Shown here piece after piece: positions 1 to 64,000 of a stretch of DNA of 64,000 nt. The stretch spans positions 310,001 through 374,000 of the forward strand of contig QPGO01000070.1 in NCBI GenBank assembly GCA_008632985.1, written 5' to 3'. The notes beneath the pieces were generated by a model that was not told where the DNA came from, did not search any database, and saw nothing but the letters and a program-made list of their open reading frames with translations. The position numbers and the translations under genes were made by a program. Positions within the stretch are counted from its first letter, which is position 1; every line of letters begins with the position of its first letter. This DNA is from Psammoneis japonica (lineage: Eukaryota).

Positions 1-1
1 T

Positions 2-2242
2 GCGGTTTCCATTCTGCCGTATGCCGGTCCGTATCCCATGAGTGCCGAGAGTTTGGACCGCAACATGATTGAAGCGACCGTCACCAATGCTCAACCATTG
101 GTATTGCGATTGCAAGACAAGACCAATGCCAATCTCTACGCCATGCTGACAGAAAATGTCGAGGGCAATGTGTACCGGATTGACAAGCTGGCGAATCGCA
201 TGGGATTCAATCGTCAATTGGCCGCGGCCGTGGCGATTGCTGCAAGTAGTCCCAACCAAGACGACGACGACAACGAAATGGTTTTGTCGAGACGTGATTT
301 GAGACGGCCGTCACCCGAACTCATCAAGGCGATTTCTGCCATGGACGAAAACATTAATCGCCGCGTTTTGAATTCCAAATCGTTCGATTTGAGACCGGGT
401 GAAGAAATGACATCGACGGCGGCACTTTGTGCTCAAGCGGTACCGTGGAATGCACACGACGATGATGCCAATAACGATTGTGTCGATCAAGACGGGATTC
501 GTGCCGCATCCGCCTTGGCATTGGAAAAGTACGGTGCGCTCGAGGGTCTGAATGCGTCGCAACGCATGGCGGTGGAGAGTGCTGCCACCAATCGACTCAC
601 GCTGTGTCAGGGACCACCCGGAACGGGAAAAACGGCCGTGGCGATTCGTATTGTGCAGCATTGGGCGCGGTTGGCACAATCCGAAGCGACCAATGGTCAG
701 AATGCCAATCCCATTTTGGCCACGTCCGATTCCAACATTGCTGTCGATAACTTGGTGGAAGGATGTGCCAATGTAGGATTGCGTGTGGTTCGTTTGGGAC
801 GGCCCGAAGCGATCAGACCCGAGTTGTTGCGTTATTGTATTGACCGTCCGCCAACCAACAATGGCAACAATAGCAATAATAACAACCAGGGGTATGGGAG
901 TATGTCTGCGGCTGCCTTTAAGGAAAAGATGAAGACGCTCAAGAATGCTCAAGTCATTTGTTGTACGTGTATTGGAAGTGGTGGCGATATTCTGGACAAT
1001 ATGAACTTTGAACGTGTCCTTGTGGATGAGGCCACCCAGGCGACGGAACCCGCCGTGCTGGTGCCCTTGACAAGAGGATGTCGTCAGCTCGTCTTGGTGG
1101 GTGACCACTGTCAGCTCCCGCCAACCGTTTTGAGTACACGTGCCGAAGAGGAGGGATTGGGTGTCCCGCTCTTTTCCCGCATGGTAGCATGCGGAGTACC
1201 GCCTTGCATGCTGGATACCCAGTATAGGATGCACCCTGCCATTGCCATGTTTCCTTCCGATTTGTTCTATGGCGGCAAGCTACGCAATGGTGTCAGCCCC
1301 CCGGAGCGCCGTCCTCTGGCTGGATTCCCCTGGCCGCGAGAGGAATTCCCCGTTGCCTTTGTTCCAGTCAATCATGGCGTGGAAATGGACGATGGCGTGA
1401 GCAAGCTCAACGAAGCAGAAGCTGCAGCTGCTTGTGATGCGGTGGCGGCCTTGCTGGAGGGAGGACAATGCACTGTTTCGGACATTGCCGTTGTCACACC
1501 CTACGCCGCCCAAGCACGTCTTATTCGGCGCATGACGAGGCAATTGACTCAAAACCGTGGACCGCCCTATGTGGAAGTGTCCTCTACAGATGGTTTTCAA
1601 GGACGAGAAAAGGAGGCTGTGGTGTTTTCGGCCGTGAGAAGCAACGATTATGGTACCGTTGGCTTTGTATCGGACTGGCGCCGTGTCAATGTATCCTTTA
1701 CTCGTGCCAGGCGTGCTCTGATTGTCATTGGTAATGACCAAACATTGAGACGCGGCGACCCTGATACGTGGATGCCTTGGTTGGCGTGGGCCGATGCACA
1801 GGGTGTCAATACCAACAAGCCTGGCGTACCAAGAGGTCGATACGAACCGGAGCAGCTCCGTCGAGTCCGCGGGGGCACAACAGCCGCCGAAATGCTCAAG
1901 GATGTGTTGGCTCGACAGCAAGCACAACTCAGCCAGGCGGAGAAGCAGTTGCAGAAGGCTGAAAGGAACGCCGAAGGTCACATTATCGGAAACAGTGAGG
2001 AAGATGATGACCCTACCAAGAATGCCGTTGTTGTGGATAGCTCCGACAACAAGCAACCCGCCACGCTGGAGGAGGAACTGGCCCTCTTGTCCAACACAGA
2101 CGGTTGCTGGGACGACGATTCGGACGATGGTATTCTTCACCATAGCGTGTCTCAACCAACGCTTACAACGGTCTCTTCCTCGAATGACATTCGAAACGAA
2201 GTCAGTGACGAAGAAGTACCTCTTGACGCTTGGGATTTGTAA
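2..2242 (+). CDS. UPF1-like superfamily 1B helicase (AAA_11/AAA_12), 5'-truncated at the window edge
   Basis: Motifs QGPPGTGKT, VLVDEATQATEP, LVGDHCQLPP, LDTQYRMHPAI, DGFQGREKE, RRVNVSFTRAR. The frame is open from base 2 to the ATG at 38, so the true start is probably upstream. Confidence 0.92.
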   Translation, partial: AVSILPYAGPYPMSAESLDRNMIEATVTNAQPLVLRLQDKTNANLYAMLTENVEGNVYRIDKLANRMGFNRQLAAAVAIAASSPNQDDDDNEMVLSRRDLRRPSPELIKAISAMDENINRRVLNSKSFDLRPGEEMTSTAALCAQAVPWNAHDDDANNDCVDQDGIRAASALALEKYGALEGLNASQRMAVESAATNRLTLCQGPPGTGKTAVAIRIVQHWARLAQSEATNGQNANPILATSDSNIAVDNLVEGCANVGLRVVRLGRPEAIRPELLRYCIDRPPTNNGNNSNNNNQGYGSMSAAAFKEKMKTLKNAQVICCTCIGSGGDILDNMNFERVLVDEATQATEPAVLVPLTRGCRQLVLVGDHCQLPPTVLSTRAEEEGLGVPLFSRMVACGVPPCMLDTQYRMHPAIAMFPSDLFYGGKLRNGVSPPERRPLAGFPWPREEFPVAFVPVNHGVEMDDGVSKLNEAEAAAACDAVAALLEGGQCTVSDIAVVTPYAAQARLIRRMTRQLTQNRGPPYVEVSSTDGFQGREKEAVVFSAVRSNDYGTVGFVSDWRRVNVSFTRARRALIVIGNDQTLRRGDPDTWMPWLAWADAQGVNTNKPGVPRGRYEPEQLRRVRGGTTAAEMLKDVLARQQAQLSQAEKQLQKAERNAEGHIIGNSEEDDDPTKNAVVVDSSDNKQPATLEEELALLSNTDGCWDDDSDDGILHHSVSQPTLTTVSSSNDIRNEVSDEEVPLDAWDL

Positions 2243-2515
2243 AGAGATCTCGAGTGCGCGCACTCTAGCGTTGCATAGTGGACTGTTTATCATTTTAAAT
2301 AATAAAGCTGTCTGCTTGCTAGCTAGCTGGGTAAATGTCATGTTGCGTCTTGATTGGATTGCCATTTTGATCGTTTCAGTGCTGATGAGAGAAAGCTACG
2401 CTTGAAGTTTGTGGTCGAGAATGCTTTATTTAACTGCCTATGTAATTGAAATATAAAGTAACCCATGAATTCTTCCGTCATGAGTCACACGCAAGCTGCA
2501 CTCGATCGATGCAAC

Positions 2516-3392
2516 TTAGTACTCTTCATCCGTCACTCTCTTCCAGAGAGCCAAACCGCCGCCACCCCCTCGTGCCGTGGCAATCTTTTCATCGGCAGAT
2601 ATCCAGTTGAAGAATGCTTGTCGCCCCCGCTTGGCATTCTCGACATTGGATTCGCTGCCCAGCCCAGTCGATGAACCAATCTGAGCCGCTTGTTGTCGAT
2701 TGATCTGAATACCAAATCCCAATGGCGCAATCTCGTCAAAGTCAAACTCCTGTTCAAACAAACGAACGAGCCAGTTGGAGAGTGAGGTTCAAGAACCGCA
2801 AAAGACCAATTCATCAACCCAACCTTATCATACTCACCAACTTGCGTTTCTTTAAATCAAAATCAAATTCACCCGAGAACTTGATGAGCGGAAAGCCGCC
2901 AAGATAAATGCCATTGGTAATTGCCATGGGAGTCTTGGTGGCGTCAAAACTCTGCACAGCCTTGATTGGAAAATAGTTGCCGCTAACTTTAAATCGCTCT
3001 TGTGTCTTTTTTGTTCCCGTGGTAAAGATGAGTCTCCACGAGCCCGTTAAATTGTCCAGCACTTGTTGCGGCGCGGTGTCTGGTTCTGCCTTGCACTTAG
3101 ATCTCATGAGCTTTTCCAAATCTTCCAGGGCTTGTACGACTGTTGCCGAGTCTTCGGTTTTTGTTTCCGCAGCGCTCACCAAAATCTTTTTTGCTTCGGC
3201 AATTGGTTCATCATAATCATTGTTGGCGGCGTGTAGAGCACATTGATTTCGTTGGCCCAGAATTATATTTTTGGTAAATGCTTTTCCTCCCGATGAGATA
3301 GATCTCCGATTGTGCGGTTTGAGTGTGGAAACAAACGCGTCTCCCGCAAGAGAGCAAGTACAGGAAACAAGTAGAAACAACAACCAACGCAT
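2516..3392 (-). CDS. Plastid lipid-associated (PAP/fibrillin-like) protein, 2 exons
   Basis: Signal peptide ending in GDAF and motif LTGSWRLIFTTG. A GT-AG intron at 2837-2750 joins KKRKL|EFDFD in frame. Confidence 0.75.
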
Positions 3393-3930
3393 CTTTTTGT
3401 CCAGCTTAGAGTTTCCAATGGCCGAACCTCTTGTAGTTGTAGTCTACAGTATTGAGCAAGTAGTGAGAAAGCAATGAGAATCGGCAGATTGCTTTGCTGG
3501 CGGGAAAAGATGTGAAAAAGTGAGAAAGATTCTCGGCAACAGGGTCTCTAAGAACCCGGAGTTTGTTCAAAAACACGTCACTCACAACCGACTCAGAACC
3601 TATTTATGGACCGCGCAAAAACGTCTCGTTCGAATCAGTAATCTCTCTACATACACGTTCGTCAGTACATATCTACGGACCTTACTGAGCTCACATTTTT
3701 GATGCCGGCGTTGATGCGTCGCCGCTCTTTTCTGACAACCGCACAAATCCAAAAAGCTATCTGGTGTCGAAAAGATACACGCTTGTCACCTCCTACCTGA
3801 CACCTCCCACTGTCACATTGTTGCTGTTTTCACTGCAACAAGCTATTGACACGTTTCCTTTCCCGGTTCTTTCAAACGTTGTCCATAATCTCGAGCACTC
3901 GGTGCTAGAACTCGGGCTTTCTTTGAAATC

Positions 3931-5225
3931 ATGATGGAGTCTCTTTTTTTCTCTCTCGCTGTCCTTTTTGCTGTTGGAACGACGGCGCATGAACACGAAG
4001 ACCATGAAGACATTGTTTGGAAGGTTCTCGATACACGTCTTCCCAAGCCGCTGTCGGATTTGACGGCCACGCTTTCGCCCGATACAGGTCTCGTGTACAT
4101 TGCCGGAGGCTGTGATTCGGAGCTTGGAAACGAATTTACCGAGTTTGGGTTTTCCTGCGGTTCCATCTCAAGTAGCTTTTATTCCTTTGATCCGTCGTCC
4201 GACACGTCGCCCCTCGTGGCCTTGCCGGATTTGCCTCGTCCTCGTTACCGTCATGGTGCAGCCATTGTGGGACGATACTTGTGGCTAATTGGGGGGCGTG
4301 ATGGGGAAGACGTTTTGATTCCAGAAGTGGATGTGAGTGATACTTGTTTTAGTGAAAGGAAAAGAGAGTTGTAAGAGTCATTCTAATCTTTTTTTTTTCA
4401 TGTTGCTTTACTCTGGAAAACGCTCAGATCTATGACATCGAAGCTGGTGGGTGGTTGGATTCTCCAGGATCCTTGTCTGAAGAGTTTCAAACATCGGATA
4501 ATGCCGGCTTTAGCGATGGAACTTATGTGTACAGTGTCGGCGGATACGACCAGAACTACACAGCCCAGACTACCGTGTTTAAGATCAACGGCACAAAGAC
4601 TACTGCTCCTTTGGAGGACGCTATTTCGACGGCTGCTTCTCTTTTGGAAGCCCGTGGTGATGTCTCGGCCGTATTCATGTCGGGCACGGCGTACGTGTCG
4701 GGTGGCTTTACCCATGTCAATGATTTCTGCTCGCCGCTGGCATCTGTGGAAATGTACACGGTTTCCTCCGACACGTGGTCACAAGCCGCGAGTTTGCAAA
4801 CACCCCGTGCCGACAAGGCCTTGGTGGCCTTGAAGGATCGTGTCTTTGCCGTGGGCGGGGAGACACAAATTCCAAACAAGTGTACCATTAATAAAGACGA
4901 TTTGCCCGTCGCGGGAGAGCAAACCCTTGCCGTGGACGATGTGGAAGTTTTGGAAGCATCCGCGTGGCGTGTCTTGGCTTCTCTACCCAACCATCGTTTT
5001 CGTTTTGCCGCCATTGGTTGGAATCCCACGGAAACCGTGTACACCTTTGGTGGACAGATCGCCTATGACGATGATTGTCAGTGCTTTAGGGCAACCGACG
5101 AGATTGTCAAGTACAAGGAAGATCGCCATACCAAGCACGACCATGATTCTCCTGGTGTGATGATGCATCAGTCCATGTTTCTACTTGTGTCTTCTGTCGT
5201 GGCTGCTGTGGCCTTGATGACTTAA
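3931..5225 (+). CDS. Secreted kelch-repeat protein with hydrophobic C-terminus (possible GPI anchor), 2 exons
   Basis: Signal peptide and repeated GG kelch motifs (YIAGG, LIGGRDG, SVGGYD, VSGGF, AVGGE, TFGGQ). The intron at 4333-4427 is in phase. Confidence 0.85.
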
Positions 5226-5895
5226 ACCCATTTGCTCAATCTTGTTTTTAAAAGATGTCAAGAATAGGAGTATGTTAACCATGCCTTGTACTCTTGGTAT
5301 GTTATCCAAGTCGTAATGACGACCTCCGTAGTAAATATATGAATGTACTGAGCTCTCGTACAATTTCGCTAGACTGGGCATGTCGTTCCTAAATGCGGAG
5401 ATGACGCGATCCAAGCAAGGAACGACTCATGTTGTGATAGCTACGCATGAATAACATCTGCTAGGGCTACGTTACGGACGACTCTACTACAGAACGCAGG
5501 AGCAACAAGGATAATGACGCACCTAAGACCTTCACGAAAACAACAAGACGCTAGTCTATGAGCTATGGCGACTTGCAGTACCTAGGGTCCCTACTCCTAT
5601 CTTTTTATCTTTCCCTTCCCGTGTTCCTTCGGAGGGAGGGACACTTTGAAAAAAATAATTTATAAAGCAACGAAGGTTCTATTTCTGATTATATAAATAT
5701 ATACGTATACTGTATAAACGCCGGCCATATCGAAATTTTCAAACTTTTGCTTTCGACGGATTCGATCACCCTCCCTCGTCGTCGTTGCCTCTCCTTCATC
5801 GAGTACACCGGGAAGGTTGCTCTGTTTGAAAAGACTCTTGTCTCCATACTTGTGGTACTGAAGTATTATTAGCAAGCGCTGCGTATCTTTTAGAA

Positions 5896-6471
5896 ATGGG
5901 CGAACCGATTGGAACAGCGGCTCCGACGTCGCAGCCTGCAACAACCGCAACACCGGCTGCTGCAGCCCCAGCAGCAGCAACGGCCACTACAGCCACCCAA
6001 CCAGCTACCGCAACAGCTGGGCCTCCTACTAAGCGACGTAAAATACAGGACATCGTCGACATGGATTCTGAATTAAAGTTAGTTCTAACGGCATGCGTTG
6101 GAAGCAAAGAGAACCATTTCTCAGATGGCCTTCTTTACGAGACGACAGTCAAGTCCATGAAAAGCCTTTGGGATGGTTTGGACTTTGTCAAGGACGGGCT
6201 GCTGGAAAAGAAAGACTTTGCATGCTGTCGGGGAGTAGACCCCATTTGGGAAGAGTTGCTGGACGTTTGCGACTTTAACAGCGATGGGAACATTACACAA
6301 ACGGAATTCTGCGCCGGGTTTGTTTTTGCCGCGCTTTCCAAGGAGATGATATTTAATGGACCACCAGCAGGGAAAACGACAGGCTTTGAGGTGCTTAAAA
6401 GTTTAGCTGTTGTGGTCAATGAACATGTCATGAGAGAGGTCGAGACTGTCAAAAAAAGAATGGGTTGGTAG
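5896..6471 (+). CDS. EF-hand-containing protein with Ala/Thr-rich N-terminus
   Basis: 191-aa ORF with a canonical EF loop DFNSDGNITQTE and an NLS-like KRRK. Confidence 0.65.
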   Translation: MGEPIGTAAPTSQPATTATPAAAAPAAATATTATQPATATAGPPTKRRKIQDIVDMDSELKLVLTACVGSKENHFSDGLLYETTVKSMKSLWDGLDFVKDGLLEKKDFACCRGVDPIWEELLDVCDFNSDGNITQTEFCAGFVFAALSKEMIFNGPPAGKTTGFEVLKSLAVVVNEHVMREVETVKKRMGW

Positions 6472-6931
6472 CAAGGCTTTGTCTCAACTCGCTCTCGGGA
6501 TCAAGGATTACGACAAACGTGGGAACCGTATTATTTAGTTTCTCTAATTTTTAGAATTTTAGGCGGTGAAACATTCGACGTACAGTTTATTGTGATGGGA
6601 TATGATGGGAACGAGAAAAGGGATTTCATTCTGCTGAGAAGCGGAAAAGAGCGGCTACCACAACATTGAACAATGCAACGTGTTTTCTGAGAAGCTCCGA
6701 TCATTCGATCATTTTTCGGATTTAGTCTATTATTTTTTATTCATCACCTGATACGTTTTATGTTCCGGATTCCAGTAGCGGTAGTTTGTTTACTGAGATG
6801 CGTGTATACGTATGTGGAATCTACGCAGATTGTACTACGGCCGAAAGAAGAGCGGTGTGACTCAGCTGATTTTGATCCGATGCGATGGATGATGGCTTTC
6901 TTTGCCTCACATTTTTGTTTTCTGCATCAAA

Positions 6932-7532
6932 ATGAAGTACGTTGCTCTTGTCGTTGCTGCCCTCACCGCTACCGCGGATGCCTTTACGCCTTCTTCCTCT
7001 GGAAGATCGTCTACCTCCCTCCACATGGGCTTGCAAGTCGGAGAGCAATTCCCTCAGGCTTCCGTAAGTATTTCCTCTTGCTATGCGTCAGTGAAAAATG
7101 TGGTGACTCACAATTTGGATCTTTTATCTTTTGCTTTAGTTGAAGAAGTGGGGAGTCAGCGGAAAGAACTCTGTTGTGTACTTTTACGGAGCTGATGATG
7201 CACCTTCTTGCACCAAGCAGAATGCTGCTTTCGATGATGCCCTTCCCGCTTTCAAGAAGGCCGGAATCGAGGTTGTTGGCGTGCGTAACGAGGCCGGGGA
7301 CAAGGGTGCCAGTGTATCCCAAAAGTTGGTCGTCGATGAGAATGATGAGGTCCGTAACGAAATTGGAATCAAGAAAGATTTCGGCCTTTTGGGAGGAAGG
7401 GAGACGTATGTTGTCAACAAGAAGGGCGAAGTCGAGTTTGTCTTCAACTCCCAATTCAAGCCAGAAGAACATGTTGCCAAGACCCTCGAATACACTTCGA
7501 CCATGAAAAAGCCAGCCTTTTCCTTGTTTTAG
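6932..7532 (+). CDS. Plastid-targeted peroxiredoxin Q/BCP-like (AhpC/TSA) protein, 2 exons
   Basis: Bipartite presequence (ADAFTP). Intron 7064-7139 is in phase. Motifs VVYFYGADDAPSCTKQ, GLLGGRETYVV and FNSQFKPEEHV. Confidence 0.85.
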
Positions 7533-7687
7533 ATGCCGTAAATGCTAAGTCAATAATACACCTTGTAGGGTCTAAGCTCTGGCAAATCGTGCTTTCTCTA
7601 GAAATATACCGTGTACATGTAGACGATGAAGGCTCGGTGACCTCAACGATCCATTCAAGACCAACATGAATGTGATGGGCCGTAACC

Positions 7688-9170
7688 TCATTGACTTTTC
7701 ACTTTGTCAGAAGCCTTCTTGCCCATCGCCGAATCGGGCATGCCACAGTAAATCTTCATGAGACACACAACGCAAACATTAAAGCAAGCAACGTTGATCA
7801 TTGTAGCCGCCGTGCCTAGACTCGTCTGTAGCTTTCCACTGACAAGGGCTCCCATTGATGGCCCAAGCCCAGTATAGACTGCATTCTTAAACATGAGCTA
7901 ATGAGAAAACAACAGGGAGAACGTATTAGGAAACCGAGCGCTGTATTGTACCGTCGATGTGCACGACTCTTAACTTCTCTTACCATCGTTGTTGTCATAC
8001 CCGGTGGCGAGATTGTGTGGGCGTATATTGTTGATGAACTGCAAACCGACCCAAAATTGATACCTCGCAGTATTTCAGCAGGGAGAGCGTGGTATGGCTT
8101 GGTCATTGTGCCATAGATTAAAAATCGTACAGCATACAGTAGAGGAGAGAGCATGAGCACATTGACGGGTCCTCCCAGCAACTCGTTGAACTTGTGTGAA
8201 TACCAAAACATGACTGTCCCGGCGGTGCTTGCTAACAGGCGTGTATTGCCAATAAATGACGAGGATGCGCCGACCTCTTGCATACGAGCGTAGGTAAAAT
8301 TCTCTGAACAACCTGAGGAAAAACCTGATAAAAGACAAAGAATAGGAAGACGAGTGCTTCTCGGTTTTTCGTCAACATCAACAAGCCGTCTTTGATTCGC
8401 TTCTCGTCCTTGGCCGCTTCTGACTTGTTGGATGAACGACTATGAATCTGTGACATGCTTCTTCTCTTGCTAGCCCGAGCGAGTGCATGTACACATACCC
8501 AGCATTGAATGAAGAGTACGGCAAACGAAAAAAATGCAATACGGTATCCCTGGTTCTGGCGTGAAAGCCATTGAACCCACACTTCATAACCGCTAGCTTC
8601 CTCTGAAGTAGGTAATGGGACTGGCAGTTCATATTGATTGGCATGATTAAGTAGAAAGCCAACAACGCTCATTCCCAAGCCGAATCCGATTGTTCCAAAG
8701 AGACGCAAACGTCCGTATTGATCCTTGTTGGGCAGGTGACTCATAGCTACAGTGTCGACAAACGTTCCGAGGGGTGCTTGAAAAATAGATTTCACAAAGA
8801 CCAAACAGCCCAAAAAGACAACACTTTCTTCTCCCCACGGAAGCAACAGCGTTGATATAAGCCAGCCAATCAAACACAGCTGAAGTAAGAAATGGCGGTT
8901 GTTGTGTTTTGCGTTGTACTTATCAGCCAGTATTCCCCACATTGGTGACACAAGCGAGAAAACAACAGGCTGAATCGCTCCCAAGATACCAATAACCGTT
9001 CCAGAGTGCCCCAGCGAAAGGTAATACACGGAAAGAAAGGGCTGAACAGACCCCTTGCATGCGTAAAACGTCAAGAGAAGGATTCGAATCGCCCAGATTG
9101 GAGCTGATGAGTCGTTCTCCTGCTTATTAATTGCGTTTGCCTTTGAAACCATTTTCATTCTAAGATGCAT
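7688..9170 (-). CDS. MFS transporter (MFS_1_like/MFSD6-like), with a 1-nt frameshift near 8331 and an intron at 7983-7898
   Basis: PFLSVYY, SPMWGILADK and QYGRLRLFGTIGFG motifs with many TM helices. Adding one T restores VFLSGFSSGCSENFTY. Confidence 0.8.
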
Positions 9171-9750
9171 ATGCTGTAGTTGACAACTGTGTGCAAGGGT
9201 GGACTGCTGAAAAAATGGCCTTATCGCATGGGGAGACGAACGCAGAACAAAACATCAACACACGAGTGGCACCGCGAGAAAAGCGAGAAAACTTTTGAAC
9301 GCCGTGCGGTTTCAGCACGTGGCAATTTCTTTTGTCTGTGCTTGATCGTCAGGCTGTGTGTGCGTGGTGCGTGGGGCGTGGACCGCCCCATATCATAGAG
9401 GTTAGTTCGTTCCTCTCTCAATGCTCCATGAAGGAAAGGGTGTACTGTACTGTACCTATGAATTCTTTCTTTGGAGAATTTTAGGCACGTAATAGAACGC
9501 CTGTTCTATAGCTATCACCCACCACAAGTAAGAGTAGGAGTATCCATAACCTACTATACTGTAGCTGTATCTACCCAGGTATTTTTCACTTGGATTTAGA
9601 CGGATGGCTTCAACTAAAATAATAGGAATATGAATTATGCATTGTTTCGAGTCCAATTACTGGTAGTCCTCTTTGGGTACCAGCTTGTAACTCATTAGAC
9701 TAGGTAGTTTTGCATCATTGTGTGTAGATACACACTCCAAACGAAGGACT

Positions 9751-11019
9751 TTAAATTTCGGGACTCAAGTCGGATGCATTGTCAAGCTCCCGGCGCTGTC
9801 GCTTACGAATATAGATAGCCCCGGCAATGATAAGCACCGCTCCAGCAGCAATGGCGACGTAAACCGGGGTAGCAAGACCTCCGCCGTCTGAATCAGAAAC
9901 GTCATTGTCTTCTCCACCATCTCCAGTCGGATCTGACCGAGCCCCTTCGGGATCGATTTCAGTCCAGGTTACCCTGAAAACTCCTTCAGCTGCTTTATCG
10001 AACATTCCAACATCCATGTTCCCTCTGATAAATTCCTTGATATCGTTCTCAATGTTACTTGCTGCGCCGTCAGTGTATACCGTGATACCACCAAATGCCG
10101 CCGTGCACAAGTTGTTTGCCTGTGTAGCCGATTGACATGGAACTTAAGAGAAAGACTTATGTTAGTTTTACGATTCTTGACAGAATGCCGATGTTACTTG
10201 CAAAGAGCCGACAATGCTCATAGAACAGCATCTTACCTTGAAGTTCAGAATCATCAGGAACCACGCTGACTCCAATGATGTCGGAATTTCCACGGAGTAA
10301 CGAACTTGCAGAATTATCACATGCCGGAATGGATAGAGTTGGGAAAACTAACGCTACAATCGCCTTGTCGATCCCGGGAAGGATGGAGCCTCTCAAATCG
10401 CTATTGTCAGCTGGGTTATACTCCACCTCGTAATTGTAAAGTATGGGGGTTAGATTATCCATTGAAGTTTCGCCAAAGGACCTTCCGCCATTGCTGGAGC
10501 AAGGAGTAAGTGGAGGATCAAGGGTCGACTCCGGTGGTGCGGGTGGAGGCGGTGGAGGAGGAGGGGGCGGCGGCGGCGGCGGCGGCNNNNNNNNNNNNNN
10601 NNNNNNNNNNNNNNNNNNNNNNNNNNNNNNNNNNNNNNNNNNNNNNNNNNNNNNNNNNNNNNNNNNNNNNNNNNNNNNNNNNNNNNNNNNNNNNNNNNNN
10701 NNNNNNNNNNNNNNNNNNNNNNNNNNNNNNNNNNNNNNNNNNNNNNNNNNNNNNNNNNNNNNNNNNNNNNNNNNNNNNNNNNNNNTGGAGGCGGAGGCGA
10801 CACAGGGAGAGAGGGTGGTTGGACAGGAGGAGGAGGTGGCGACAGAGGTAGGGATGGATCTCCAGCACCGCCATATCCAGGACTGTCAACATCGATTTCA
10901 TCGGGGGAGTCTGACATGTGTGGTGGGAGTTTTCGATGGTGATGGTTGACGTCGGACCCTTCTGCCACAGTGAAAGCGGCAATCACGGCTGCAAACGGTA
11001 TGAACTTGAAAGGCTTCAT
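9751..11019 (-). CDS. Type I membrane/cell-surface protein with a poly-proline stalk, spanning the assembly gap
   Basis: Signal peptide MKPFKFIPFAAVIAAF, Pro runs on both sides of the gap, intron 10236-10143, and C-terminal TM helix VYVAIAAGAVLIIAGAIYI followed by RKRQRR. Confidence 0.7.
10587..10785. other. Assembly gap (N run) within a GGC-rich poly-Pro coding tract
   Basis: Run of N flanked by (GGC)n on the left and GGAGGCGGAGGC on the right. Confidence 0.99.
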
Positions 11020-12263
11020 GGTTTCCTTTCCTTCTTGACTTCTCTTTGTGTGCTGCTTTGCTTTTGCCACCACACCTCGAGTTTGTGAGTGAAAAAAAGT
11101 CCTCCGGCTCGCTCGTAACATGTTATTCACACGTTAAGAGTGTCAATGAATTCAACGTTCACCTGTCCCCTCAGTAAGCAATTGCCTCAAGTCTGTCTTA
11201 GACACAAATTCATTTATCTGTTACAACACACATACAATATGATCTCTAGAAGATCGATAAGTTAATAAGGATTTGATTTCACCGTTTATCCGGAAAGCCA
11301 CACAAAAGCGACAGTGCTCGATCGTAACGTTATTATAGATTACACACCTGACGAATATTCATAATCCTATTAGGGCAATATTACAATTGAAATGTTGCGG
11401 AAAAAGAAATCGAATGAGGAGAGGCAGGGAGCTTATACCGTGTACAGTAGGGCTAGGGCCCTCTAGCGGTAGCTAGCTTAGAGGGCCCCTTAGAACAAAA
11501 GCAGGGGCCTCCACCCACCATAATATTCTAGTAGCTCTAAGCCCTACCACTAGCTAGTCGTGTATGTGGAAGGGGCAGTATGTTTAGAGATGTTCTATTC
11601 TTTGTCGTGCAAATTGCTTCGTGAACAGAAGTTCAATTTTGGTGCCTACAAAACTACCCTAAAAGTAGTCTAATGTTATGGATGACAAGACTAGAGAGGC
11701 AAGAAAGAACAATCGTGACGTCCCGGACGACCTCTTCGTTGATTCTAGATAGTGTGATCATTACTTGCGCGTATCTTCACAGGGGCATTGATATTATTTT
11801 AATCTGATCAATGCTGCTGAAACTAAATTTAAAACCTTTGTCTCCCTGGTTCCCTGAAAGTTGACAGCGCAAGCAAGACTGCACCGGCTTGCAGTACCGT
11901 AGAATGATTGCTTCCGATGATAGTCTTGTGCATTGTCTGAGTCCAACCGAACGAAACTTGATCCACCCGGCGGAATATCGTTATGAATTATGTTGTGTGT
12001 CTGCCAGATAGCTGTTATCCGACAATTGTATGTGACTTGCCTCTCCAAAAAGCATAGTCACAGATATATAGTGTGTATGTTGTGGCAATTGAGTCCATTG
12101 TACTTCGCTCCCTCCAAGGTTGCGAGTCATAGATAGTCTTCTTCTCTTTCAAAAAAAGAAGGGCGGTGTTTATGGTAGACGGCGGCAACTAAAGGTATGT
12201 CTCCAGTAGTTCTGCCTCTTGAAATAATAATGTGTTTACCCATCCATCATCAGATCTTTCTCC

Positions 12264-13526
12264 TTACGAAGATGCCTCGTGCGAGCGACGACGCTTGCGA
12301 TCATGAGACTCCTCCGACGTTTCAGAGGAGTCGGACGACGAAAGGGACCTGATCAATCGATTCTTTTGAGAGGGGGCGCGGTTAGAGCGACAATCCTTGA
12401 TCATTGTCATGAGGACTTCCCGGTTGTCCTTGGCGTTGACGTTCTTCTGCATGGTGTTCAGACGCTTCTTTGCGTTTTGCAAATGAGTCTTGAAGAAGCA
12501 ACTGCGTGTTAAAGAAAGTTACAATAGCGTAGTGTGAGGTGAGATCTTGGCTTTATGCTTGCGATTAAGATTTCACGAGGCGCTTATGAAGCGTAATACA
12601 TACCGAATCCTATCGCGTAAACGTTTGTCGTTGAAATGAACAGAGTCAAATTCATTGCCATGTGCGGCGGCTACCGAACGTACTTTGTCCACAAGCGCAT
12701 TGTTAAAAGCTTGCTGGAACTTGGACTGTCGTTGCTGGGTGGACCACTCGTAATATTCACCCATGTGCTCATAGAGGACATCTTCCATCTCTGGGTAATC
12801 CTTCCAATAAAAGCCTTCCCCGATAACTTTCGGAGGTGCCTCGGCCTCGGTACGATCCGCGTTTGACTCTTTAGTACCTTTGTTGGTCCTCTGTAGTGCC
12901 ATCTTTAGAATCATCTGCTTGTACAAGGTTTTCTCGGTTAGCAGCGATTCTACGGTTTCTGGCTGGGTCTGTGAAATAAGAGCATCACTCCAACGCGATG
13001 ATTCTGAAGACTCGCTCAACCGTTTCCTCTTTTGCGATTCGTCCTGCTTGGCGAGAACCTCAGCTGTGAATAAACGAGAGACAAACAAGTCATGAGTTAT
13101 GGAGTTTACACGTCTCTCAAAGTGTTTCAAACAAAGAACGCATAAGTTGTGGTTCTAATAAGGGTCAACATGAAGCGCCTGTCGAATACATTCATATGCT
13201 TTGTGTGAGCAACTCTCATGATGCAATCAAGAAGACCTACCTGCACCAATGATTCGATCAAAACACAAAGAAATGGGACTCTTGGTAGCCTTTGTTGAAG
13301 TAGGTCGGTGCTGAAGTTGGCTAGTTGAAACATTCCCAAGAGCGCTTCGTGACCTACGGGGAGACGCCATTGTGGATTTGAAACCCGTTTTTGAGGCGAG
13401 CTTATCGTCTTGAGAGTGTAAAGACGGCCGACGATTCTCTTCGTCCGGCACCGTTAAGTGTGGTATCGGCTCTTCGGTCCTCTCCCCATGTCTAGGCGGT
13501 CCGCCCCATTGCGGAACAAACGCCAT
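12264..13526 (-). CDS. Multi-exon hypothetical protein with a conserved-looking helical domain
   Basis: GT donors at 13240 and 12603, acceptor at 12502. Domain FYWKDYPEMEDVLYEHMGEYY...AFNNALV...LRDRIR|CFFKTHLQNAKKRL. Confidence 0.7.
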
Positions 13527-16500
13527 TGTCTCTATCGATCGATGTGTTGGTGTTGGTTGAACAGGTCGTCTCTTTGAAAAATTGTGTGAAATTCTTTGTC
13601 TTGGCAGCAGAAATTCAAACGGCAACGCAGGAATCAGTACTCGGACCTCCGTATTTGAATATAACCGTTGGGCGCGGTTGGTGCCAATCTTCATTCAAAT
13701 TTAAATAGCGTTGTATATAAAAATTTCGAACTTTGGTAAAGAATGTGTTGATACTGGCCAGCGTAGATTTCTACGCAAACAAAAAATATAGCTCGAGAGG
13801 CACGTACACTGCGTACCAAAGGCTACGACAACGGCTCGTTCGTTGATGATGATCGACATTTCTGAGGAGTCCGTCAGTCGCATGTGCACCTGCCGTGGTG
13901 AATGATGCAATGATGTGTTGAACAAGAGCAACAATTCAATTCAGTCCTAAAAATCACACTGCACTTCCTGCAGCTGCCAACAATGAGCTCAGTCATGCCT
14001 GGGTGTCCTTTCAATCCACAACTGTGGTGAAAACAGGGGGAGAGTCAAAGAGCGCCGCACAGGCAGAGTGGCGGCCGAAATGCATGCTTGGAGCTGCAGG
14101 GCAGCAGAGATTGGTGCTGCACAACTGACTCCTTCACCATGGTCTTGATGGGTCTTGATGTAAGACTGCAGTCAGCATTGGGAGCAGAAGTGGGCTGTTT
14201 TTGCCACCATTGCTGCCTTTTCGGGGGGCAGCGTGTCATCTGTGACAGCAGCAGCAGCGCGGCAGCACTGCGGGGCATGTGCCGTGTTGAATGATGCAAG
14301 AGAGGACAAAAGGCAGTGCCTGGCAACAGCATCACTTTTTTGAATGTGGCTGCCACTGCAACACCTTCTGCCTGCTGCTTTTTGAGAGAGAGGTGCCATG
14401 CAGGGTCCTTGTTCTTCTTTTTTCTTCTTGGGGGGGGCTTGGTTCCAGCGACAGGTTGCAGGTCACAGAGAAGCAAAAAATCTTCCATTTTCAGCAGCCC
14501 AACATGCCTTGACAATGATGTTGCTTGTGAGATCTGTCCTTGAATTTGCAGCCCAGTTGGCAGTGTGTCCCTTTCCAACCCTTTTGTTGCATCTTCACCA
14601 CTGCCGCTCTCCAGCTCAGGAAGCACTTTTGCCTCAAGGAGATTCTCCCTGTCTCCAATGGACACACCTCAATCAAGCTGGAGTGGCCAATTGGCCATCC
14701 ATTTGTCTGAGTGCCCCAAAAGGCCAAGCCAGTTTCCACCAGTGAGCAACCAACTTTTTGAGCTCTGCATGCTTGAGGGCATCTGGAAGAAACAAAGTTG
14801 TTCCGCCTGCCCAAGTGTTGCTCCAGAACTCTGACCACAGCCATGGCCAGATGTGCAGTGAGCCATTCAAGTTTCTCAACCTTTGTGCCATCTTGGCAGA
14901 GTGGCATTTGATTGCTGTGCAGGAGCTCATTTTGGTCATCAAGCATGAGTGAGTGGGTGTGCATTGACTTTTGAGCTGCACAAAACCACGAAGCAGTGCT
15001 GTGCATCAATGTGTCATGAGAGGCATGTGCTCACTTGTTGTCAAAAAGCTTGAGTGCACTGAGGGGGGCAATGTGAAATAAAGACTTCTTGGCCCCTGCT
15101 GAAGTCATGGCAGTCAGTGTCTCCAGGAGATGCCAATGAGCACCAAGGTGCAGGCTGGCAGCAGATGTGAGCACCACCAGATGGCAGCTTTCTTCTTTGG
15201 CAGAGCAAGGTGCGAAAGTGTCAACTCCAAAGACCCACCTGCTGGAAGTCTGGTCAGCTTGGATGCTGGATGCAGCACCCAAGGCATTTGAACATCCACA
15301 GGCCTTCCAACTCAACAATCTGCAACATTGGTTGCTCCCTGTGTTTGGGCAGGTGGGCAAATGACAGAGTCAGCTGAAACAACAGGCTGGAACAAGATGC
15401 CAGGTGCAGCCTCCTGTTTGGTCATTTCCCAGCCAGATTGTTTGCTGCCTGATGGGCTCCTCTTGGCAAAGTCTTTCACCATGGCAACAATGCCAAAATT
15501 GCCAGCAACTTAAATGTGGAGTGATTTGTGAATCTTGCAAGTGAGAGCTGTCACTCTGCTTGTCGCGGAGGCCATTTCAGCATCACTTTTGCCTGTGGCA
15601 TGGGTGCACAGGTCTCAAAAAAAACATTTGAGCTGGAGTGCACACAAAGCTCTGTTGTGCCTGAGTGTCCTTTTGACCCAAAACCATGGACTGACCATGG
15701 ACAACACCAGGTTCACAGTGTTGTGTGCTTTTCAAGCCACAAATGCAACTTCAGAGTTGTGTGGTGATGCACACCAGCACTGCACAGCCATGTCTTGCAC
15801 AGCTGCCAAGGCCTCCTCTTGCCTGACTCAGCCAGCATTGGTGGCAAGGCAAGTGGCTTTGTTTGCCACCTCAGGGCCAGCTGTGCATTGCTCAGCACAC
15901 TGTTGGTGTCATTCAAAGTCAGTTGAGATCAGGACAAAGTTTGCAATGGCACCAGTGCAAAAGTCTCCGGCAGCTTGCAAACTCAGCCTCCTTTTGATGA
16001 GATCATCCAAACTGTGCCATTGGCAAGGGATGGTTTGGAGTTTCAGGCTCTGACACGTGCATTCAGTGTGGCCACACATCCTGTGCTGTGCTCCAAAGGT
16101 GTTCTGCAAATCCCAAAAGCCTTCAGATTTCTCAATCTAGAAAGTTGCAGGCAACCTTGCTGGGAGCAGCCACCCACTGGGATGTTGTGAGCTTGGGCTG
16201 TGAACCAAGGTGCTGCAATGTGTCATTCGTTGGGCTCTCCAAACACCACCAAAAATTGTGCCCACCTGATTTTTTATTTTGCATTGCAACTGCACCACTG
16301 GCACTGGCTTCAAAGCAGCTCTTGGACTTGCCTTCTTTTTCTCCAGCAAAGCCAGAGTTTTGTTTGTGACTGTCCAATGTGTGCTTTTTGCACACTTGAT
16401 TGTGGTCCACGACTCACTGCATCATGACTTTTTCTCACAGGGAGGGGTCTTGAATTTGTCCAGATCTTTTAATTGCCAATGATGTCAGCTGCATGCACAG

Positions 16501-19039
16501 CTGTCAGCCATTGAAAATTTTTTTTGATCCACTTCTGGACTTTTTGCCAGACCAAGTGCGCTGCAATTTTGCACCACCTGGAAGTCCACCAGACACCATC
16601 CCACATCCAAGACTTGTGCCAAGTCCTGTCAGCCCTGCAGCCCACAGGACCTCTCCCAGCTGTTGCCATGCATGCAAACATCTTAACAACCACAAGCATG
16701 CACTTGTTGAAACTTGCCACTGCTGGTTTCTGGAATGTCCCAACAAGATTTCAGACAACTTCTCAATCATGTTTTTCTTTGTGGCACTGGAAATTTTGTG
16801 GTTGAGCACCATGCCATGCAGCTCAACAATGTTGCTGCAACTCTCAGCAGTGCAGCAATGGGTGCAAGCACTGTCTGCTGCATGTGTGGAGCCATGTGGC
16901 CCTCCAGAGGAGTGTCAAGCCATCTCCCCACAAAAGATGGTTGTGTTGATGGGTTGATCTCATGGAAACTCAGTTCCAAGAAGTTCTGTGTGGATTCTGT
17001 GCAAACACAGTTAAATCTGCTTTTGCTCTCAACTCTCCCATGACCAAGACCCATCATTTTGAAATCCAACAGCTGTGTGGTGTGTTGATGAGCAGCAAAC
17101 AAGCACACAGCCCTTCATTTTGGGAGTGTTCCCCAGTCTCTTCTGATTGTGACAGGAGCTGGCAGCACCAAGTGCAGCAAAAGGTTTAAACTGTGTTGCT
17201 CCATTGGTTTGGGACAGCCCTGCCTGTTGTTGGCAGCACTTGCAGTTGCAAAAAAAAAACTGGACACCAGGTGTGTGCAAAAAAAAAAGAAGCCACAATT
17301 TTTCAACAGTTTGTCCCAACTCTTTCTTTGTGTTGAGCAACTGTGTCCTGCTGAAGCTTGTGGACAAATTTGACAACCATGTGACACAAACAAAACACGC
17401 AATGAGCAAGCCTTTCAGAGCAGGAGGCACTGACTGCTGTGCAACATTCTGCAGGAGAAAGTTGAGAGAAAGATCCAGAAAAGAGAATGCAAGCATGCAG
17501 CAGTGGATGTGTGTGTGGCAGCACTGTTGCTCCTGTGGGTGGTGTTTGCACATGGAGGACAGTGTGGCATCACTGCTGACCACACCGCCCTTTGCAAAAA
17601 GAGTTGCTGCACTGCTGGCCAGAAAAATGCAAGGGCACACCAATCTGAGCCATGCTGCTGCTGCCAGAGTTGCTGGTGCCTTCACCACCCCAGGTGCTGC
17701 CCTCAAACATGTTAAGAAACATGCCGCCCCTAAAACACAGCACAAGCTGGGGTTGTCACAATGTGAAATCCACAACAGGAGCACTGCTGATGCCAACAAC
17801 CTCTCCCTCACAGAGCTGCAAAAGAAAGGCACAGATGGGCCTTCAGACCTGAGAGGACCACACCAGAGCCAGAAAAGAAGTTGTCACAAGGTCACCTCTG
17901 CCTGTGTGCTGCACATTGTTGTCAGCTGTTGATGGACCTGGGGTGTTGCTGCAGAGCTTCCAAACAATGGCACAGCACCTTGATGCACTGTGCTCAAACC
18001 CCCCAGCTGGTTGGAGCCACCACAAACAAAAGAACCATCACCAAAGGCTGGAAAAATGGCACAAAGGGCTCAACACACTCCACTCGCAAGGGTGCTGTGT
18101 GAGTGCATGTGTGCCAAAGATTTGGCACCCAATCTTCTTTTGCCAGTCATGCCAGCCACCATCATCATCATGATCAAGTTGTGCCATTTTTGTGCACCAC
18201 CGTGACTTTGCAAAAATTTGTGAGCAACTTTGCAAACATTTGGACTTTTGTGTTTGGGCATGGATGCTTCATGTGAGGAACAAATTTTGAGGAGAGCACA
18301 TGCAAAATTTTGAAAATCTGGGCTTGGGCACATGTGCTGCAGTGCACACGCAGCTTCCTCTCAGTTGTCAACAAACATGTGTGCTTCACAAGCAAGAGTA
18401 AAAAAGCACAGCCCAGTGGGCCAGTCTGCAGCACAGCTTGCTTTTGGCTTGTCATCTTGTGCCAGATTGTGGCAACCAACTCTCTCCCCCCCGATGCACT
18501 TTTTTCCTGTTCACTGAGAGCACGCATGTTCTTGAACTCTGTTTGAAATTGAATCAGCAAACTGAGAAATGAGAATTGCAGCCACACTGTCAAACTCAGC
18601 AAGTCTAAAATCTGGACCCCCCTCATGCCCAACGTTTCAACACATGTCCATTTTGGTCAACAGGGAGATCTGCCCATTGGGCCAAGCAGTGTCAGAGTCC
18701 TCAATGGCTGCACAGTGTGGCTGAGCAAAGCTGCAGCTTTGTGGCCAGTGCATGGACAATGTCTCACTCCCATCCATGTCTTTGCAGAGAAGAACCTGCT
18801 CCTGGAATGATCACAGTGGCTCAGCACAGAAGGTCTCATGTGACTGTGTGACTCCTGTGGTCCAGGCATCTGACTTTGCAACCAATGCCCTGGGATGGGA
18901 GCTCTGTTGATGGCTGCAGCACATGATGAACAACCTCCACACTGCTGATTCTCAAGGAATGTGTGTCAAGAATGAATCTTTCCTGCACATGATTTGCAAC
19001 ATCTTTTGACTGAATTTGGCCAGCTGTGAACTGCACCTC

Positions 19040-21990
19040 AGGTCAAATCCAGGTGTGATGGCTCAGAAACATGCTTTTTTTAGCAAGTTTCACCTGGGGG
19101 GAAAACAGAAGTGCCATGCTCTCATGCAACTGTGACAGAGAGAAAAGAAAGAATGTGAGTGTGAGCCTGAGCATTTCTGACAAAGCATGGCACAGCAACA
19201 GTTCTTGAAAATGCAGTGGGCTGGCCAGCATCTTTCTTTGTGATGTGACAGGCTTTTGCATCATGAGTGACACAGTGAGAAAAGACAGTTGACACCACAC
19301 CTCCACTCACCCAGAGCATCAGAAGATGCCATGGTGCTCATGCTTTTTGTGCAAAGAAAAATGTTGTCAGTGGAAAATCACAAGCTGTTGTCCAAAGTTC
19401 GAGCTGGGCTGTTGGGGTGGCTTGGGCTTCCCAAGGTGTGACTGGGATTGACCAGGGTTTGTCATGCACAGCACAGGAAGGCTTGACAGCCTTTGCCAAT
19501 GGGTTGCTTGGGTCATCACACACTTTTCATCAAGTCATGAGATGACTGGATCATCCCTCTTGCATTGAGGGGCCTGGTTGATGGACAATTTACATCCACA
19601 ACCATCACAGCACTCAGGCAGCAGGTCAGGTGGAGAGTGTTCTTGCCATGCCACAGACAGATTGCATCCCAGAACTCTTGGCAAAAGAGAATTTGGTGCC
19701 ATTGAGTGCCAACAGGTGCATTGTCAGCCACGCTCCAGTTTTGGTGCTGTGGTTGACAGCTCTGGCTTTGATTTTGCTTTCCTCTCAGCTGCTTCTCACT
19801 TCACTTTGTGCGTGGTGTCTTTGTGGACCAACAAAGTGAGTGCACCATCAGCTTGGCTGCTGTTGACTGAGCTGATCATGTGGGAACATGCAGAGCACTT
19901 GCTTTGAAGACTCCATTGGACAAGGGATGGACCTGCAAATTTGATTGGGAGGGCAGACAGGGCCAATCTTGGGTTGTTTTCAGCCAAGGTCTCACCAGTT
20001 GGCACTGGAAGAAATTGTTGTGTGATTGCACCATTGGCGCCACTGCAGGGACTTCTGAAGACCAGCGCTGGTGGTTTGTAGATGATGTGAGTTTCAATTT
20101 TGGCAAGGCCTTGGATGACTGAGGTTTGTGACTTAGAATCGGATGGCTGAGGTTCATGACTTAGAATTGGATGACTGAGGTTCATGACTTGGCTTTCTTT
20201 GCTGGTGCTGTCAGTCTTGTGCTTGTTTGGTCTCACCAACGAAGTCTCTGAGGTGGCAGCTGCTTGAAGTGACAGCAAAGCCAAGGTCTCCAAAGCAGGC
20301 CCTGGCATTCTCCAGATTGGAGCTTGTTTTCTGGCACTGCCAGGATGTTCTTGGAGTTGTCAGCAGGGCAGCATCCATGCTTGGGTCCTTTGGCTCAGAG
20401 AGTCAAGAAAAAATCCTGAATTTTCCTGCCACTGCAGAGTCATTGGCATGCCATGGGGTGAGTGTGTTTGGGAAAGAATGCTTGCTGAAATCATGAGCTG
20501 GTGGTGGAAGAAGTCCCAGCCTGCAAGCTGTCATGCCAGGTGCGCCACCCTGTGTGATGCCTTCTTTGCTGAAAAGATGAAAAGGAAGGTGGCTCCAAAG
20601 TGACCATGGATGATCAGGATGCTCCAGCATTTGCAGCTGTTGAAGGCAAACCTTGTGCCAGATTGCCAAAAGTGCCCAACATTGTGTGACATTGGGGTCC
20701 TGTTCTCTTCATTGAATCCACAGGAGGTGTCAACAATTTGATTGTTCCAAATGAGCATTTTTGCATGATGTGTCTTGAAATTTTCATGCTCTTTGTCTGA
20801 TCACCCAAGGCATCACGTGTCGCCAAATCCAAAAACAACAGAGCTCTGCATCAGTGCAAAGTGCACTGGAATGGCACCACAGCACTGCTGGCTTGCTTTG
20901 CACACTGATGTTGCTGCAACACATGCACCAATGACAAAGCAAATCCCCAACAGCCAATGCTCGATTTGGCTGCCAAGCCTTTTCCCACCAAACATGCTGG
21001 TGTGCATCACATTGCACATTTTTCAGACAAACAATGCGCCCATGAAAAGAGAGGTGAGTGAAAGCCCTAAAAGGCATTGGGCAAAGCCCCCATGTTTGTA
21101 ACTTCAATGTGATTCAGTCACTCAAGCCATTGACAGTGCAGCTCAGAACATCTCAATTCTCTCTGATGCAGAGGATGGCTGATGCTGCTGTCAACATGTG
21201 CCTGAGAGGGGACAGACAGAGAAAAGGACAAAGCAAGTGCTGCTCCTGTGGACTCAGAGTGGCAGCTCATGGCCTGTTCTGTGAAAATGTGGCTTCTTTT
21301 GCTTCCAAACTTCTTCATGACACACTGCAATCTGCTCAGGAGTTCATTGCAAAAACCTCCACACATCCTCCTTTGGATGGAAAGGACTTGTTTGTGACTT
21401 CCATTTTCACCTGGCATCAAACAGCTTTCACCCAAACTAGCTCCAGTGCTTCTCACACACAGACCTGGGGTTCAGAGCAGTTGATGAGCTTGTGCAAGTC
21501 TGGAGAGTTAGTTTGTGGAGACTTCATGTGGCCCCAGCACTGGACATCCACAACCTCAGATCTCAAAGTTGTTGATGATGCTGCAAACTTGAATTTGTTT
21601 CAAGTGCTTCCATGGATGTGTTCTGTTCAATGACACTTCCATCCACAACAATCATGTGCAGATTGCTCATTTGAACTTGATTGTTGGCCACAACACCAGC
21701 AATGGCAAGGCATGCATCAATGGTGTCCACCAACTCAAAATGAGGGGCAGGCCACGCCACATTTAAAAACAGTTCTCCAGGCCAGGAATGCTGTCAAGAC
21801 ATTCTGTTTAAAAATTTTGATGTGCTTTTCAGGCAAGCATTGATCATTGGTGGCATGAAGCTTGATCTTGAGAGGAACATTGGAGCCAAAACATTGCCAA
21901 AGCCAAACAGCAAGTTGCAACTCCCAATGTCTCCCATCAAGAGACACATGATCATCAAGCAACAAAGAGTGGAAGATTTGGGCAACACTC
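19040..21990 (-). mobile_element. Decayed non-LTR retrotransposon (CRE-like, RT plus CCHC zinc knuckle plus restriction-like endonuclease region)
   Basis: Motifs in order across frameshifts: VDTSCGFNEENRT..HFWQSGTRFAFN, SKEGITQG..MTACRLGLLP, PWHANDS (=WYADD), ARACFGDLGFAVTSSSCHLRDFVGE, QFLP..LALSALPIKFAG, QEFWDAICLWHG, CDGCGCKLSINQAPQCK, AKAVKPSCAVHDKP, CVTHDAKAC. The 5' boundary is uncertain. Confidence 0.85.
20111..20190. repeat. 28-bp tandem repeat, about 2.9 copies, inside the LINE
   Basis: Units start at 20111, 20139 and 20167, consensus TTGGATGACTGAGGTTCATGACTTAGAA. Confidence 0.9.
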
Positions 21991-22685
21991 TTAGAGTCAA
22001 ATTGTGCCTCTGGTCTGAAGTCAAGATTTGGTGATCAATTTGTTTTCAAATCCATGGAGGTGCCACACAATCCAAAAACACACAACAAGCAGTCAGGAAG
22101 GAGAGAATGAAGAAGCCAACTGCAAAAGAATGATGCAGAAGCAGCAGCAACAACAGCAAGAAGTGTGACAAATCAAGTGCAACAAGTGCAAACAAAAGGA
22201 CAGAGCAGCTGACAATGACTGATGCAGCTGATGGGATGCTCAGCATGGATGACTGATGTGTGACGCATGGGTGGGAGAAGTTGTCAATTGAGGGGTGAGG
22301 GGTGTGAACAATGTCACCACCAAGCTCTTGACTTCTTAGAGTCAAATTGTGCCTCTGGTCTGATGTCAAGATTTGGTGATCAAATTGTTTTCAAATCCAT
22401 GGAGGTGCCACACAATCCACAAGCACAAAACAAGCAGTCAGGAAGGAGAGAATGAAGAAACCAACTGCAAAAGAATGATGCAGAAGCAGCAGCAGCAACA
22501 GCAAGAAGTGTGGCAAATCAAGTGCAACAAGTGCAAACACAAAAGGATGGAGCAGCTGATGATGGCTGATGCAGCTGATGGGATGCTCAGCATGGATGGC
22601 TGATGTGTGACACATGGGTGGGAGAAGTCATTCATCAATTGAGGGGTGAGGGGTGTGCACAATGTCACCACCAAGCTCTTGACTT
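21990..22685. repeat. Direct tandem duplication, about 345/351 bp
   Basis: Copies 21990-22334 and 22335-22685 both start CTTAGAGTCAAATTGTGCC and end CCAAGCTCTTGACTT, with a CAG-rich core. Confidence 0.95.
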
Positions 22686-22859
22686 GTGCAAAAGCTCAGA
22701 CAGAGAGAGCCCAGATCTTTTGAGCTCTTTGTGCTTCACGACAATGCTTGTGCCATCACTTTCACAGCTCTTTCTGCCACAGCTGATTTGTCAAGACAAC
22801 TTCTGAAGAAAGTGTTGAGATCTAGAAAGCCAAGAAGCTGCAAAAGTGCAAGAAGCAGC

Positions 22860-23720
22860 ACAAGGTTGACCCCATCATTGCCAAAAGCAGCTCAGAGACC
22901 ATTGTTTGTGGTTGATGGAATGGAGCCAAGGGCACTTGGGGCAGGCAGGAGCAAAGACATGCCAAAGGGCCTTTTGCCAAGGAAAAAGACAAAGATCTTT
23001 GGCCACCAGCATTGGCTTTGAGCTTGAGCCCACATGGAAGACAAACCAGCAGCACCCCTTGAAGCCAGCCAAGTGCAAACTGCTCTTCAAAAGAACTCTA
23101 GAATGTTTGGTTTGCACAGAAGCAGCACCAGGGGCCCTGTGGAAATGCCAAAAACATCTGGAATGTTGTGATTTTTGACACCCCCCTGGCACTGATTCTG
23201 CACTTGATTTGACGCAGTTTCTGCACATTCTGGACTTCATTGGCATTTCTGCTGGGACCCTGGCACTGCTTCTGTGCAAATTTGATTTTTTAGATTTTTT
23301 TGAATGGCAGCAAAGATGAAAGTCTTGGAAGCTGGGCAAAAAGCACAAAGGTTTGGCACGTGCCAACAAATGCTCATTGGGCAAGGGAGCCTGGTGCTGA
23401 GCCAGAGCAAGTTGACCAGATGCAGAGCAGTGCTGGGAGGAGCGCATGTCTCAACATTGCAAAAAGGGCAACTGCTCCACATGGGGGTGCCCTTGTCCAG
23501 ATGTGTGTGCAAAGTGTGGCACAACTGTCAGAAGTTGAGGGGTGGCAAGCACTCTGATCTTTCGGCGGTGCAGCTGCAAAAGCTTGATGAAGTTGGCATT
23601 TTGAACTCAAACTGTGAGGATGCTGCAAGTGTGCCTCATGAGAGGAATGAATTCAACAACTGCTTGAATGGCACAAAGAGCTCTCTGGCATGTCAATGTC
23701 ACCACCAATCACCCCACTCT
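22860..23720 (+). pseudogene. Degenerate helicase-associated (HA) domain repeat gene
   Basis: Fragments in shifting frames: CQKQLRDHCL, RALG, SIGFELEPTW, SLGSWAK..QR, CQKLRGGKHSDLSAVQLQKLDEVG. These resemble the HA pattern (Y..HG.C.VP, LG.W...QR, L..IGF.W) with Tyr replaced by Cys. Confidence 0.45.
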
Positions 23721-25214
23721 GTGAAGCTTGGTGCGGTGGCTGTGGCGAGAACATGAGAAACATGTGCAGGACAAGCCAACCACTCTTAGGCGCAGACGAA
23801 CAAAGACTTTTTCACGCTGATGGCAAAACGCCCGTGCGGGTCGTGAGGGCAACCAAATCGTGGAGGGGCGCTTATTTCAAAATGTGAATTTGAGCGTAAT
23901 TTTTGTTCTCTTTTTTTGCTTTTGTGGGGGATGCGTCTTCACTCTCATTCCTTTCTCGCTCGTGCAACTCAAGGAAGAGCACGGCAACACGGTGGACGGT
24001 GGTTCCTAAAAAAAAAGGGGAGCACTCGGACAATGGATATACAAACAACTGTCCATCAAAAGAATCTGAAGCAGGAATCACGGCAAACAATCGTGTCCTA
24101 CGGACGACCAAAGGGCGCTGAAACTTGCAGACATTGGATTTGTGTTTGATGCCAGGCTCAACAAGAATGGCAGAAGTGGTGGCTACTTTCTAATGCTGCG
24201 GACTGATACGGTATGAATGGAAGCAAAAATGTGTAGCATCTGACAAGGACTGATTCGTAAAAGATGGCATTGAAGAGAACGGCCCACTCCAGAAAGCAGT
24301 GCAGTTCGAGTAACTCGCCCCGTCTTGCTTGGTACACAACCAGATTGCAAATACAGTTACTGCTTGTCATTTCGGCAAGCGTACAAAAGCATGTGGGTTC
24401 GTCCTGATTCCAAAGATACAGCAGCTGAAGCAATAGACTTGGACAAGACGCCGGTTGCCGATCGTCCAGCCAGATTTGTCGCCTTGATTCCTCCCGAGAC
24501 GGTTGAGTTCCTCTTGGCAAAGTCTTTCACCTCGGAAACAAATACTGGATTGCTGCGTGTTAAAGTTGGAGAGTGATTCGCGATTTTCGCAAGCATGAGC
24601 TGTCTCTCCTTTCGTCAGAGAAACCATTTCAATGTCACCTTTGTCAACGGTACATAATGTCGGTCTTCTGGGAACTATCACAGTGTCGACAATAGGCGCA
24701 TGTGAATACTTGCGCCATGTTTAGGGACCGTCAGAGAATCGATAGAAGCAATGATCTAAAGGATTTGTGTCCCGAACCACGTGAGGATCCACGTCGTTTC
24801 CCGAGAGATCTTCGGAGCGGCCGGTGTCGAGGCCATGTCATGGTGAATATAGGAACAAACTCAACCTGGTTTGCATCAAAGCTCATTGTTTCACTGCTTT
24901 GACAAGGATCATTCTGCATTCTTGATTCGGTCGGTCATGGCCCTGATGATGAAGGGTGCTGTAGTGCATGCGCCGCTCCCGAAGCCCCCAAATCTTGACG
25001 CCGGCGTATTCATTCTGCAGAGCACTACGGAGAAGTACCAAGTCCATGGATGGGAGCTCTTGCGACATTATGAATGCAGAAAGTTTTTTGAGAGAACTCC
25101 TAAGTACTTCATGGGTTTAAGCCACTTGATGCCCATCAAGATAACCTTTCTTACCATGTGCTCCTAAACCTTTCTGTCGCCGTTCTCTAGCAATGGGTAA
25201 CAATTTGATCATGT

Positions 25215-25679
25215 CTAACTCTTCATCTTTGCCATGTCTTCTGTAAGCGAAAAGGCCGAATGAACAGCACATACCATGGCAATCAGTGAAAACTTAAAAT
25301 TCCAAATGTACAAAAGAACCCAGATTGATTGAGGCAGGTCACTCAGTAAGTCATCCAAAGTTTCTGTAGTCTGCTTGAGATTCGTAAAGAACGGAATGGC
25401 ATGATTTGTCTTGAGATTCCATTCGCAGTAAATAAAGTAAAAATCAATCACCAAAATGACAATTCCTGTCAAGAGGAATATCGCCTTGAGAACGGAAGGC
25501 TCTGCTTCCTCGTAGAGTGACAGCACAACGTTTACAAACGAGAGTGCATTGATTACTTCTGGACGAACGGCACGTATACGTTGACTTGTTGTTGTAGCTC
25601 GCGTCCCTGAAATCCTTCGCCCAGAAACCAAAGAGTCTGACTGGGCAATATCTTGCTGTTCAACGTCTAATGACAGCAT
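25215..25679 (-). CDS. Hypothetical small membrane protein
   Basis: 154-aa ATG-initiated ORF with three hydrophobic segments and normal dinucleotide composition. Confidence 0.45.
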   Translation of the reverse strand: MLSLDVEQQDIAQSDSLVSGRRISGTRATTTSQRIRAVRPEVINALSFVNVVLSLYEEAEPSVLKAIFLLTGIVILVIDFYFIYCEWNLKTNHAIPFFTNLKQTTETLDDLLSDLPQSIWVLLYIWNFKFSLIAMVCAVHSAFSLTEDMAKMKS

Positions 25680-25749
25680 GGTTGACGCTGTTTTATCAGT
25701 TGGAGCAACAAGAGGAGAAGGACGTAGCCCATTGCAGTTTGATGCAAAA

Positions 25750-27700
25750 AATCTGGATCAGATTCAAGTGCAAGTAAAAAAAAAAAGATCGCACACACGG
25801 AAGACGACAGACTTTCAAATTCTGCCGAAGCCGAATGAAGCGATTTTCAAAACCACTGAGGTGCCTTTTTCCAGCAGTTGTTGTCACGGCTGCAACAACG
25901 GAAGAACGACGTGTGGCCTTCACTTGGCGCTGCTTCAATTGACTTGGTGTACCCATCATCTTGTTCCATTTGTTCATGCCTCGGTGCAGCTTTCAGACAA
26001 TCAACTGAAAATGGCAGCAAGAGCAGCCAGAGCTTGGGGAAATTGTTCCGCACAAAAGTGTGTGCGCAAGAACAAAGTCGACCACTTTTCTCCTCTGTGC
26101 TCCTCAAGTGTGCTGTGACATCAGAGCACCATGCTCCACAACAAGCAACTGAGGCATGTCAAGGGGACCAGAGTGTGGTTCTGCAGAAGTGAGAAGAGTT
26201 GTGCTGTTGAATGAAAGCTTGCCCTGGTGTGTGGCATCATGTGAGCGACAACGGGAGCAAAGTTGCAGCTGTGAGCCATGGCCATGCCAAATTGACATGG
26301 CAGAGAGAGCCACACAACAAGTGCAGCAAATGCAGTGTCTGTCATCTGCAATTTTCACTTTGCTGAGGATGCAAACACAAGACCACTTAAGTTTGCAAGT
26401 GTGACAAGACTTGAAGAACAAGTGCCAAAAAATCAGAAAAGATTCTCATGTGGATTGTGCCAATGACAGAGGACCTTGTGGCCCATTTCAATCTGGGGTG
26501 AAATGGCAAACATGAGTTGCTTCCTGTGGGAGTGCAAGCTCAGCACTCATTTTGACTGCCTTTTGAAATGCCAACTCATTTGATTGAAGGGCACCAGCAC
26601 TGGCAGCCCATTGGACAGCCAGCTTCTGGATCTTGGCAGTTGTCTGAAGAGCTTTTCCATGATGAAGACTGCCAAGCTCTTCCTGAGTGGTCAGGCCACC
26701 ATCTGTGAGCTGTGCTCTGCTGCTTCTCACTCCAAGGGCTGTGGGATGGATTGTGCTGAGGAGGGGGCCAGGTGTGCATCTGTGAATTGGCAGATGACTC
26801 TAGATTGAGCCCAAGCTGAAGACACACAGGTCAGAGTTCACAAGCAAAAAGAAGAGAGATTCTCCAGCTCTTTTCTTCTCTTTGTTCTCTCACCTGAAAA
26901 ACCGGTGTTGAGGGGAGGGGATCTGGCTCTGGCTGCTTGCTCCATTGCGATCTGAGAGGATTCTTCTTGGACAAATTGATTGAAAGAGTTGCACGTGTGC
27001 TCCATTTTGCTGTTGTCATTGAATGCAATGGTTGAGGACACACACACACAGTCAGATCAGAAGAGATGGTGGCATGTCCTCAATGGTTGAATTTCTCTGC
27101 AGCCGCCCTTTGAAATGAAGTGCAGAAGTCCCATCCAATGGGCTGGCAGCTGTTTTGTCATTGTCAAGATTTGGATGCATCATTGGCAAGCAACTTTGTC
27201 AGGACTCAATGGCAGGAGCTGCAGGGCTTGCACAGTGTCGACATGCTCTGTTCATGGAAATGACTGCAGAGATGCTCAGAACAAGTCAGCTTGTGCCAGG
27301 ACACACTGAGGATGCTGAGGTCAAGGCTGTGTGCTTGTGAGAGGCTGGTTGCTTGGCATGGGAAGGAGCTCCTCATTTGCTGAATTTGCTGAAGAGCACC
27401 TCGCTCACATGACTCACTGGTTGAGGAAGAGGCTCAACAGCTTGCTGGCTCCTGCATGAGGCACTCACACCATTGCCGTGCAGCATTGCCATCTGGTGCA
27501 ATGCTGAACTTGGCCAATTGTTGCATGTTCCTGCCACACTGCACATTTTTTGCACTGCTGTGGTGCAGGTTGGCTTGTTGCTGGGTGGAAGCGCAGCACC
27601 TCAAACATCGATTTTTGGTTTGCCATTGAATGAAATTGGATGTGCTAAAAACAAAGCTACAAAGCATGACAGAGGCTTTGTGCTTGTACAAGAACACAAC
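25750..27700. other. Second CpG/TpA-depleted block (decayed repeat or gene of unknown identity)
   Basis: Same TG/CA saturation and Tyr-poor ORFs as the 13.85-23.87 kb block. No domain could be recognised. Confidence 0.85.
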
Positions 27701-28060
27701 ACGGAGGAAGACAAGTGGATGCAAATGCTTTCAAGGAAGAAGAAAGAAGCCCATTTTAGAGAAAGCAAAAACTAGAATTCCGCTCGCCGCAAGAGTAGCT
27801 AAATCATAAATAAAATGCGACTTTCTATAAACTCTACTGTATTTCTGCTAGCTTGTGAGAGGAGCAGATGTGTCTGTGCAATAAATAAAATAATGGTTTG
27901 AGACTGCGACAAACCATGACGGATCCTAAAATTGCGTCGTGTAACGTACACGCACAATATACTTTTTCCGTGTCAATAAAAAACACGGTCTCCCTTTTCT
28001 CTGTCCGACGGTAAAAAATCTTTCATAATGTAGGCGTTCAAAGTGAAAACCATCAGATTG

Positions 28061-29557
28061 TCAAACAAACAAGAAAAGAGACAGCATGATGGAGAACGTG
28101 GTGGTCCATCCAACAATGCTCAAGGGCACCGCATCCGAACTATCATCCTCGAAAACTTCCGGAGCTCCAGAAAGAGTAGGATTGAGAGTAGGATTGGCCG
28201 CGGGTACTGTAGGGGATGCGGTGGGTGCTGTAGGGGATGCGGTTGGTGAGAGACTTGTGGTTGGCCCCGCAGATGGCTCTGGTGTAGACGGAGGCGCCGT
28301 TGGCGGAGCGGTCGGTGCCGGCGGGAAGGTTGGCAGGGGCGTCGGGCGGATCGACGACGGAGGTGTCGGTGCGCTCGAGGGTGTTGTCGGCGATGGTGTC
28401 ATTGGTTGAGTTGTGCTCAAGGGTGCTGACGGCGATGGCGGCGGTGTTGGTCGTGGAGTGGGTGGCGGTGTTGGTCGTGGAGTAGGAGGCGGTGTTGGTC
28501 GTGGAGTAGGAGGCGGTGGAGGTGTCGGTGGCGCAGTGGGTGGCAAGGGAAACGCAGTCAAAATCGTAGGTCGGGGTGTAGGAGCAGGCGTTGGTGGAGT
28601 TGGTGTGGTCGGTAGCGTAGGCCTGCTAGTTGGAGCGGGAGTAGGTTGGATGGCAGTGGTGGTGTATGCGCAAGAAGGATTCTTGCACGTCCCAATGAAA
28701 TCGTACCCAAAAATCCTTTTTTGATCAAAGTCGACAATCTGAAAACATCTCCCACTGACATAGGCATAATCTCGTGATACTGAACCGCACTCTCCATTCT
28801 CGTACTTGCATCTGAATCGTGTTTTGAACTCGTTGCATTTTGTGCAGTCCGAGTTGGAGCAGTGAGCTCGTCGAAAGGCCAACTTTTCTTTGTCAGTGCA
28901 AACCGCAATGTAATAACCAACTTGATCGTGTCTTCGACACCTCCCGTCCGCAATGATCTCCTTTGAAACACCGTTTGATTTGAATACACTGCAATTTGTG
29001 ACGTTTCGCATACGCCAGGAACAAGGTTCTGGTTTCAGTGTCTCTTTTGGTTGAGTTGCACACGAAGGTTTTGCGCAAGTCCCCATCATACCATATGCCG
29101 CATCGACAACATTGGAACGCGGGTCTCGTCGTTCCGAACACATGGAGGGTTCTCTCTGTTCATTGCGCGCAATAAAACCGCATTCACCGGCTAAGCCGTC
29201 GCAACCGGGCACAAATTCATTGCATTCAGAACAGTCGCTGTTCTTACAGTGCGCTCTCAGAAATTTGACTGGGCTTGTGCTGGCTGCACCTGTACAAACC
29301 GCCATGTAGTACCCGAGCTCTTGATTGTAGTTGCATCGACCGTCCACATTCACTTTTGTCGTTTTACCTCGTTCCGCAACAAGCTGACAAGGACTACCGC
29401 CACTGATAAAATTCCAACTACACGTGTCATCTTGCAGTTCTCTGTGATTTTGCGTCGTCGTGGGAAACATATACGAAGCCTCTGTTCTAGGATCTGCATT
29501 AACTGATACACTGAGGCATAGTGTAACAATAGTGACTAGGGATCGGACAAGCACCAT
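28061..29557 (-). CDS. Secreted cell-surface protein: two Cys-rich repeats, Pro/Thr mucin-like stalk, hydrophobic C-terminus (possible GPI anchor)
   Basis: Signal peptide, duplicated module CSW...DGRC...GYY.AVCT...RAHC.NSDC..CNEF...GECG...G.C..PSCA, (PPPTPRPT)n repeats and a hydrophobic tail. Confidence 0.85.
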   Translation of the reverse strand: MVLVRSLVTIVTLCLSVSVNADPRTEASYMFPTTTQNHRELQDDTCSWNFISGGSPCQLVAERGKTTKVNVDGRCNYNQELGYYMAVCTGAASTSPVKFLRAHCKNSDCSECNEFVPGCDGLAGECGFIARNEQREPSMCSERRDPRSNVVDAAYGMMGTCAKPSCATQPKETLKPEPCSWRMRNVTNCSVFKSNGVSKEIIADGRCRRHDQVGYYIAVCTDKEKLAFRRAHCSNSDCTKCNEFKTRFRCKYENGECGSVSRDYAYVSGRCFQIVDFDQKRIFGYDFIGTCKNPSCAYTTTAIQPTPAPTSRPTLPTTPTPPTPAPTPRPTILTAFPLPPTAPPTPPPPPTPRPTPPPTPRPTPPPTPRPTPPPSPSAPLSTTQPMTPSPTTPSSAPTPPSSIRPTPLPTFPPAPTAPPTAPPSTPEPSAGPTTSLSPTASPTAPTASPTVPAANPTLNPTLSGAPEVFEDDSSDAVPLSIVGWTTTFSIMLSLFLFV

Positions 29558-29989
29558 TGTCAAAACCCAGTGACTGGAATGAGCTCATCAATCGTTAAAA
29601 AAAAATGAGGTGTTGCAGGAGGGAGCCAACGAACGTTCGGTGAGACGTGTTCAGTTGGCATTTTTAAACCAAATTTTCAAGATTCGATCCCTCCTGTAGA
29701 AATCTACAGCGCGGTGCAGTACAATTCCTTGCCAGAGGTACGTTAAGTTTTTACTATCAGGCGGAAACTGGTATGTTTATATTACGCAGTATGAATGACG
29801 CATTGGACATTTCTATATTTTCAGTTATCAAAACGGAAAGCTACGACGTGGACAAATTTTGACAGGATATTCATTTTTGTATACACTTATATGGTTCCAA
29901 AAAACGATTGTCGACTCCTCTTCCAACAACGAGTCAGGTGAAAAAAATAGATTCCAAAATAATCATATTCAAATAAAATCACAATCGTG

Positions 29990-30612
29990 GATGTGACAAA
30001 ATGGCTCAGAACTCGTTCCATGCATCAAGCCATTGTTGTTGTGGCGCCAATCTGCCCACTGTGGTGTTGTGTTTTTCCAGAGGAGCAACAGGTGAGATGA
30101 CCAAAGCTGGGGCTGGGTTGAGCTGTCAGTGTGAGGACCAGCTTTTCGACCAGCTTCTTGGGCAAAAGAGCTTGGCTTGCCCATCGAGCACTCTGGGCAG
30201 AGCAAAGGCACAGGTGCCAGGCTTCGCTCTAGCTTGGCAGCTTTGAGTTGGCTGGTGCACTCACTTTTTCTTGCTTCTGTCACCAGCAGCCAGCTCCAGC
30301 TCAGCTGCCCACACTCAGGTGGCTTGAGCACAAACAAGGACAGCCACCGTCCCAAGAAGGCTCCAAACACAAAGTGTGCAAAAACTTGCAAGAGAAGAGA
30401 TTTTTTGGGGCTCTGAAATGTGATGGACAACCCAGAGACTTTCACGAACACTCACCTGCTCTTTCCATGTGTCCACCGCTGGCAAGCGGCACGACACAGC
30501 AACGAAATCTCCATGATGCTCTGACGGTGCGGCACGCCACGACGTGCCCGCGAGAGATTTTTGTGAGGGAGGATGACCTTTGACAGTCATTGGTCATTGC
30601 TTGCTTTGAAGG
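29990..30612. other. Third, small TpA/CpG-depleted block
   Basis: Only about one TA (CTAG near 30230) in ~620 bp. CG is reduced in the left two-thirds. Confidence 0.75.
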
Positions 30613-30729
30613 GCATAAACAATTCCATTTGATTCTGCGCGGGAAAAAATGCAAAATGTGGTGCCGTTATCTCCTTGTGCAACTAGCTAGAGTAACACAT
30701 TCGATCGATCAATCACATAGCATCGTACA

Positions 30730-31740
30730 ATGTGTCGTTACCACGCCATTTTGTTTCTATTCCTTTGTCTAGAGGTGGCCCGAGGCGAGTTTAAACGGAA
30801 GTATAGATCTCGATCATGTTCTCCACTTGCAATCAAGAGTTTGGGAAGGTCGTTCGGAAACCCACAATCATGTGGCGAAGCTTCGACTCGTGACCACGAA
30901 TGTACAGGAACAGAAATCATGTACGCATACAGCACTCGAAGAAGATACTCAGTACGTCTAACATTTGGGTCGCTGTTTGTCTGCTTGGTGTGTAATCTAA
31001 CATGTTGTGTTGGTGTTATCTACTTTGTCTTGTAGGAGTGTGTGTGTTGCGCCGAAAAGCCTGCAGCCATGACAACCCAAGAAGCGTATCCAGAGTATCG
31101 GCGCTATGAGGTCTGGGAGGACACAGGTTCTGGTGTTTCCATGTCTGTACCGCCTGCGAAAGCTTGTCCTACTGACAAGGTGCAAATCGAAATCAGAATC
31201 AAAACTGACTCTTTCCCGGTAGAGACCACGTGGTCACTCACTAGCATTTGCGATAAAGATGCTGAAATTACTACTGGTGGAAAGTACGAAAAGGCACACC
31301 ATGACTACGTTCACAGGCGATGCATGGATCCTGGACAGTATGAGTTCACTATTTCGGATTGGTTTGGCGATGGGATTTGTTGCGGTTACGATGCCGGTGG
31401 CTACCAGGTTCTCTACAACGATAAGGTAGTTGCCAGCGGCGACGCGTTCCAACATAAAGAGTCAACGATGTTTGGCAACTCATGTCCGAATACATTTCTG
31501 CGCTTACCTGGGTATGGGTGCAACGATTTCCAGGATAAGAACCTTGGAACTAGGTTCAAAACTCCTGATGAGTGTGGCGATGCAGCTCGCAAAGATCGCA
31601 GTTGCAGAGGGAACGAAATCATGTGGAGTGCTTATTCGTACGACTGGGGGTGTCGTTGCTGTGGACCAAAACCATACGGCGACGATGAAAAAGTTTACAC
31701 GCCAAATCCAAATTGGAACACCTATCAATACGAAGACTAG
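30730..31740 (+). CDS. Secreted Cys-rich protein with a central DGICC-type beta domain flanked by two related Cys-rich modules, 2 exons
   Basis: Signal peptide and in-phase intron 30952-31035. Central IKTDSFPVETTWSL...FTISDWFGDGICCGY. Flanking modules match LG..F..P..CG.A...D..C.G.EIM..YS...C.CC. Confidence 0.75.
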
Positions 31741-31984
31741 AGAGTCTTCCCTAGAAATTATGTCATAATAATGTGCTGTGTTTCTTGATACCGTAAGGAC
31801 GGTTCCCGAAGTCATTGCTTCATACCGGTATTCTTGCAAACGTTCCTCGAGTGTGAGCCGTCGTTTCCGTCTCAAAGGAGACAAGAACGTGGAATCGGTT
31901 CTTACGAAACTACTATTTTGCAATCGAGGCTTGCCGACCACTGCAACATAATGTCAGCCGTTGTGCAATCACTTTTCTTTTACT

Positions 31985-33700
31985 TTATATTTGAACGTTT
32001 CCGTCACGCCGTCCGGAAGATATCGTAGCTGGAGACGAGCCGCTCCGATTCAATGGTGGAGTCTTTCCCAAGCCACCGGAGGTTAAGAATTTGGAGGAAG
32101 CCGCTTCACAAAAGACATTGTTTTCCGGTCCCAATTCCACCGTCCGCAACCACTCGTATACTTTTCGCTCCTTCTCATTCTTCTTGGTCCGCTTCTTGCG
32201 TCGTTCTTGGTGTGGAGACTTTTCTGGGACCGGTGCCACACCCTCTCGTTCGTCATCATCATCATCGTTAATGTCCATTTGGGACGGAGCAACCGCCACA
32301 GCAGAGGCATCAGGCGCAAAACCCTCGTGAAAAACGCGTTCCATCCCATCTTCAATCACTACATTAGCCTCAAAAGACGACGAGCGCACAGTTGATAAAC
32401 CTTGTCTTTCAGCATCCAAACCATCTTCTGGAAGGTACAAACTCGACCCTCGGCTGCTCAGACTGGCGTCATCATCATAACCACGAAACAAGTCGTCCTC
32501 CTCATCGGTATAATCCGTAGTGCTACCTTGAACATGATTAGCCATTCGAATCGAGGGTATTGACCACTGGCGTTCTGCCAGTGGTATGGTATTCATGGAT
32601 GAACTGGACGAACCACGTGAACTGTCTACATCTCTCCGAGGAAGGAAAATAGAGGAAAGCTCTTCTCGTGGCAGTCCGACATGAGCCAAATCGTTGCGTG
32701 AAGGTTGATAGGGTTTCAGGCCGTGTTGAGCTGAACGAGCCTGTGGTTGTGGCACTGTGAATGCTCCGCCCTCCTCTTCCACGGCTGCCTTGTATTGCTG
32801 TCTCGAGTTGAATGAATAAAACTTTTGTCTGGGAAACTGAACCGGTCGACCAATGTTATCATCGTCTTGATCGCTTTGATCCCTGTAAGTCTCATCCCAA
32901 GAGTTCCCCAGAATACCCTGTTGTGACAAATGTTGCCGGGCCTCGTGGGCCAGATCGTCATTGCTTGAAACGGACGAACGTGGTGCAACTGGCAAGTACG
33001 GAGGCGGCCTAGTAGTAGTATCAGAAAAACGCCGTTGGTGCAGTGGATGTTGTAAGGAGAGCTGAGGACCACCTCCATAATCGACTCCAGAGGGTAATGC
33101 TAAATGTTCCCCATGAAGTTGGTCCTCTGGTGACACTACAATTACACCATCATCCTCCACAAACTGAGCAGCGTCACTCGTGTTGCGAGTGACTGGGGTG
33201 AGTTCATGGTGAACAACGGGGGCCGGACGAAGGACAGCCGGGGACGTTTGACGAGAACTTGGGCGACTAGTTGTCATGCGAGGAGGAGGTCCAAGGCCTC
33301 CTGCTTGCGATCCTGTAGCAGACTTGGGAGATGCGTCCAAAAGAGAGGGCGAAGAATGAGTGCGTGGCAACCCCGACTCAATATTTTGGCGAGGGGTGGC
33401 GGGTTTGCTGTTGGTGCCACGAGGAGTCATCTGGGAACCCGGCGGCGGAGTCGTTCTGCCTCCCACCATGGAAGCGGTGGGACTTGCGATAGATCGTTGA
33501 CGAGGAGGGGATACGGATAAGTGTTGGAGTCGCCGGGAGAGGGTCTTGACGTTCTTGCCCTCAACGGCCATTGGCTCTGCTGCTTTCGTAGCGTCCCCCG
33601 TAGAATCAGTACTGGAATCACATAACCGCCTTTCTCCTTCAATGGTGCTCCGATTTTCCTCCTGTTGCTTTGGAGTCGTTTCACCAACTGAACTCTCCAT
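31985..33700 (-). CDS. Hypothetical Ser/Pro-rich disordered protein
   Basis: Uninterrupted ORF of about 570 aa with C-terminal motif VYEWLRTVE...EAASSKFL. Confidence 0.75.
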   Translation of the reverse strand: MESSVGETTPKQQEENRSTIEGERRLCDSSTDSTGDATKAAEPMAVEGKNVKTLSRRLQHLSVSPPRQRSIASPTASMVGGRTTPPPGSQMTPRGTNSKPATPRQNIESGLPRTHSSPSLLDASPKSATGSQAGGLGPPPRMTTSRPSSRQTSPAVLRPAPVVHHELTPVTRNTSDAAQFVEDDGVIVVSPEDQLHGEHLALPSGVDYGGGPQLSLQHPLHQRRFSDTTTRPPPYLPVAPRSSVSSNDDLAHEARQHLSQQGILGNSWDETYRDQSDQDDDNIGRPVQFPRQKFYSFNSRQQYKAAVEEEGGAFTVPQPQARSAQHGLKPYQPSRNDLAHVGLPREELSSIFLPRRDVDSSRGSSSSSMNTIPLAERQWSIPSIRMANHVQGSTTDYTDEEDDLFRGYDDDASLSSRGSSLYLPEDGLDAERQGLSTVRSSSFEANVVIEDGMERVFHEGFAPDASAVAVAPSQMDINDDDDDEREGVAPVPEKSPHQERRKKRTKKNEKERKVYEWLRTVELGPENNVFCEAASSKFLTSGGLGKTPPLNRSGSSPATISSGRRDGNVQI

Positions 33701-34950
33701 AGTTACTGCACACACTTATAAACAGCCAGGAAGCGTTTTTGTTGCGTTTGGGCGTTAATTCAACAGAAATGGCGGAGTACGTGGCAACAACGGGGGTTTG
33801 CAGCGAAGTGAGAATGAATCTCCAGAAGCGGGTCGTGTTATCGTCGTTTCCGCGCCTTTTTTGTGTGGGACTTGTGGCATTTTGTAAAATGTCCCGTGCA
33901 GTGACACCCTCGCAAATTTTCAAGTGTCATACCAGGTTCTACAAGTTCACACGTAATTTTGAAATAATTATTTGAAATTTCGGCGGCAATAGCTAATAAT
34001 AACGGCTTGATGCTATCTATGGAGCTATATACGTTTATACTTTCCGTTGGGATTTGAATAGACGTCTTCTTTCTGTTCGTCTGATACTAATGTCGATATC
34101 GGATAAGCATCGGATGTTGCGCCTTTTTTCGAAGTATTAGGCAACTTAAGCCCACTAATACTTAAGTATCACGCCATTTAGAAAAATATTTATGTCAACT
34201 GACTTTGTATTTGCGAATCTTCAGTCTGTATATGTTGGATGAGAACTGGTTGTTTTTGGGCGCCACTTTGTTTGGGCGGGAAAAAATTGATTAGGCGCGC
34301 CTTTTTTGAACTCTAGAGTAGAGGCGGGAAAAATTGTTTTGTATCATGTTGAAGGTGGTGTCAACAAAGCTATACTGTAAGCCACCGTTGATCAATAGTA
34401 TCACCAGCTGGATCAACTCGAATACAATTTCGCCTACACAATATCTTGTAATACTTGTCTGCCGCGCTCTGCATCCACATCTTCTCAAGAACAGAGCTTC
34501 AACACTACTGACATCTACCCCGCGTTCTACTAGCTAGCTACTAGAGATAGTGTACAGTAGACCAGTTGGACTTACTCTGTACTCCTCCAACGCTAAAGTT
34601 CTAAACTGGTGGTAGTGTTTATCGTCGTCTACATTCTGAATCATCATGCCTTTCTCATGTGCACCGGTACGAAACTACATTCGAACGAACTCTAGCACGA
34701 GCTCCAGGACCTCGACATATTATGAACTTGCTGCTCCCTCCTGTCTTTGCAGTACCGGTAGAAGTGAGCGTCTACTGTAGACAGACTATGATTATTTTGT
34801 TATTACATTTACATGCGATGCGAACAAGAAAATCTCGAGCACCAGGATCTCGACCTAGAACTTACTGCTACTGTCTGTGGAGTAGAAGTGCGTGTCTATT
34901 GTAGCCTTTAGTACGTTTATTTTGTCAGTATCTTTCGTCCGATCCAATCT

Positions 34951-35874
34951 TTATATATGCTTTGTTTCGGTAAGAATTGATCTTGGTGATCTGTGATGGG
35001 AACCATATTTGTTGATCTTTGTGGCCGAGGTCCCTTTTAGTTGGGTTGCAACAGAGGAATTGCGAAAGTTTTGCAAGGTCCCATTTCGGCAAATCTCGCC
35101 CTGCGTAAGTACCCAGGAGTTTTGGTCTATCCGGATAGACTTTGAAATTGAGCTCAAGAGAATGTCAAGGACAGCTGTATCGTCACACGTGACAATATCC
35201 AACGCGTTACAAACACAAGCCAGAGCCAGTGTAGAGTCTTTTACGCTGACGAACTTGTGATTGCAAACTGCCAATTCAGACTGGTAACGCGCAATCTCGA
35301 AAGCCTTTTCAAACGCCTTGGGTGTCAACACCGAGCAAGGCAACAGGTCAAGAAAGTGCCTTATGAATGACATGGTAGTGGGCGGGTTCATTCGCCATTC
35401 CAGCGCATTCAGAATCTCGACTTCCATGCTCGTGATTTGATCCTCCGTATAAATTCCTTGAGACAATCTTGACACGAGGTGAGGGTCCATAGCTTCCGCT
35501 TCGAAAACCTTGATGGCGGTGTACAAGCATGTCATTGAAGCAAGCTGGAATAACTTTCTTGAGGAGAGTGCGCGTCGGCCGGGCTCGGTCACGAGGTATC
35601 TATCCAAATAGTTCATCGCGATAGCGGCAGTTTCGCGGCTCAAATGACAAAAATCGATGATATCGTAGCACCAGTGAGCCATCTTGGTCCTCCATTCGAC
35701 ATCGGTGGGCGCTTCGGAATGAAGGGGGGAGACAGACTGATGCGTCGTCTCTTGCTGGTGAAAGTAGTCTTGACATTGGTACGTAGTTTCCTCCATCTTG
35801 AGCATCACCTCAAGAGATGAGGCGGTATATTCGGAAGCAGAGCTGCTACAAGCAGCGTTTGAAGAATTGCACAT
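34951..35874 (-). CDS. Diatom-specific cyclin (dsCYC2-like), copy 1
   Basis: Cyclin box WRTKMAHWCYDIIDFCHLSRETAAIAMNYLDRYL, FQLASMTCLYTAIK, LEWRMNPPT. Confidence 0.92.
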   Translation of the reverse strand: MCNSSNAACSSSASEYTASSLEVMLKMEETTYQCQDYFHQQETTHQSVSPLHSEAPTDVEWRTKMAHWCYDIIDFCHLSRETAAIAMNYLDRYLVTEPGRRALSSRKLFQLASMTCLYTAIKVFEAEAMDPHLVSRLSQGIYTEDQITSMEVEILNALEWRMNPPTTMSFIRHFLDLLPCSVLTPKAFEKAFEIARYQSELAVCNHKFVSVKDSTLALACVCNALDIVTCDDTAVLDILLSSISKSIRIDQNSWVLTQGEICRNGTLQNFRNSSVATQLKGTSATKINKYGSHHRSPRSILTETKHI

Positions 35875-36589
35875 GGTGATGTGTGTTTTTTGAATCTCAC
35901 AAGAATACGTGGACGATGATAGCGATGTCCTTTAGCGTTTTGTGAGAAGAGACAGAGGAAACGAGAAAAATTTAATGCCGGAGAAAATGACCCACAATAA
36001 GTCTTTCTACGTCAATTTCTACGGAGAAACTGTCAAACATGAAATATTTAGAGAAAATGACTTATTTGTGAAAAATCAAAATGACAGTGACCCGATTAGA
36101 CAAGATTTCAATGTATGTTGGCCCTTGACAAATCTCGTCGATGTCATTATGACTTCTCTTCGCACCGTCGATGACCGCGAATTGATTCACATTTAACGGG
36201 AAAACAATTAAACGATGACTACTTTCTTCGTAGAAAAGTTAGTTGGATCTACGTAGAAAGAACCGGGAATGGCATTTTCGGTCATTTTGAATTATTCGTT
36301 TCAATTATGAGCTCTTGTGCTTCCGTAGCCTTGGAGTGAACCCGCTCCACCCCTTCGAAGATAGATTGTAATCGAGTGGTGATACTATCATTCATTCAGT
36401 GCCTGTTTGTGTGTCATTGTCATTGTTGAATTGTTGCACGCAGATAAACAGGGGTTTGAGAATCCGAACATTCTCTGTTCACAGAAAGGACATAATACAA
36501 AAGTATTTTGGCGAAGACGACACAACAAACAAGAGTCTCAGCTCAGTTCACAACTTTGACTTGTCATTGGTAAGATAAAATTTTTGAAT

Positions 36590-37585
36590 ATGAAGTTTTT
36601 ATGTTGTCCTTCAACTGATGCAATACCTGTTCTCGACCCCCAGAAATATTTGAAAACCATGAATTCGACCAGTCGAGCGGATTGTGATGAGCAACTCGAC
36701 GTTACGAGCATCGATGAAAAGATAACTTTATCGCCCCACAAGCGTGAAAATGAATCAGACTCTGATATACTTGGTCTCGTAAAGACCATGAACTGGACTG
36801 ACGAAAGAGAAGAGGAATCGCGCATGTTTGAAACTGCGAGGGGTCGTCATGGCTTTCGCACCCATAGGTTCAACAGCCATGAACAATATAATGAGCTCGA
36901 TTCAAAAATTAACAGTCGCTGCTCGTTTCACAATACTCAGTCCAGTCTTCCTCTGCTAGCCCCAGCACCCTCAGGTCCATTATTTCTTCCACCTCAGCCG
37001 TTGACTGTGTCGCCAACGACCCAATCGATTACAGCGAAAGACGTTGTCAAGCCAGAAAAGGAATCGACGATTGATCCGAAGGAAATGACGCTTTTCTCTG
37101 AATCGGAATGCATGCATCTCCTTTCAGAGACAGAGCCTTTCTTTGAAATCCATGGATCGAACGGGGAAGACGACAAGAACGAAGACACGGGAAGATCGGT
37201 ACCACCGATGAAAGACACGCCACCGTGCGACTTGGCCAGAGCTCTTCGACAAAGCGGTGCCTCGGTACGTGTACCGGTAGACCCTCTTCAAGTGAGGGAA
37301 CGGAGACTCAAGAGGCTCATGAAGAAATCAGCGGAATCCCTTCAAATGCTGCAAAAGTGGGACATGCAGCACGGCCTCCCAAAATCTCACTCACCCACCT
37401 GTGTCAATACGTCACGCTCACGAAAACAACTGCAAGAGGGAAAGATTCTTTCAAAATGGAACGGAAAACCTCTCATTCCACTCTGCGACCAATCGAAATC
37501 ATGTGAACCTCATCATCACGACAACACCGCACACACACCATCGTCCGCGGACGCAAAGTCCGTCAAAATGAGAAAGAAGTTGTAA
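36590..37585 (+). CDS. Hypothetical protein with a conserved-looking C-terminal motif
   Basis: ORF of about 330 aa with motif LMKKSAESLQMLQKWDMQHGLPKSHSPTCVNTSRSRKQL. The start is uncertain. Confidence 0.7.
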   Translation: MKFLCCPSTDAIPVLDPQKYLKTMNSTSRADCDEQLDVTSIDEKITLSPHKRENESDSDILGLVKTMNWTDEREEESRMFETARGRHGFRTHRFNSHEQYNELDSKINSRCSFHNTQSSLPLLAPAPSGPLFLPPQPLTVSPTTQSITAKDVVKPEKESTIDPKEMTLFSESECMHLLSETEPFFEIHGSNGEDDKNEDTGRSVPPMKDTPPCDLARALRQSGASVRVPVDPLQVRERRLKRLMKKSAESLQMLQKWDMQHGLPKSHSPTCVNTSRSRKQLQEGKILSKWNGKPLIPLCDQSKSCEPHHHDNTAHTPSSADAKSVKMRKKL

Positions 37586-37937
37586 CTGAGGCATGAGGCA
37601 TGAGGCACCCGACAACGCGACACCGGTCGCTGTACAGACGCACGCACTCATCACTCGATCGATCGATCGGTCGAAGAAGCTCGAAGAAAATTGGACGATG
37701 TGAGCTTGAGATCACTATTTGATGCAAACAAACCCAAAACTGGCTGTTGCCAGGGACTCGAGACCGTTGTACCACGAGCACTATGTGTCAATTTTCGTAC
37801 AATGCTAGGCGATGGCATGTTCAATGTTGTAGTAGAAGTGAATGTTTCATTGTAATGTAATCTATCATTCTATTTCTTAACTTTATGAATGTACAACCAA
37901 TATAAGTGTATTGCCTGTATGTAGCTTTGGAAACCGT

Positions 37938-38840
37938 TTAAGCTCTGTTGGCCACAGAACGGGGGGACCCATGAACAGATCCGCAGCCAGTCTCCACAGT
38001 CTTGGCGGACGTGATAGCCGCTGGAACCAATTGTTGGCACTTTTTGAGCGCTCCACTGTTGTAGAGGGCATTCTGTGCACTAGAAAGTTGCATTGAATCC
38101 GTGTCAATGGATGCAACCTTTGCAACAGACTCGAGATAGCTGTTCAGCGAATACTTGTTCATACCAACACATTCGAGAGCGTTGGCGACACAGGCAAAGG
38201 CAATAGTAGAGTCACGGATCTTGACAAACTCGTAATCACAAACCGCAGTCTCCGACTGGAAGCGAGCAATTTCAAGAGCGGCCTCAAGACTTTCGGGGCT
38301 CATTGCCGAGGATGGAATGAGACTGAGAAAGTGCCTGATGAACGACATGGTGGATGGCGGGTTGACCCTCCAGCCAAGAGCGTTGAGGATCTCGACTTCC
38401 ATGTCAGTGATCTGCGATTCTGTGTACATGCCACGGGACAAGTTTGAAACAAGTGCGGGATCAATAGCTTCCGGCTCGTAAATCTTGACCGCTGTGTACA
38501 GGCATGTCATGGCGGCAAGCTGGTAGTACTTTCGTGAGTAGAGTGCCCGGCTGCCCGTCGGTGTCGCGACAAAACGATCCAAGTAGCTAATGGCGATTGC
38601 TGTTGTTTCGCGGCTCAAGCTGCAAAAGTCAACAATCTGATAGCACCATTGAACCATCTTGGCACGGCAGTCAGCATCGAGGGTGGATCTGGCGTTGAGA
38701 GGAGCATTGGGTTGGTCGACCTGTTGGTGGTAGAGGTAATCTTCGCAGTGATAAGTGGATTCCTCCTGCATGCGCATTGCCTCAAGAGAAGAGACAATGT
38801 CTGCCGAGGAAGCACTGGTAGAGATGTTCAAAGAGTTCAT
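37938..38840 (-). CDS. Diatom-specific cyclin (dsCYC2-like), copy 2
   Basis: CRAKMVQWCYQIVDFCSLSRETTAIAISYLDRF, YQLAAMTCLYTAVK, LGWRVNPPST. Confidence 0.93.
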   Translation of the reverse strand: MNSLNISTSASSADIVSSLEAMRMQEESTYHCEDYLYHQQVDQPNAPLNARSTLDADCRAKMVQWCYQIVDFCSLSRETTAIAISYLDRFVATPTGSRALYSRKYYQLAAMTCLYTAVKIYEPEAIDPALVSNLSRGMYTESQITDMEVEILNALGWRVNPPSTMSFIRHFLSLIPSSAMSPESLEAALEIARFQSETAVCDYEFVKIRDSTIAFACVANALECVGMNKYSLNSYLESVAKVASIDTDSMQLSSAQNALYNSGALKKCQQLVPAAITSAKTVETGCGSVHGSPRSVANRA

Positions 38841-39052
38841 GTTGTTGATGTTGTTGTTGGATTGTATTTGCAGTGGAGGGAAAAATTATGTGCGTGTGGA
38901 TGGAAACGCGAAACAAGAAAGAAAATGATGTGGTTTCTCCGCGTTTTCGAAAACAACGTGGTCGTGAACTGACGAAAGGTCTCGACCCCAACGGTTTCCG
39001 GTACTGGAATTGGTACAGATTCTACGAGAGTAGCACGTAGGAAAATGTCAAA

Positions 39053-39494
39053 ACGTCACGGCAGCAACTGCGAGCACTTTCTTTCCGTTCCACGAAGTCT
39101 GGCAGCAAGAAACGCGATCACTTCCCGTCTTTTCGATACCGTGTTGATCCCGCGACCTCTGACACACGATTGAGATTCCGGACTCAACGGACAGCGTAAC
39201 CAATCATCATTATGGAAATACATCTACATATATAAGTTAATTCAACGTCAGCGAGAATACAGCTGCCTACGTCATCTCATATCCGCTTCTACAGCCCTTC
39301 TACGTCAGAATGGCGCGACCGACAATACGACGTCATCCATTAAAGAATCCTTTTCGTCAGCGACTCTCTTGTCGTTAAGTTCCTCTCCTGATTTATGTCA
39401 GACTGACGTTGAAAGAACTAAATGATAACGAGAAACTACCAACGTCAGTGGAATCAACGTCAGTTTTCTGATGACAAGTCGGAGAGGATGACGT
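39053..39494. promoter_or_regulatory. Cluster of nine TGACGT/ACGTCA bZIP-type sites in a divergent promoter
   Basis: Hexamers start at 39053, 39245, 39269, 39302, 39330, 39404, 39442, 39457 and 39489. Confidence 0.8.
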
Positions 39495-39575
39495 CTTCTT
39501 CTCCCAACTTGCGAACCACACCATCAATCTTCACACAATCTGTTCGACCCGCTTCCCATCAAACCCATCAAGAAA

Positions 39576-39947
39576 ATGGCGCCGACCAAGATCGTACTCC
39601 TCTCAGCCCTTGTTGCAGGTGCTTCCGCCTTTAATGCCAAGCCTTCGTTCCATGCAAAGGCTCCTGCTCTCAGCGGAGCATACGAAGACTACATGAACGC
39701 CCGTGCCGCCGAAAACGCTCCTCCCGCTCCTGCACCCGAGCCTGCTGCCCCTGCTGGTGGATCACTCTTTGAAGAATACATGGCTGCCCGTGGGCATGAT
39801 AGCTTCGGTGCCGCCGCCGCTGCCCCTGCCGCTGCCCCTGCCGCTTCCTACTCGCCCCCCGCCGGTGGACCCAAGAGTGCCAAGCCACTTCCCAAGGTTG
39901 GAAGGCAGCATCCTGGATCCTCCACCAACTACCTCAACAGCATGTAA
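39576..39947 (+). CDS. Small plastid-targeted Ala/Pro-rich protein, paralog A
   Basis: Signal peptide ending in ASAF, two Y/FE[DE]YMxxR motifs, C-terminus KPLPKVGRQHPGSSTNYLNSM. Confidence 0.8.
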   Translation: MAPTKIVLLSALVAGASAFNAKPSFHAKAPALSGAYEDYMNARAAENAPPAPAPEPAAPAGGSLFEEYMAARGHDSFGAAAAAPAAAPAASYSPPAGGPKSAKPLPKVGRQHPGSSTNYLNSM

Positions 39948-40677
39948 GGCGTTGGAAGGCCTTGTTGTAGGAATCTTCAAGTGTTACATGCTGTGGCTTG
40001 CTGTACGTTGAAAGACTCAAGACGTGACGATTCAGACTTCAAGACAAGAAAAATGTGAAGATCAACATGCTAGTTGAAATCTCACGTCAGATTTAGATGC
40101 TATGTATTTTCCTTATCAGTACTCATGTCCTACTAGAATAGCTTGTTTGCTATTGTATTGTGATGTGCACATTACAAGATTACGAGTAGACTACAACTCT
40201 AGCTACCGGTACTCTCTCTCTAGCTCTAGCTAGCTAGAGAGTAGTGGGCGTCTCTTCGTCTCTCTCCATTGCTTTCTGAGGATTGGTCCAACGCGTGCGA
40301 CGAGAAAAACTATCACATAAATTGATCAAAATGTGACTAAATTTGTATAGTCTGAAACAAGTATCGAAAACAGAATTTTCATATTATTTGTGAAATTAGT
40401 ATTCTTATATATATCAAAGCTCCTTCGTATAGTCTTTGGACTTACTATGCCAAGGATACTACAATAAAGATCATACTAGATCAGTTTTCATTCATAATAT
40501 ATGAACAAGAACGAATATGAGCAAAATGTGAGCCGTTTATGCGCTCACAAAAGCCTTCTCCAAAGATTGGCGACGCCTCTTGCGTTTTGTGTAGTTGTGT
40601 GACAGCAATTGTCCCCTCTGAAAAGCTCTCACAATACAGTCAGCTCTAACAGTCTCACCTGTTTGTATCACACGAGG

Positions 40678-41046
40678 ATGGCTCCGTTCAAAACTTTTCT
40701 TCTTTCTGCCATTGTTTCTAGTGCTTCTGCCTTCAACATGCAGCAGGCCCCCAATGAAATGGCTACGGCACTCAAAGGAGCGTACGAGGACTACATGAAA
40801 GAACGTGGCATGACCATTCAAGCCCCAGTCACTCCTGAAGAGCCTGCTGCTACTCAAGGCGGACTTTTCGAAGAATATATGGCTACCCGCGGCTACGATA
40901 CCTTCTACCATACAGATACCCATGCCGAGCCCGACACTATTGCGCCACCGGTAAACTTGCGTCGCGGACCAAAGTGCTCCAAGCCTATCCCCAAGCCTGG
41001 ACGTCAACACCCTGGGTACTCTTCAAAGTACCTCAACAGTATGTAG
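40678..41046 (+). CDS. Small plastid-targeted protein, paralog B
   Basis: ASAF presequence, GAYEDYMKER, GGLFEEYMATRG and KPIPKPGRQHPGYSSKYLNSM, collinear with paralog A. Confidence 0.8.
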   Translation: MAPFKTFLLSAIVSSASAFNMQQAPNEMATALKGAYEDYMKERGMTIQAPVTPEEPAATQGGLFEEYMATRGYDTFYHTDTHAEPDTIAPPVNLRRGPKCSKPIPKPGRQHPGYSSKYLNSM

Positions 41047-41805
41047 GGAGACAGATAAGGCGCCAGTTTTGAATTTCAAGGGATATCGACATGATGTTGC
41101 TTCGGAGGAATTTGACATTCATGACCATTCGCCCCTTTTTCGATTGTCGAGTCACGGTCAAAATACTATGGTACTCTTGAGATACAACTAGAAATGACAA
41201 AATAGAAACAACGCTATGGATATTACATGCGTGCCAGTGTTGCGTTTTACAAACTTAGCTCGAATGGTGAGCGTCATAAACGGGATTGTTATCTCACCCG
41301 ATGTTGTAGCTCACGGTTGCTTCATCGGCTTGCCTCCGATACGTCGCACCACGATGCCGAGCACGCTGGGTGCTACTGTGTGACACAAGCATGATCGAGT
41401 CCATCAGAAGCGTCTTTGCGATCTTATTGCCATTACACACACGCAGCCTAGAGTGTTTAGAAACAGTGAGAAGACACCATACTACAACTTACCCGACCAT
41501 CACACCCTCCAAAACAACCCTAAAGACTGCCAAACTCCCCAACAAAATCAGTCCCGGCGGCAGAAATCATTCAAAAAAATATTGCCGGCAAAGACAACAC
41601 GCGCACACAACACCCAATTCCCTTATTCAATGAAATCTTCACAACCTCAATTCTTGTTTCTATTACGCATTTCTTTAGTATTAGAACAACGTTTTTTAAT
41701 AAAAATAGGAAAAAATAGATACGGTATCTTGCGCGGCGCCGCTGTCAAAACTTGCATCCGACATCAGCCAGCAGAAGGTTGTAATGTTGTGACGACTTGT
41801 TCACC

Positions 41806-42765
41806 ATGACCGACCCTGCATCTCGAGGAATCTTCACAGCCGCCTTGGCAGTCACGGTTGTAGTTGCTGGGAGCTACTTGTACAAGTCGGCTCGCACGAC
41901 CCAATATCCGTCGAGGAAAAGAATGAGGAAACGCGAGCAGCCGCTGCAAGCGAAACCTGGGAATCACACGTTCAAAAGCATGGTCCTCTTGTTCAAGTTT
42001 GGCCCGATACATTGTATGTTTTGGAAGCGTCGGGTTGTGGCAATGGACCGCCGGTGCGAAACATGATTTTATACAAGACACCACAAGACGATCGATTGGT
42101 CATTTACAATGGAATCGCCGTGAATGAAGCAACCATGACACAAATCCAAGGTCTCGGAACTCCATCTGTGTTGGTGGTTCCAAATCAATACCATCGTTGT
42201 TGTGCCGCCATATGGAAAGCAAGATTTCCAGATATGCTAGTGGTTTGTCCCGCCGTTGCACAAGACGCTGTGAATCAAGTCGTTCAAGTGAATTTCACCA
42301 TGGAGGAATGGGCAGAGCAAGAGGAGTGGTCAAAGTGGATTCATACCCGCACCATTAATGGTTGGGGTGGTTACGAGACATTGATGGAAGTAGTTTGACC
42401 AAATCGGATAGTCCCGAGCAAAAGAAAGCTCTTGTCGTGTGCGATACACTCTTTGCCATGCCGTACAAACCAAACGAAGGACGAATGGAACGCATGGTTA
42501 ACGGTTTGTTTGACTGCCAAGTTGAGATACCCAAAGACAAAAACACCATCATTATCCCAAAGGTGGCTCGTATCTCTCGTATATTTGCAATCAAGGATTG
42601 GGCAAGGCGGAAGAGTGGTTTCGCACGTATGCACGTGAGCACGGCCCAGCCATTGGAGCAATCATGGTGGGACACGGCCTGCCGATTGTCCAAGTGGATC
42701 CAAAGGAGGGTTGCACAAGGGCCTTGGAGGGCGTTGCAGATCAATTGACTAAAGCTCGGTGGTGA
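41806..42765 (+). CDS. Membrane-anchored DUF4336-like/metallo-hydrolase-fold protein with about 3 frameshifts (assembly error or pseudogene)
   Basis: N-terminal TM helix, RNMILYK, LVVPNQYHR..WKARFP, LVVCDTLF and IMVGHG occur in successive frames. Confidence 0.5.
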
Positions 42766-43032
42766 AGGTTTCATACCGATACTTGCATGTTAATCTGTTC
42801 TTCTTGTCAAGAGTGCGTAGGCCAAACAGCAAAGATATCGTGTAGTTGGGAACAAGAAGAAGTGATATTAATGGTGCTTCTTGAATAAGTTTCATCTAAA
42901 GAAAATTTTGTTTCTTTTCTTCTGCGTGATTCTTTTGAATAATCTTCGTACCAACTCCCACCCTGTAGCAACAATCACTTTCTAGTTTCTTCCTCAATAT
43001 GCCTCGTTGCTTTCTCTATATGTATGAATTGA

Positions 43033-43652
43033 CTAATCTGCGTAATCGCTAAACATATCAAGTTCCTCTGTTTTTTTCTCTGACGGAACTTCCACCTTGG
43101 TGGGTGCTTTCTCTGCAACAGCCTTTGCCATTTCTGCTAGTGGCGTATCATCACTCCTGATCCCCTCATTGGCATTCTTGACCTTTTGCAGCATATCTTG
43201 CATTTTCTTCTGTTCTTCCTCAGACAGATTCTCCCAAAAGTCTTTATTGTCATCGCCTTGTCTGTACGAGTCGGCAACAATCTCGGCATAATTGTTTTTC
43301 GATTCGAGAATACCACCCACAATCAAAGCCGACAAGACACCACCAAACATGACCAGAATGCCCCCCGCAAAAATGGTGCAAACTCATTGTCACTTAGCTT
43401 GGCAATATCGGCATCCACTGTAGACAACCACATGCTCGATGCGAACGCGTCGGTGAAGGACGACCCGTCCATCATGTTTCGTGCCGTCGTAGTACTACGA
43501 GTGCCAGAATGCGTGAGCTCTCGAGTAGTGGGATTAGGTTGGATCCAAGAAGAGGTTTGCCGCGCACCACGCTGACTTGCAGTGGGAACAAACGCACCAT
43601 TGGCACATCCAAGAAGAAGAAACACGTTAAAGATGGAAGTGAGGGGCGCCAT
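43033..43652 (-). CDS. Hypothetical plastid-targeted single-TM protein with a 1-nt frameshift near 43370
   Basis: Signal peptide ending in NGAFVP. One added base restores DNEFAPIFAGGILVMFGGVLSALIVG. C-terminus DMFSDYAD. Confidence 0.7.
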
Positions 43653-44327
43653 GGTAGTAGTACTCGTCCCGTAGACAACAAAGAGGGTGTCAAACGTTCT
43701 TGGTTGCTGCGTCGATCGGATCGAGAAAAAAATGAGGAAACTTCAAGTCACACGTGTCACGACGAGTTGCGCGCGCTTTTCATCGTTGGTCGCGCAAAGC
43801 CAATCTGAAATCGTCTCAGCGATAGCATGTCCCTCCGTGCCTGGTACTCCTATTTTCTTTTTGTGTTGCCGTTGGAGGATAATACGATTGTGACCCCTCT
43901 AGTAGATAGTGACACAAATGTATCTGTGACATCTTCAGAAGTGATTTGTTCATAGTTGTGTCTAAGTATGCAAATAGATATTCTGTGGTCTGATCATGGG
44001 ACACTACTTTTGATCCTTAGCCTCCCCCAACGTCTACAAGAGCGGAAGGAATCCACACATTCTTGTCATCAAAGACATACCGGAGTATTCAAGTCTTCAA
44101 GTCATTCAGAGGTGGTTCCTTCCCGTTCAAAAAGCGTCAGGGCAAGACTAAGCGGAATATTCACGTTTCCTTGTCATTGGAGATGATTCAGTTGTGTAAT
44201 AAACACCTCCAAGTCATTCAGGATTCGCGTCGCTTCCTGCATATAAAAATCACTTTCTCAGACTCCCAAATATGCGCGCAATCTATCGTCTCTTTTCCGA
44301 GGAGCACCGGGCTCCTCGGCCTCCCTG

Positions 44328-45288
44328 TCATCCTCGTGATGCAGTGGGGTTGCGTTTTTCGTCAGGTTGTTCGTCTTCCTCTTCTTCCGACTGCTCTTGC
44401 ATTTCCTCAACAATGTCGTCATATTTTTCCTTCATTTTCCAAGTACAATTCCCATTGTTGCAGATAGACATTGCGTTCTTTTCATCGTCAGAAGACCAAT
44501 TCTCGTCCGAGGTTTCACCATCCGATGCCCCGACAGCGGCAGCTTCCATTTCTCTATTGATTCGCTCTGTCTCTCGCCGGGCCCTATCTGTCGCTTTGCG
44601 CATACTCCACTGACCAAAGGGTTCCCAACCTTTCCTGCATCCATGTTGTTCAATCACAGCTCTTCGCATATCAGAATGACATCGGCATCCAAACATACGC
44701 ACAACCTTTACCTTCGCAGACCCGTCCTCTTGTTTGACAATTTTGAACGAAAACGGAGCATACTTTTTCTTACAAACAGGAATTCCCAAGGTTTCCCTAC
44801 CCGTCCACTGACGAAAGTCATCCCCCCAACGGCTATTGACCGCCTGGATTGCTCTTCCCTGGAGCGTATCCGAAGCAGCTGACTTCATAAACATGGACCC
44901 ACCATACAACTCTCCACCAATTCCCACAGGGTAGCCGCATACGAATCCCAGAGGTACTCTACGAACGAGTAGAAAAAATTGAAAATGTGAGCGTAATCAC
45001 GTCAAAACGCGAACGATTTGAATCGTGCGATCGAAATTCAACGTTTATAAAAATTCAAAAACTCCGTTATTCAAATTGAATAAGCATTTCCATTTTCGTA
45101 TTCAAGTCACTCACCTCTCCGGAATTGCGGATGCAGCAACGTGAGATCAGTCGCTCGGAAGGACTCCAAAGTCCTTGCCGTATATCTTTTCGTCATCCAA
45201 TCTCCTGGCATTCTGTCGATTGGAGCGTCTTGGACCACCAAGGTCCGCAATGACGGATGCCTTGCGCTTGGAACGACGCTTCACCATG
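44328..45288 (-). CDS. Hypothetical protein with acidic C-terminus, probably 2 exons
   Basis: 199-aa ORF plus an upstream segment ending at a GTGAGT donor near 45115. The upstream exon appears frameshifted. Confidence 0.45.
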
Positions 45289-48200
45289 GCCGTTTTGTGT
45301 GTAATAATCGGTGTGCGCTATTTTTTTGCCGGGTGGATGGAGTGCCATCGAATTCGCGTCCACGCAGTGACGTGAAGGCAGCGTAGAAATTGTATGACAT
45401 TCTTACGTATGTATTCTTTGTACTAATTTGTACAGGAAAGGTAGACGTCAGAATGACTGTCGTCTGTCCATCGTCGAATAAACTGTCTGTCTTGCGTACG
45501 GTTTCCCGTACCGCATCTTGCATGCTGGATGCTGGCATGCTGGCATCATCCGGCATTTGCTCATTGCTCATATGGTGGAAGCTGCTGTTGACGAATTATA
45601 TTATCAAATAAAAATCTCGAGTTCGATCCAAAAGAGGAACATATAGAGAAAGGTCTATAGGGACGAACAAGCTGTGAAAAGCCTCGTTGCGGTTATCTCC
45701 TGGGTTCTGTCTGCAGTGCATTTCAGTTTTCAGTCGTTTGGCATCAAATCATGTCTCTCAAGTACGCTTTGACGAGCCCCATGGACGACATTGAAGCTGC
45801 AAAACTATCGAACGGTTGAACACAAGGAGGACCGACTCTGTAGTGATGGAGCGTTGTGGTCATCTCCTGTCGATGTGATTTCGTCTGGAACAGAAATGTC
45901 TTCTTCTGGCAGGCAAGTGCTTGCCGGTGCAGCGGCTTTGCTGGCAGCCGGGGCAACGGTAAACTCAGGAAAGAAAGAGAAACCATATCGATAATCATGT
46001 TGCAACGAAAGCCAAAAATCCCAATGTAGTTCAAAAGAAACTAGAAATTACGAAAGAGCGAGCAAAGGAAGCAGTTTCAGTCAGAAACAAGGAGGTTGAA
46101 AAGGAAAAGGTATTTCAGGAGGCTCTTTTCGCCGCCGCAGCCGAAATGCAGGCTGAAGCAGACGCAAAGGCTGAGATTCCAGCTACTACGCCCAGAGTAT
46201 CGGCAGCACCAACGGAGAAACTCATCGTGGCCGATCAAACTGCTGAAACTACGCCGTTACCTGCGTCAGCTCCTCTCGCTGTTGCGAATGCACCCGAGAA
46301 ATATACTCGTACCCCGGAGAAAGCAGCTCAACCATCACAGCTGGAAGAAGCGCAGATAAAGGGCAGCGTAGTATCGCTACAGGATGGAACATCAGTGATG
46401 CCTAGCAATGGCCAGCCGGTACAAGCTACAACACTAGCCGAAACGAGCAGTATCAGAAGCGCTCAAAGCTCATCTTCAAGAGATACGAGCACTTTTGTCC
46501 TGGTGGTTTGACGAAGGCTCATCATGACGTGGATGGGAAGGGGAATGATGTAGATGACACTGTTTACTATCTACTCCCTCTTGCGAGATCGGAGACAACT
46601 AGCCCTAAGAAATGATCAGGTTGAAGTGCGTGCATAACGCAAACAGATACGATCAGGATTTTGTCGCAGCTTCAATAGCAAAGAATGGGACCAAAGGCCA
46701 AAATCATCGCATGGTCACTGGAAGCTGTTGGCAATGTGAATTTTGCTTCTTGAGCTCTAAAACCTGCCGGTGCTGCAGTGTGAAACAAGATTGTGGCCAC
46801 AAGGATTCCATGGTTCTTCGAACGAGGGACCAAACGAGTCAACGACCAAGACGTGCCTCACTGCAACTGAGTCAGCATAAAGCCACAGCCCGATCGGCTC
46901 TAGATTTGTGTTGTCCGTTGAAGTCAGTGTCGGAGTATCTTGCTCCATCGATGGCATGGTCATGTGGTTGGCCTTGCTCCCGCGCTGGACCAATTCCTCA
47001 TCGCGAAAAATTTGAGCGCGAGCCGGAAGGAGCGATCCGTTCAACGCGCGTTCATTGCACGCGCCCAAACGGGGAAACGGGACGTGATAATATGATTGTG
47101 ACAGGACTGCTAATAATTTAATTATCTCCAACTACCTATTCATTTTTAAAATTTAATTCTTCTATAATATTATGAATATTTCAGTTTCTATTTTACTATC
47201 GGAAGTTTGACACAGAAAGATACCCAGAAATGGCGCGTACATGAAGATACCGAAATAGCATCAAAATGAATGAATATTTATTGAAGATTTTTATGTGGGT
47301 TCGACCGAGGCTCAACGGCTTAATAAATCCTACACTCTAAATGTTTTAATATTCTCCTAAAATTTTCGCCTGCACGTAGGAATGTACCAGAGTGGCGAAT
47401 GGTCTGGATAACACTATATACAGACATTGGCTTGTTTATTATCAGAAATGAACTGTTTTCAGATTTTGCTCGGGACTCCTCACACTTCTTCTCATCGAGC
47501 GACCTGAACGACATGTTGAGCGGTCATCGATAGAACGAAAAAGAGATCCATTCAAAGAACAACGGCGTATTCATTGAGGATTTGTAATTGAAATAAATAA
47601 CGTAAGTGTGTGTGTGAAAATGAAACGAATCGTTCTTGTCAGAGCCGAGCGATGGCGTTGTTCATTGTCACGCACCTCCCCGTCTTGAGGGAGTTTGGTG
47701 GGTTTGCGAGAAGTGACCGTTAAATATTTAACGGTCATTCTTTATCACTATCCAAATTTTCAATGACGTTAGAAATAACCGACGGCCCATCTCGCCAATT
47801 TTTCGAGACCTCTGTCGCTTTCACGATTCAAATTTCAATACAAATTGCGTAGAGTTCTACGTGCCCACGTCATTTGATTGGAATTAAACTGAAATACAAT
47901 CCTCATGTATTGTTATGTGTTTGAATTTTTGTGTCGCACTGCAAACAGTTTTTGATTGATGTGCTTTGATTGTTCGGGTCCTCTCCATGAGCAAAGGCCG
48001 TTGTCAATACGCTTGCGTCGTCACTGACTTCCTTCTTATCTCGAGGGATACTCGGTGTTCGTTGTGACTTGTATTCTGGCTTTGTCGAACTTTCCAGGAA
48101 ACTTTATTGCTTATCGCGTTGATTGACGTTCCATCAAGAATCATACAGACGCTCACTCGACGTGTGTGCTTTCTTTCTCTCGCTTTTCTTGCCCGTTGGA

Positions 48201-48418
48201 TTTAACCGCCCAAAAACGTTTCGGTCCAATCTACACTGCTATTTGATTTATTTTTGGTTGATTGCTGTCGAATTCCATTATTGAAACGTGTCTGCTCCGT
48301 GTGTGGTACATGTTCCATCGATTTTGAATTCTGGATCTCGCTACCTGATTTCTACGTGCCTTCTCTACGTGCTACGAACTCACCTCCGCCGCGGCATTTT
48401 TTGTTGACACTTTTCGAC

Positions 48419-51371
48419 ATGGAAACTCACTGGTCTCACTTTCCGCCGAACGGCGAAACAGTGAACGAGTCAACTCTCACAACACAACGAGGAGTCGGAG
48501 CGTCTCTGTGTTTACGTTCTACTGTACACTCACGCCCGCCGCCCGCTTCTCGAGCCGTCGGAGCACACATTCATATCGCAACGAGTCGAAACGACGAGAC
48601 CTTTCCACGACGCATGGGTCCTCTCTCTGCAACAACTTCAGAAATGGCTCATTCTACCGAATCCTCACAACCCCCGCAACAGCAGTCGTACAGCGGCGGG
48701 GAACCTACCGAAGCTCCCATACCCTGTCGGAATCTCACGGAAGCTTTTGAAGAGCTTGTTCGTGTGGAACCTGAAGCTGCCGCGCGTACTCCGGCATCCA
48801 ACAAGCAAGCGGATTCTACGAGTCAAGGAACCAAGGACATGAGCGAGGTGTCCCCCACCGGCGTTGCCGAACTGCCTGTCATTCCCAGTAGCAACGCGTC
48901 TTCTATTGGAAGCGAGCCGTCGCCCGTCCTGGAAGCCGCCAAGTCACCGTCCGTGACACCCGCGGCGGAAGAAGCCAACGAAGACGCCCTTCCTACCTTT
49001 CATCTACACCAGGACCTCAAGCGAGAGTTGTCGCAGTCTCTTGTCAACCGCGTTGCCTTTTACGGTGTCATTCGCGATATCAACCAAGAGGCGACTTCCA
49101 TGGCTGCCAATGATCACTCGGCTTTTGCCAAGGCAGAAGCCTCTCCGGAAGAGAATGAGCACCTGTCTCCTTTGGTGATTGCTGTCCACGGAGAAGCGCC
49201 CACCGACTCGTCCATGCCGAAAGAGTCGTCTTTTGTGGACAAGGCTTTGATTGACGAGGAGCGATGGCTCTTGGCCGCGATTGACTCGCGCGGTACCCCG
49301 GACGAGCCTCGCGTTTGCCCGCCAACCTTTTCCGAGGCAATGGGAGAACGAGAGTACAAGAACCCGCTTTCGTCACTCCAGTCGAGTCGCACACAGCTTT
49401 GGAAGCCTTCCCGCAGTTGGTGGGAGGCGAAGAGTGGAAAGAATCCTTGGATTGAACCCAAGAGCCACAACAAGAGGTGGAGGTACGTATTGTTTTCGCT
49501 TTTGTGCTTCTTTTGCCTCGAGCTTTCAATTCTTCGTTTCCGTACTCACATACTCGTCTTCTTCGTTTTCTCACACTCAGGTACTTGTGGCCCTTGATTC
49601 ATTACCACAAGTTTTTGGCCAAGTGCATCAAGAAGCTCAAGAGAAATGGCGTGGATGTCAAGTCGTCTGTCTCGCCCGTGGCTGTCTTTTTGCGTGAGGA
49701 GGTTTGCGCCGTATCGGATCACTTGGCGAGGGTCTCCCTTTTTACGTCGGAAGAGTGGATGGCGGTGCTTGTTCACTTTCACGGTTGGACCGATTCCGAC
49801 TCCAAGGCGGAGGCGCGTCTCCGCAAGTTGGTTTCCAAGCAGAAGCTACGCCCGCTTTCGGAACAGTGCGACGTCGACAGTCCGTTGCTACGAAGCCAGA
49901 TTGACGAGCAGTTTCTCAAGGCTATGGCGTCAGCCAGGGACCAGTTGGTGAATGGCGCTACGTTGCAAGAGCAAAAGAGTGCCAAGAGCGGAAAGGGTGG
50001 AGTAGTAAGGACATTGAATCTTCGGTACGTATGCTCGGTGTTTTATGCTTTGTATATCCCTGTCATCATTGTTATCTAATGTGGTATCTTGTGTCTCGAT
50101 ACGATTAGGACTACAACCGGAAGCAGAAGAATGCGCTGAGCAAGGGAACTCCTCCCTTGCCGCAATACATCAAGACTCCCGGAAAACAGCGTAAGAAAGG
50201 AGGAAAGTCGGGCTCGAAACATCCTGGCGCATACGCCAATGCGAACGGTTGGAGACAGCAGAACGATGATGTGGATGCGCATTCCGGCAGCTTTTCGAAC
50301 ATCTCCATGGACGTTTATCCTCAGCAATTTGGTCACCCCGAGTATGGCATGTACACACCAGGCTATTATCCGTATCCGCCACCAACGCCAGGATCTAGTG
50401 TTCCCGAAGGTTACTACTACCATCCCGGTGCATATCATCAGGAGCAGATGGCCTATCCAATGACTGAGCAATATGTCGTGGACCCAATGGCCGCTGCTGG
50501 AGGACAGGGTTTCCAAGGTCCACCCTCGGCGGAGGCAACCGTTGCGGTCTACAGCACCATGACGTCCCCAGAGGGATTGCCAAGCAACTACGGTCCACCC
50601 CCTGGCTACCCCACGGCTGCACCGACTGGTGGAGAGGTCCCCGCGTCGCCCTACCAGTACCCGCCGACCCAACCTGGCTTGGATCCGCAGTTTTCGGGAC
50701 AGCAAGCTGTCTTTTCTCCACACGCAGCAGCACCACCCGGTACGCCGTACTTTGATCACATTAATCCCGTGGCGCATTTGTTTACGCCGCAGGGAAAGTC
50801 GTCGCCTCCATCTCCCAACCGGGATGGGGAGTTGAGCGTCTCAAGGTCTGATTCTTTTACAGCTCCATCGGTGAATGTGGAGTTTGCAAAGAACGCCAAG
50901 CCATTGCTCATCAGCCACCCTCCGCAGTATTATCAGTATACCCAGGTGAGTCTTTTGTTTTTTTGTTTTGACCGAGTATGAATGTTTCTCCTATTGATTT
51001 CTTACACACTGCTCTCTACCTTTTACTCGCAGCATACTGGTACGATTGATGGTGTTGTCCCTCCCTCCCCAGCAACTCAATTCATGATGTCGCCTCAAGC
51101 AAACTCTCAGGCGGCAGCATATTTTTCTAGGAACACCGGACCGCCCACGCCCCAAAATATGCGAGGACAAGGAAGTCTTGCATCCAGTGATACCGGTAAC
51201 GCCGCATCACCGGCTGCCAAGAAGCAGCAATCGACTGCGGAGGGTAGTGTGTCGTCTCACGTGACTCCTCCGCCCGTTTTGCGCAAGCTCACCAATTCGA
51301 GAGACCGCTCGACTAGCCCCTCTACTGTGCAGACTGCTGCCGAAAGCGAAAGCATCAACGAGGCTGCTTAG
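48419..51371 (+). CDS. Large multi-exon hypothetical protein with a Trp-rich central domain and a Pro/Tyr/Gln-rich C-terminus
   Basis: Introns 49483-49580, 50025-50108 and 50946-51032. Domain LWKPSRSWWEAKSGKNPWIEP..NKRWR|YLWPLIHYHKFLAKCIKKLKRNG. One apparent frameshift near 50000; start uncertain. Confidence 0.75.
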
Positions 51372-51603
51372 TTTTGGAGAAATGACTTTTTGAAGATGGT
51401 CTTTTCAATCCATTTCGCTGGCTGGCTTTGGAGGTACTATTGTTTCACGAGTGACTTGAAGTTGCTCGGATCAGTGGTGTCTGTCGGAGATCTTGCCAAC
51501 TCTTTTCCTAGTTTCAATGACCTCTAGTGGGTTGAACCTACTAGTTTGCAGCTTCGTTCTACTTAGATTGGATTTACGTACACATTATTGTTTTAGACTA
51601 GCG

Positions 51604-53812
<2,209 letters not shown>

Positions 53813-54396
53813 AATTTTCCCTCCCTTTTCTTAAGCTTCAAAAACACCAAAGAGATTTGTATATAACTCATACAGATCAAAGGTATCTTTATTAGAATGC
53901 GACCCTTACACGATCTGTTTGTTTCAACAAAAGATGATGGATCCTTCTCTTCTCGCCCGACGATGGTGACGCCATTCCCTTCGCATCGCGCTTCGCACTT
54001 CCGGCGTCCAACTTCGTGCGTTTTTCGATGTTGTGGATGCGGTGGATTTTTCCAATATTCAGCATTGTATGTTTCAAATACTAATTTGTCATTAAGATAT
54101 TAGAATACGGAGTAAGTTTATGTTAAAAGCTGTGTCGCAGGAATGTCTCCAGAAATGTCGGGTCATTTTAGGGCTCACCAACTGAAACTCAACGCACAAC
54201 ACACAACACACCATGAGCCATGAGCATAGCGCATAGTCCGCCGCTACAGCTAAACGCAACACCAACAGTTGAAGGCCGAACAAGTAGTTGAATCTTCTGT
54301 TTACCACTTATCAAGACATTCAACTACTGCATTGTCGACAGCAGCACAAGTTGAAAGCCTTAGTGGACTCTCCAGCTTTTCAGCTATCAAGACACG

Positions 54397-55371
54397 ATGC
54401 GTTGGACTTTTGTAGTGGTTGTTGTTGCGACACTGTTTGTCACCATGGTGGTTGAGCGTATGAACATTTCAATGGCATCTCAGTCATCTTTTGCTATGAA
54501 GGTAAAGAGAAAGACTTCCACGACGAAACCACCAGCAGCAACAGAATCGCCGGGGTTCACCTTTTTGGTGGGCCTGGAGGGTACCGGGCATCATTTGATG
54601 GCAAAAATACTAAAGCGATCTCCGGCATTGAAGCGAATAGAAGAGCTCGGCCTCATGAATGACCTGACAGAGCTAGACAGTCTCTTATTCAGCAAACCTC
54701 AACGAAACTCGGGTCTCTTGAACCCACATTTCAGAACCGAGCGATTTGATGTAACAACGACACAGAACGAAGTGGTACATCTCATGAGAAAAATCTCAAA
54801 CGAACTTGGCAATGAAACGTTTGCCATTCCTGTGAATGCCAATGGACACGGACTCATGGTATCATATCCCACTGGCATTTCAATGGCCACATCACACAAG
54901 CGACTCGAGAATTACCCCCACTTGAATCTGTTTTATGAAACGTGCGAACTAGCTGGAGTATCCTGTTCTCATCTTTACCTCTATCGGGATCCTCATTCAG
55001 TTGTAAAGTCTACAACATTCAGTCGAAAGTTCAACTCTAACGTAAAGATGGCGACAGATCTCTACATTGCCATGCTGGATGTCATTTTCGATCAGTTCTC
55101 GTCACCTCTTTCACGGACCATTGGCTGTATTGGCCTCTACGATGACAACAATACAGATACGTGGGGAATTATCCGAGATGCGTTTGGATGGGGAAACCAA
55201 CACGACGTGTTTGACGCCACCGTACATGAATTGTACAAGCCGCCAACCGTCATGACACCCGAGACACGTCAGGAGCTGTTTCCTCCACAATTTAATAGGG
55301 ATATGCGATCCTTTATCGAGGCTCACGAGCGCACTCTAGAGTTTTGTCGGGAACAACAAATGGTGAAGTAG
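54397..55371 (+). CDS. Type II membrane sulfotransferase-like (P-loop) protein
   Basis: N-terminal TM helix, 5'-PSB-like LVGLEGTGHH and 3'-PB-like YLYRDPHSVVKS. Confidence 0.6.
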   Translation: MRWTFVVVVVATLFVTMVVERMNISMASQSSFAMKVKRKTSTTKPPAATESPGFTFLVGLEGTGHHLMAKILKRSPALKRIEELGLMNDLTELDSLLFSKPQRNSGLLNPHFRTERFDVTTTQNEVVHLMRKISNELGNETFAIPVNANGHGLMVSYPTGISMATSHKRLENYPHLNLFYETCELAGVSCSHLYLYRDPHSVVKSTTFSRKFNSNVKMATDLYIAMLDVIFDQFSSPLSRTIGCIGLYDDNNTDTWGIIRDAFGWGNQHDVFDATVHELYKPPTVMTPETRQELFPPQFNRDMRSFIEAHERTLEFCREQQMVK

Positions 55372-55481
55372 AGGTACGCTGTTGCTTGAGTTTGTTTCCT
55401 GGTTTCTAGGTATGACACTTGTACTAGTAGGTAGCAAAACGTTTTACTTATTTTGCACGGCATACAGTCTAACACGAATAT

Positions 55482-55900
55482 CTTCATGCTTTTCCTTCAC
55501 CTCATCTTCCGCCTTCTCAGCGTCCTTCATGGCTGCTTCTTAGCTCTCATTTTCATTGTGTGGAGCTCTGGGACGAGGCTTCCTTCCGGGATTTCCACTT
55601 CACCTGCAAAGATCTGATTTGGACTTACTTCCTTTCCACAATGCGTGGCGTTGGGTCCAGTGTGAGGACCTGGGCTGGCTCCCTCCATGCTTGCTGCGAT
55701 AAGAAAGATGTCCCCCCGAAGCGATCGCTTCCCTGCCAAAAGGTCCAACCGTGAGATTTGCTTCTTCTCCAACTGAGATTTGCACGTCTTCGGCACACAA
55801 AACCTTGCTGTTGCTTCATCCATGAGAAAGAGAAGCACGTCCTTCATGGCAGCCCCGACTCCGAAACCCAAGCCTATCGCAGAGAGCAACATCACACAAA
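55482..55900 (-). pseudogene. Decayed partial copy of exon 2 of the neighbouring Ysc84/SYLF gene
   Basis: Aligns to about 56290-56800 (GFGVGAAMKDV, EANLTVGPFGREA, PEGSLVPELH) with deletions, frameshifts and Tyr->His/Cys changes. Confidence 0.9.
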
Positions 55901-56232
55901 AATGTTAGTGAGATCATTATCAAAATTCGCAGAAAACGCCGGACTAGAATGGCTTGTAGAAAGTTTAGTTCTTCCAGGAGCAACAATTCTAACAGTGTTT
56001 AGAAGAGATTCAGGGTTGTATGGCATCCTGATGTAGCACAGCTTCGGCTTCAAATTCATCGTTTAACAAATTATGTACGGCTGAGTCTACTAACTACAAC
56101 ATGTCCTTTCTTTCCTCCTTCCTCCTCTTGATACAAGCCATTCTGCCTCTTGTTATAGGCCATAGACAAGCACAAACATGACTCAACAATCTACTTTGTG
56201 TACACAGACAAGCATCAACACAAATACGCAAT

Positions 56233-57134
56233 CTACTGTGCCGACACGGGCTCCTTCTCTGCCTCCTTCTCGGCGTCGACGTACTTGATGTCATCGTTCT
56301 TTTCCTTGGCCTCTTCAGCCGCCTTCTCTGCTTCCTTCCTGGCAGCTTCTACCTTTTGTTTTTCTTCCTCGTTAGGGACGGCGGTCTCCCCGGCGGCGAG
56401 GAGCTCGAGCTTCCTGTGGAGTTCTGGAACGAGGCTGCCTTCGGGGAGTTCCACTGCCCCTTCAAACAAGATTTGACGTGGATTGGCCTCCTTTCCATAA
56501 TACTTGGCGTTGGCTCCTGAGCGAGGACCTAGACCGGCTCCCTCAACACTAGCAGCGACAAAGATGCCTCTGGAGAAAGCGACAGACACGACACCTCCCA
56601 TGCCCTTGTTGGACAGCTCGGCTGACGCTTTCGCTTCCCTGCCAAAAGGGCCGATCGTGAGATTCGCTTCTCCTCCAATCGAGACTTGCCCGTCTCCGGC
56701 ATACGTCTGCACGGTTCCTTCGTCCATAAGGAAGAGAATAACATCCTTCATGGCAGCCCCGACGATAAAACCGAAGCCTATCAAAAGAAGAAGCATCACA
56801 AAATCACAGGTAAGATCTTAAAAGTAGTCAAGACACGGTACACGCAGAAACCGTTAAGCATCGAAAAAAATCATAACTCACCTACACCACCCATACCAAC
56901 TGCAGAGGGAGGACTCCACTTTCCATCTTCTCCTTTCATCATCATGACGCCTGTACCAGCATTCCCGCTGAACATGAAACCGGCTTCCACGACTCTGATG
57001 AGAACAATGCCTTTGGCGTCCTGAAACAGGTCCTTGGCAATGCCCTTCGTTTTGGGGTCCAAAGCTGCATCAAGCACGTGGTTGGCATTCCAAATCATGC
57101 CCTCCATTGTGGTTCCGTCCGGTCGTTTCGTCAT
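56233..57134 (-). CDS. Ysc84/SYLF (SH3YL1-like) domain protein, 2 exons
   Basis: AGFMFSGNAGTGVMM, WSPPSA, GPFGREA, FSRGIFVAASVEG, NAKYYG. The intron at 56881-56778 is in phase. Confidence 0.9.
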
Positions 57135-57889
57135 GGTTGATGCCTTTTGATCGTATGTTGGTCGTCGCTTCTTGATATCTTTTTGTGACAGACTTGCGGG
57201 GAGGTGTCACGCTTCGGGGTTCGTATTCCTTACTTTTACTACGGTATCTGCGCTTTCGTAGACAGTTTATCTTACTTTCTCGCGATCAAACGATAGGGAG
57301 TGAGTGCGGAACCAGATGTCTGTCCGTACCGCATGGCCCCCTCTTAGAGCTAGTAGCTAGATAGAGCCACGCCAAGGCAGGAAAAGGAGTGACAAGAGAC
57401 GCATTGTTGTTGCAGCGTTTGAATTCAATGGAGAACGAACACCTCCGCTTGACACTCCTAATTGCATGAGCTTTCTCGTGTGGGATCCGGGAGCTCGAGA
57501 GTTGACTGAAACAGGTCGCAGTGACGAGCAACTACCTACGGAAGTATGTCACAACGTGGACGGCATCGGGTCGAGAACAGCTGTGGATTCGAGATTTTGA
57601 TGCTAGCCTATGCGGTCAAGTTGGAGTCGACGAAACAAACCCTCCAGCGTGGAGAGCATTGTCAAACACCCAAGCGCGCCAAGAGATACCGCATACGAAT
57701 ACGATGTATCGCAGTCCCGTGGCAAGATCGCGTCTCACGACTGAGATTCCGTACAAAGATACGTAATCTCATCGTAGAGGTCAAATCTCGTCTCACAATT
57801 TCCGTTGCCAGGCAGGGTCACGTTCAATCAGCCGAAATTGTGTCCGTTACCTCGTTTTCATTCATTCGGCACACAAAAACAAAATCACG

Positions 57890-59162
57890 ATGCGTGACAG
57901 AGGCTATCACATTGTTCCACATTCGACCGAGACAATGCAATCGCGACACCTTCACGACCACCCGTACCCACACCATCGTCATTTGGTTGTCGCCTACCGC
58001 CACATTGTGGTTCTTGTTATTGCGGCGTTTATGGTGGGCATTGGTTTCACGACGCAACTGAAAAGGACCAATCTCTTGGATGATCGTGAATCACTGCCTT
58101 TTCAGTTCTCGGATTCGACCGACCTTCCCGATTCCACATCGGATGGCAATGGTCCTGGTGTAGTTTGGCTCATGTCTTTTCCAAATTCTGGAACTTCATT
58201 CACCCTTAAAATGATTCACCATGTGAGTCAGATGGTAGCAGCTACCAACTATGGTGAAGAGAGCACGGACGAATCTGGAAATTCCATTCCTATACACTCA
58301 AATGGAACCAACGGACCATTCTGGATTTTTGGTTCCAATCCAACCCAAAATGTCAGCTACCCGAATACCTACGTATTGACGAAGACACACTGTGGTGCGT
58401 ATTGTCCATGAATAGTCCCTTCTCCAATGTTATTTCCTCTTTTGTCACTTAAGGCTCATCTTGCTCTCTTCTTATCCTTCAGGAGGCCGTTGCGAGAACT
58501 GTGGTCCGTCGAAGTATGTTGAGAGCCCTCACTCATTCTTGGTTCAGTGTCTATCTGGAAAGCGCGTTGATGCCAGCTCCAAGGGCAAGAGAAGCACCCA
58601 CGACGTGAGGTACTCCTCGGATCTTGTGAAGAAGGCTGTTCATTTGATTCGTAGTCCCTATGACAATGTCGTTTCGCGATTTCATTTGCAAGTACATGGC
58701 TTTGTCAAGAAGAATGATACAGCCAAGATCGATTCTTTTCCAAGCACACGAGAAGGCTTTCGTGCTTTTTGTAGGTCACTAGACGCACGATATTTACACG
58801 AAGAAGAAACTTCGCACATCGTTGATCAGGAGGTACTGGCACTTGTCAAACATGTCCCCTGTCACGCGGAGTTCTTCAGATACATCGAATGGCACAACCT
58901 TGCTTTCTTTACAACGGACGAACTTCTCAGCGTTCCCACCCATGTGCTGCATTACGAGGACTATAGTACGGGATTCAACAAGACTGTATCTGAGCTTTTG
59001 GATTTTCTGCAGCTGGAATGGAGGGGTGATGAATCTCAGTTTATTGCTGGGAAAGAGTATTCTGAGTACTATCTTCAAGAGGAAAGGGAGGCCGTGAAAG
59101 CTGCAATGAAAGCAATGGCGTCTCGCACAACTTGGGACAATATCCAACACTACTTCCCCTAG
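57890..59162 (+). CDS. Sulfotransferase-family protein, 2 exons
   Basis: TM helix, WLMSFPNSGTSFT, LTKTHC|GG, HLIRSPYDNVVSRF, LHYED. The intron at 58395-58482 is in phase. Confidence 0.85.
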
Positions 59163-59443
59163 ACCAGCTACATATTTGGGCTGATATAGCGTGAAGAATA
59201 CAAATATGTTTTAGATTATGTGTAAACTAACACCAAAAATGGTCTCCCACAATATTATGCCGTGATGGATACGGCATTTGAAACGCCGCATGATATCTGT
59301 TTAAAGCTACTACTGTTAAATTAGAGAGTAGCTGTGATTGATGATTGATATCATAACATCTGCTTTCAAAGCTACAGGCTACAAGTGTGACTAAGAGTAA
59401 CTGTGTGTGGTGTCTATGCTTTCTATACGGTTTATCCATGTTG

Positions 59444-60313
59444 TTAATGTCTGATAATAGAGCGTGGTGATCCTTCCACCGAACCCCAGTTCTCGGATGG
59501 CTTAAATGTACTGCTAGCTCCAATCGACAAGCGCCTTCTAGGCATACCAGAGACACAGTGAACATCTTCGACAATAGGTGAATGATCAATGGATGCAATC
59601 CTGGAGATTGACTCCATGGCGTTCATGTTGCGCTGCACTTTTTCGAGGGCATTTGCAACCGCGGTAAAAGCAATTGTAGACGGATTGACAGCCACAAAGT
59701 TGTAGCAGTGAACGGCCTCCTCGGTCTGATATTTTGCCAATTCCAAAGCTTCGTCGCGCACTTCAGCACTCATGGCTGGCAAAAGATCGAAGAAATGCCT
59801 TACAAAAGACATGGCCGTGGGCGGGTTCATCCTCCACTCTAGAGCCTCAAGAATGGATTGCTCCATATCAGTGACTTGCTTTTCAGTGTAGACACCTCGG
59901 GAAAGATTTGAAACCATTTTCGGATCCATGGCCTCAGGCTCATGGAGCTTGATTGCGGTATAGAGGCAGGTCATGGCAGCGAGCTGGAACATCTTTCTGG
60001 ACATGAGAAGGTTTTGTCCAGATTCGGTCACAAGGTAGCGATCCAAGTAGTTCATGGCGATTGCCACAGTCTCGCGCTTGAGCTTGCAGAAGTCAACAAC
60101 CTGGCAGCACCATTGAGACATCTTGGAACGGCACTCGGCATCAACAGGAGCCGAGCTCGGGGAAAGGGGACCATGGGCACTGTTTACGTCGACTTGCTGT
60201 TGGTAGAGATAGTCGCTGCATTTGTATGCACCTTCCTCTTGCATGCGCATGACTTCGATGGTGGCGATGATATCCTGGATGGTCATGTTGTTTTCGGGAA
60301 CAGTTGAAATCAT
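59444..60313 (-). CDS. Diatom-specific cyclin (dsCYC2-like), copy 3
   Basis: CRSKMSQWCCQVVDFCKLKRETVAIAMNYLDRYL, FQLAAMTCLYTAIKLHEP, LEWRMNPPT. Confidence 0.92.
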   Translation of the reverse strand: MISTVPENNMTIQDIIATIEVMRMQEEGAYKCSDYLYQQQVDVNSAHGPLSPSSAPVDAECRSKMSQWCCQVVDFCKLKRETVAIAMNYLDRYLVTESGQNLLMSRKMFQLAAMTCLYTAIKLHEPEAMDPKMVSNLSRGVYTEKQVTDMEQSILEALEWRMNPPTAMSFVRHFFDLLPAMSAEVRDEALELAKYQTEEAVHCYNFVAVNPSTIAFTAVANALEKVQRNMNAMESISRIASIDHSPIVEDVHCVSGMPRRRLSIGASSTFKPSENWGSVEGSPRSIIRH

Positions 60314-61612
60314 TGTGATGGCGGATACTGAAAAAGTTGTGGGAGAAAAATTGTGACCCTTTTCTGGTGGCGCCGAGGGAAAGCGATCGATTGATGATCG
60401 TGTTCTGTTCCCACTTTTCAAAATTACTCCCGCGAGTTGGTACCGTGTAGACACATTTTTCACTTATGCCCGGTCGGCTTCTATCAAAATTTCATTTTTA
60501 CGACTATCCGCAGACATAGTATCATTAATTTTCAAAAGCACTTAAGAATACTAATTAAAGTCATTGGGCCTGTCACGGCAATTCAGAGTCATCGTTCGAA
60601 GCGTTTGCATTGAATAAAATATATTCATGACTTAAATTATATTTTTAATGAAAAAATCTAAAAAACACCGAAAGTGACATCAGACAAAGCTGGAATGACC
60701 TTTACAGTCATTTCCCCCGCTTGCACTCTGCTTTTCGTAACCACATACGTAAGGAGGGGGGATTTTTAGTTTTTCCGGCAACGGTTTGCGGTACCCAAGG
60801 TCATTCCCACGATTATCAAAACGGTTTCAGATGACCGAGGCTTATGTCATTCCAGTGTCGTACCCAACGCCGAAGCAACTGCCCAAACGAGTTTTGGCGT
60901 TCCCATCCACGTCACACAGCAAACTGTTCAGAACCCATTTCACCGCCAAATAATTTGGGAGGACGTGGACCGGACGCGGATGAAGTTCTTCTCTTCTGCT
61001 TCTTTCATAATTATTATTCGTTAAACAATGATAAATGAATTCCAAGAGAAAACAGATTTCAATCTTGCAGGTTCTTCGCCGTTGTTTTGCTTGCAACCTG
61101 CGCCTGTCTCTTTGAGGGCTTGACGGCCAGCCCAACCAAGGACCAGCAATTCTGGTCAGTTAGGACACAGCCATTGAATTTCTAGATAGAGAGATAAGAG
61201 ATAGATGGCATGGAAATTACCTTCACTAACGCGATCAAGTGGTTCTCAGACCTGTGGTGCAACTGCCCCCCCCCGTTTCTCGCCTCCTCCTGACATTTTG
61301 AGAATTGCGGCATCCTCCGCGCCCCCCACAAAAACTTAACTCTTTTGGTTATTGCATGCTTTGTACTTCCTGTCAATGCCCTTTCTACTCAAAACTCTAC
61401 TCTCTAGAAAGAGTCCACCGGTCGTAATCCCTCAAAGCAAACCCACGACATTCTGCACATTGCATGCACTCCAGCATTTCGATCGAAAAGGATCTTGAGT
61501 ACAAAAGCCTTTACCCAATAGATTCCACTCGCCCGCGACCCGCGAGCGAATCTTCATCCAGAATGTGAAAATCAACCATGAGACGGTGATGCCGTTGTCA
61601 CGTCTCGAAGCC

Positions 61613-63145
61613 ATGGCCTACACGTCCGGATGGCGATTGTGCCTTGTCTCTTATGCGCTGCTATTTCATCAAGCACATTGCTTTGTCACAACAAGGATTC
61701 CATATAATCGTCAGCCCCCAGCTCGACTTACTTTAGCAGAACCGAAACTCCCTCTTTTTTCGTCTTGGAACCCGATCATCCCTGCTCCGATTTCAATAAC
61801 GTCCACAACATCGACATCCTCCTTGTGGATTCGCGCAGCCTTGACTCTGGGTGTATCAGCAGGAACTGGGCTTGTTCATGATCATCGAAAAAACAATGGA
61901 TTGGGTGCGCTCATCACGTTGTTATTGGCAGCACATTCTTCGAATTTAAATCTGAGCCCATCGTCTCATGCGTTGTATACGTTTTGTTGGACGACCTTGT
62001 TGCCGGCGAGTTTGGCGTTTCTCTTTCTAGCATCGCCGTCGCCAAAAGATCGAGAGTCGTCCATTAAGGAAGTGGAAGCAGTGTCTGTTCCATTCTTCAT
62101 CGGCATACTTGGCTCGGTGCTTGGTTGTGTGCTGTCCTTTCTGTTTTGTTTGTTGGGCGCCAACAACCATGAAAGAACACACAAGCGTATACTGGTAGGA
62201 CGACAACATTACTGGTGGACACCCGGTCGACTCTTACTCCCGCCCGTGGAAGCTGCTGTTCATGCCGGGTGTCTTTGCGGATCCTATGTTGGTGGTCCGG
62301 TCAATTTCTTTGGAGTCAATCACCTCCTCACGCAAACCCTGGGGCACGACGGAGGAGTCTCGGAAGGCATTATTGGTTCTAGCGTGTCGGATCTTTTGCT
62401 CATGGCTTTATATTATTCTGCGACTACGGCAAGCTTATCATCTTCGCGCTTAAGGAAGATGTTCCCAGGACGCCCGAGCGAATCATCCTCTCCAATACAT
62501 CACGAACAAGACGCAAGCACGACGGAAGCGGTGTTATCCCGAAAGAGACGCACAATGGCGGTCCTTATATCGACAATACTTGTGTGGGCAATGCTGGCTG
62601 CATCAAAACCGTTTGATGCGCGAGTCGTATCTGGAATGATTGCGGCACTCGGTGCTTTCGGGTCACTTACAAGTCGGATACTACCAAAGGCACTTGGAAT
62701 GTTCAATGCCAACATCATGGACGACGTTCGGGCCGTCTCCACTCCCATGAGTGACGTTTGTTTCTACCTTTTATTTGCAGCCATTGGTGTCTCTTCTGTC
62801 AACCTACGGAGTGCAATTGTGCACGAGGGAGGCTGGCATTTTTTGTCCAGCTGCTTTTTCGACAGCACCGCCTTGGTGGTTCACATTGTCACAATGATTG
62901 CTGGATCATTGGCTGTGTCTCGCCTATTTTCTTCCAAAGTGAATTTCAGTCTAGAAGAAATCATGGTGGCTTCCAATTCGGGGATTGGAGGACCCGTGAC
63001 GGCGGCCGCCTTTGCCAAGAATGCTTCCTCCAAACGTCAACGTGGTCTTGTCATGGCTGCTACAGTCTGGGGCGTGTTTGGCTATGCAATTGGGACAGAG
63101 TTGGGAGTTGCTTTGACAAAGCATTTATTGAAGCTGGTGCCTTGA
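61613..63145 (+). CDS. DUF819-family multi-pass membrane protein
   Basis: LLPASLAFL, GSYVGGPVNF, LFAAIG, VASNSGIGGPVTAAAFA, GVFGYAIGT. Confidence 0.85.
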   Translation: MAYTSGWRLCLVSYALLFHQAHCFVTTRIPYNRQPPARLTLAEPKLPLFSSWNPIIPAPISITSTTSTSSLWIRAALTLGVSAGTGLVHDHRKNNGLGALITLLLAAHSSNLNLSPSSHALYTFCWTTLLPASLAFLFLASPSPKDRESSIKEVEAVSVPFFIGILGSVLGCVLSFLFCLLGANNHERTHKRILVGRQHYWWTPGRLLLPPVEAAVHAGCLCGSYVGGPVNFFGVNHLLTQTLGHDGGVSEGIIGSSVSDLLLMALYYSATTASLSSSRLRKMFPGRPSESSSPIHHEQDASTTEAVLSRKRRTMAVLISTILVWAMLAASKPFDARVVSGMIAALGAFGSLTSRILPKALGMFNANIMDDVRAVSTPMSDVCFYLLFAAIGVSSVNLRSAIVHEGGWHFLSSCFFDSTALVVHIVTMIAGSLAVSRLFSSKVNFSLEEIMVASNSGIGGPVTAAAFAKNASSKRQRGLVMAATVWGVFGYAIGTELGVALTKHLLKLVP

Positions 63146-63468
63146 ACAATGGTCCTTTACTGCAGAACCTACATTGTCATCGTGGAAGGCGGAAATGAAG
63201 GTCTAAGTTTTCCTGCGTCATCAGTAGGCGCCTGAGCTTTAATGTTGAACTGTCTGTCCGACGCTTCCATACCGCCGAGAACGTGCAAGTCGCAGTACTG
63301 AAACCGACGTAGATTTCTACGTCGATCAACGGATGACTGTGCAACACACAAATTTCCCTCCGATCTATCTCCAATCTTTCGACTTTCGACCGACACAACA
63401 CAACACTAACAAATACTCTGTTGCGTTGCCAACCAAGACATACTACTTCAACAACACACAACAACACG

Positions 63469-64000
<532 letters not shown>

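Follow-up and report, generated by a model that had tools for sequence, protein, structure and literature searches.

About 10 kb of decayed repeats in the genome of the eukaryote Psammoneis japonica very probably enclose a dead, frameshifted fragment of a non-LTR retrotransposon, truncated on both sides, and have been altered in place and almost to completion by two strand-symmetric transition processes acting at the level of DNA. One process would convert TpA to CpA or TpG, changing A:T to G:C with a preference on the 3′ side, for the A in 5′-TAY; the other would convert CpG to TpG or CpA and would amount to the ordinary decay that methylated CpG undergoes in repeats that are silenced. TA editing would be the faster or earlier of the two, and CG decay would be slower and confined to older or methylated cores. 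The putative enzyme behind the loss of TA is an ADAT/TadA-type DNA adenine deaminase, the putative route for the loss of CG is deamination of 5-methylcytosine, and defence against mobile DNA is a candidate role. ADAT/TadA enzymes naturally act on tRNA at U33-A34, with C as the next base in bacterial tRNA-Arg. The window is the whole stretch analysed here, 64,000 nucleotides of contig QPGO01000070.1, and positions are counted from its first letter.

Islands depleted of TA and CG

A scan of the 64-kb window for TA-free gaps of at least 150 bases finds them clustered in three islands, to which no strand is assigned:

13826..24000: island 1, TA-depleted; its core, 14300-23560, is also without CG, and its edges are TA-poor with near-normal CG
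25776..27645: island 2; its core, 26090-27590, is poor in both (2 TA and 9 CG in 1501 bases)
29986..30615: island 3; TA is depleted and CG partly reduced (CG 19, TA 1, CA 65 and TG 63 in 630 bases)

Outside the islands such gaps are few and at most 221 bases long, except for one of 342 bases that lies over a run of N; the window holds a 199-base run of N, which marks the assembly as a draft. The two edges of island 1 carry 18 CG and 2 TA in 475 bases (13826-14300) and 20 CG and 3 TA in 441 bases (23560-24000), and the left edge of island 2 (25776-26089) is TA-poor only, with 15 CG and 1 TA in 314 bases. The pooled cores of islands 1 and 2 (14300-23560 and 26090-27590, 10762 bases) retain 30 TA and 48 CG.

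The density of TA falls from 41.0 per kb in the flanks to 2.8 per kb in the island core, and that of CG from 55.6 to 4.5 per kb, so that each dinucleotide is reduced to about 7-8% of its flank density within the same cores, whose edges are sharp. Bins of 500 bases between 14501 and 23500 hold 1-4 CG and 0-4 TA, compared with about 18-30 CG and 17-35 TA in flank bins, a contrast well outside what chance would give. CA rises from 70.3 to 112.8 and TG from 73.7 to 118.8 per kb, a joint gain equal in size to the joint loss of CG and TA, and the total of pyrimidine-purine steps stays flat (238.8 per kb in the core, 240.7 per kb in the flank). G+C is 0.44-0.54 across the island bins, like the flanks; as transitions acting at pyrimidine-purine steps, the two processes leave step number and G+C unchanged. 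The two strands are affected alike, with 481 CA and 476 TG in 14409-18456. In the flanks the observed/expected ratio (O/E) of CG is about 1, a value that the genes keep.

Long false ORFs run through the islands because TGA is the only stop codon left there. The genes around the three islands are unaffected, and the host, a microbial eukaryote, has an intron-poor genome. The best database match of one flanking gene has 60% identity, with no near-identical sequence in MMETSP or NCBI; the named DUF819 matches are diatom proteins at 26-34% identity. Exact look-ups of eight proteins returned none of them, and the atlas taxa were a mixture of Rhodophyta and Bacillariophyta. Island 1 also includes sequence unrelated to the retrotransposon fossil. 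The window has no Rfam matches, and no RNA sequencing runs are listed as carrying the stretch.

The retrotransposon fossil and its family

The fossil lies inside island 1 on the minus strand and covers approximately residues 543-974 of an ORF some 1170 amino acids long. Its segments, with codon starts given modulo 3, are as follows:

19538..20791, minus strand: dead, putatively R2-like non-LTR retrotransposon ORF fragment, spanning RT motif A through the CCHC zinc knuckle
20584..20734, minus strand: RT motif A region (family ..iDAkNAFNE..RHEWP.GARF.FN..), mod 3 = 1
20439..20582, minus strand: RT motifs B and C, mod 3 = 2
20323..20439, minus strand: middle RT segment in the third frame (mod 3 = 0), GPKHGCCP against family GPnfGYyP
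20232..20321, minus strand: RT motif E region, SSSCHLRDFVGE against family TGnRYLGGFIGe
20113..20190, no strand assigned: 28-base tandem repeat (2.8 copies), in a gap of the fossil that separates two homologous segments
19931..20029, minus strand: thumb-side conserved segment (family ..FLPaLFgD..LagLPVKwAG), 33 codons, 37.1 bits
19556..19739, minus strand: C-terminal segment in three frames, 58 codons, 38.3 bits

Homology is not detectable beyond 19538, and neither the N-terminal nor the endonuclease part of the element was detected in the window copy. A frameshift-aware alignment to the family profile reaches 95.4 bits over the whole segment 20734-20232. The middle RT segment is bounded by frame changes near 20440 and near 20323; the fossil has at least six such changes in all, and its motifs are not all in one frame. 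Purine/pyrimidine codon periodicity, a weak tool that picked the true frame in 6 of 9 host genes, points to mod 3 = 2 in 20600-20241 and to mod 3 = 1 in 20240-19761. The island contains no intact ORF, and conserved catalytic residues have been destroyed. Two of the 28 TAs of the core 14300-23560 (20134 and 20162) and one residual CG (20140) fall in the 28-base tandem repeat.

A preliminary description, made from the letters alone, had read a set of worn reverse transcriptase motifs on the minus strand, and every one of its strings lies where it was placed on that strand: TGG CAT GCC AAT GAC, the YADD codons now reading WHAND, at 20453-20439; ATG ACA GCT TGC AGG CTG GGA, starting at 20534; TGC CAC CTC AGA at 20258-20247; FWDAICLWHG at about 19675-19646; and a TGA after the Cys-rich stretch. 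Motif B (QG..S) and then the catalytic box follow in order, QGDPLSM and WYADD in the family corresponding to QGGAPGM and WHAND at aligned codons of the fossil; over motifs B to C the fossil has SKEGITQGGAPGMTACRLG ... PWHAND where the family has SKEGVTQGDPLSMFaYGiG ... pWYADD. In motifs B and C, TGC derives from TAC (Y291) and AGG from GGN after C (G292), and within the YADD box CAT derives from TAY (Y314) and AAT from GAY after C (D316). Motif E shows TGC from CGN (R378), CAC from TAC (Y379) and AGA from GGA after C (G381). The C-terminal segment, QEFWDAICLWHA against family QEFRDALlLRYA, leads into the zinc knuckle CDGCG..(H->Q)A..C; its four positions are C607 (21/21), C610 (21/21), H618 (21/21) and C622 (20/21) in relatives and C, C, Q and C in the fossil.

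The raw fossil is opaque to direct searches. RVT_1 and the rest of Pfam gave no match, either with 10 raw ORFs (E <= 1) or with six read-through frames of 14001-23600 (E <= 10); word-indexed protein searches at near and longer lengths returned nothing RT-like, and the PDB returned only NhaA, at E = 0.5, again nothing RT-like. A full HMMER search produced 12 library matches at E <= 0.001, eight of which carry the predicted motifs (WYADD, AYG.G, RYLG and FRD..LRY), so that the ancestral motifs WYADD, RYLG and FRD..LRY restored in the preliminary description exist in real relatives. RVT_1 is found in three of the 12: P0084 scores 32.6 bits (cut-off 29.6), and P0085, P0083 and five full family ORFs remain under the cut-off at 18-26 bits. 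In the reverse direction, tblastn of P0085 against the window recovers three collinear pieces (E = 2.2e-26), and full metagenome ORFs align to the fossil with E = 1.35e-35, 3.6e-30, 7.8e-17 and 5.7e-18. The fossil is homologous to the family, family members carry RVT_1, and the claim of RT homology holds; the assignment of the fossil itself to a reverse transcriptase rests on intermediate sequences, as a transitive link.

Dinucleotide loss does not suffice to explain this opacity. Full conversion of CG and TA in a control set cuts RT scores to about 70% (median 328 to 229 bits, n = 43), which implies that much further decay must have hit the fossil. Among 116 conserved amino acid columns, the 43 single-step mismatches comprise 19 of TA/CG type, nine other transitions and 15 transversions, and multi-step changes affect 15 of the same columns.

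Motif reading by itself is weak evidence and becomes solid only through the discovery of real relatives. A chain of motifs B, C and E on a bacterial group II RT profile reached 25.1 bits only with the CG/TA channel modelled; it was equalled by 3 of 1476 nulls in frame and by 10 when any frame was allowed, and the raw model by 492 of 1476, the spacing windows of these significant chains having been set with knowledge of the positions in the preliminary description. A chain of six RT blocks failed to reach significance (0.20 of 2263), and the best gapped alignment to the group II profile, at 18.7 bits, did not exceed that of the other strand. Two leads from that profile were discarded: the W of WHAND does not derive from R (W in 20/20 relatives), and a '2a' block match at 20728 is really motif A. 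A regular-expression chain ([FY]ADD with QG before and LG after) was set aside, with a chance of about 0.2 per block as estimated from counts, and so was scoring by the best ancestral residue, in which the maximum over options gave 60-76 bits in every frame; a weighted channel model was used in its place.

Of 40 candidate metagenome stretches, 31 were confirmed as relatives of the fossil. Their dinucleotide content is ordinary (CG O/E 0.47-1.31, TA O/E 0.30-0.87), four have open ORFs of 1158-1178 amino acids, and the family is multi-copy in the Psammoneis japonica genome and widespread in marine metagenome contigs. The family is organised as one long ORF of roughly 1170 amino acids: the RT, with a YADD box, lies in the middle and is followed by a CCHC knuckle (CDGCG..HAL.C..RHNE). 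Past the knuckle the consensus, read by eye, continues ..RHNEIRDEL..GDLLIRG..DCIIDVRVTD.., and the GDLLI...DCIIDVRVTD region presumably resembles the R2 endonuclease. Non-LTR retrotransposons with a restriction-like endonuclease include the R2, CRE, NeSL and R4 groups, CRE being marked by insertion into spliced-leader genes. The only natural PDB matches of the family profile are R2 proteins (E = 6.1e-5, 6.7e-5 and 0.0053, weak matches of 24 bits), next to two designed proteins without a significant stretch. R2 as the nearest solved relative, together with the CCHC knuckle after the RT, suggests that the fossil is an R2-like non-LTR element, and the assignment is made to that level; the 'CRE-like' label of the preliminary description is borne out to the same level. 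The family shares with R2 and other elements with a restriction-like endonuclease the single ORF, central RT, YADD box and CCHC knuckle after the RT, but differs in the weakness of the match and in its 18-33 bits on RVT_1, and the window copy is without either end.

Direction, context and place of the changes

The preliminary description had also fixed the direction of change as TA to CA/TG and CG to CA/TG, and nucleotides conserved in the family bear this out. All six conserved TA sites are changed in the fossil, three to CA and three to TG; none of nine conserved CG sites is kept, four having become TG, one CA and four something else. Transitions occur at 18 of 46 TA/CG sites compared with 31 of 251 other sites (Fisher 4e-5, family-conserved nucleotides). 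The record of CG is less clean than that of TA, since 4/9 conserved CG changed by routes other than CG to TG/CA. It is important to point out that a count of amino acids 'explained by reversion' was rejected as a test: the real channel gave 34 against 15.8 expected, and mock channels gave 20 against 9.3, 21 against 8.2 and 19 against 10.9. This count fails to separate real from mock channels, and therefore only the test on conserved nucleotides discriminates.

A further prediction was that His or Cys would not be the natural residues of active family members at the affected positions, and the residues prove to be conserved, with few exceptions in copies that look TA-edited. In the YADD box Tyr is present in 18/20 relatives, the first Asp in 20/20 and the second in 19/20; AYG has Tyr in 17/18 and Gly in 18/18; RYLG has R in 22/26, Y in 24/26 and G in 26/26; and FRD..LRY has its two R in 21/21 and 20/21 and its Y in 17/21. 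His/Cys exceptions are confined to three relatives (L113, L123 and L133), which look TA-edited themselves. In the proposed ancestral MIAYGLG, the AYG residues are those of the family; the I position is wrong, with Phe rather than Ile in 15/18.

TA loss and CG loss are separable. Four TA-only zones, 1858 bases in total, combine scarce TA with partial or full retention of CG, and the relative L113 has four conserved Tyr codons changed to His or Cys and yet a CG O/E of 0.90. The TA-only edges may instead reflect distinct repeat fragments of younger age, and not editing that had spread.

The two losses also differ in context. Residual TAs are of the form Y-TA-R in 24/30 cases compared with 352/2080 in the flanks (Fisher 1.2e-13), and TA survival is 0.000 for RTAY, 0.017 for YTAY, 0.037 for RTAR and 0.32 for YTAR. 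The Y-TA-R form of the survivors implies editing of the A in 5′-TAY, a rule drawn from 30 surviving sites at one locus. Product contexts fit this rule better than an even split, with the YTGY class below prediction, and CG survivors lack the strong context bias of the TA survivors. In relatives the share of YTAR is 26% versus 20% (Fisher 0.0017), and the Spearman correlation across loci is not significant (p = 0.41).

The changes occurred in place in the chromosome, as recorded by two internal comparisons:

21989..22685, no strand assigned: tandem duplication of about 346 bases at 93% identity, inside the island, with copies differing by CA-versus-TG doubles
15453..15602, no strand assigned: island segment with an unmutated homologue at 24504-24654, 149 aligned columns

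The copies of the tandem duplication are separated by 15 difference events: three CA<->TG doubles, one CG/CA, six other transitions and five transversions. In the second comparison, all six CG of the unmutated copy have become TG in the island and its three TA have become TG, CA and CT. The listing for the sequencing run X1 covers 40 of 388 difference rows; among 30 listed rows, other copies in the run have CG where the window has CA or TG in eight and the opposite in one; seven of the contig pieces listed from this run (430-2603 bases) match the island with 0 differences, and the run may be the window's own assembly data and hence perhaps not independent. Self-comparison in a purine/pyrimidine alphabet added one real match and much noise.

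Alternative explanations and known systems

A single repeat-targeted DNA deaminase of dual specificity, an analogue of fungal RIP that removes both the A of TpA and the C of CpG and would thus erase both self-complementary pyrimidine-purine steps, would agree with the depletion of both dinucleotides to a similar level in the same sharp-edged cores, and the preprint of Mettrop et al. (bioRxiv) on the chlorarachniophyte Bigelowiella natans cites in its main text ADAT2 enzymes that are reported to deaminate A and C in DNA (10.64898/2026.01.13.699255). We nevertheless consider it unlikely, given that the spatial ranges of the two losses differ in the four TA-only zones, that L113 has TA-type codon changes despite its CG content, that copies in run X1 keep CG lost in the window in the rows listed, and that the strong context bias of TA survivors is absent from CG survivors. 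Some metagenome family copies carry Tyr to His/Cys changes at TAY codons, and a RIP-like chromosomal defence at work on marine copies too, with one targeting system (one enzyme, or two with the same guide) editing the A in 5′-TAY and the C in CG, is a tentative reading to which we give a small but real chance; if true, TA loss relative to CG loss would make a two-speed clock for dating insertions.

The remaining alternatives dispense with editing of the chromosome. Editing of an RNA or cDNA intermediate before integration (ADAR-like A-to-I, APOBEC-like C-to-U) would suit a retroelement as target, and ADAR favours a 5′ U according to the main text of the same preprint (10.64898/2026.01.13.699255), but the changes are strand-symmetric, with conserved TA going to 3 CA and 3 TG on the sense strand, they continued after local tandem duplication, and the depletion reaches across mixed repeats and edge zones over about 10 kb instead of a single element; such an origin is very improbable. 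Still harder to sustain is an intrinsic composition, in which the element, or a donor resembling a virus, had dispensed with CG and TA during its evolution, perhaps as a way past host sensors or nucleases, and was inserted in that state, much as RNA viruses jointly avoid CpG and UpA. In the relatives, CG and TA are at ordinary levels and the relevant sites are encoded by TAY, CGN and GAY, the island lacks an intact ORF and has lost catalytic residues, its tandem copies differ by CA<->TG doubles, and it takes in sequence with no relation to the fossil. An artefact of sequencing or assembly, such as systematic miscalls at modified bases, could be suspected from the draft state of the assembly, with its 199-base run of N, and from the presence of the stretch in one run only. 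It is scarcely credible in view of the seven listed X1 pieces identical to the island and of the other decay of the fossil and the paralogue comparisons, which look like ordinary biology; mixed-strand miscalls should moreover leave many CG and TA, and single-read miscalls only TG or only CA, neither of which is seen.

The preferred reading, TA editing together with methyl-CpG decay, has one close precedent. The B. natans preprint (10.64898/2026.01.13.699255, 2026) is the sole report found in the literature on TpA-directed DNA hypermutation. Its main text describes TpA to TpG/CpA hypermutation of integrated foreign DNA on both strands in mutation-accumulation lines, almost exclusively A:T to G:C with C:G to T:A not raised, at a rate increased about 1000-fold, and finds TpA-poor coding sequences enriched in RT and endonuclease-RT domains (10.64898/2026.01.13.699255). 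The locus described here resembles that account in the change itself, its presence on both strands, its clustering in mobile or foreign DNA and the resulting TpA-poor blocks rich in CpA and TpG. It differs from the preprint's main text in extent, with a TA O/E of about 0.05 (near saturation) as against 0.45 in the B. natans giant-virus region. CpG is also lost in the island cores and a TAY context is seen here, whereas 'CpG', 'trinucleotide', 'flanking' and 'context' each occur 0 times in the main text of the preprint, whose supplements may hold such data. The exclusive A:T to G:C change given there for B. natans is not a feature of the island cores, and fits the TA-only zones and L113.

Other known processes share parts of the pattern. 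Fungal RIP is alike in its regional, repeat-directed transitions, its sharply bounded odd blocks and its ruined mobile elements, but makes TpA from CpA and lowers G+C, whereas here TpA is removed and G+C is 0.48-0.50. Methyl-CpG decay is alike in CG to TG/CA changes on both strands that affect repeats only and spare genes; the differences here are the unusual extent, with 8% of flank density left, and the coincident TA-specific process, methylation being putative. ADAR and APOBEC enzymes are alike in deamination-type transitions, neighbour preference and mobile or viral targets, but act on RNA or single-stranded cDNA with strand asymmetry, unlike the symmetric footprint here, which continued to form after chromosomal duplication.

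The locus is a second and fuller example of a TA-targeted signature, in another eukaryote and near completion on a retrotransposon, with unmutated relatives that fix the ancestral state base by base. Since islands of this kind hold long false ORFs and escape Pfam, annotation misses such elements unless the mutational channel is modelled or family intermediates are used. The TAY context reduces the range of candidate enzymes and is consistent with an activity resembling that of tRNA adenosine deaminases, and the separable TA and CpG layers may reflect a fast and a slow process. TA-type damage alone in some metagenome copies of the family suggests that the process may be common in marine protists.

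Composition of the island and its flanks

Over the whole window, TA and CG stand at observed/expected (O/E) ratios of 0.50 and 0.81, respectively; between 16001 and 24000, CG lies at 0.07–0.16, TA at 0.05–0.06 and CA/TG at 1.8–1.9. In 500-base bins the composition switches abruptly at ~14000 and ~23600, and again at 26000–27500 and 30000–30500. When the two island cores (14300–23560 and 26090–27590, 10762 bases) are compared with 50754 bases of flank, the gain of 87.6 per kb in CA+TG balances the loss of 89.3 per kb in CG+TA, and G+C is the same in both.

Dinucleotide densities per kb in core and flank
CA: core 112.8, flank 70.3
TG: core 118.8, flank 73.7
CG: core 4.5, flank 55.6
TA: core 2.8, flank 41.0
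Sum of the four: core 238.8, flank 240.7

This is the composition expected from transitions at CG and TA, on both strands because CA and TG are about equally frequent. Since TA is gone and TGA is the sole stop codon left, long meaningless ORFs run in all six frames of the island. The flanks hold ordinary eukaryotic genes as long uninterrupted ORFs, encoding a superfamily-1 helicase, a Kelch protein, an MFS transporter, three paralogous cyclins (68–69% DNA identity), CNNM/CorC and DUF819. For DUF819, the closest database relatives are 60% identical, whereas those with a named source come from diatoms and reach 26–34%; near-identical entries from NCBI, JGI or MMETSP were not found, and none of 8 proteins had an exact database match. 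Features outside the cores include:

10587–10785: assembly gap, a run of 199 N
28061–29584: 507-aa ORF without a Pfam family, with 21–24-base tandem repeats at 28202–28529
34951–35931, minus strand: cyclin gene (Cyclin_N and Cyclin_C)
37938–38885, minus strand: cyclin gene (Cyclin_N and Cyclin_C)
59444–60463, minus strand: cyclin gene (Cyclin_N and Cyclin_C)

The N-terminal region of L114, a metagenome relative of the retroelement described below, weakly matches the 507-aa ORF (E = 3e-4), probably due to low complexity.

A fossil reverse transcriptase and its relatives

The island contains a dead ORF fragment, here called the fossil (19538–20791, minus strand), in which the preliminary description had recognized reverse transcriptase (RT) motifs once CG→TG/CA and TA→CA/TG changes were reverted. 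The strings it cited are present on the minus strand:

20534 onwards: ATG ACA GCT TGC AGG CTG GGA
20453–20439: TGG CAT GCC AAT GAC
20258–20247: TGC CAC CTC AGA
near 19675–19646: FWDAICLWHG

Searches with the raw sequence did not reveal an RT: Pfam gave none among 10 ORFs and six read-through frames of the island, word-indexed protein searches gave no match to the fossil, and the PDB gave nothing RT-like. A regular-expression search for successive RT boxes, with reversions allowed, has a chance rate of ~0.2, and the motif reading by itself is weak. A profile was built from 43 non-redundant sequences of a set of RT genes retrieved from viral contigs by a short motif pattern (8 of 8 checked were RVT_1, mostly group II intron RTs), and the island was scored with it under a channel model in which each CA or TG is unchanged (0.58) or derived from TA (0.20) or CG (0.22), with weights given by flank densities. 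With this group II RT profile, a chain of motifs B, C and E at 20564/20462/20258 scores 25.1 bits in a single frame, a value reached by 3/1476 second-order Markov copies of the island in frame and 10/1476 in any frame (0.009 of 2263 in an earlier run), with spacing windows chosen in knowledge of the motif positions in the preliminary description. When the channel is left out, nothing sets this chain apart (492/1476 null sequences reach its score), and a six-block RT chain is not significant (0.20 of 2263).

An exhaustive HMMER search yielded 12 proteins at E ≤ 0.001. Eight carry SKEGVTQGDPLSM.AYG.G, PWYADD and RYLGGFIGE, and one library protein of the family, P0085, additionally has EFRDSLHLRYA and CDGCG..HALDC; the remaining four, which are unrelated or low-complexity proteins, match in several separate stretches. 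The motifs given in the preliminary description were correct, and the residues it 'restored' are those of these real relatives. RVT_1 is found in three of the 12, among which the library protein P0084 exceeds the curated cut-off. P0085 matches the window in three collinear pieces (20791–19556, E = 2.2e-26), and 31 of 40 candidate metagenome stretches retrieved with it were confirmed as relatives. Four of the metagenome relatives have open ORFs of 1158–1178 aa, whose residues ~543–974 align to 20785–19538 (E = 1.35e-35, 3.6e-30, 7.8e-17 and 5.7e-18); RT homology, absent in the raw searches, is thus present via the family ORFs. Their first ~540 and last ~200 residues have no match anywhere in the window, and the fossil is therefore truncated, or decayed past recognition, at both sides; aligning it with frameshifts allowed takes six or more changes of frame. 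The family is classed as an R2-like non-LTR element because R2 retrotransposon proteins are the sole natural PDB matches of its profile (E = 6e-5), a CCHC knuckle follows the RT, and the C-terminal region resembles, by eye, the R2 endonuclease.

The family is multi-copy in run X1, a sequencing run whose contigs match the window and which is possibly the data it was assembled from, since 275 contigs at least 80% alike stack on 19.4–20.8 kb; their summed depth is 541–683 vs ~30–90 in most other bins, contig depth not being equal to copy number. A second stack (23042–23408, summed depth 277) may be another 5′-truncated family copy. P0085 residues 578–624, from the family C-terminus, weakly match 23321–23172 (E = 1.5), and an inverted repeat (76%) pairs 23080–23151 with 23310–23240.

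Direction of the changes and their occurrence in place

The composition of the relatives is ordinary (CG O/E 0.47–1.31, TA O/E 0.30–0.87), so the family did not start out lacking these dinucleotides. Relatives and window compare as follows at the motif residues.

Motif residues in the relatives and their codons in the window
W313: relatives 20/20
Y314: relatives 18/20 (TAT/TAC), window CAT
D316: relatives 20/20 (GAY), window AAT after C
Y291: relatives 17/18, window TGC
G292: relatives 18/18, window AGG after C
R378: relatives 22/26 (CGN), window TGC
Y379: relatives 24/26, window CAC
G381: relatives 26/26, window AGA after C
R589: relatives 21/21, window TGG
R595: relatives 20/21, window TGG
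Y596: relatives 17/21, window CAT

At conserved nucleotides (one base shared by 80% or more of the relatives, with 10 or more compared), all six TA sites are now CA (3) or TG (3), and none of nine CG sites is kept (TG 4, CA 1, other 4). Transitions affect 18/46 TA/CG sites vs 31/251 other sites (Fisher 4e-5). The direction proposed in the preliminary description, TA→CA/TG and CG→CA/TG, is thereby shown at family-conserved nucleotides (6/6 TA and 5/9 CG). At the amino-acid level, the fossil agrees with 58 of 116 conserved columns; 43 single-step mismatches comprise 19 of TA/CG type, nine other transitions and 15 transversions, in a labelling that leans toward the channel where synonymous codons allow a choice. 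Counting residues explained by one reversion does not discriminate (34 vs 15.8 expected for the real channel, with similar ratios for mock channels). In a control, full conversion lowers RT profile scores only to ~70%, and the fossil must therefore have decayed in additional ways.

Duplicated segments and other copies indicate that the changes occurred in place. The copies of a 346-base tandem duplication (21989–22685) differ by 15 events, three of which are CA-vs-TG doubles at the same dinucleotide (22201, 22213 and 22282) and one CG vs CA; such doubles are exactly the outcome expected if an ancestral TA or CG had mutated independently in the two copies. Where the island segment 15453–15602 is compared with its unmutated paralogue at 24504–24654, all six CG of the paralogue are TG in the island copy. 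Among 30 island difference rows of run X1 (from 40 listed of 388, with 10 rows at 23730–23878 left out), eight have CG elsewhere vs CA/TG in the window, one runs the other way, and TA figures in none of them. CA-vs-TG doubles also occur at 3/13 family-conserved CA sites and 1/14 conserved TG sites of the fossil, which suggests TA or CG as the former state of these sites in the subfamily of the window. The paralogous segments, otherwise 66% identical, share ~24 identical bases (15460–15483 and 24511–24534); one run X1 contig connects 24500 to 15458, and further copies therefore exist.

Two layers of loss and the context of TA survival

TA loss extends beyond CG loss, with TA-only zones at three of four core edges and a separate 630-base island. 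The TA-poor zones in which CG is partly or fully kept are:

13826–14300: CG 18, TA 2
23560–24000: CG 20, TA 3
25776–26089: CG 15, TA 1
29986–30615: CG 19, TA 1

Three metagenome relatives appear to carry TA-type damage alone. In L113 (177–3710; CG O/E 0.90), four family-conserved Tyr codons, that of YADD included, have become His (CAT/CAC) or Cys (TGC), and its 1178-aa ORF is open because TA loss erases TAA and TAG, the only new stop being TGA from TAA; L123 (TA O/E 0.30) and L133 (TA O/E 0.34) have one Tyr→His/Cys-type change each. A fast TA process would then be accompanied by slower CG decay, and editing could have spread beyond a methylated core to leave the TA-only edges. Alternatively, these edges could be younger, separate repeat fragments.

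Survival of TA depends on its neighbours. Y-TA-R accounts for 24/30 residual core TAs vs 352/2080 in the flanks (Fisher 1.2e-13), and survival relative to flank density is graded (RTAY 0.000, YTAY 0.017, RTAR 0.037, YTAR 0.32), as editing of A in 5′-TAY on either strand would give. The neighbours of CA and TG products agree more closely with the TAY rule than with an even split (squared error ~60 vs 147), with the YTGY class below its prediction. The relatives lend the rule weak support, the YTAR share rising from 20% in high-TA to 26% in low-TA loci (Fisher 0.0017) without a significant rank correlation. A 28-base tandem repeat in the fossil (20113–20190) holds two CTTAG sites, two of the 28 TAs that survive in core 14300–23560, and has CG in one copy where other copies show CA. 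The target of tRNA adenosine deaminases is A34, which follows the invariant U33, and that of bacterial TadA is U-A-C; a TAY preference would fit such a substrate, as a lead only.

A related process has been described in a 2026 preprint on Bigelowiella natans, where integrated giant-virus and virophage DNA mutates at a ~1000-fold raised rate, every change being at TpA, to TpG or CpA, and where the authors report 231 de novo mutations, 124 TpA-poor, CpA+TpG-rich clusters, enrichment of RT domains among TpA-poor coding sequences, and a proposed ADAT2-like DNA adenine deaminase (10.64898/2026.01.13.699255). The main text of that preprint does not mention CpG, whereas CG is lost in the window cores, nor the terms trinucleotide, flanking or context, whereas a TAY rule emerges in the window (10.64898/2026.01.13.699255). 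We found no further report of TpA-directed DNA hypermutation in the literature searched. In P. japonica, TpA hypermutation is probably overlaid on ordinary CpG decay; the enzymes, methylation, present activity and defensive role are what we infer. The window adds another organism, in which the changes have reached saturation, to a type of hypermutation first described very recently.

Follow-up and report, generated by a model that had tools for sequence, protein, structure and literature searches.

Repeat-induced point mutation (RIP) in ascomycete fungi produces almost only C:G>T:A transitions, mainly CpA>TpA; it raises TpA, lowers GC and usually affects both copies. Judged by their titles and the opening lines of their abstracts, none of ten among the 13 papers that name diatoms together with repeat-induced point mutation reports RIP in a diatom. 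Many diatoms do have DNMT4 enzymes, which are kin to fungal RID and are of unknown function, and the part of the source drawn on here describes no TA- or duplicate-directed process (PMC9998398). In mutation-accumulation lines of the diatom Phaeodactylum tricornutum a significant effect of dinucleotide context on mutation has been reported, the mutagenic contexts given in the portion of that paper cited here being CG, CC and TG, with a GC>AT bias, and TA not being named among them (PMC6604790).

The window considered here is the whole stretch of 64,000 nt of Psammoneis japonica DNA that was analysed. It contains an intact SYLF/Ysc84 gene and, beside it, a partial copy of the second exon of that gene. 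Like other non-processed pseudogenes, the copy was made at the DNA level, adjoins its parent on the same strand and keeps an intron–exon boundary; like them too, it is without the 5' exon and is disrupted by a frameshift, by deletions and by a premature stop, and residues that are invariant in the family and conserved in the parent are gone from it. It differs from them in its position, apparently inside the transcribed 3' tail of its own parent, and in a dN/dS of 0.28, which is somewhat under the expectation for a fragment that was never functional. We consider, with a probability of roughly 0.8, that the copy is an ordinary non-processed pseudogene fragment, which drifted under background mutation with purifying selection acting on the parent.

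The intact SYLF gene and the partial copy of its second exon

The parent gene consists of two exons, and the copy is separated from it by a short spacer, as follows.

56882..57134, minus strand: exon 1 of the intact SYLF gene (84 codons plus 1 nt, starting with the ATG at 57134-57132; from the ORF and its translation)
56778..56881, minus strand: intron of the intact SYLF gene (104 nt, GT..AG on the minus strand)
56233..56777, minus strand: exon 2 of the intact SYLF gene (stop codon at 56233-56235)
55900..56232, minus strand: spacer separating the copy from the stop codon of the parent (333 nt; no recognisable exon-1 or intron homology)
55478..55899, minus strand: copy of SYLF exon 2 (422 nt; from blastn pieces 55559-55899 and 55478-55540 and from the alignment)

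The spliced protein of the intact gene is 265 aa long, with exon 2 encoding the bulk of the Ysc84 domain together with a tail that is acidic and rich in Lys and Glu. Exon 2 scored 90.3 bits against Pfam PF04366 (gathering cut-off 25.1, E 1.1e-25, profile positions 3-116 of 127), which places the gene in that family (Ysc84/SYLF, 'Las17-binding protein actin regulator'). Among 1.84 billion representative proteins, 1783 relatives were found at E<=0.001, the closest with 51% identity and several with lengths of 262-273 aa, the same as the spliced product. The nearest clusters in the Atlas were all Ysc84 and indicated the family only, without informative taxa. The homologous-protein search with exon 2 gave 995 candidates and none at E<=1e-5, the metagenome scan with the same exon gave 253 pattern matches of which none was upheld by tblastn, and Rfam gave no match over the whole window.

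The copy spans the exon-2 homology from the splice acceptor (AG at 55874-55875) to approximately codon 165 of the parent and includes about 26 nt of the intron tail (55874-55899). It is without exon 1, without a start codon and without the C-terminal end, its homology ending about 50 nt before the position that matches the parent's stop codon. It lies on the same strand as the parent, roughly 330 nt downstream of the parent's stop codon. The blastn match between the two had E 1.8e-40, with E 1.6e-09 for the second piece, and 312 of 419 aligned bases were identical (74%); judged by these alignments, the duplication is well above chance expectation. At the protein level the copy was 65% identical to the parent over 104 codons, and its identity to the 28 outgroups in the comparison did not exceed 41%.

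As the splice acceptor was copied along with about 26 nt of the intron, the duplication took place at the DNA level. A retrocopy origin was rejected because the homology continues 26 nt past the acceptor AG into the intron, and an assembly artefact was rejected on the basis of contigs of two runs (from one sample) that show the arrangement without difference. When the exon-1 peptide was compared with the window by tblastn, only the self-match was recovered, the next best hit (E 0.48) lying elsewhere. Similarly, the best local DNA alignment of exon 1 within the spacer scored 24, equal to the median of 100 shuffles (shuffle maximum 33). The DNA around the copy is almost all single-copy, and a self-BLAST of the window shows only five other repeat pairs.

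Relative to the parent, the copy carries the following lesions.

55801..55802, minus strand: 2-nt insertion (frameshift) in the copy
55709..55710, minus strand: junction of a 47-nt deletion in the copy (intact bases 56569-56615 gone, encoding the conserved ...LSNKGMGGVVSVAFSR... core)
55610..55611, minus strand: junction of a 3-nt deletion in the copy
55559..55560, minus strand: junction of a 46-nt deletion in the copy (intact bases 56370-56415 gone)
55540..55542, minus strand: in-frame TAA in the copy, in the parent's frame (parent codon 143, GTA Val)

The segments missing at the 47- and 46-nt deletions are present in the outgroups, indicating that they are losses in the copy. The core of the SYLF domain is deleted and frameshifted, and the copy reached only 19 bits against PF04366, over residues 9-33, which is under the cut-off of 25.1 and leaves it outside the family; no SYLF domain can be produced from such a fragment. 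The 2-nt insertion and the 47-nt deletion cancel, so that in its own frame the copy has 125 open codons, most likely by chance. Intron homology, disabling lesions and relaxed constraint at conserved sites were thus all found in the copy, as is characteristic of a non-processed pseudogene.

Direction, spectrum and context of the substitutions

To assign the differences to one branch or the other, the parent was aligned with the 30 best outgroup proteins and the 53 amino-acid differences in 138 comparable codons were scored. Relatives at 51% identity or less cannot serve to polarise changes in DNA. Forty of the 53 differences were derived in the copy and 11 in the intact gene, with 2 unresolved. 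The residues lost in the copy included G71 and Y94, each present in 30/30 outgroups, R86 (27/30) and F73 (26/30). The preponderance of changes on the copy branch indicates that selection kept the parent. It bears out the direction of change assumed in the preliminary description of this locus, and fits its suggestion that selection had preserved one copy. Some of the changes fall at sites invariant in 30/30 outgroups. Among well-polarised codons, transitions and transversions were equally frequent (22 each).

The preliminary description had drawn attention to several paired differences, which were all found at the places and in the form described: CCATAATAC in the intact gene, with ATAATA at 56497-56502, against CCACAATGC in the copy at 55638-55643; GGCATACG in the intact gene at about 56701 against GGCACACA in the copy at about 55795; and TTCGTCCATAAG against TTCATCCATGAG, GCGAGG against GTGAGG and ATTCGC against ATTTGC. 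The three aligned Tyr codons are indeed altered, TAT in the intact gene corresponding to TGT, CAT and TGT in the copy. As a pattern these changes carry little weight, being a handful out of 107 differences that comprise 54 transitions and 53 transversions. Read from intact gene to copy, the transitions were evenly spread (G>A 15, A>G 14, T>C 13 and C>T 12), and GC content did not change between copy and parent (52.0% vs 53.0%). The near 1:1 ratio of transitions to transversions is similar to that of functional cyclin paralogs, of which the window holds two pairs that were used as controls, with ratios of 90:95 and 65:79.

This spectrum is unlike that of RIP. The two have in common that a duplicate differs by many point changes, some of them at pyrimidine–purine steps. 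For the SYLF copy, however, transitions equal transversions in number, the sum of C>T and G>A (27) equals that of T>C and A>G (27), and one copy is clean; rather than nearly all, only 27 of the 107 differences from parent to copy are C>T or G>A. TpA fell from 10 to 5 and CA+TG rose from 44 to 60 with GC unchanged. The RIP indices were 5/22 for TpA/ApT and 60/32 for (CpA+TpG)/(ApC+GpT) in the copy, compared with 10/18 and 44/31 in the parent. As TpA falls and CpA/TpG rises in the copy, the trend is opposite to that of RIP and the indices do not indicate it.

A weak excess of transitions in TA context is nevertheless present in the copy. Of the 20 TA sites of the parent 7 carried a transition, compared with 19 among the 175 A/T sites in other contexts (Fisher p=0.008, odds ratio 4.4), a value that is uncorrected, concerns seven sites in one of many possible contexts and was obtained post hoc on the data that suggested the idea. 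Three of the seven sites are the Tyr codons and two are synonymous. In the reverse direction the proportions were 3/10 and 23/188 (p=0.13). At CG sites they were 9/48 and 18/172 (p=0.14), and 6/36 and 21/178 in reverse (p=0.42). The cyclin controls showed no excess in TA context, with odds ratios of 0.39-0.70 in four directional comparisons of the two pairs. Of the TA/CG context bias that the preliminary description had expected, the TA component is therefore nominally present and the CG component is not significant. Together, transitions at TA or CG sites account for 16 of the 107 differences.

The copy holds 60 CA+TG dinucleotides compared with 44 in the parent (permutation p=0.019); the accompanying changes in CG (-6) and TA (-5) are not significant alone. 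The observed/expected ratios (o/e) of these dinucleotides were compared with those of the surrounding DNA.

Whole window: CA/TG o/e 1.28, TA o/e 0.49, CG o/e 0.81
26.5 kb of DNA not within ORFs of at least 150 aa: CA/TG o/e 1.30, TA o/e 0.56, CG o/e 0.78
Parent exon 2 (aligned part): CA/TG o/e 0.86, TA o/e 0.43, CG o/e 0.89
Copy: CA/TG o/e 1.25, TA o/e 0.21, CG o/e 0.63

The outlier in CA/TG is the parent exon (0.86), whereas the copy (1.25) matches the background of the window. TA depletion (o/e 0.49-0.56) and CA/TG excess extend over the whole window, non-ORF DNA included. Since the CA/TG ratio of the copy equals that of non-ORF DNA, the copy is relaxing from a coding to a background composition. 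This corresponds to a general dinucleotide bias, the window being TA-poor (0.49) and CA/TG-rich (1.28) and the copy having moved to that composition. The TA ratio of the copy, 0.21, is under the window background of approximately 0.5.

Deamination of methylated CpG shows some of the same features, in that CpG numbers 18 in the copy and 25 in the parent over aligned columns (o/e 0.66 vs 0.87) and CG>TG/CA changes number 8/24 compared with 3/18 in the reverse direction. It differs in that the CG excess given above does not reach significance and in that the copy's CpG o/e of 0.63 is only slightly under the 0.78 of non-ORF DNA.

These results bear on the central proposal of the preliminary description, namely that a mutator aimed at repeats or silenced chromatin turns TA and CG into CA/TG in the duplicate and spares the expressed parent. 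The nominal excess at TA sites and its absence from the cyclin controls, the direction of the CG-site counts, the gain in CA+TG and the loss of Tyr residues on the copy's branch according to the outgroups, with all three aligned Tyr codons changed by transitions, speak for such a mutator, as does the occurrence in many diatoms of DNMT4 enzymes, related to fungal RID and with unknown function (PMC9998398). Nonetheless, we regard it as very improbable. Half of the differences are transversions, the transitions are balanced in direction, GC is unchanged, four indels are present, and transitions in TA or CG context are a small part of the total. The end composition equals that of window DNA outside long ORFs, so that no targeting is needed. 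A high-depth spliced contig covers the copy (see below), which fits poorly with a silenced state and lends no support to the suggestion that the mutator follows silencing marks. The idea has, moreover, been tested on the same data that generated it. The claim that the process is the same as in transposons is left without a comparison in this window, as no transposon domain was found in the 15 ORFs scanned of the 20 ORFs of 250 aa or more, a scan in which each of the five omitted ORFs overlaps another that lies in a different frame or on the opposite strand, and from which small or degraded elements may escape.

Age, possible past constraint and transcription of the copy

Divergence between copy and parent was estimated by the Nei–Gojobori method as dS 0.76 and dN 0.215, giving a dN/dS of 0.28 (bootstrap interval 0.16-0.46). 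The differences were distributed as 24/30/53 over codon positions 1/2/3. A synonymous divergence of approximately 0.76 indicates an old duplicate and contradicts the proposal that the copy represents an early stage of decay. For comparison, dead-on-arrival fragments were simulated with the copy neutral from birth and the parent constrained. Median dN/dS was 0.38-0.58. With 400 simulations per setting, values of 0.283 or lower made up 0-14% of the outcomes, and 1-4% when the transition bias was nearest to that observed. These figures hint, weakly, that coding constraint acted on the copy during some of the time since its origin.

On this basis the copy might have begun as a whole, functional tandem paralog, which selection long maintained and which only later lost exon 1 and gained its lesions. 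We consider this less likely than not. The observed dN/dS lies under the simulated medians and the differences are concentrated at third positions, yet a 2:1:1 excess of this kind is also expected with the parent alone constrained, and under stronger transition bias the tail probability rises to 0.14. The PEGSLVPELH stretch is identical in protein despite four synonymous differences, and the frameshifted block still has 19/31 residues identical in the parent's frame, which suggests that the frameshift occurred late. The 104 homologous codons are also stop-free, although the probability of this under pure drift is 0.09-0.21. Against a former gene of full length stand the 333-nt spacer, which shows no trace of exon 1 and leaves almost no room for a promoter, and the small sample of 138 codons.

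Evidence on transcription came from three sequencing runs (X1, X2 and X3) of one sample in one study, none of them recorded as RNA. X1 contains the whole stretch in one contig without difference but may be the source of the window DNA and so is not independent, and X3 shares next to none of the sequence words. The features relevant to X2 are as follows.

55519..57136, minus strand: X2 intron-less contig (1514 nt; exon 1, exon 2, spacer and 381/422 nt of the copy)
54364..55371, plus strand: convergent neighbour ORF (335 aa, no Pfam family)

From 57136 to 55519 the X2 contig has 0 other letters, 0 gaps and 0 differences; RNA editing was rejected on the basis of the first of these. In this spliced contig exon 1, with contig cover over 56881-57136, is joined to exon 2, the joint being given as 'skips 104, CT..AC (cut +1)', and the splice sites were also read from the sequence. 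X2 cover is absent at 55434-55500 and beyond 57176. The neighbour ORF is on a separate X2 contig of 20-fold lower depth, whose end at 55425 is 94 nt away from that of the SYLF contig. X2 behaves as cDNA, although its kind is a guess ('DNA?') and overlapping transcripts may be merged in one contig. Were it DNA, the intron-less form across these parts would still mean that an mRNA contained them. The copy therefore probably lies within the transcribed 3' tail of the parent, a single mRNA being what we infer from the contig.

With the copy apparently transcribed along with the parent, we considered whether it is still used, either as an alternative terminal exon through the retained AG acceptor or as an RNA-level element of the 3' UTR. 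The acceptor AG and a pyrimidine-rich intron tail are retained, 115 codons can be read from the acceptor before a stop, and TA (UpA) is very scarce (o/e 0.21). The sole joint seen, however, links exon 1 with exon 2 of the parent, although rare forms tend to be missing from contigs, and the product would be without the 16-residue conserved core, would have about 32 out-of-frame residues and would have lost G71, R86 and Y94. Its Pfam score of 19 bits is under the 25.1 cut-off. Continued use is therefore scarcely credible.

Origin of the copy and implications

Under the preferred reading the fragment is a non-processed pseudogene: the SYLF/Ysc84 gene was long ago duplicated at the DNA level, in tandem and on the same strand, and exon 2 and the intron end are all that exists of the copy today. 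The copy would then have drifted under the ordinary background mutation of the genome, with purifying selection holding the parent. The TA>CA/TG and CG>TG/CA changes would represent a small part of a drift toward a background that is TA-poor, mildly CG-poor and CA/TG-rich, and the long 3' tail of the parent's transcript would include the copy. The background composition itself would presumably derive from a general context-dependent bias of mutation or selection. The small TA-context excess and the lowish dN/dS remain as loose ends.

A more far-reaching version, which we consider unlikely, is that a genome-wide mutational pressure in this alga erodes TpA and CpG into CpA/TpG everywhere, with the copy, polarised by its conserved parent, as a small direct read-out of it, and, separately, that the copy long served as a second SYLF gene in working order until the parent's 3' UTR absorbed it. 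If this were true, the erosion would act via transitions at pyrimidine–purine steps and would not be limited to repeats. It would explain why TA is unusually low (approximately 0.5) and CA/TG high (approximately 1.3) even in DNA that lies outside long ORFs, and why young repeats recurrently differ by CA<>TG doublets.

Reading the SYLF copy as a pseudogene fragment takes away one putative case of a microalgal mutator that seeks out duplicates. What the locus presents instead is a parent gene with its own decayed exon inside its 3' tail. A neutral copy beside a conserved parent gives polarised substitutions and is in this respect of modest methodological value, and pooling many such pairs genome-wide could tell whether the erosion of TpA is mutational.

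Substitution classes in the cyclin paralogs

Three cyclin paralogs were found inside 25 kb, with a DNA identity of approximately 68 %:

34951-35931, minus strand, cyclin paralog with Cyclin_N and Cyclin_C domains
37938-38885, minus strand, cyclin paralog with Cyclin_N and Cyclin_C domains
59444-60463, minus strand, cyclin paralog with Cyclin_N and Cyclin_C domains

These genes were used solely as substitution-spectrum controls for the comparison of the decayed SYLF exon-2 copy with its parent gene. Among the classes of double transition, CA<>TG was the most frequent in both functional cyclin pairs (6 and 5 cases).

Differences between repeat copies

The repeats considered, and a gap in the assembly, were located as follows:

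10587-10785, assembly gap, 199 N in a row
21989-22685, tandem repeat in two copies, unit of approximately 346 nt, BLAST identity 93 %
40678-41048 and 39576-39949, repeat pair, 65 % identical

In a global alignment, the tandem units differed at 18 of 346 aligned bases, and transitions made up 13 of these differences. Adjacent double differences numbered three, each of them a CA<>TG doublet. By estimate rather than computation, chance alone would produce approximately one adjacent double difference between units this divergent. For 40678-41048 versus 39576-39949, the differences were strongly skewed, with A>C (30 cases), T>C (24) and C>T (22) against C>A (5) and G>A (4), which implies a shift in composition between the copies.

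Genes and transcripts beside the SYLF locus

The SYLF locus, comprising the intact SYLF/Ysc84 gene and its decayed copy, is flanked by two ORFs:

54364-55371, plus strand, ORF
57767-58411, plus strand, ORF

A short glycine-rich motif following a hydrophobic stretch was common to both, and the Pfam scan of ORF 54364-55371 returned no family. This ORF is convergent with the SYLF/Ysc84 gene. In X2, a sequencing run whose kind is only guessed, the contigs of the two convergent genes ended at 55425 and 55519, 94 nt apart, with no cover at 55426-55518 between them. Within the X2 contigs, the convergent transcripts thus have no overlap.
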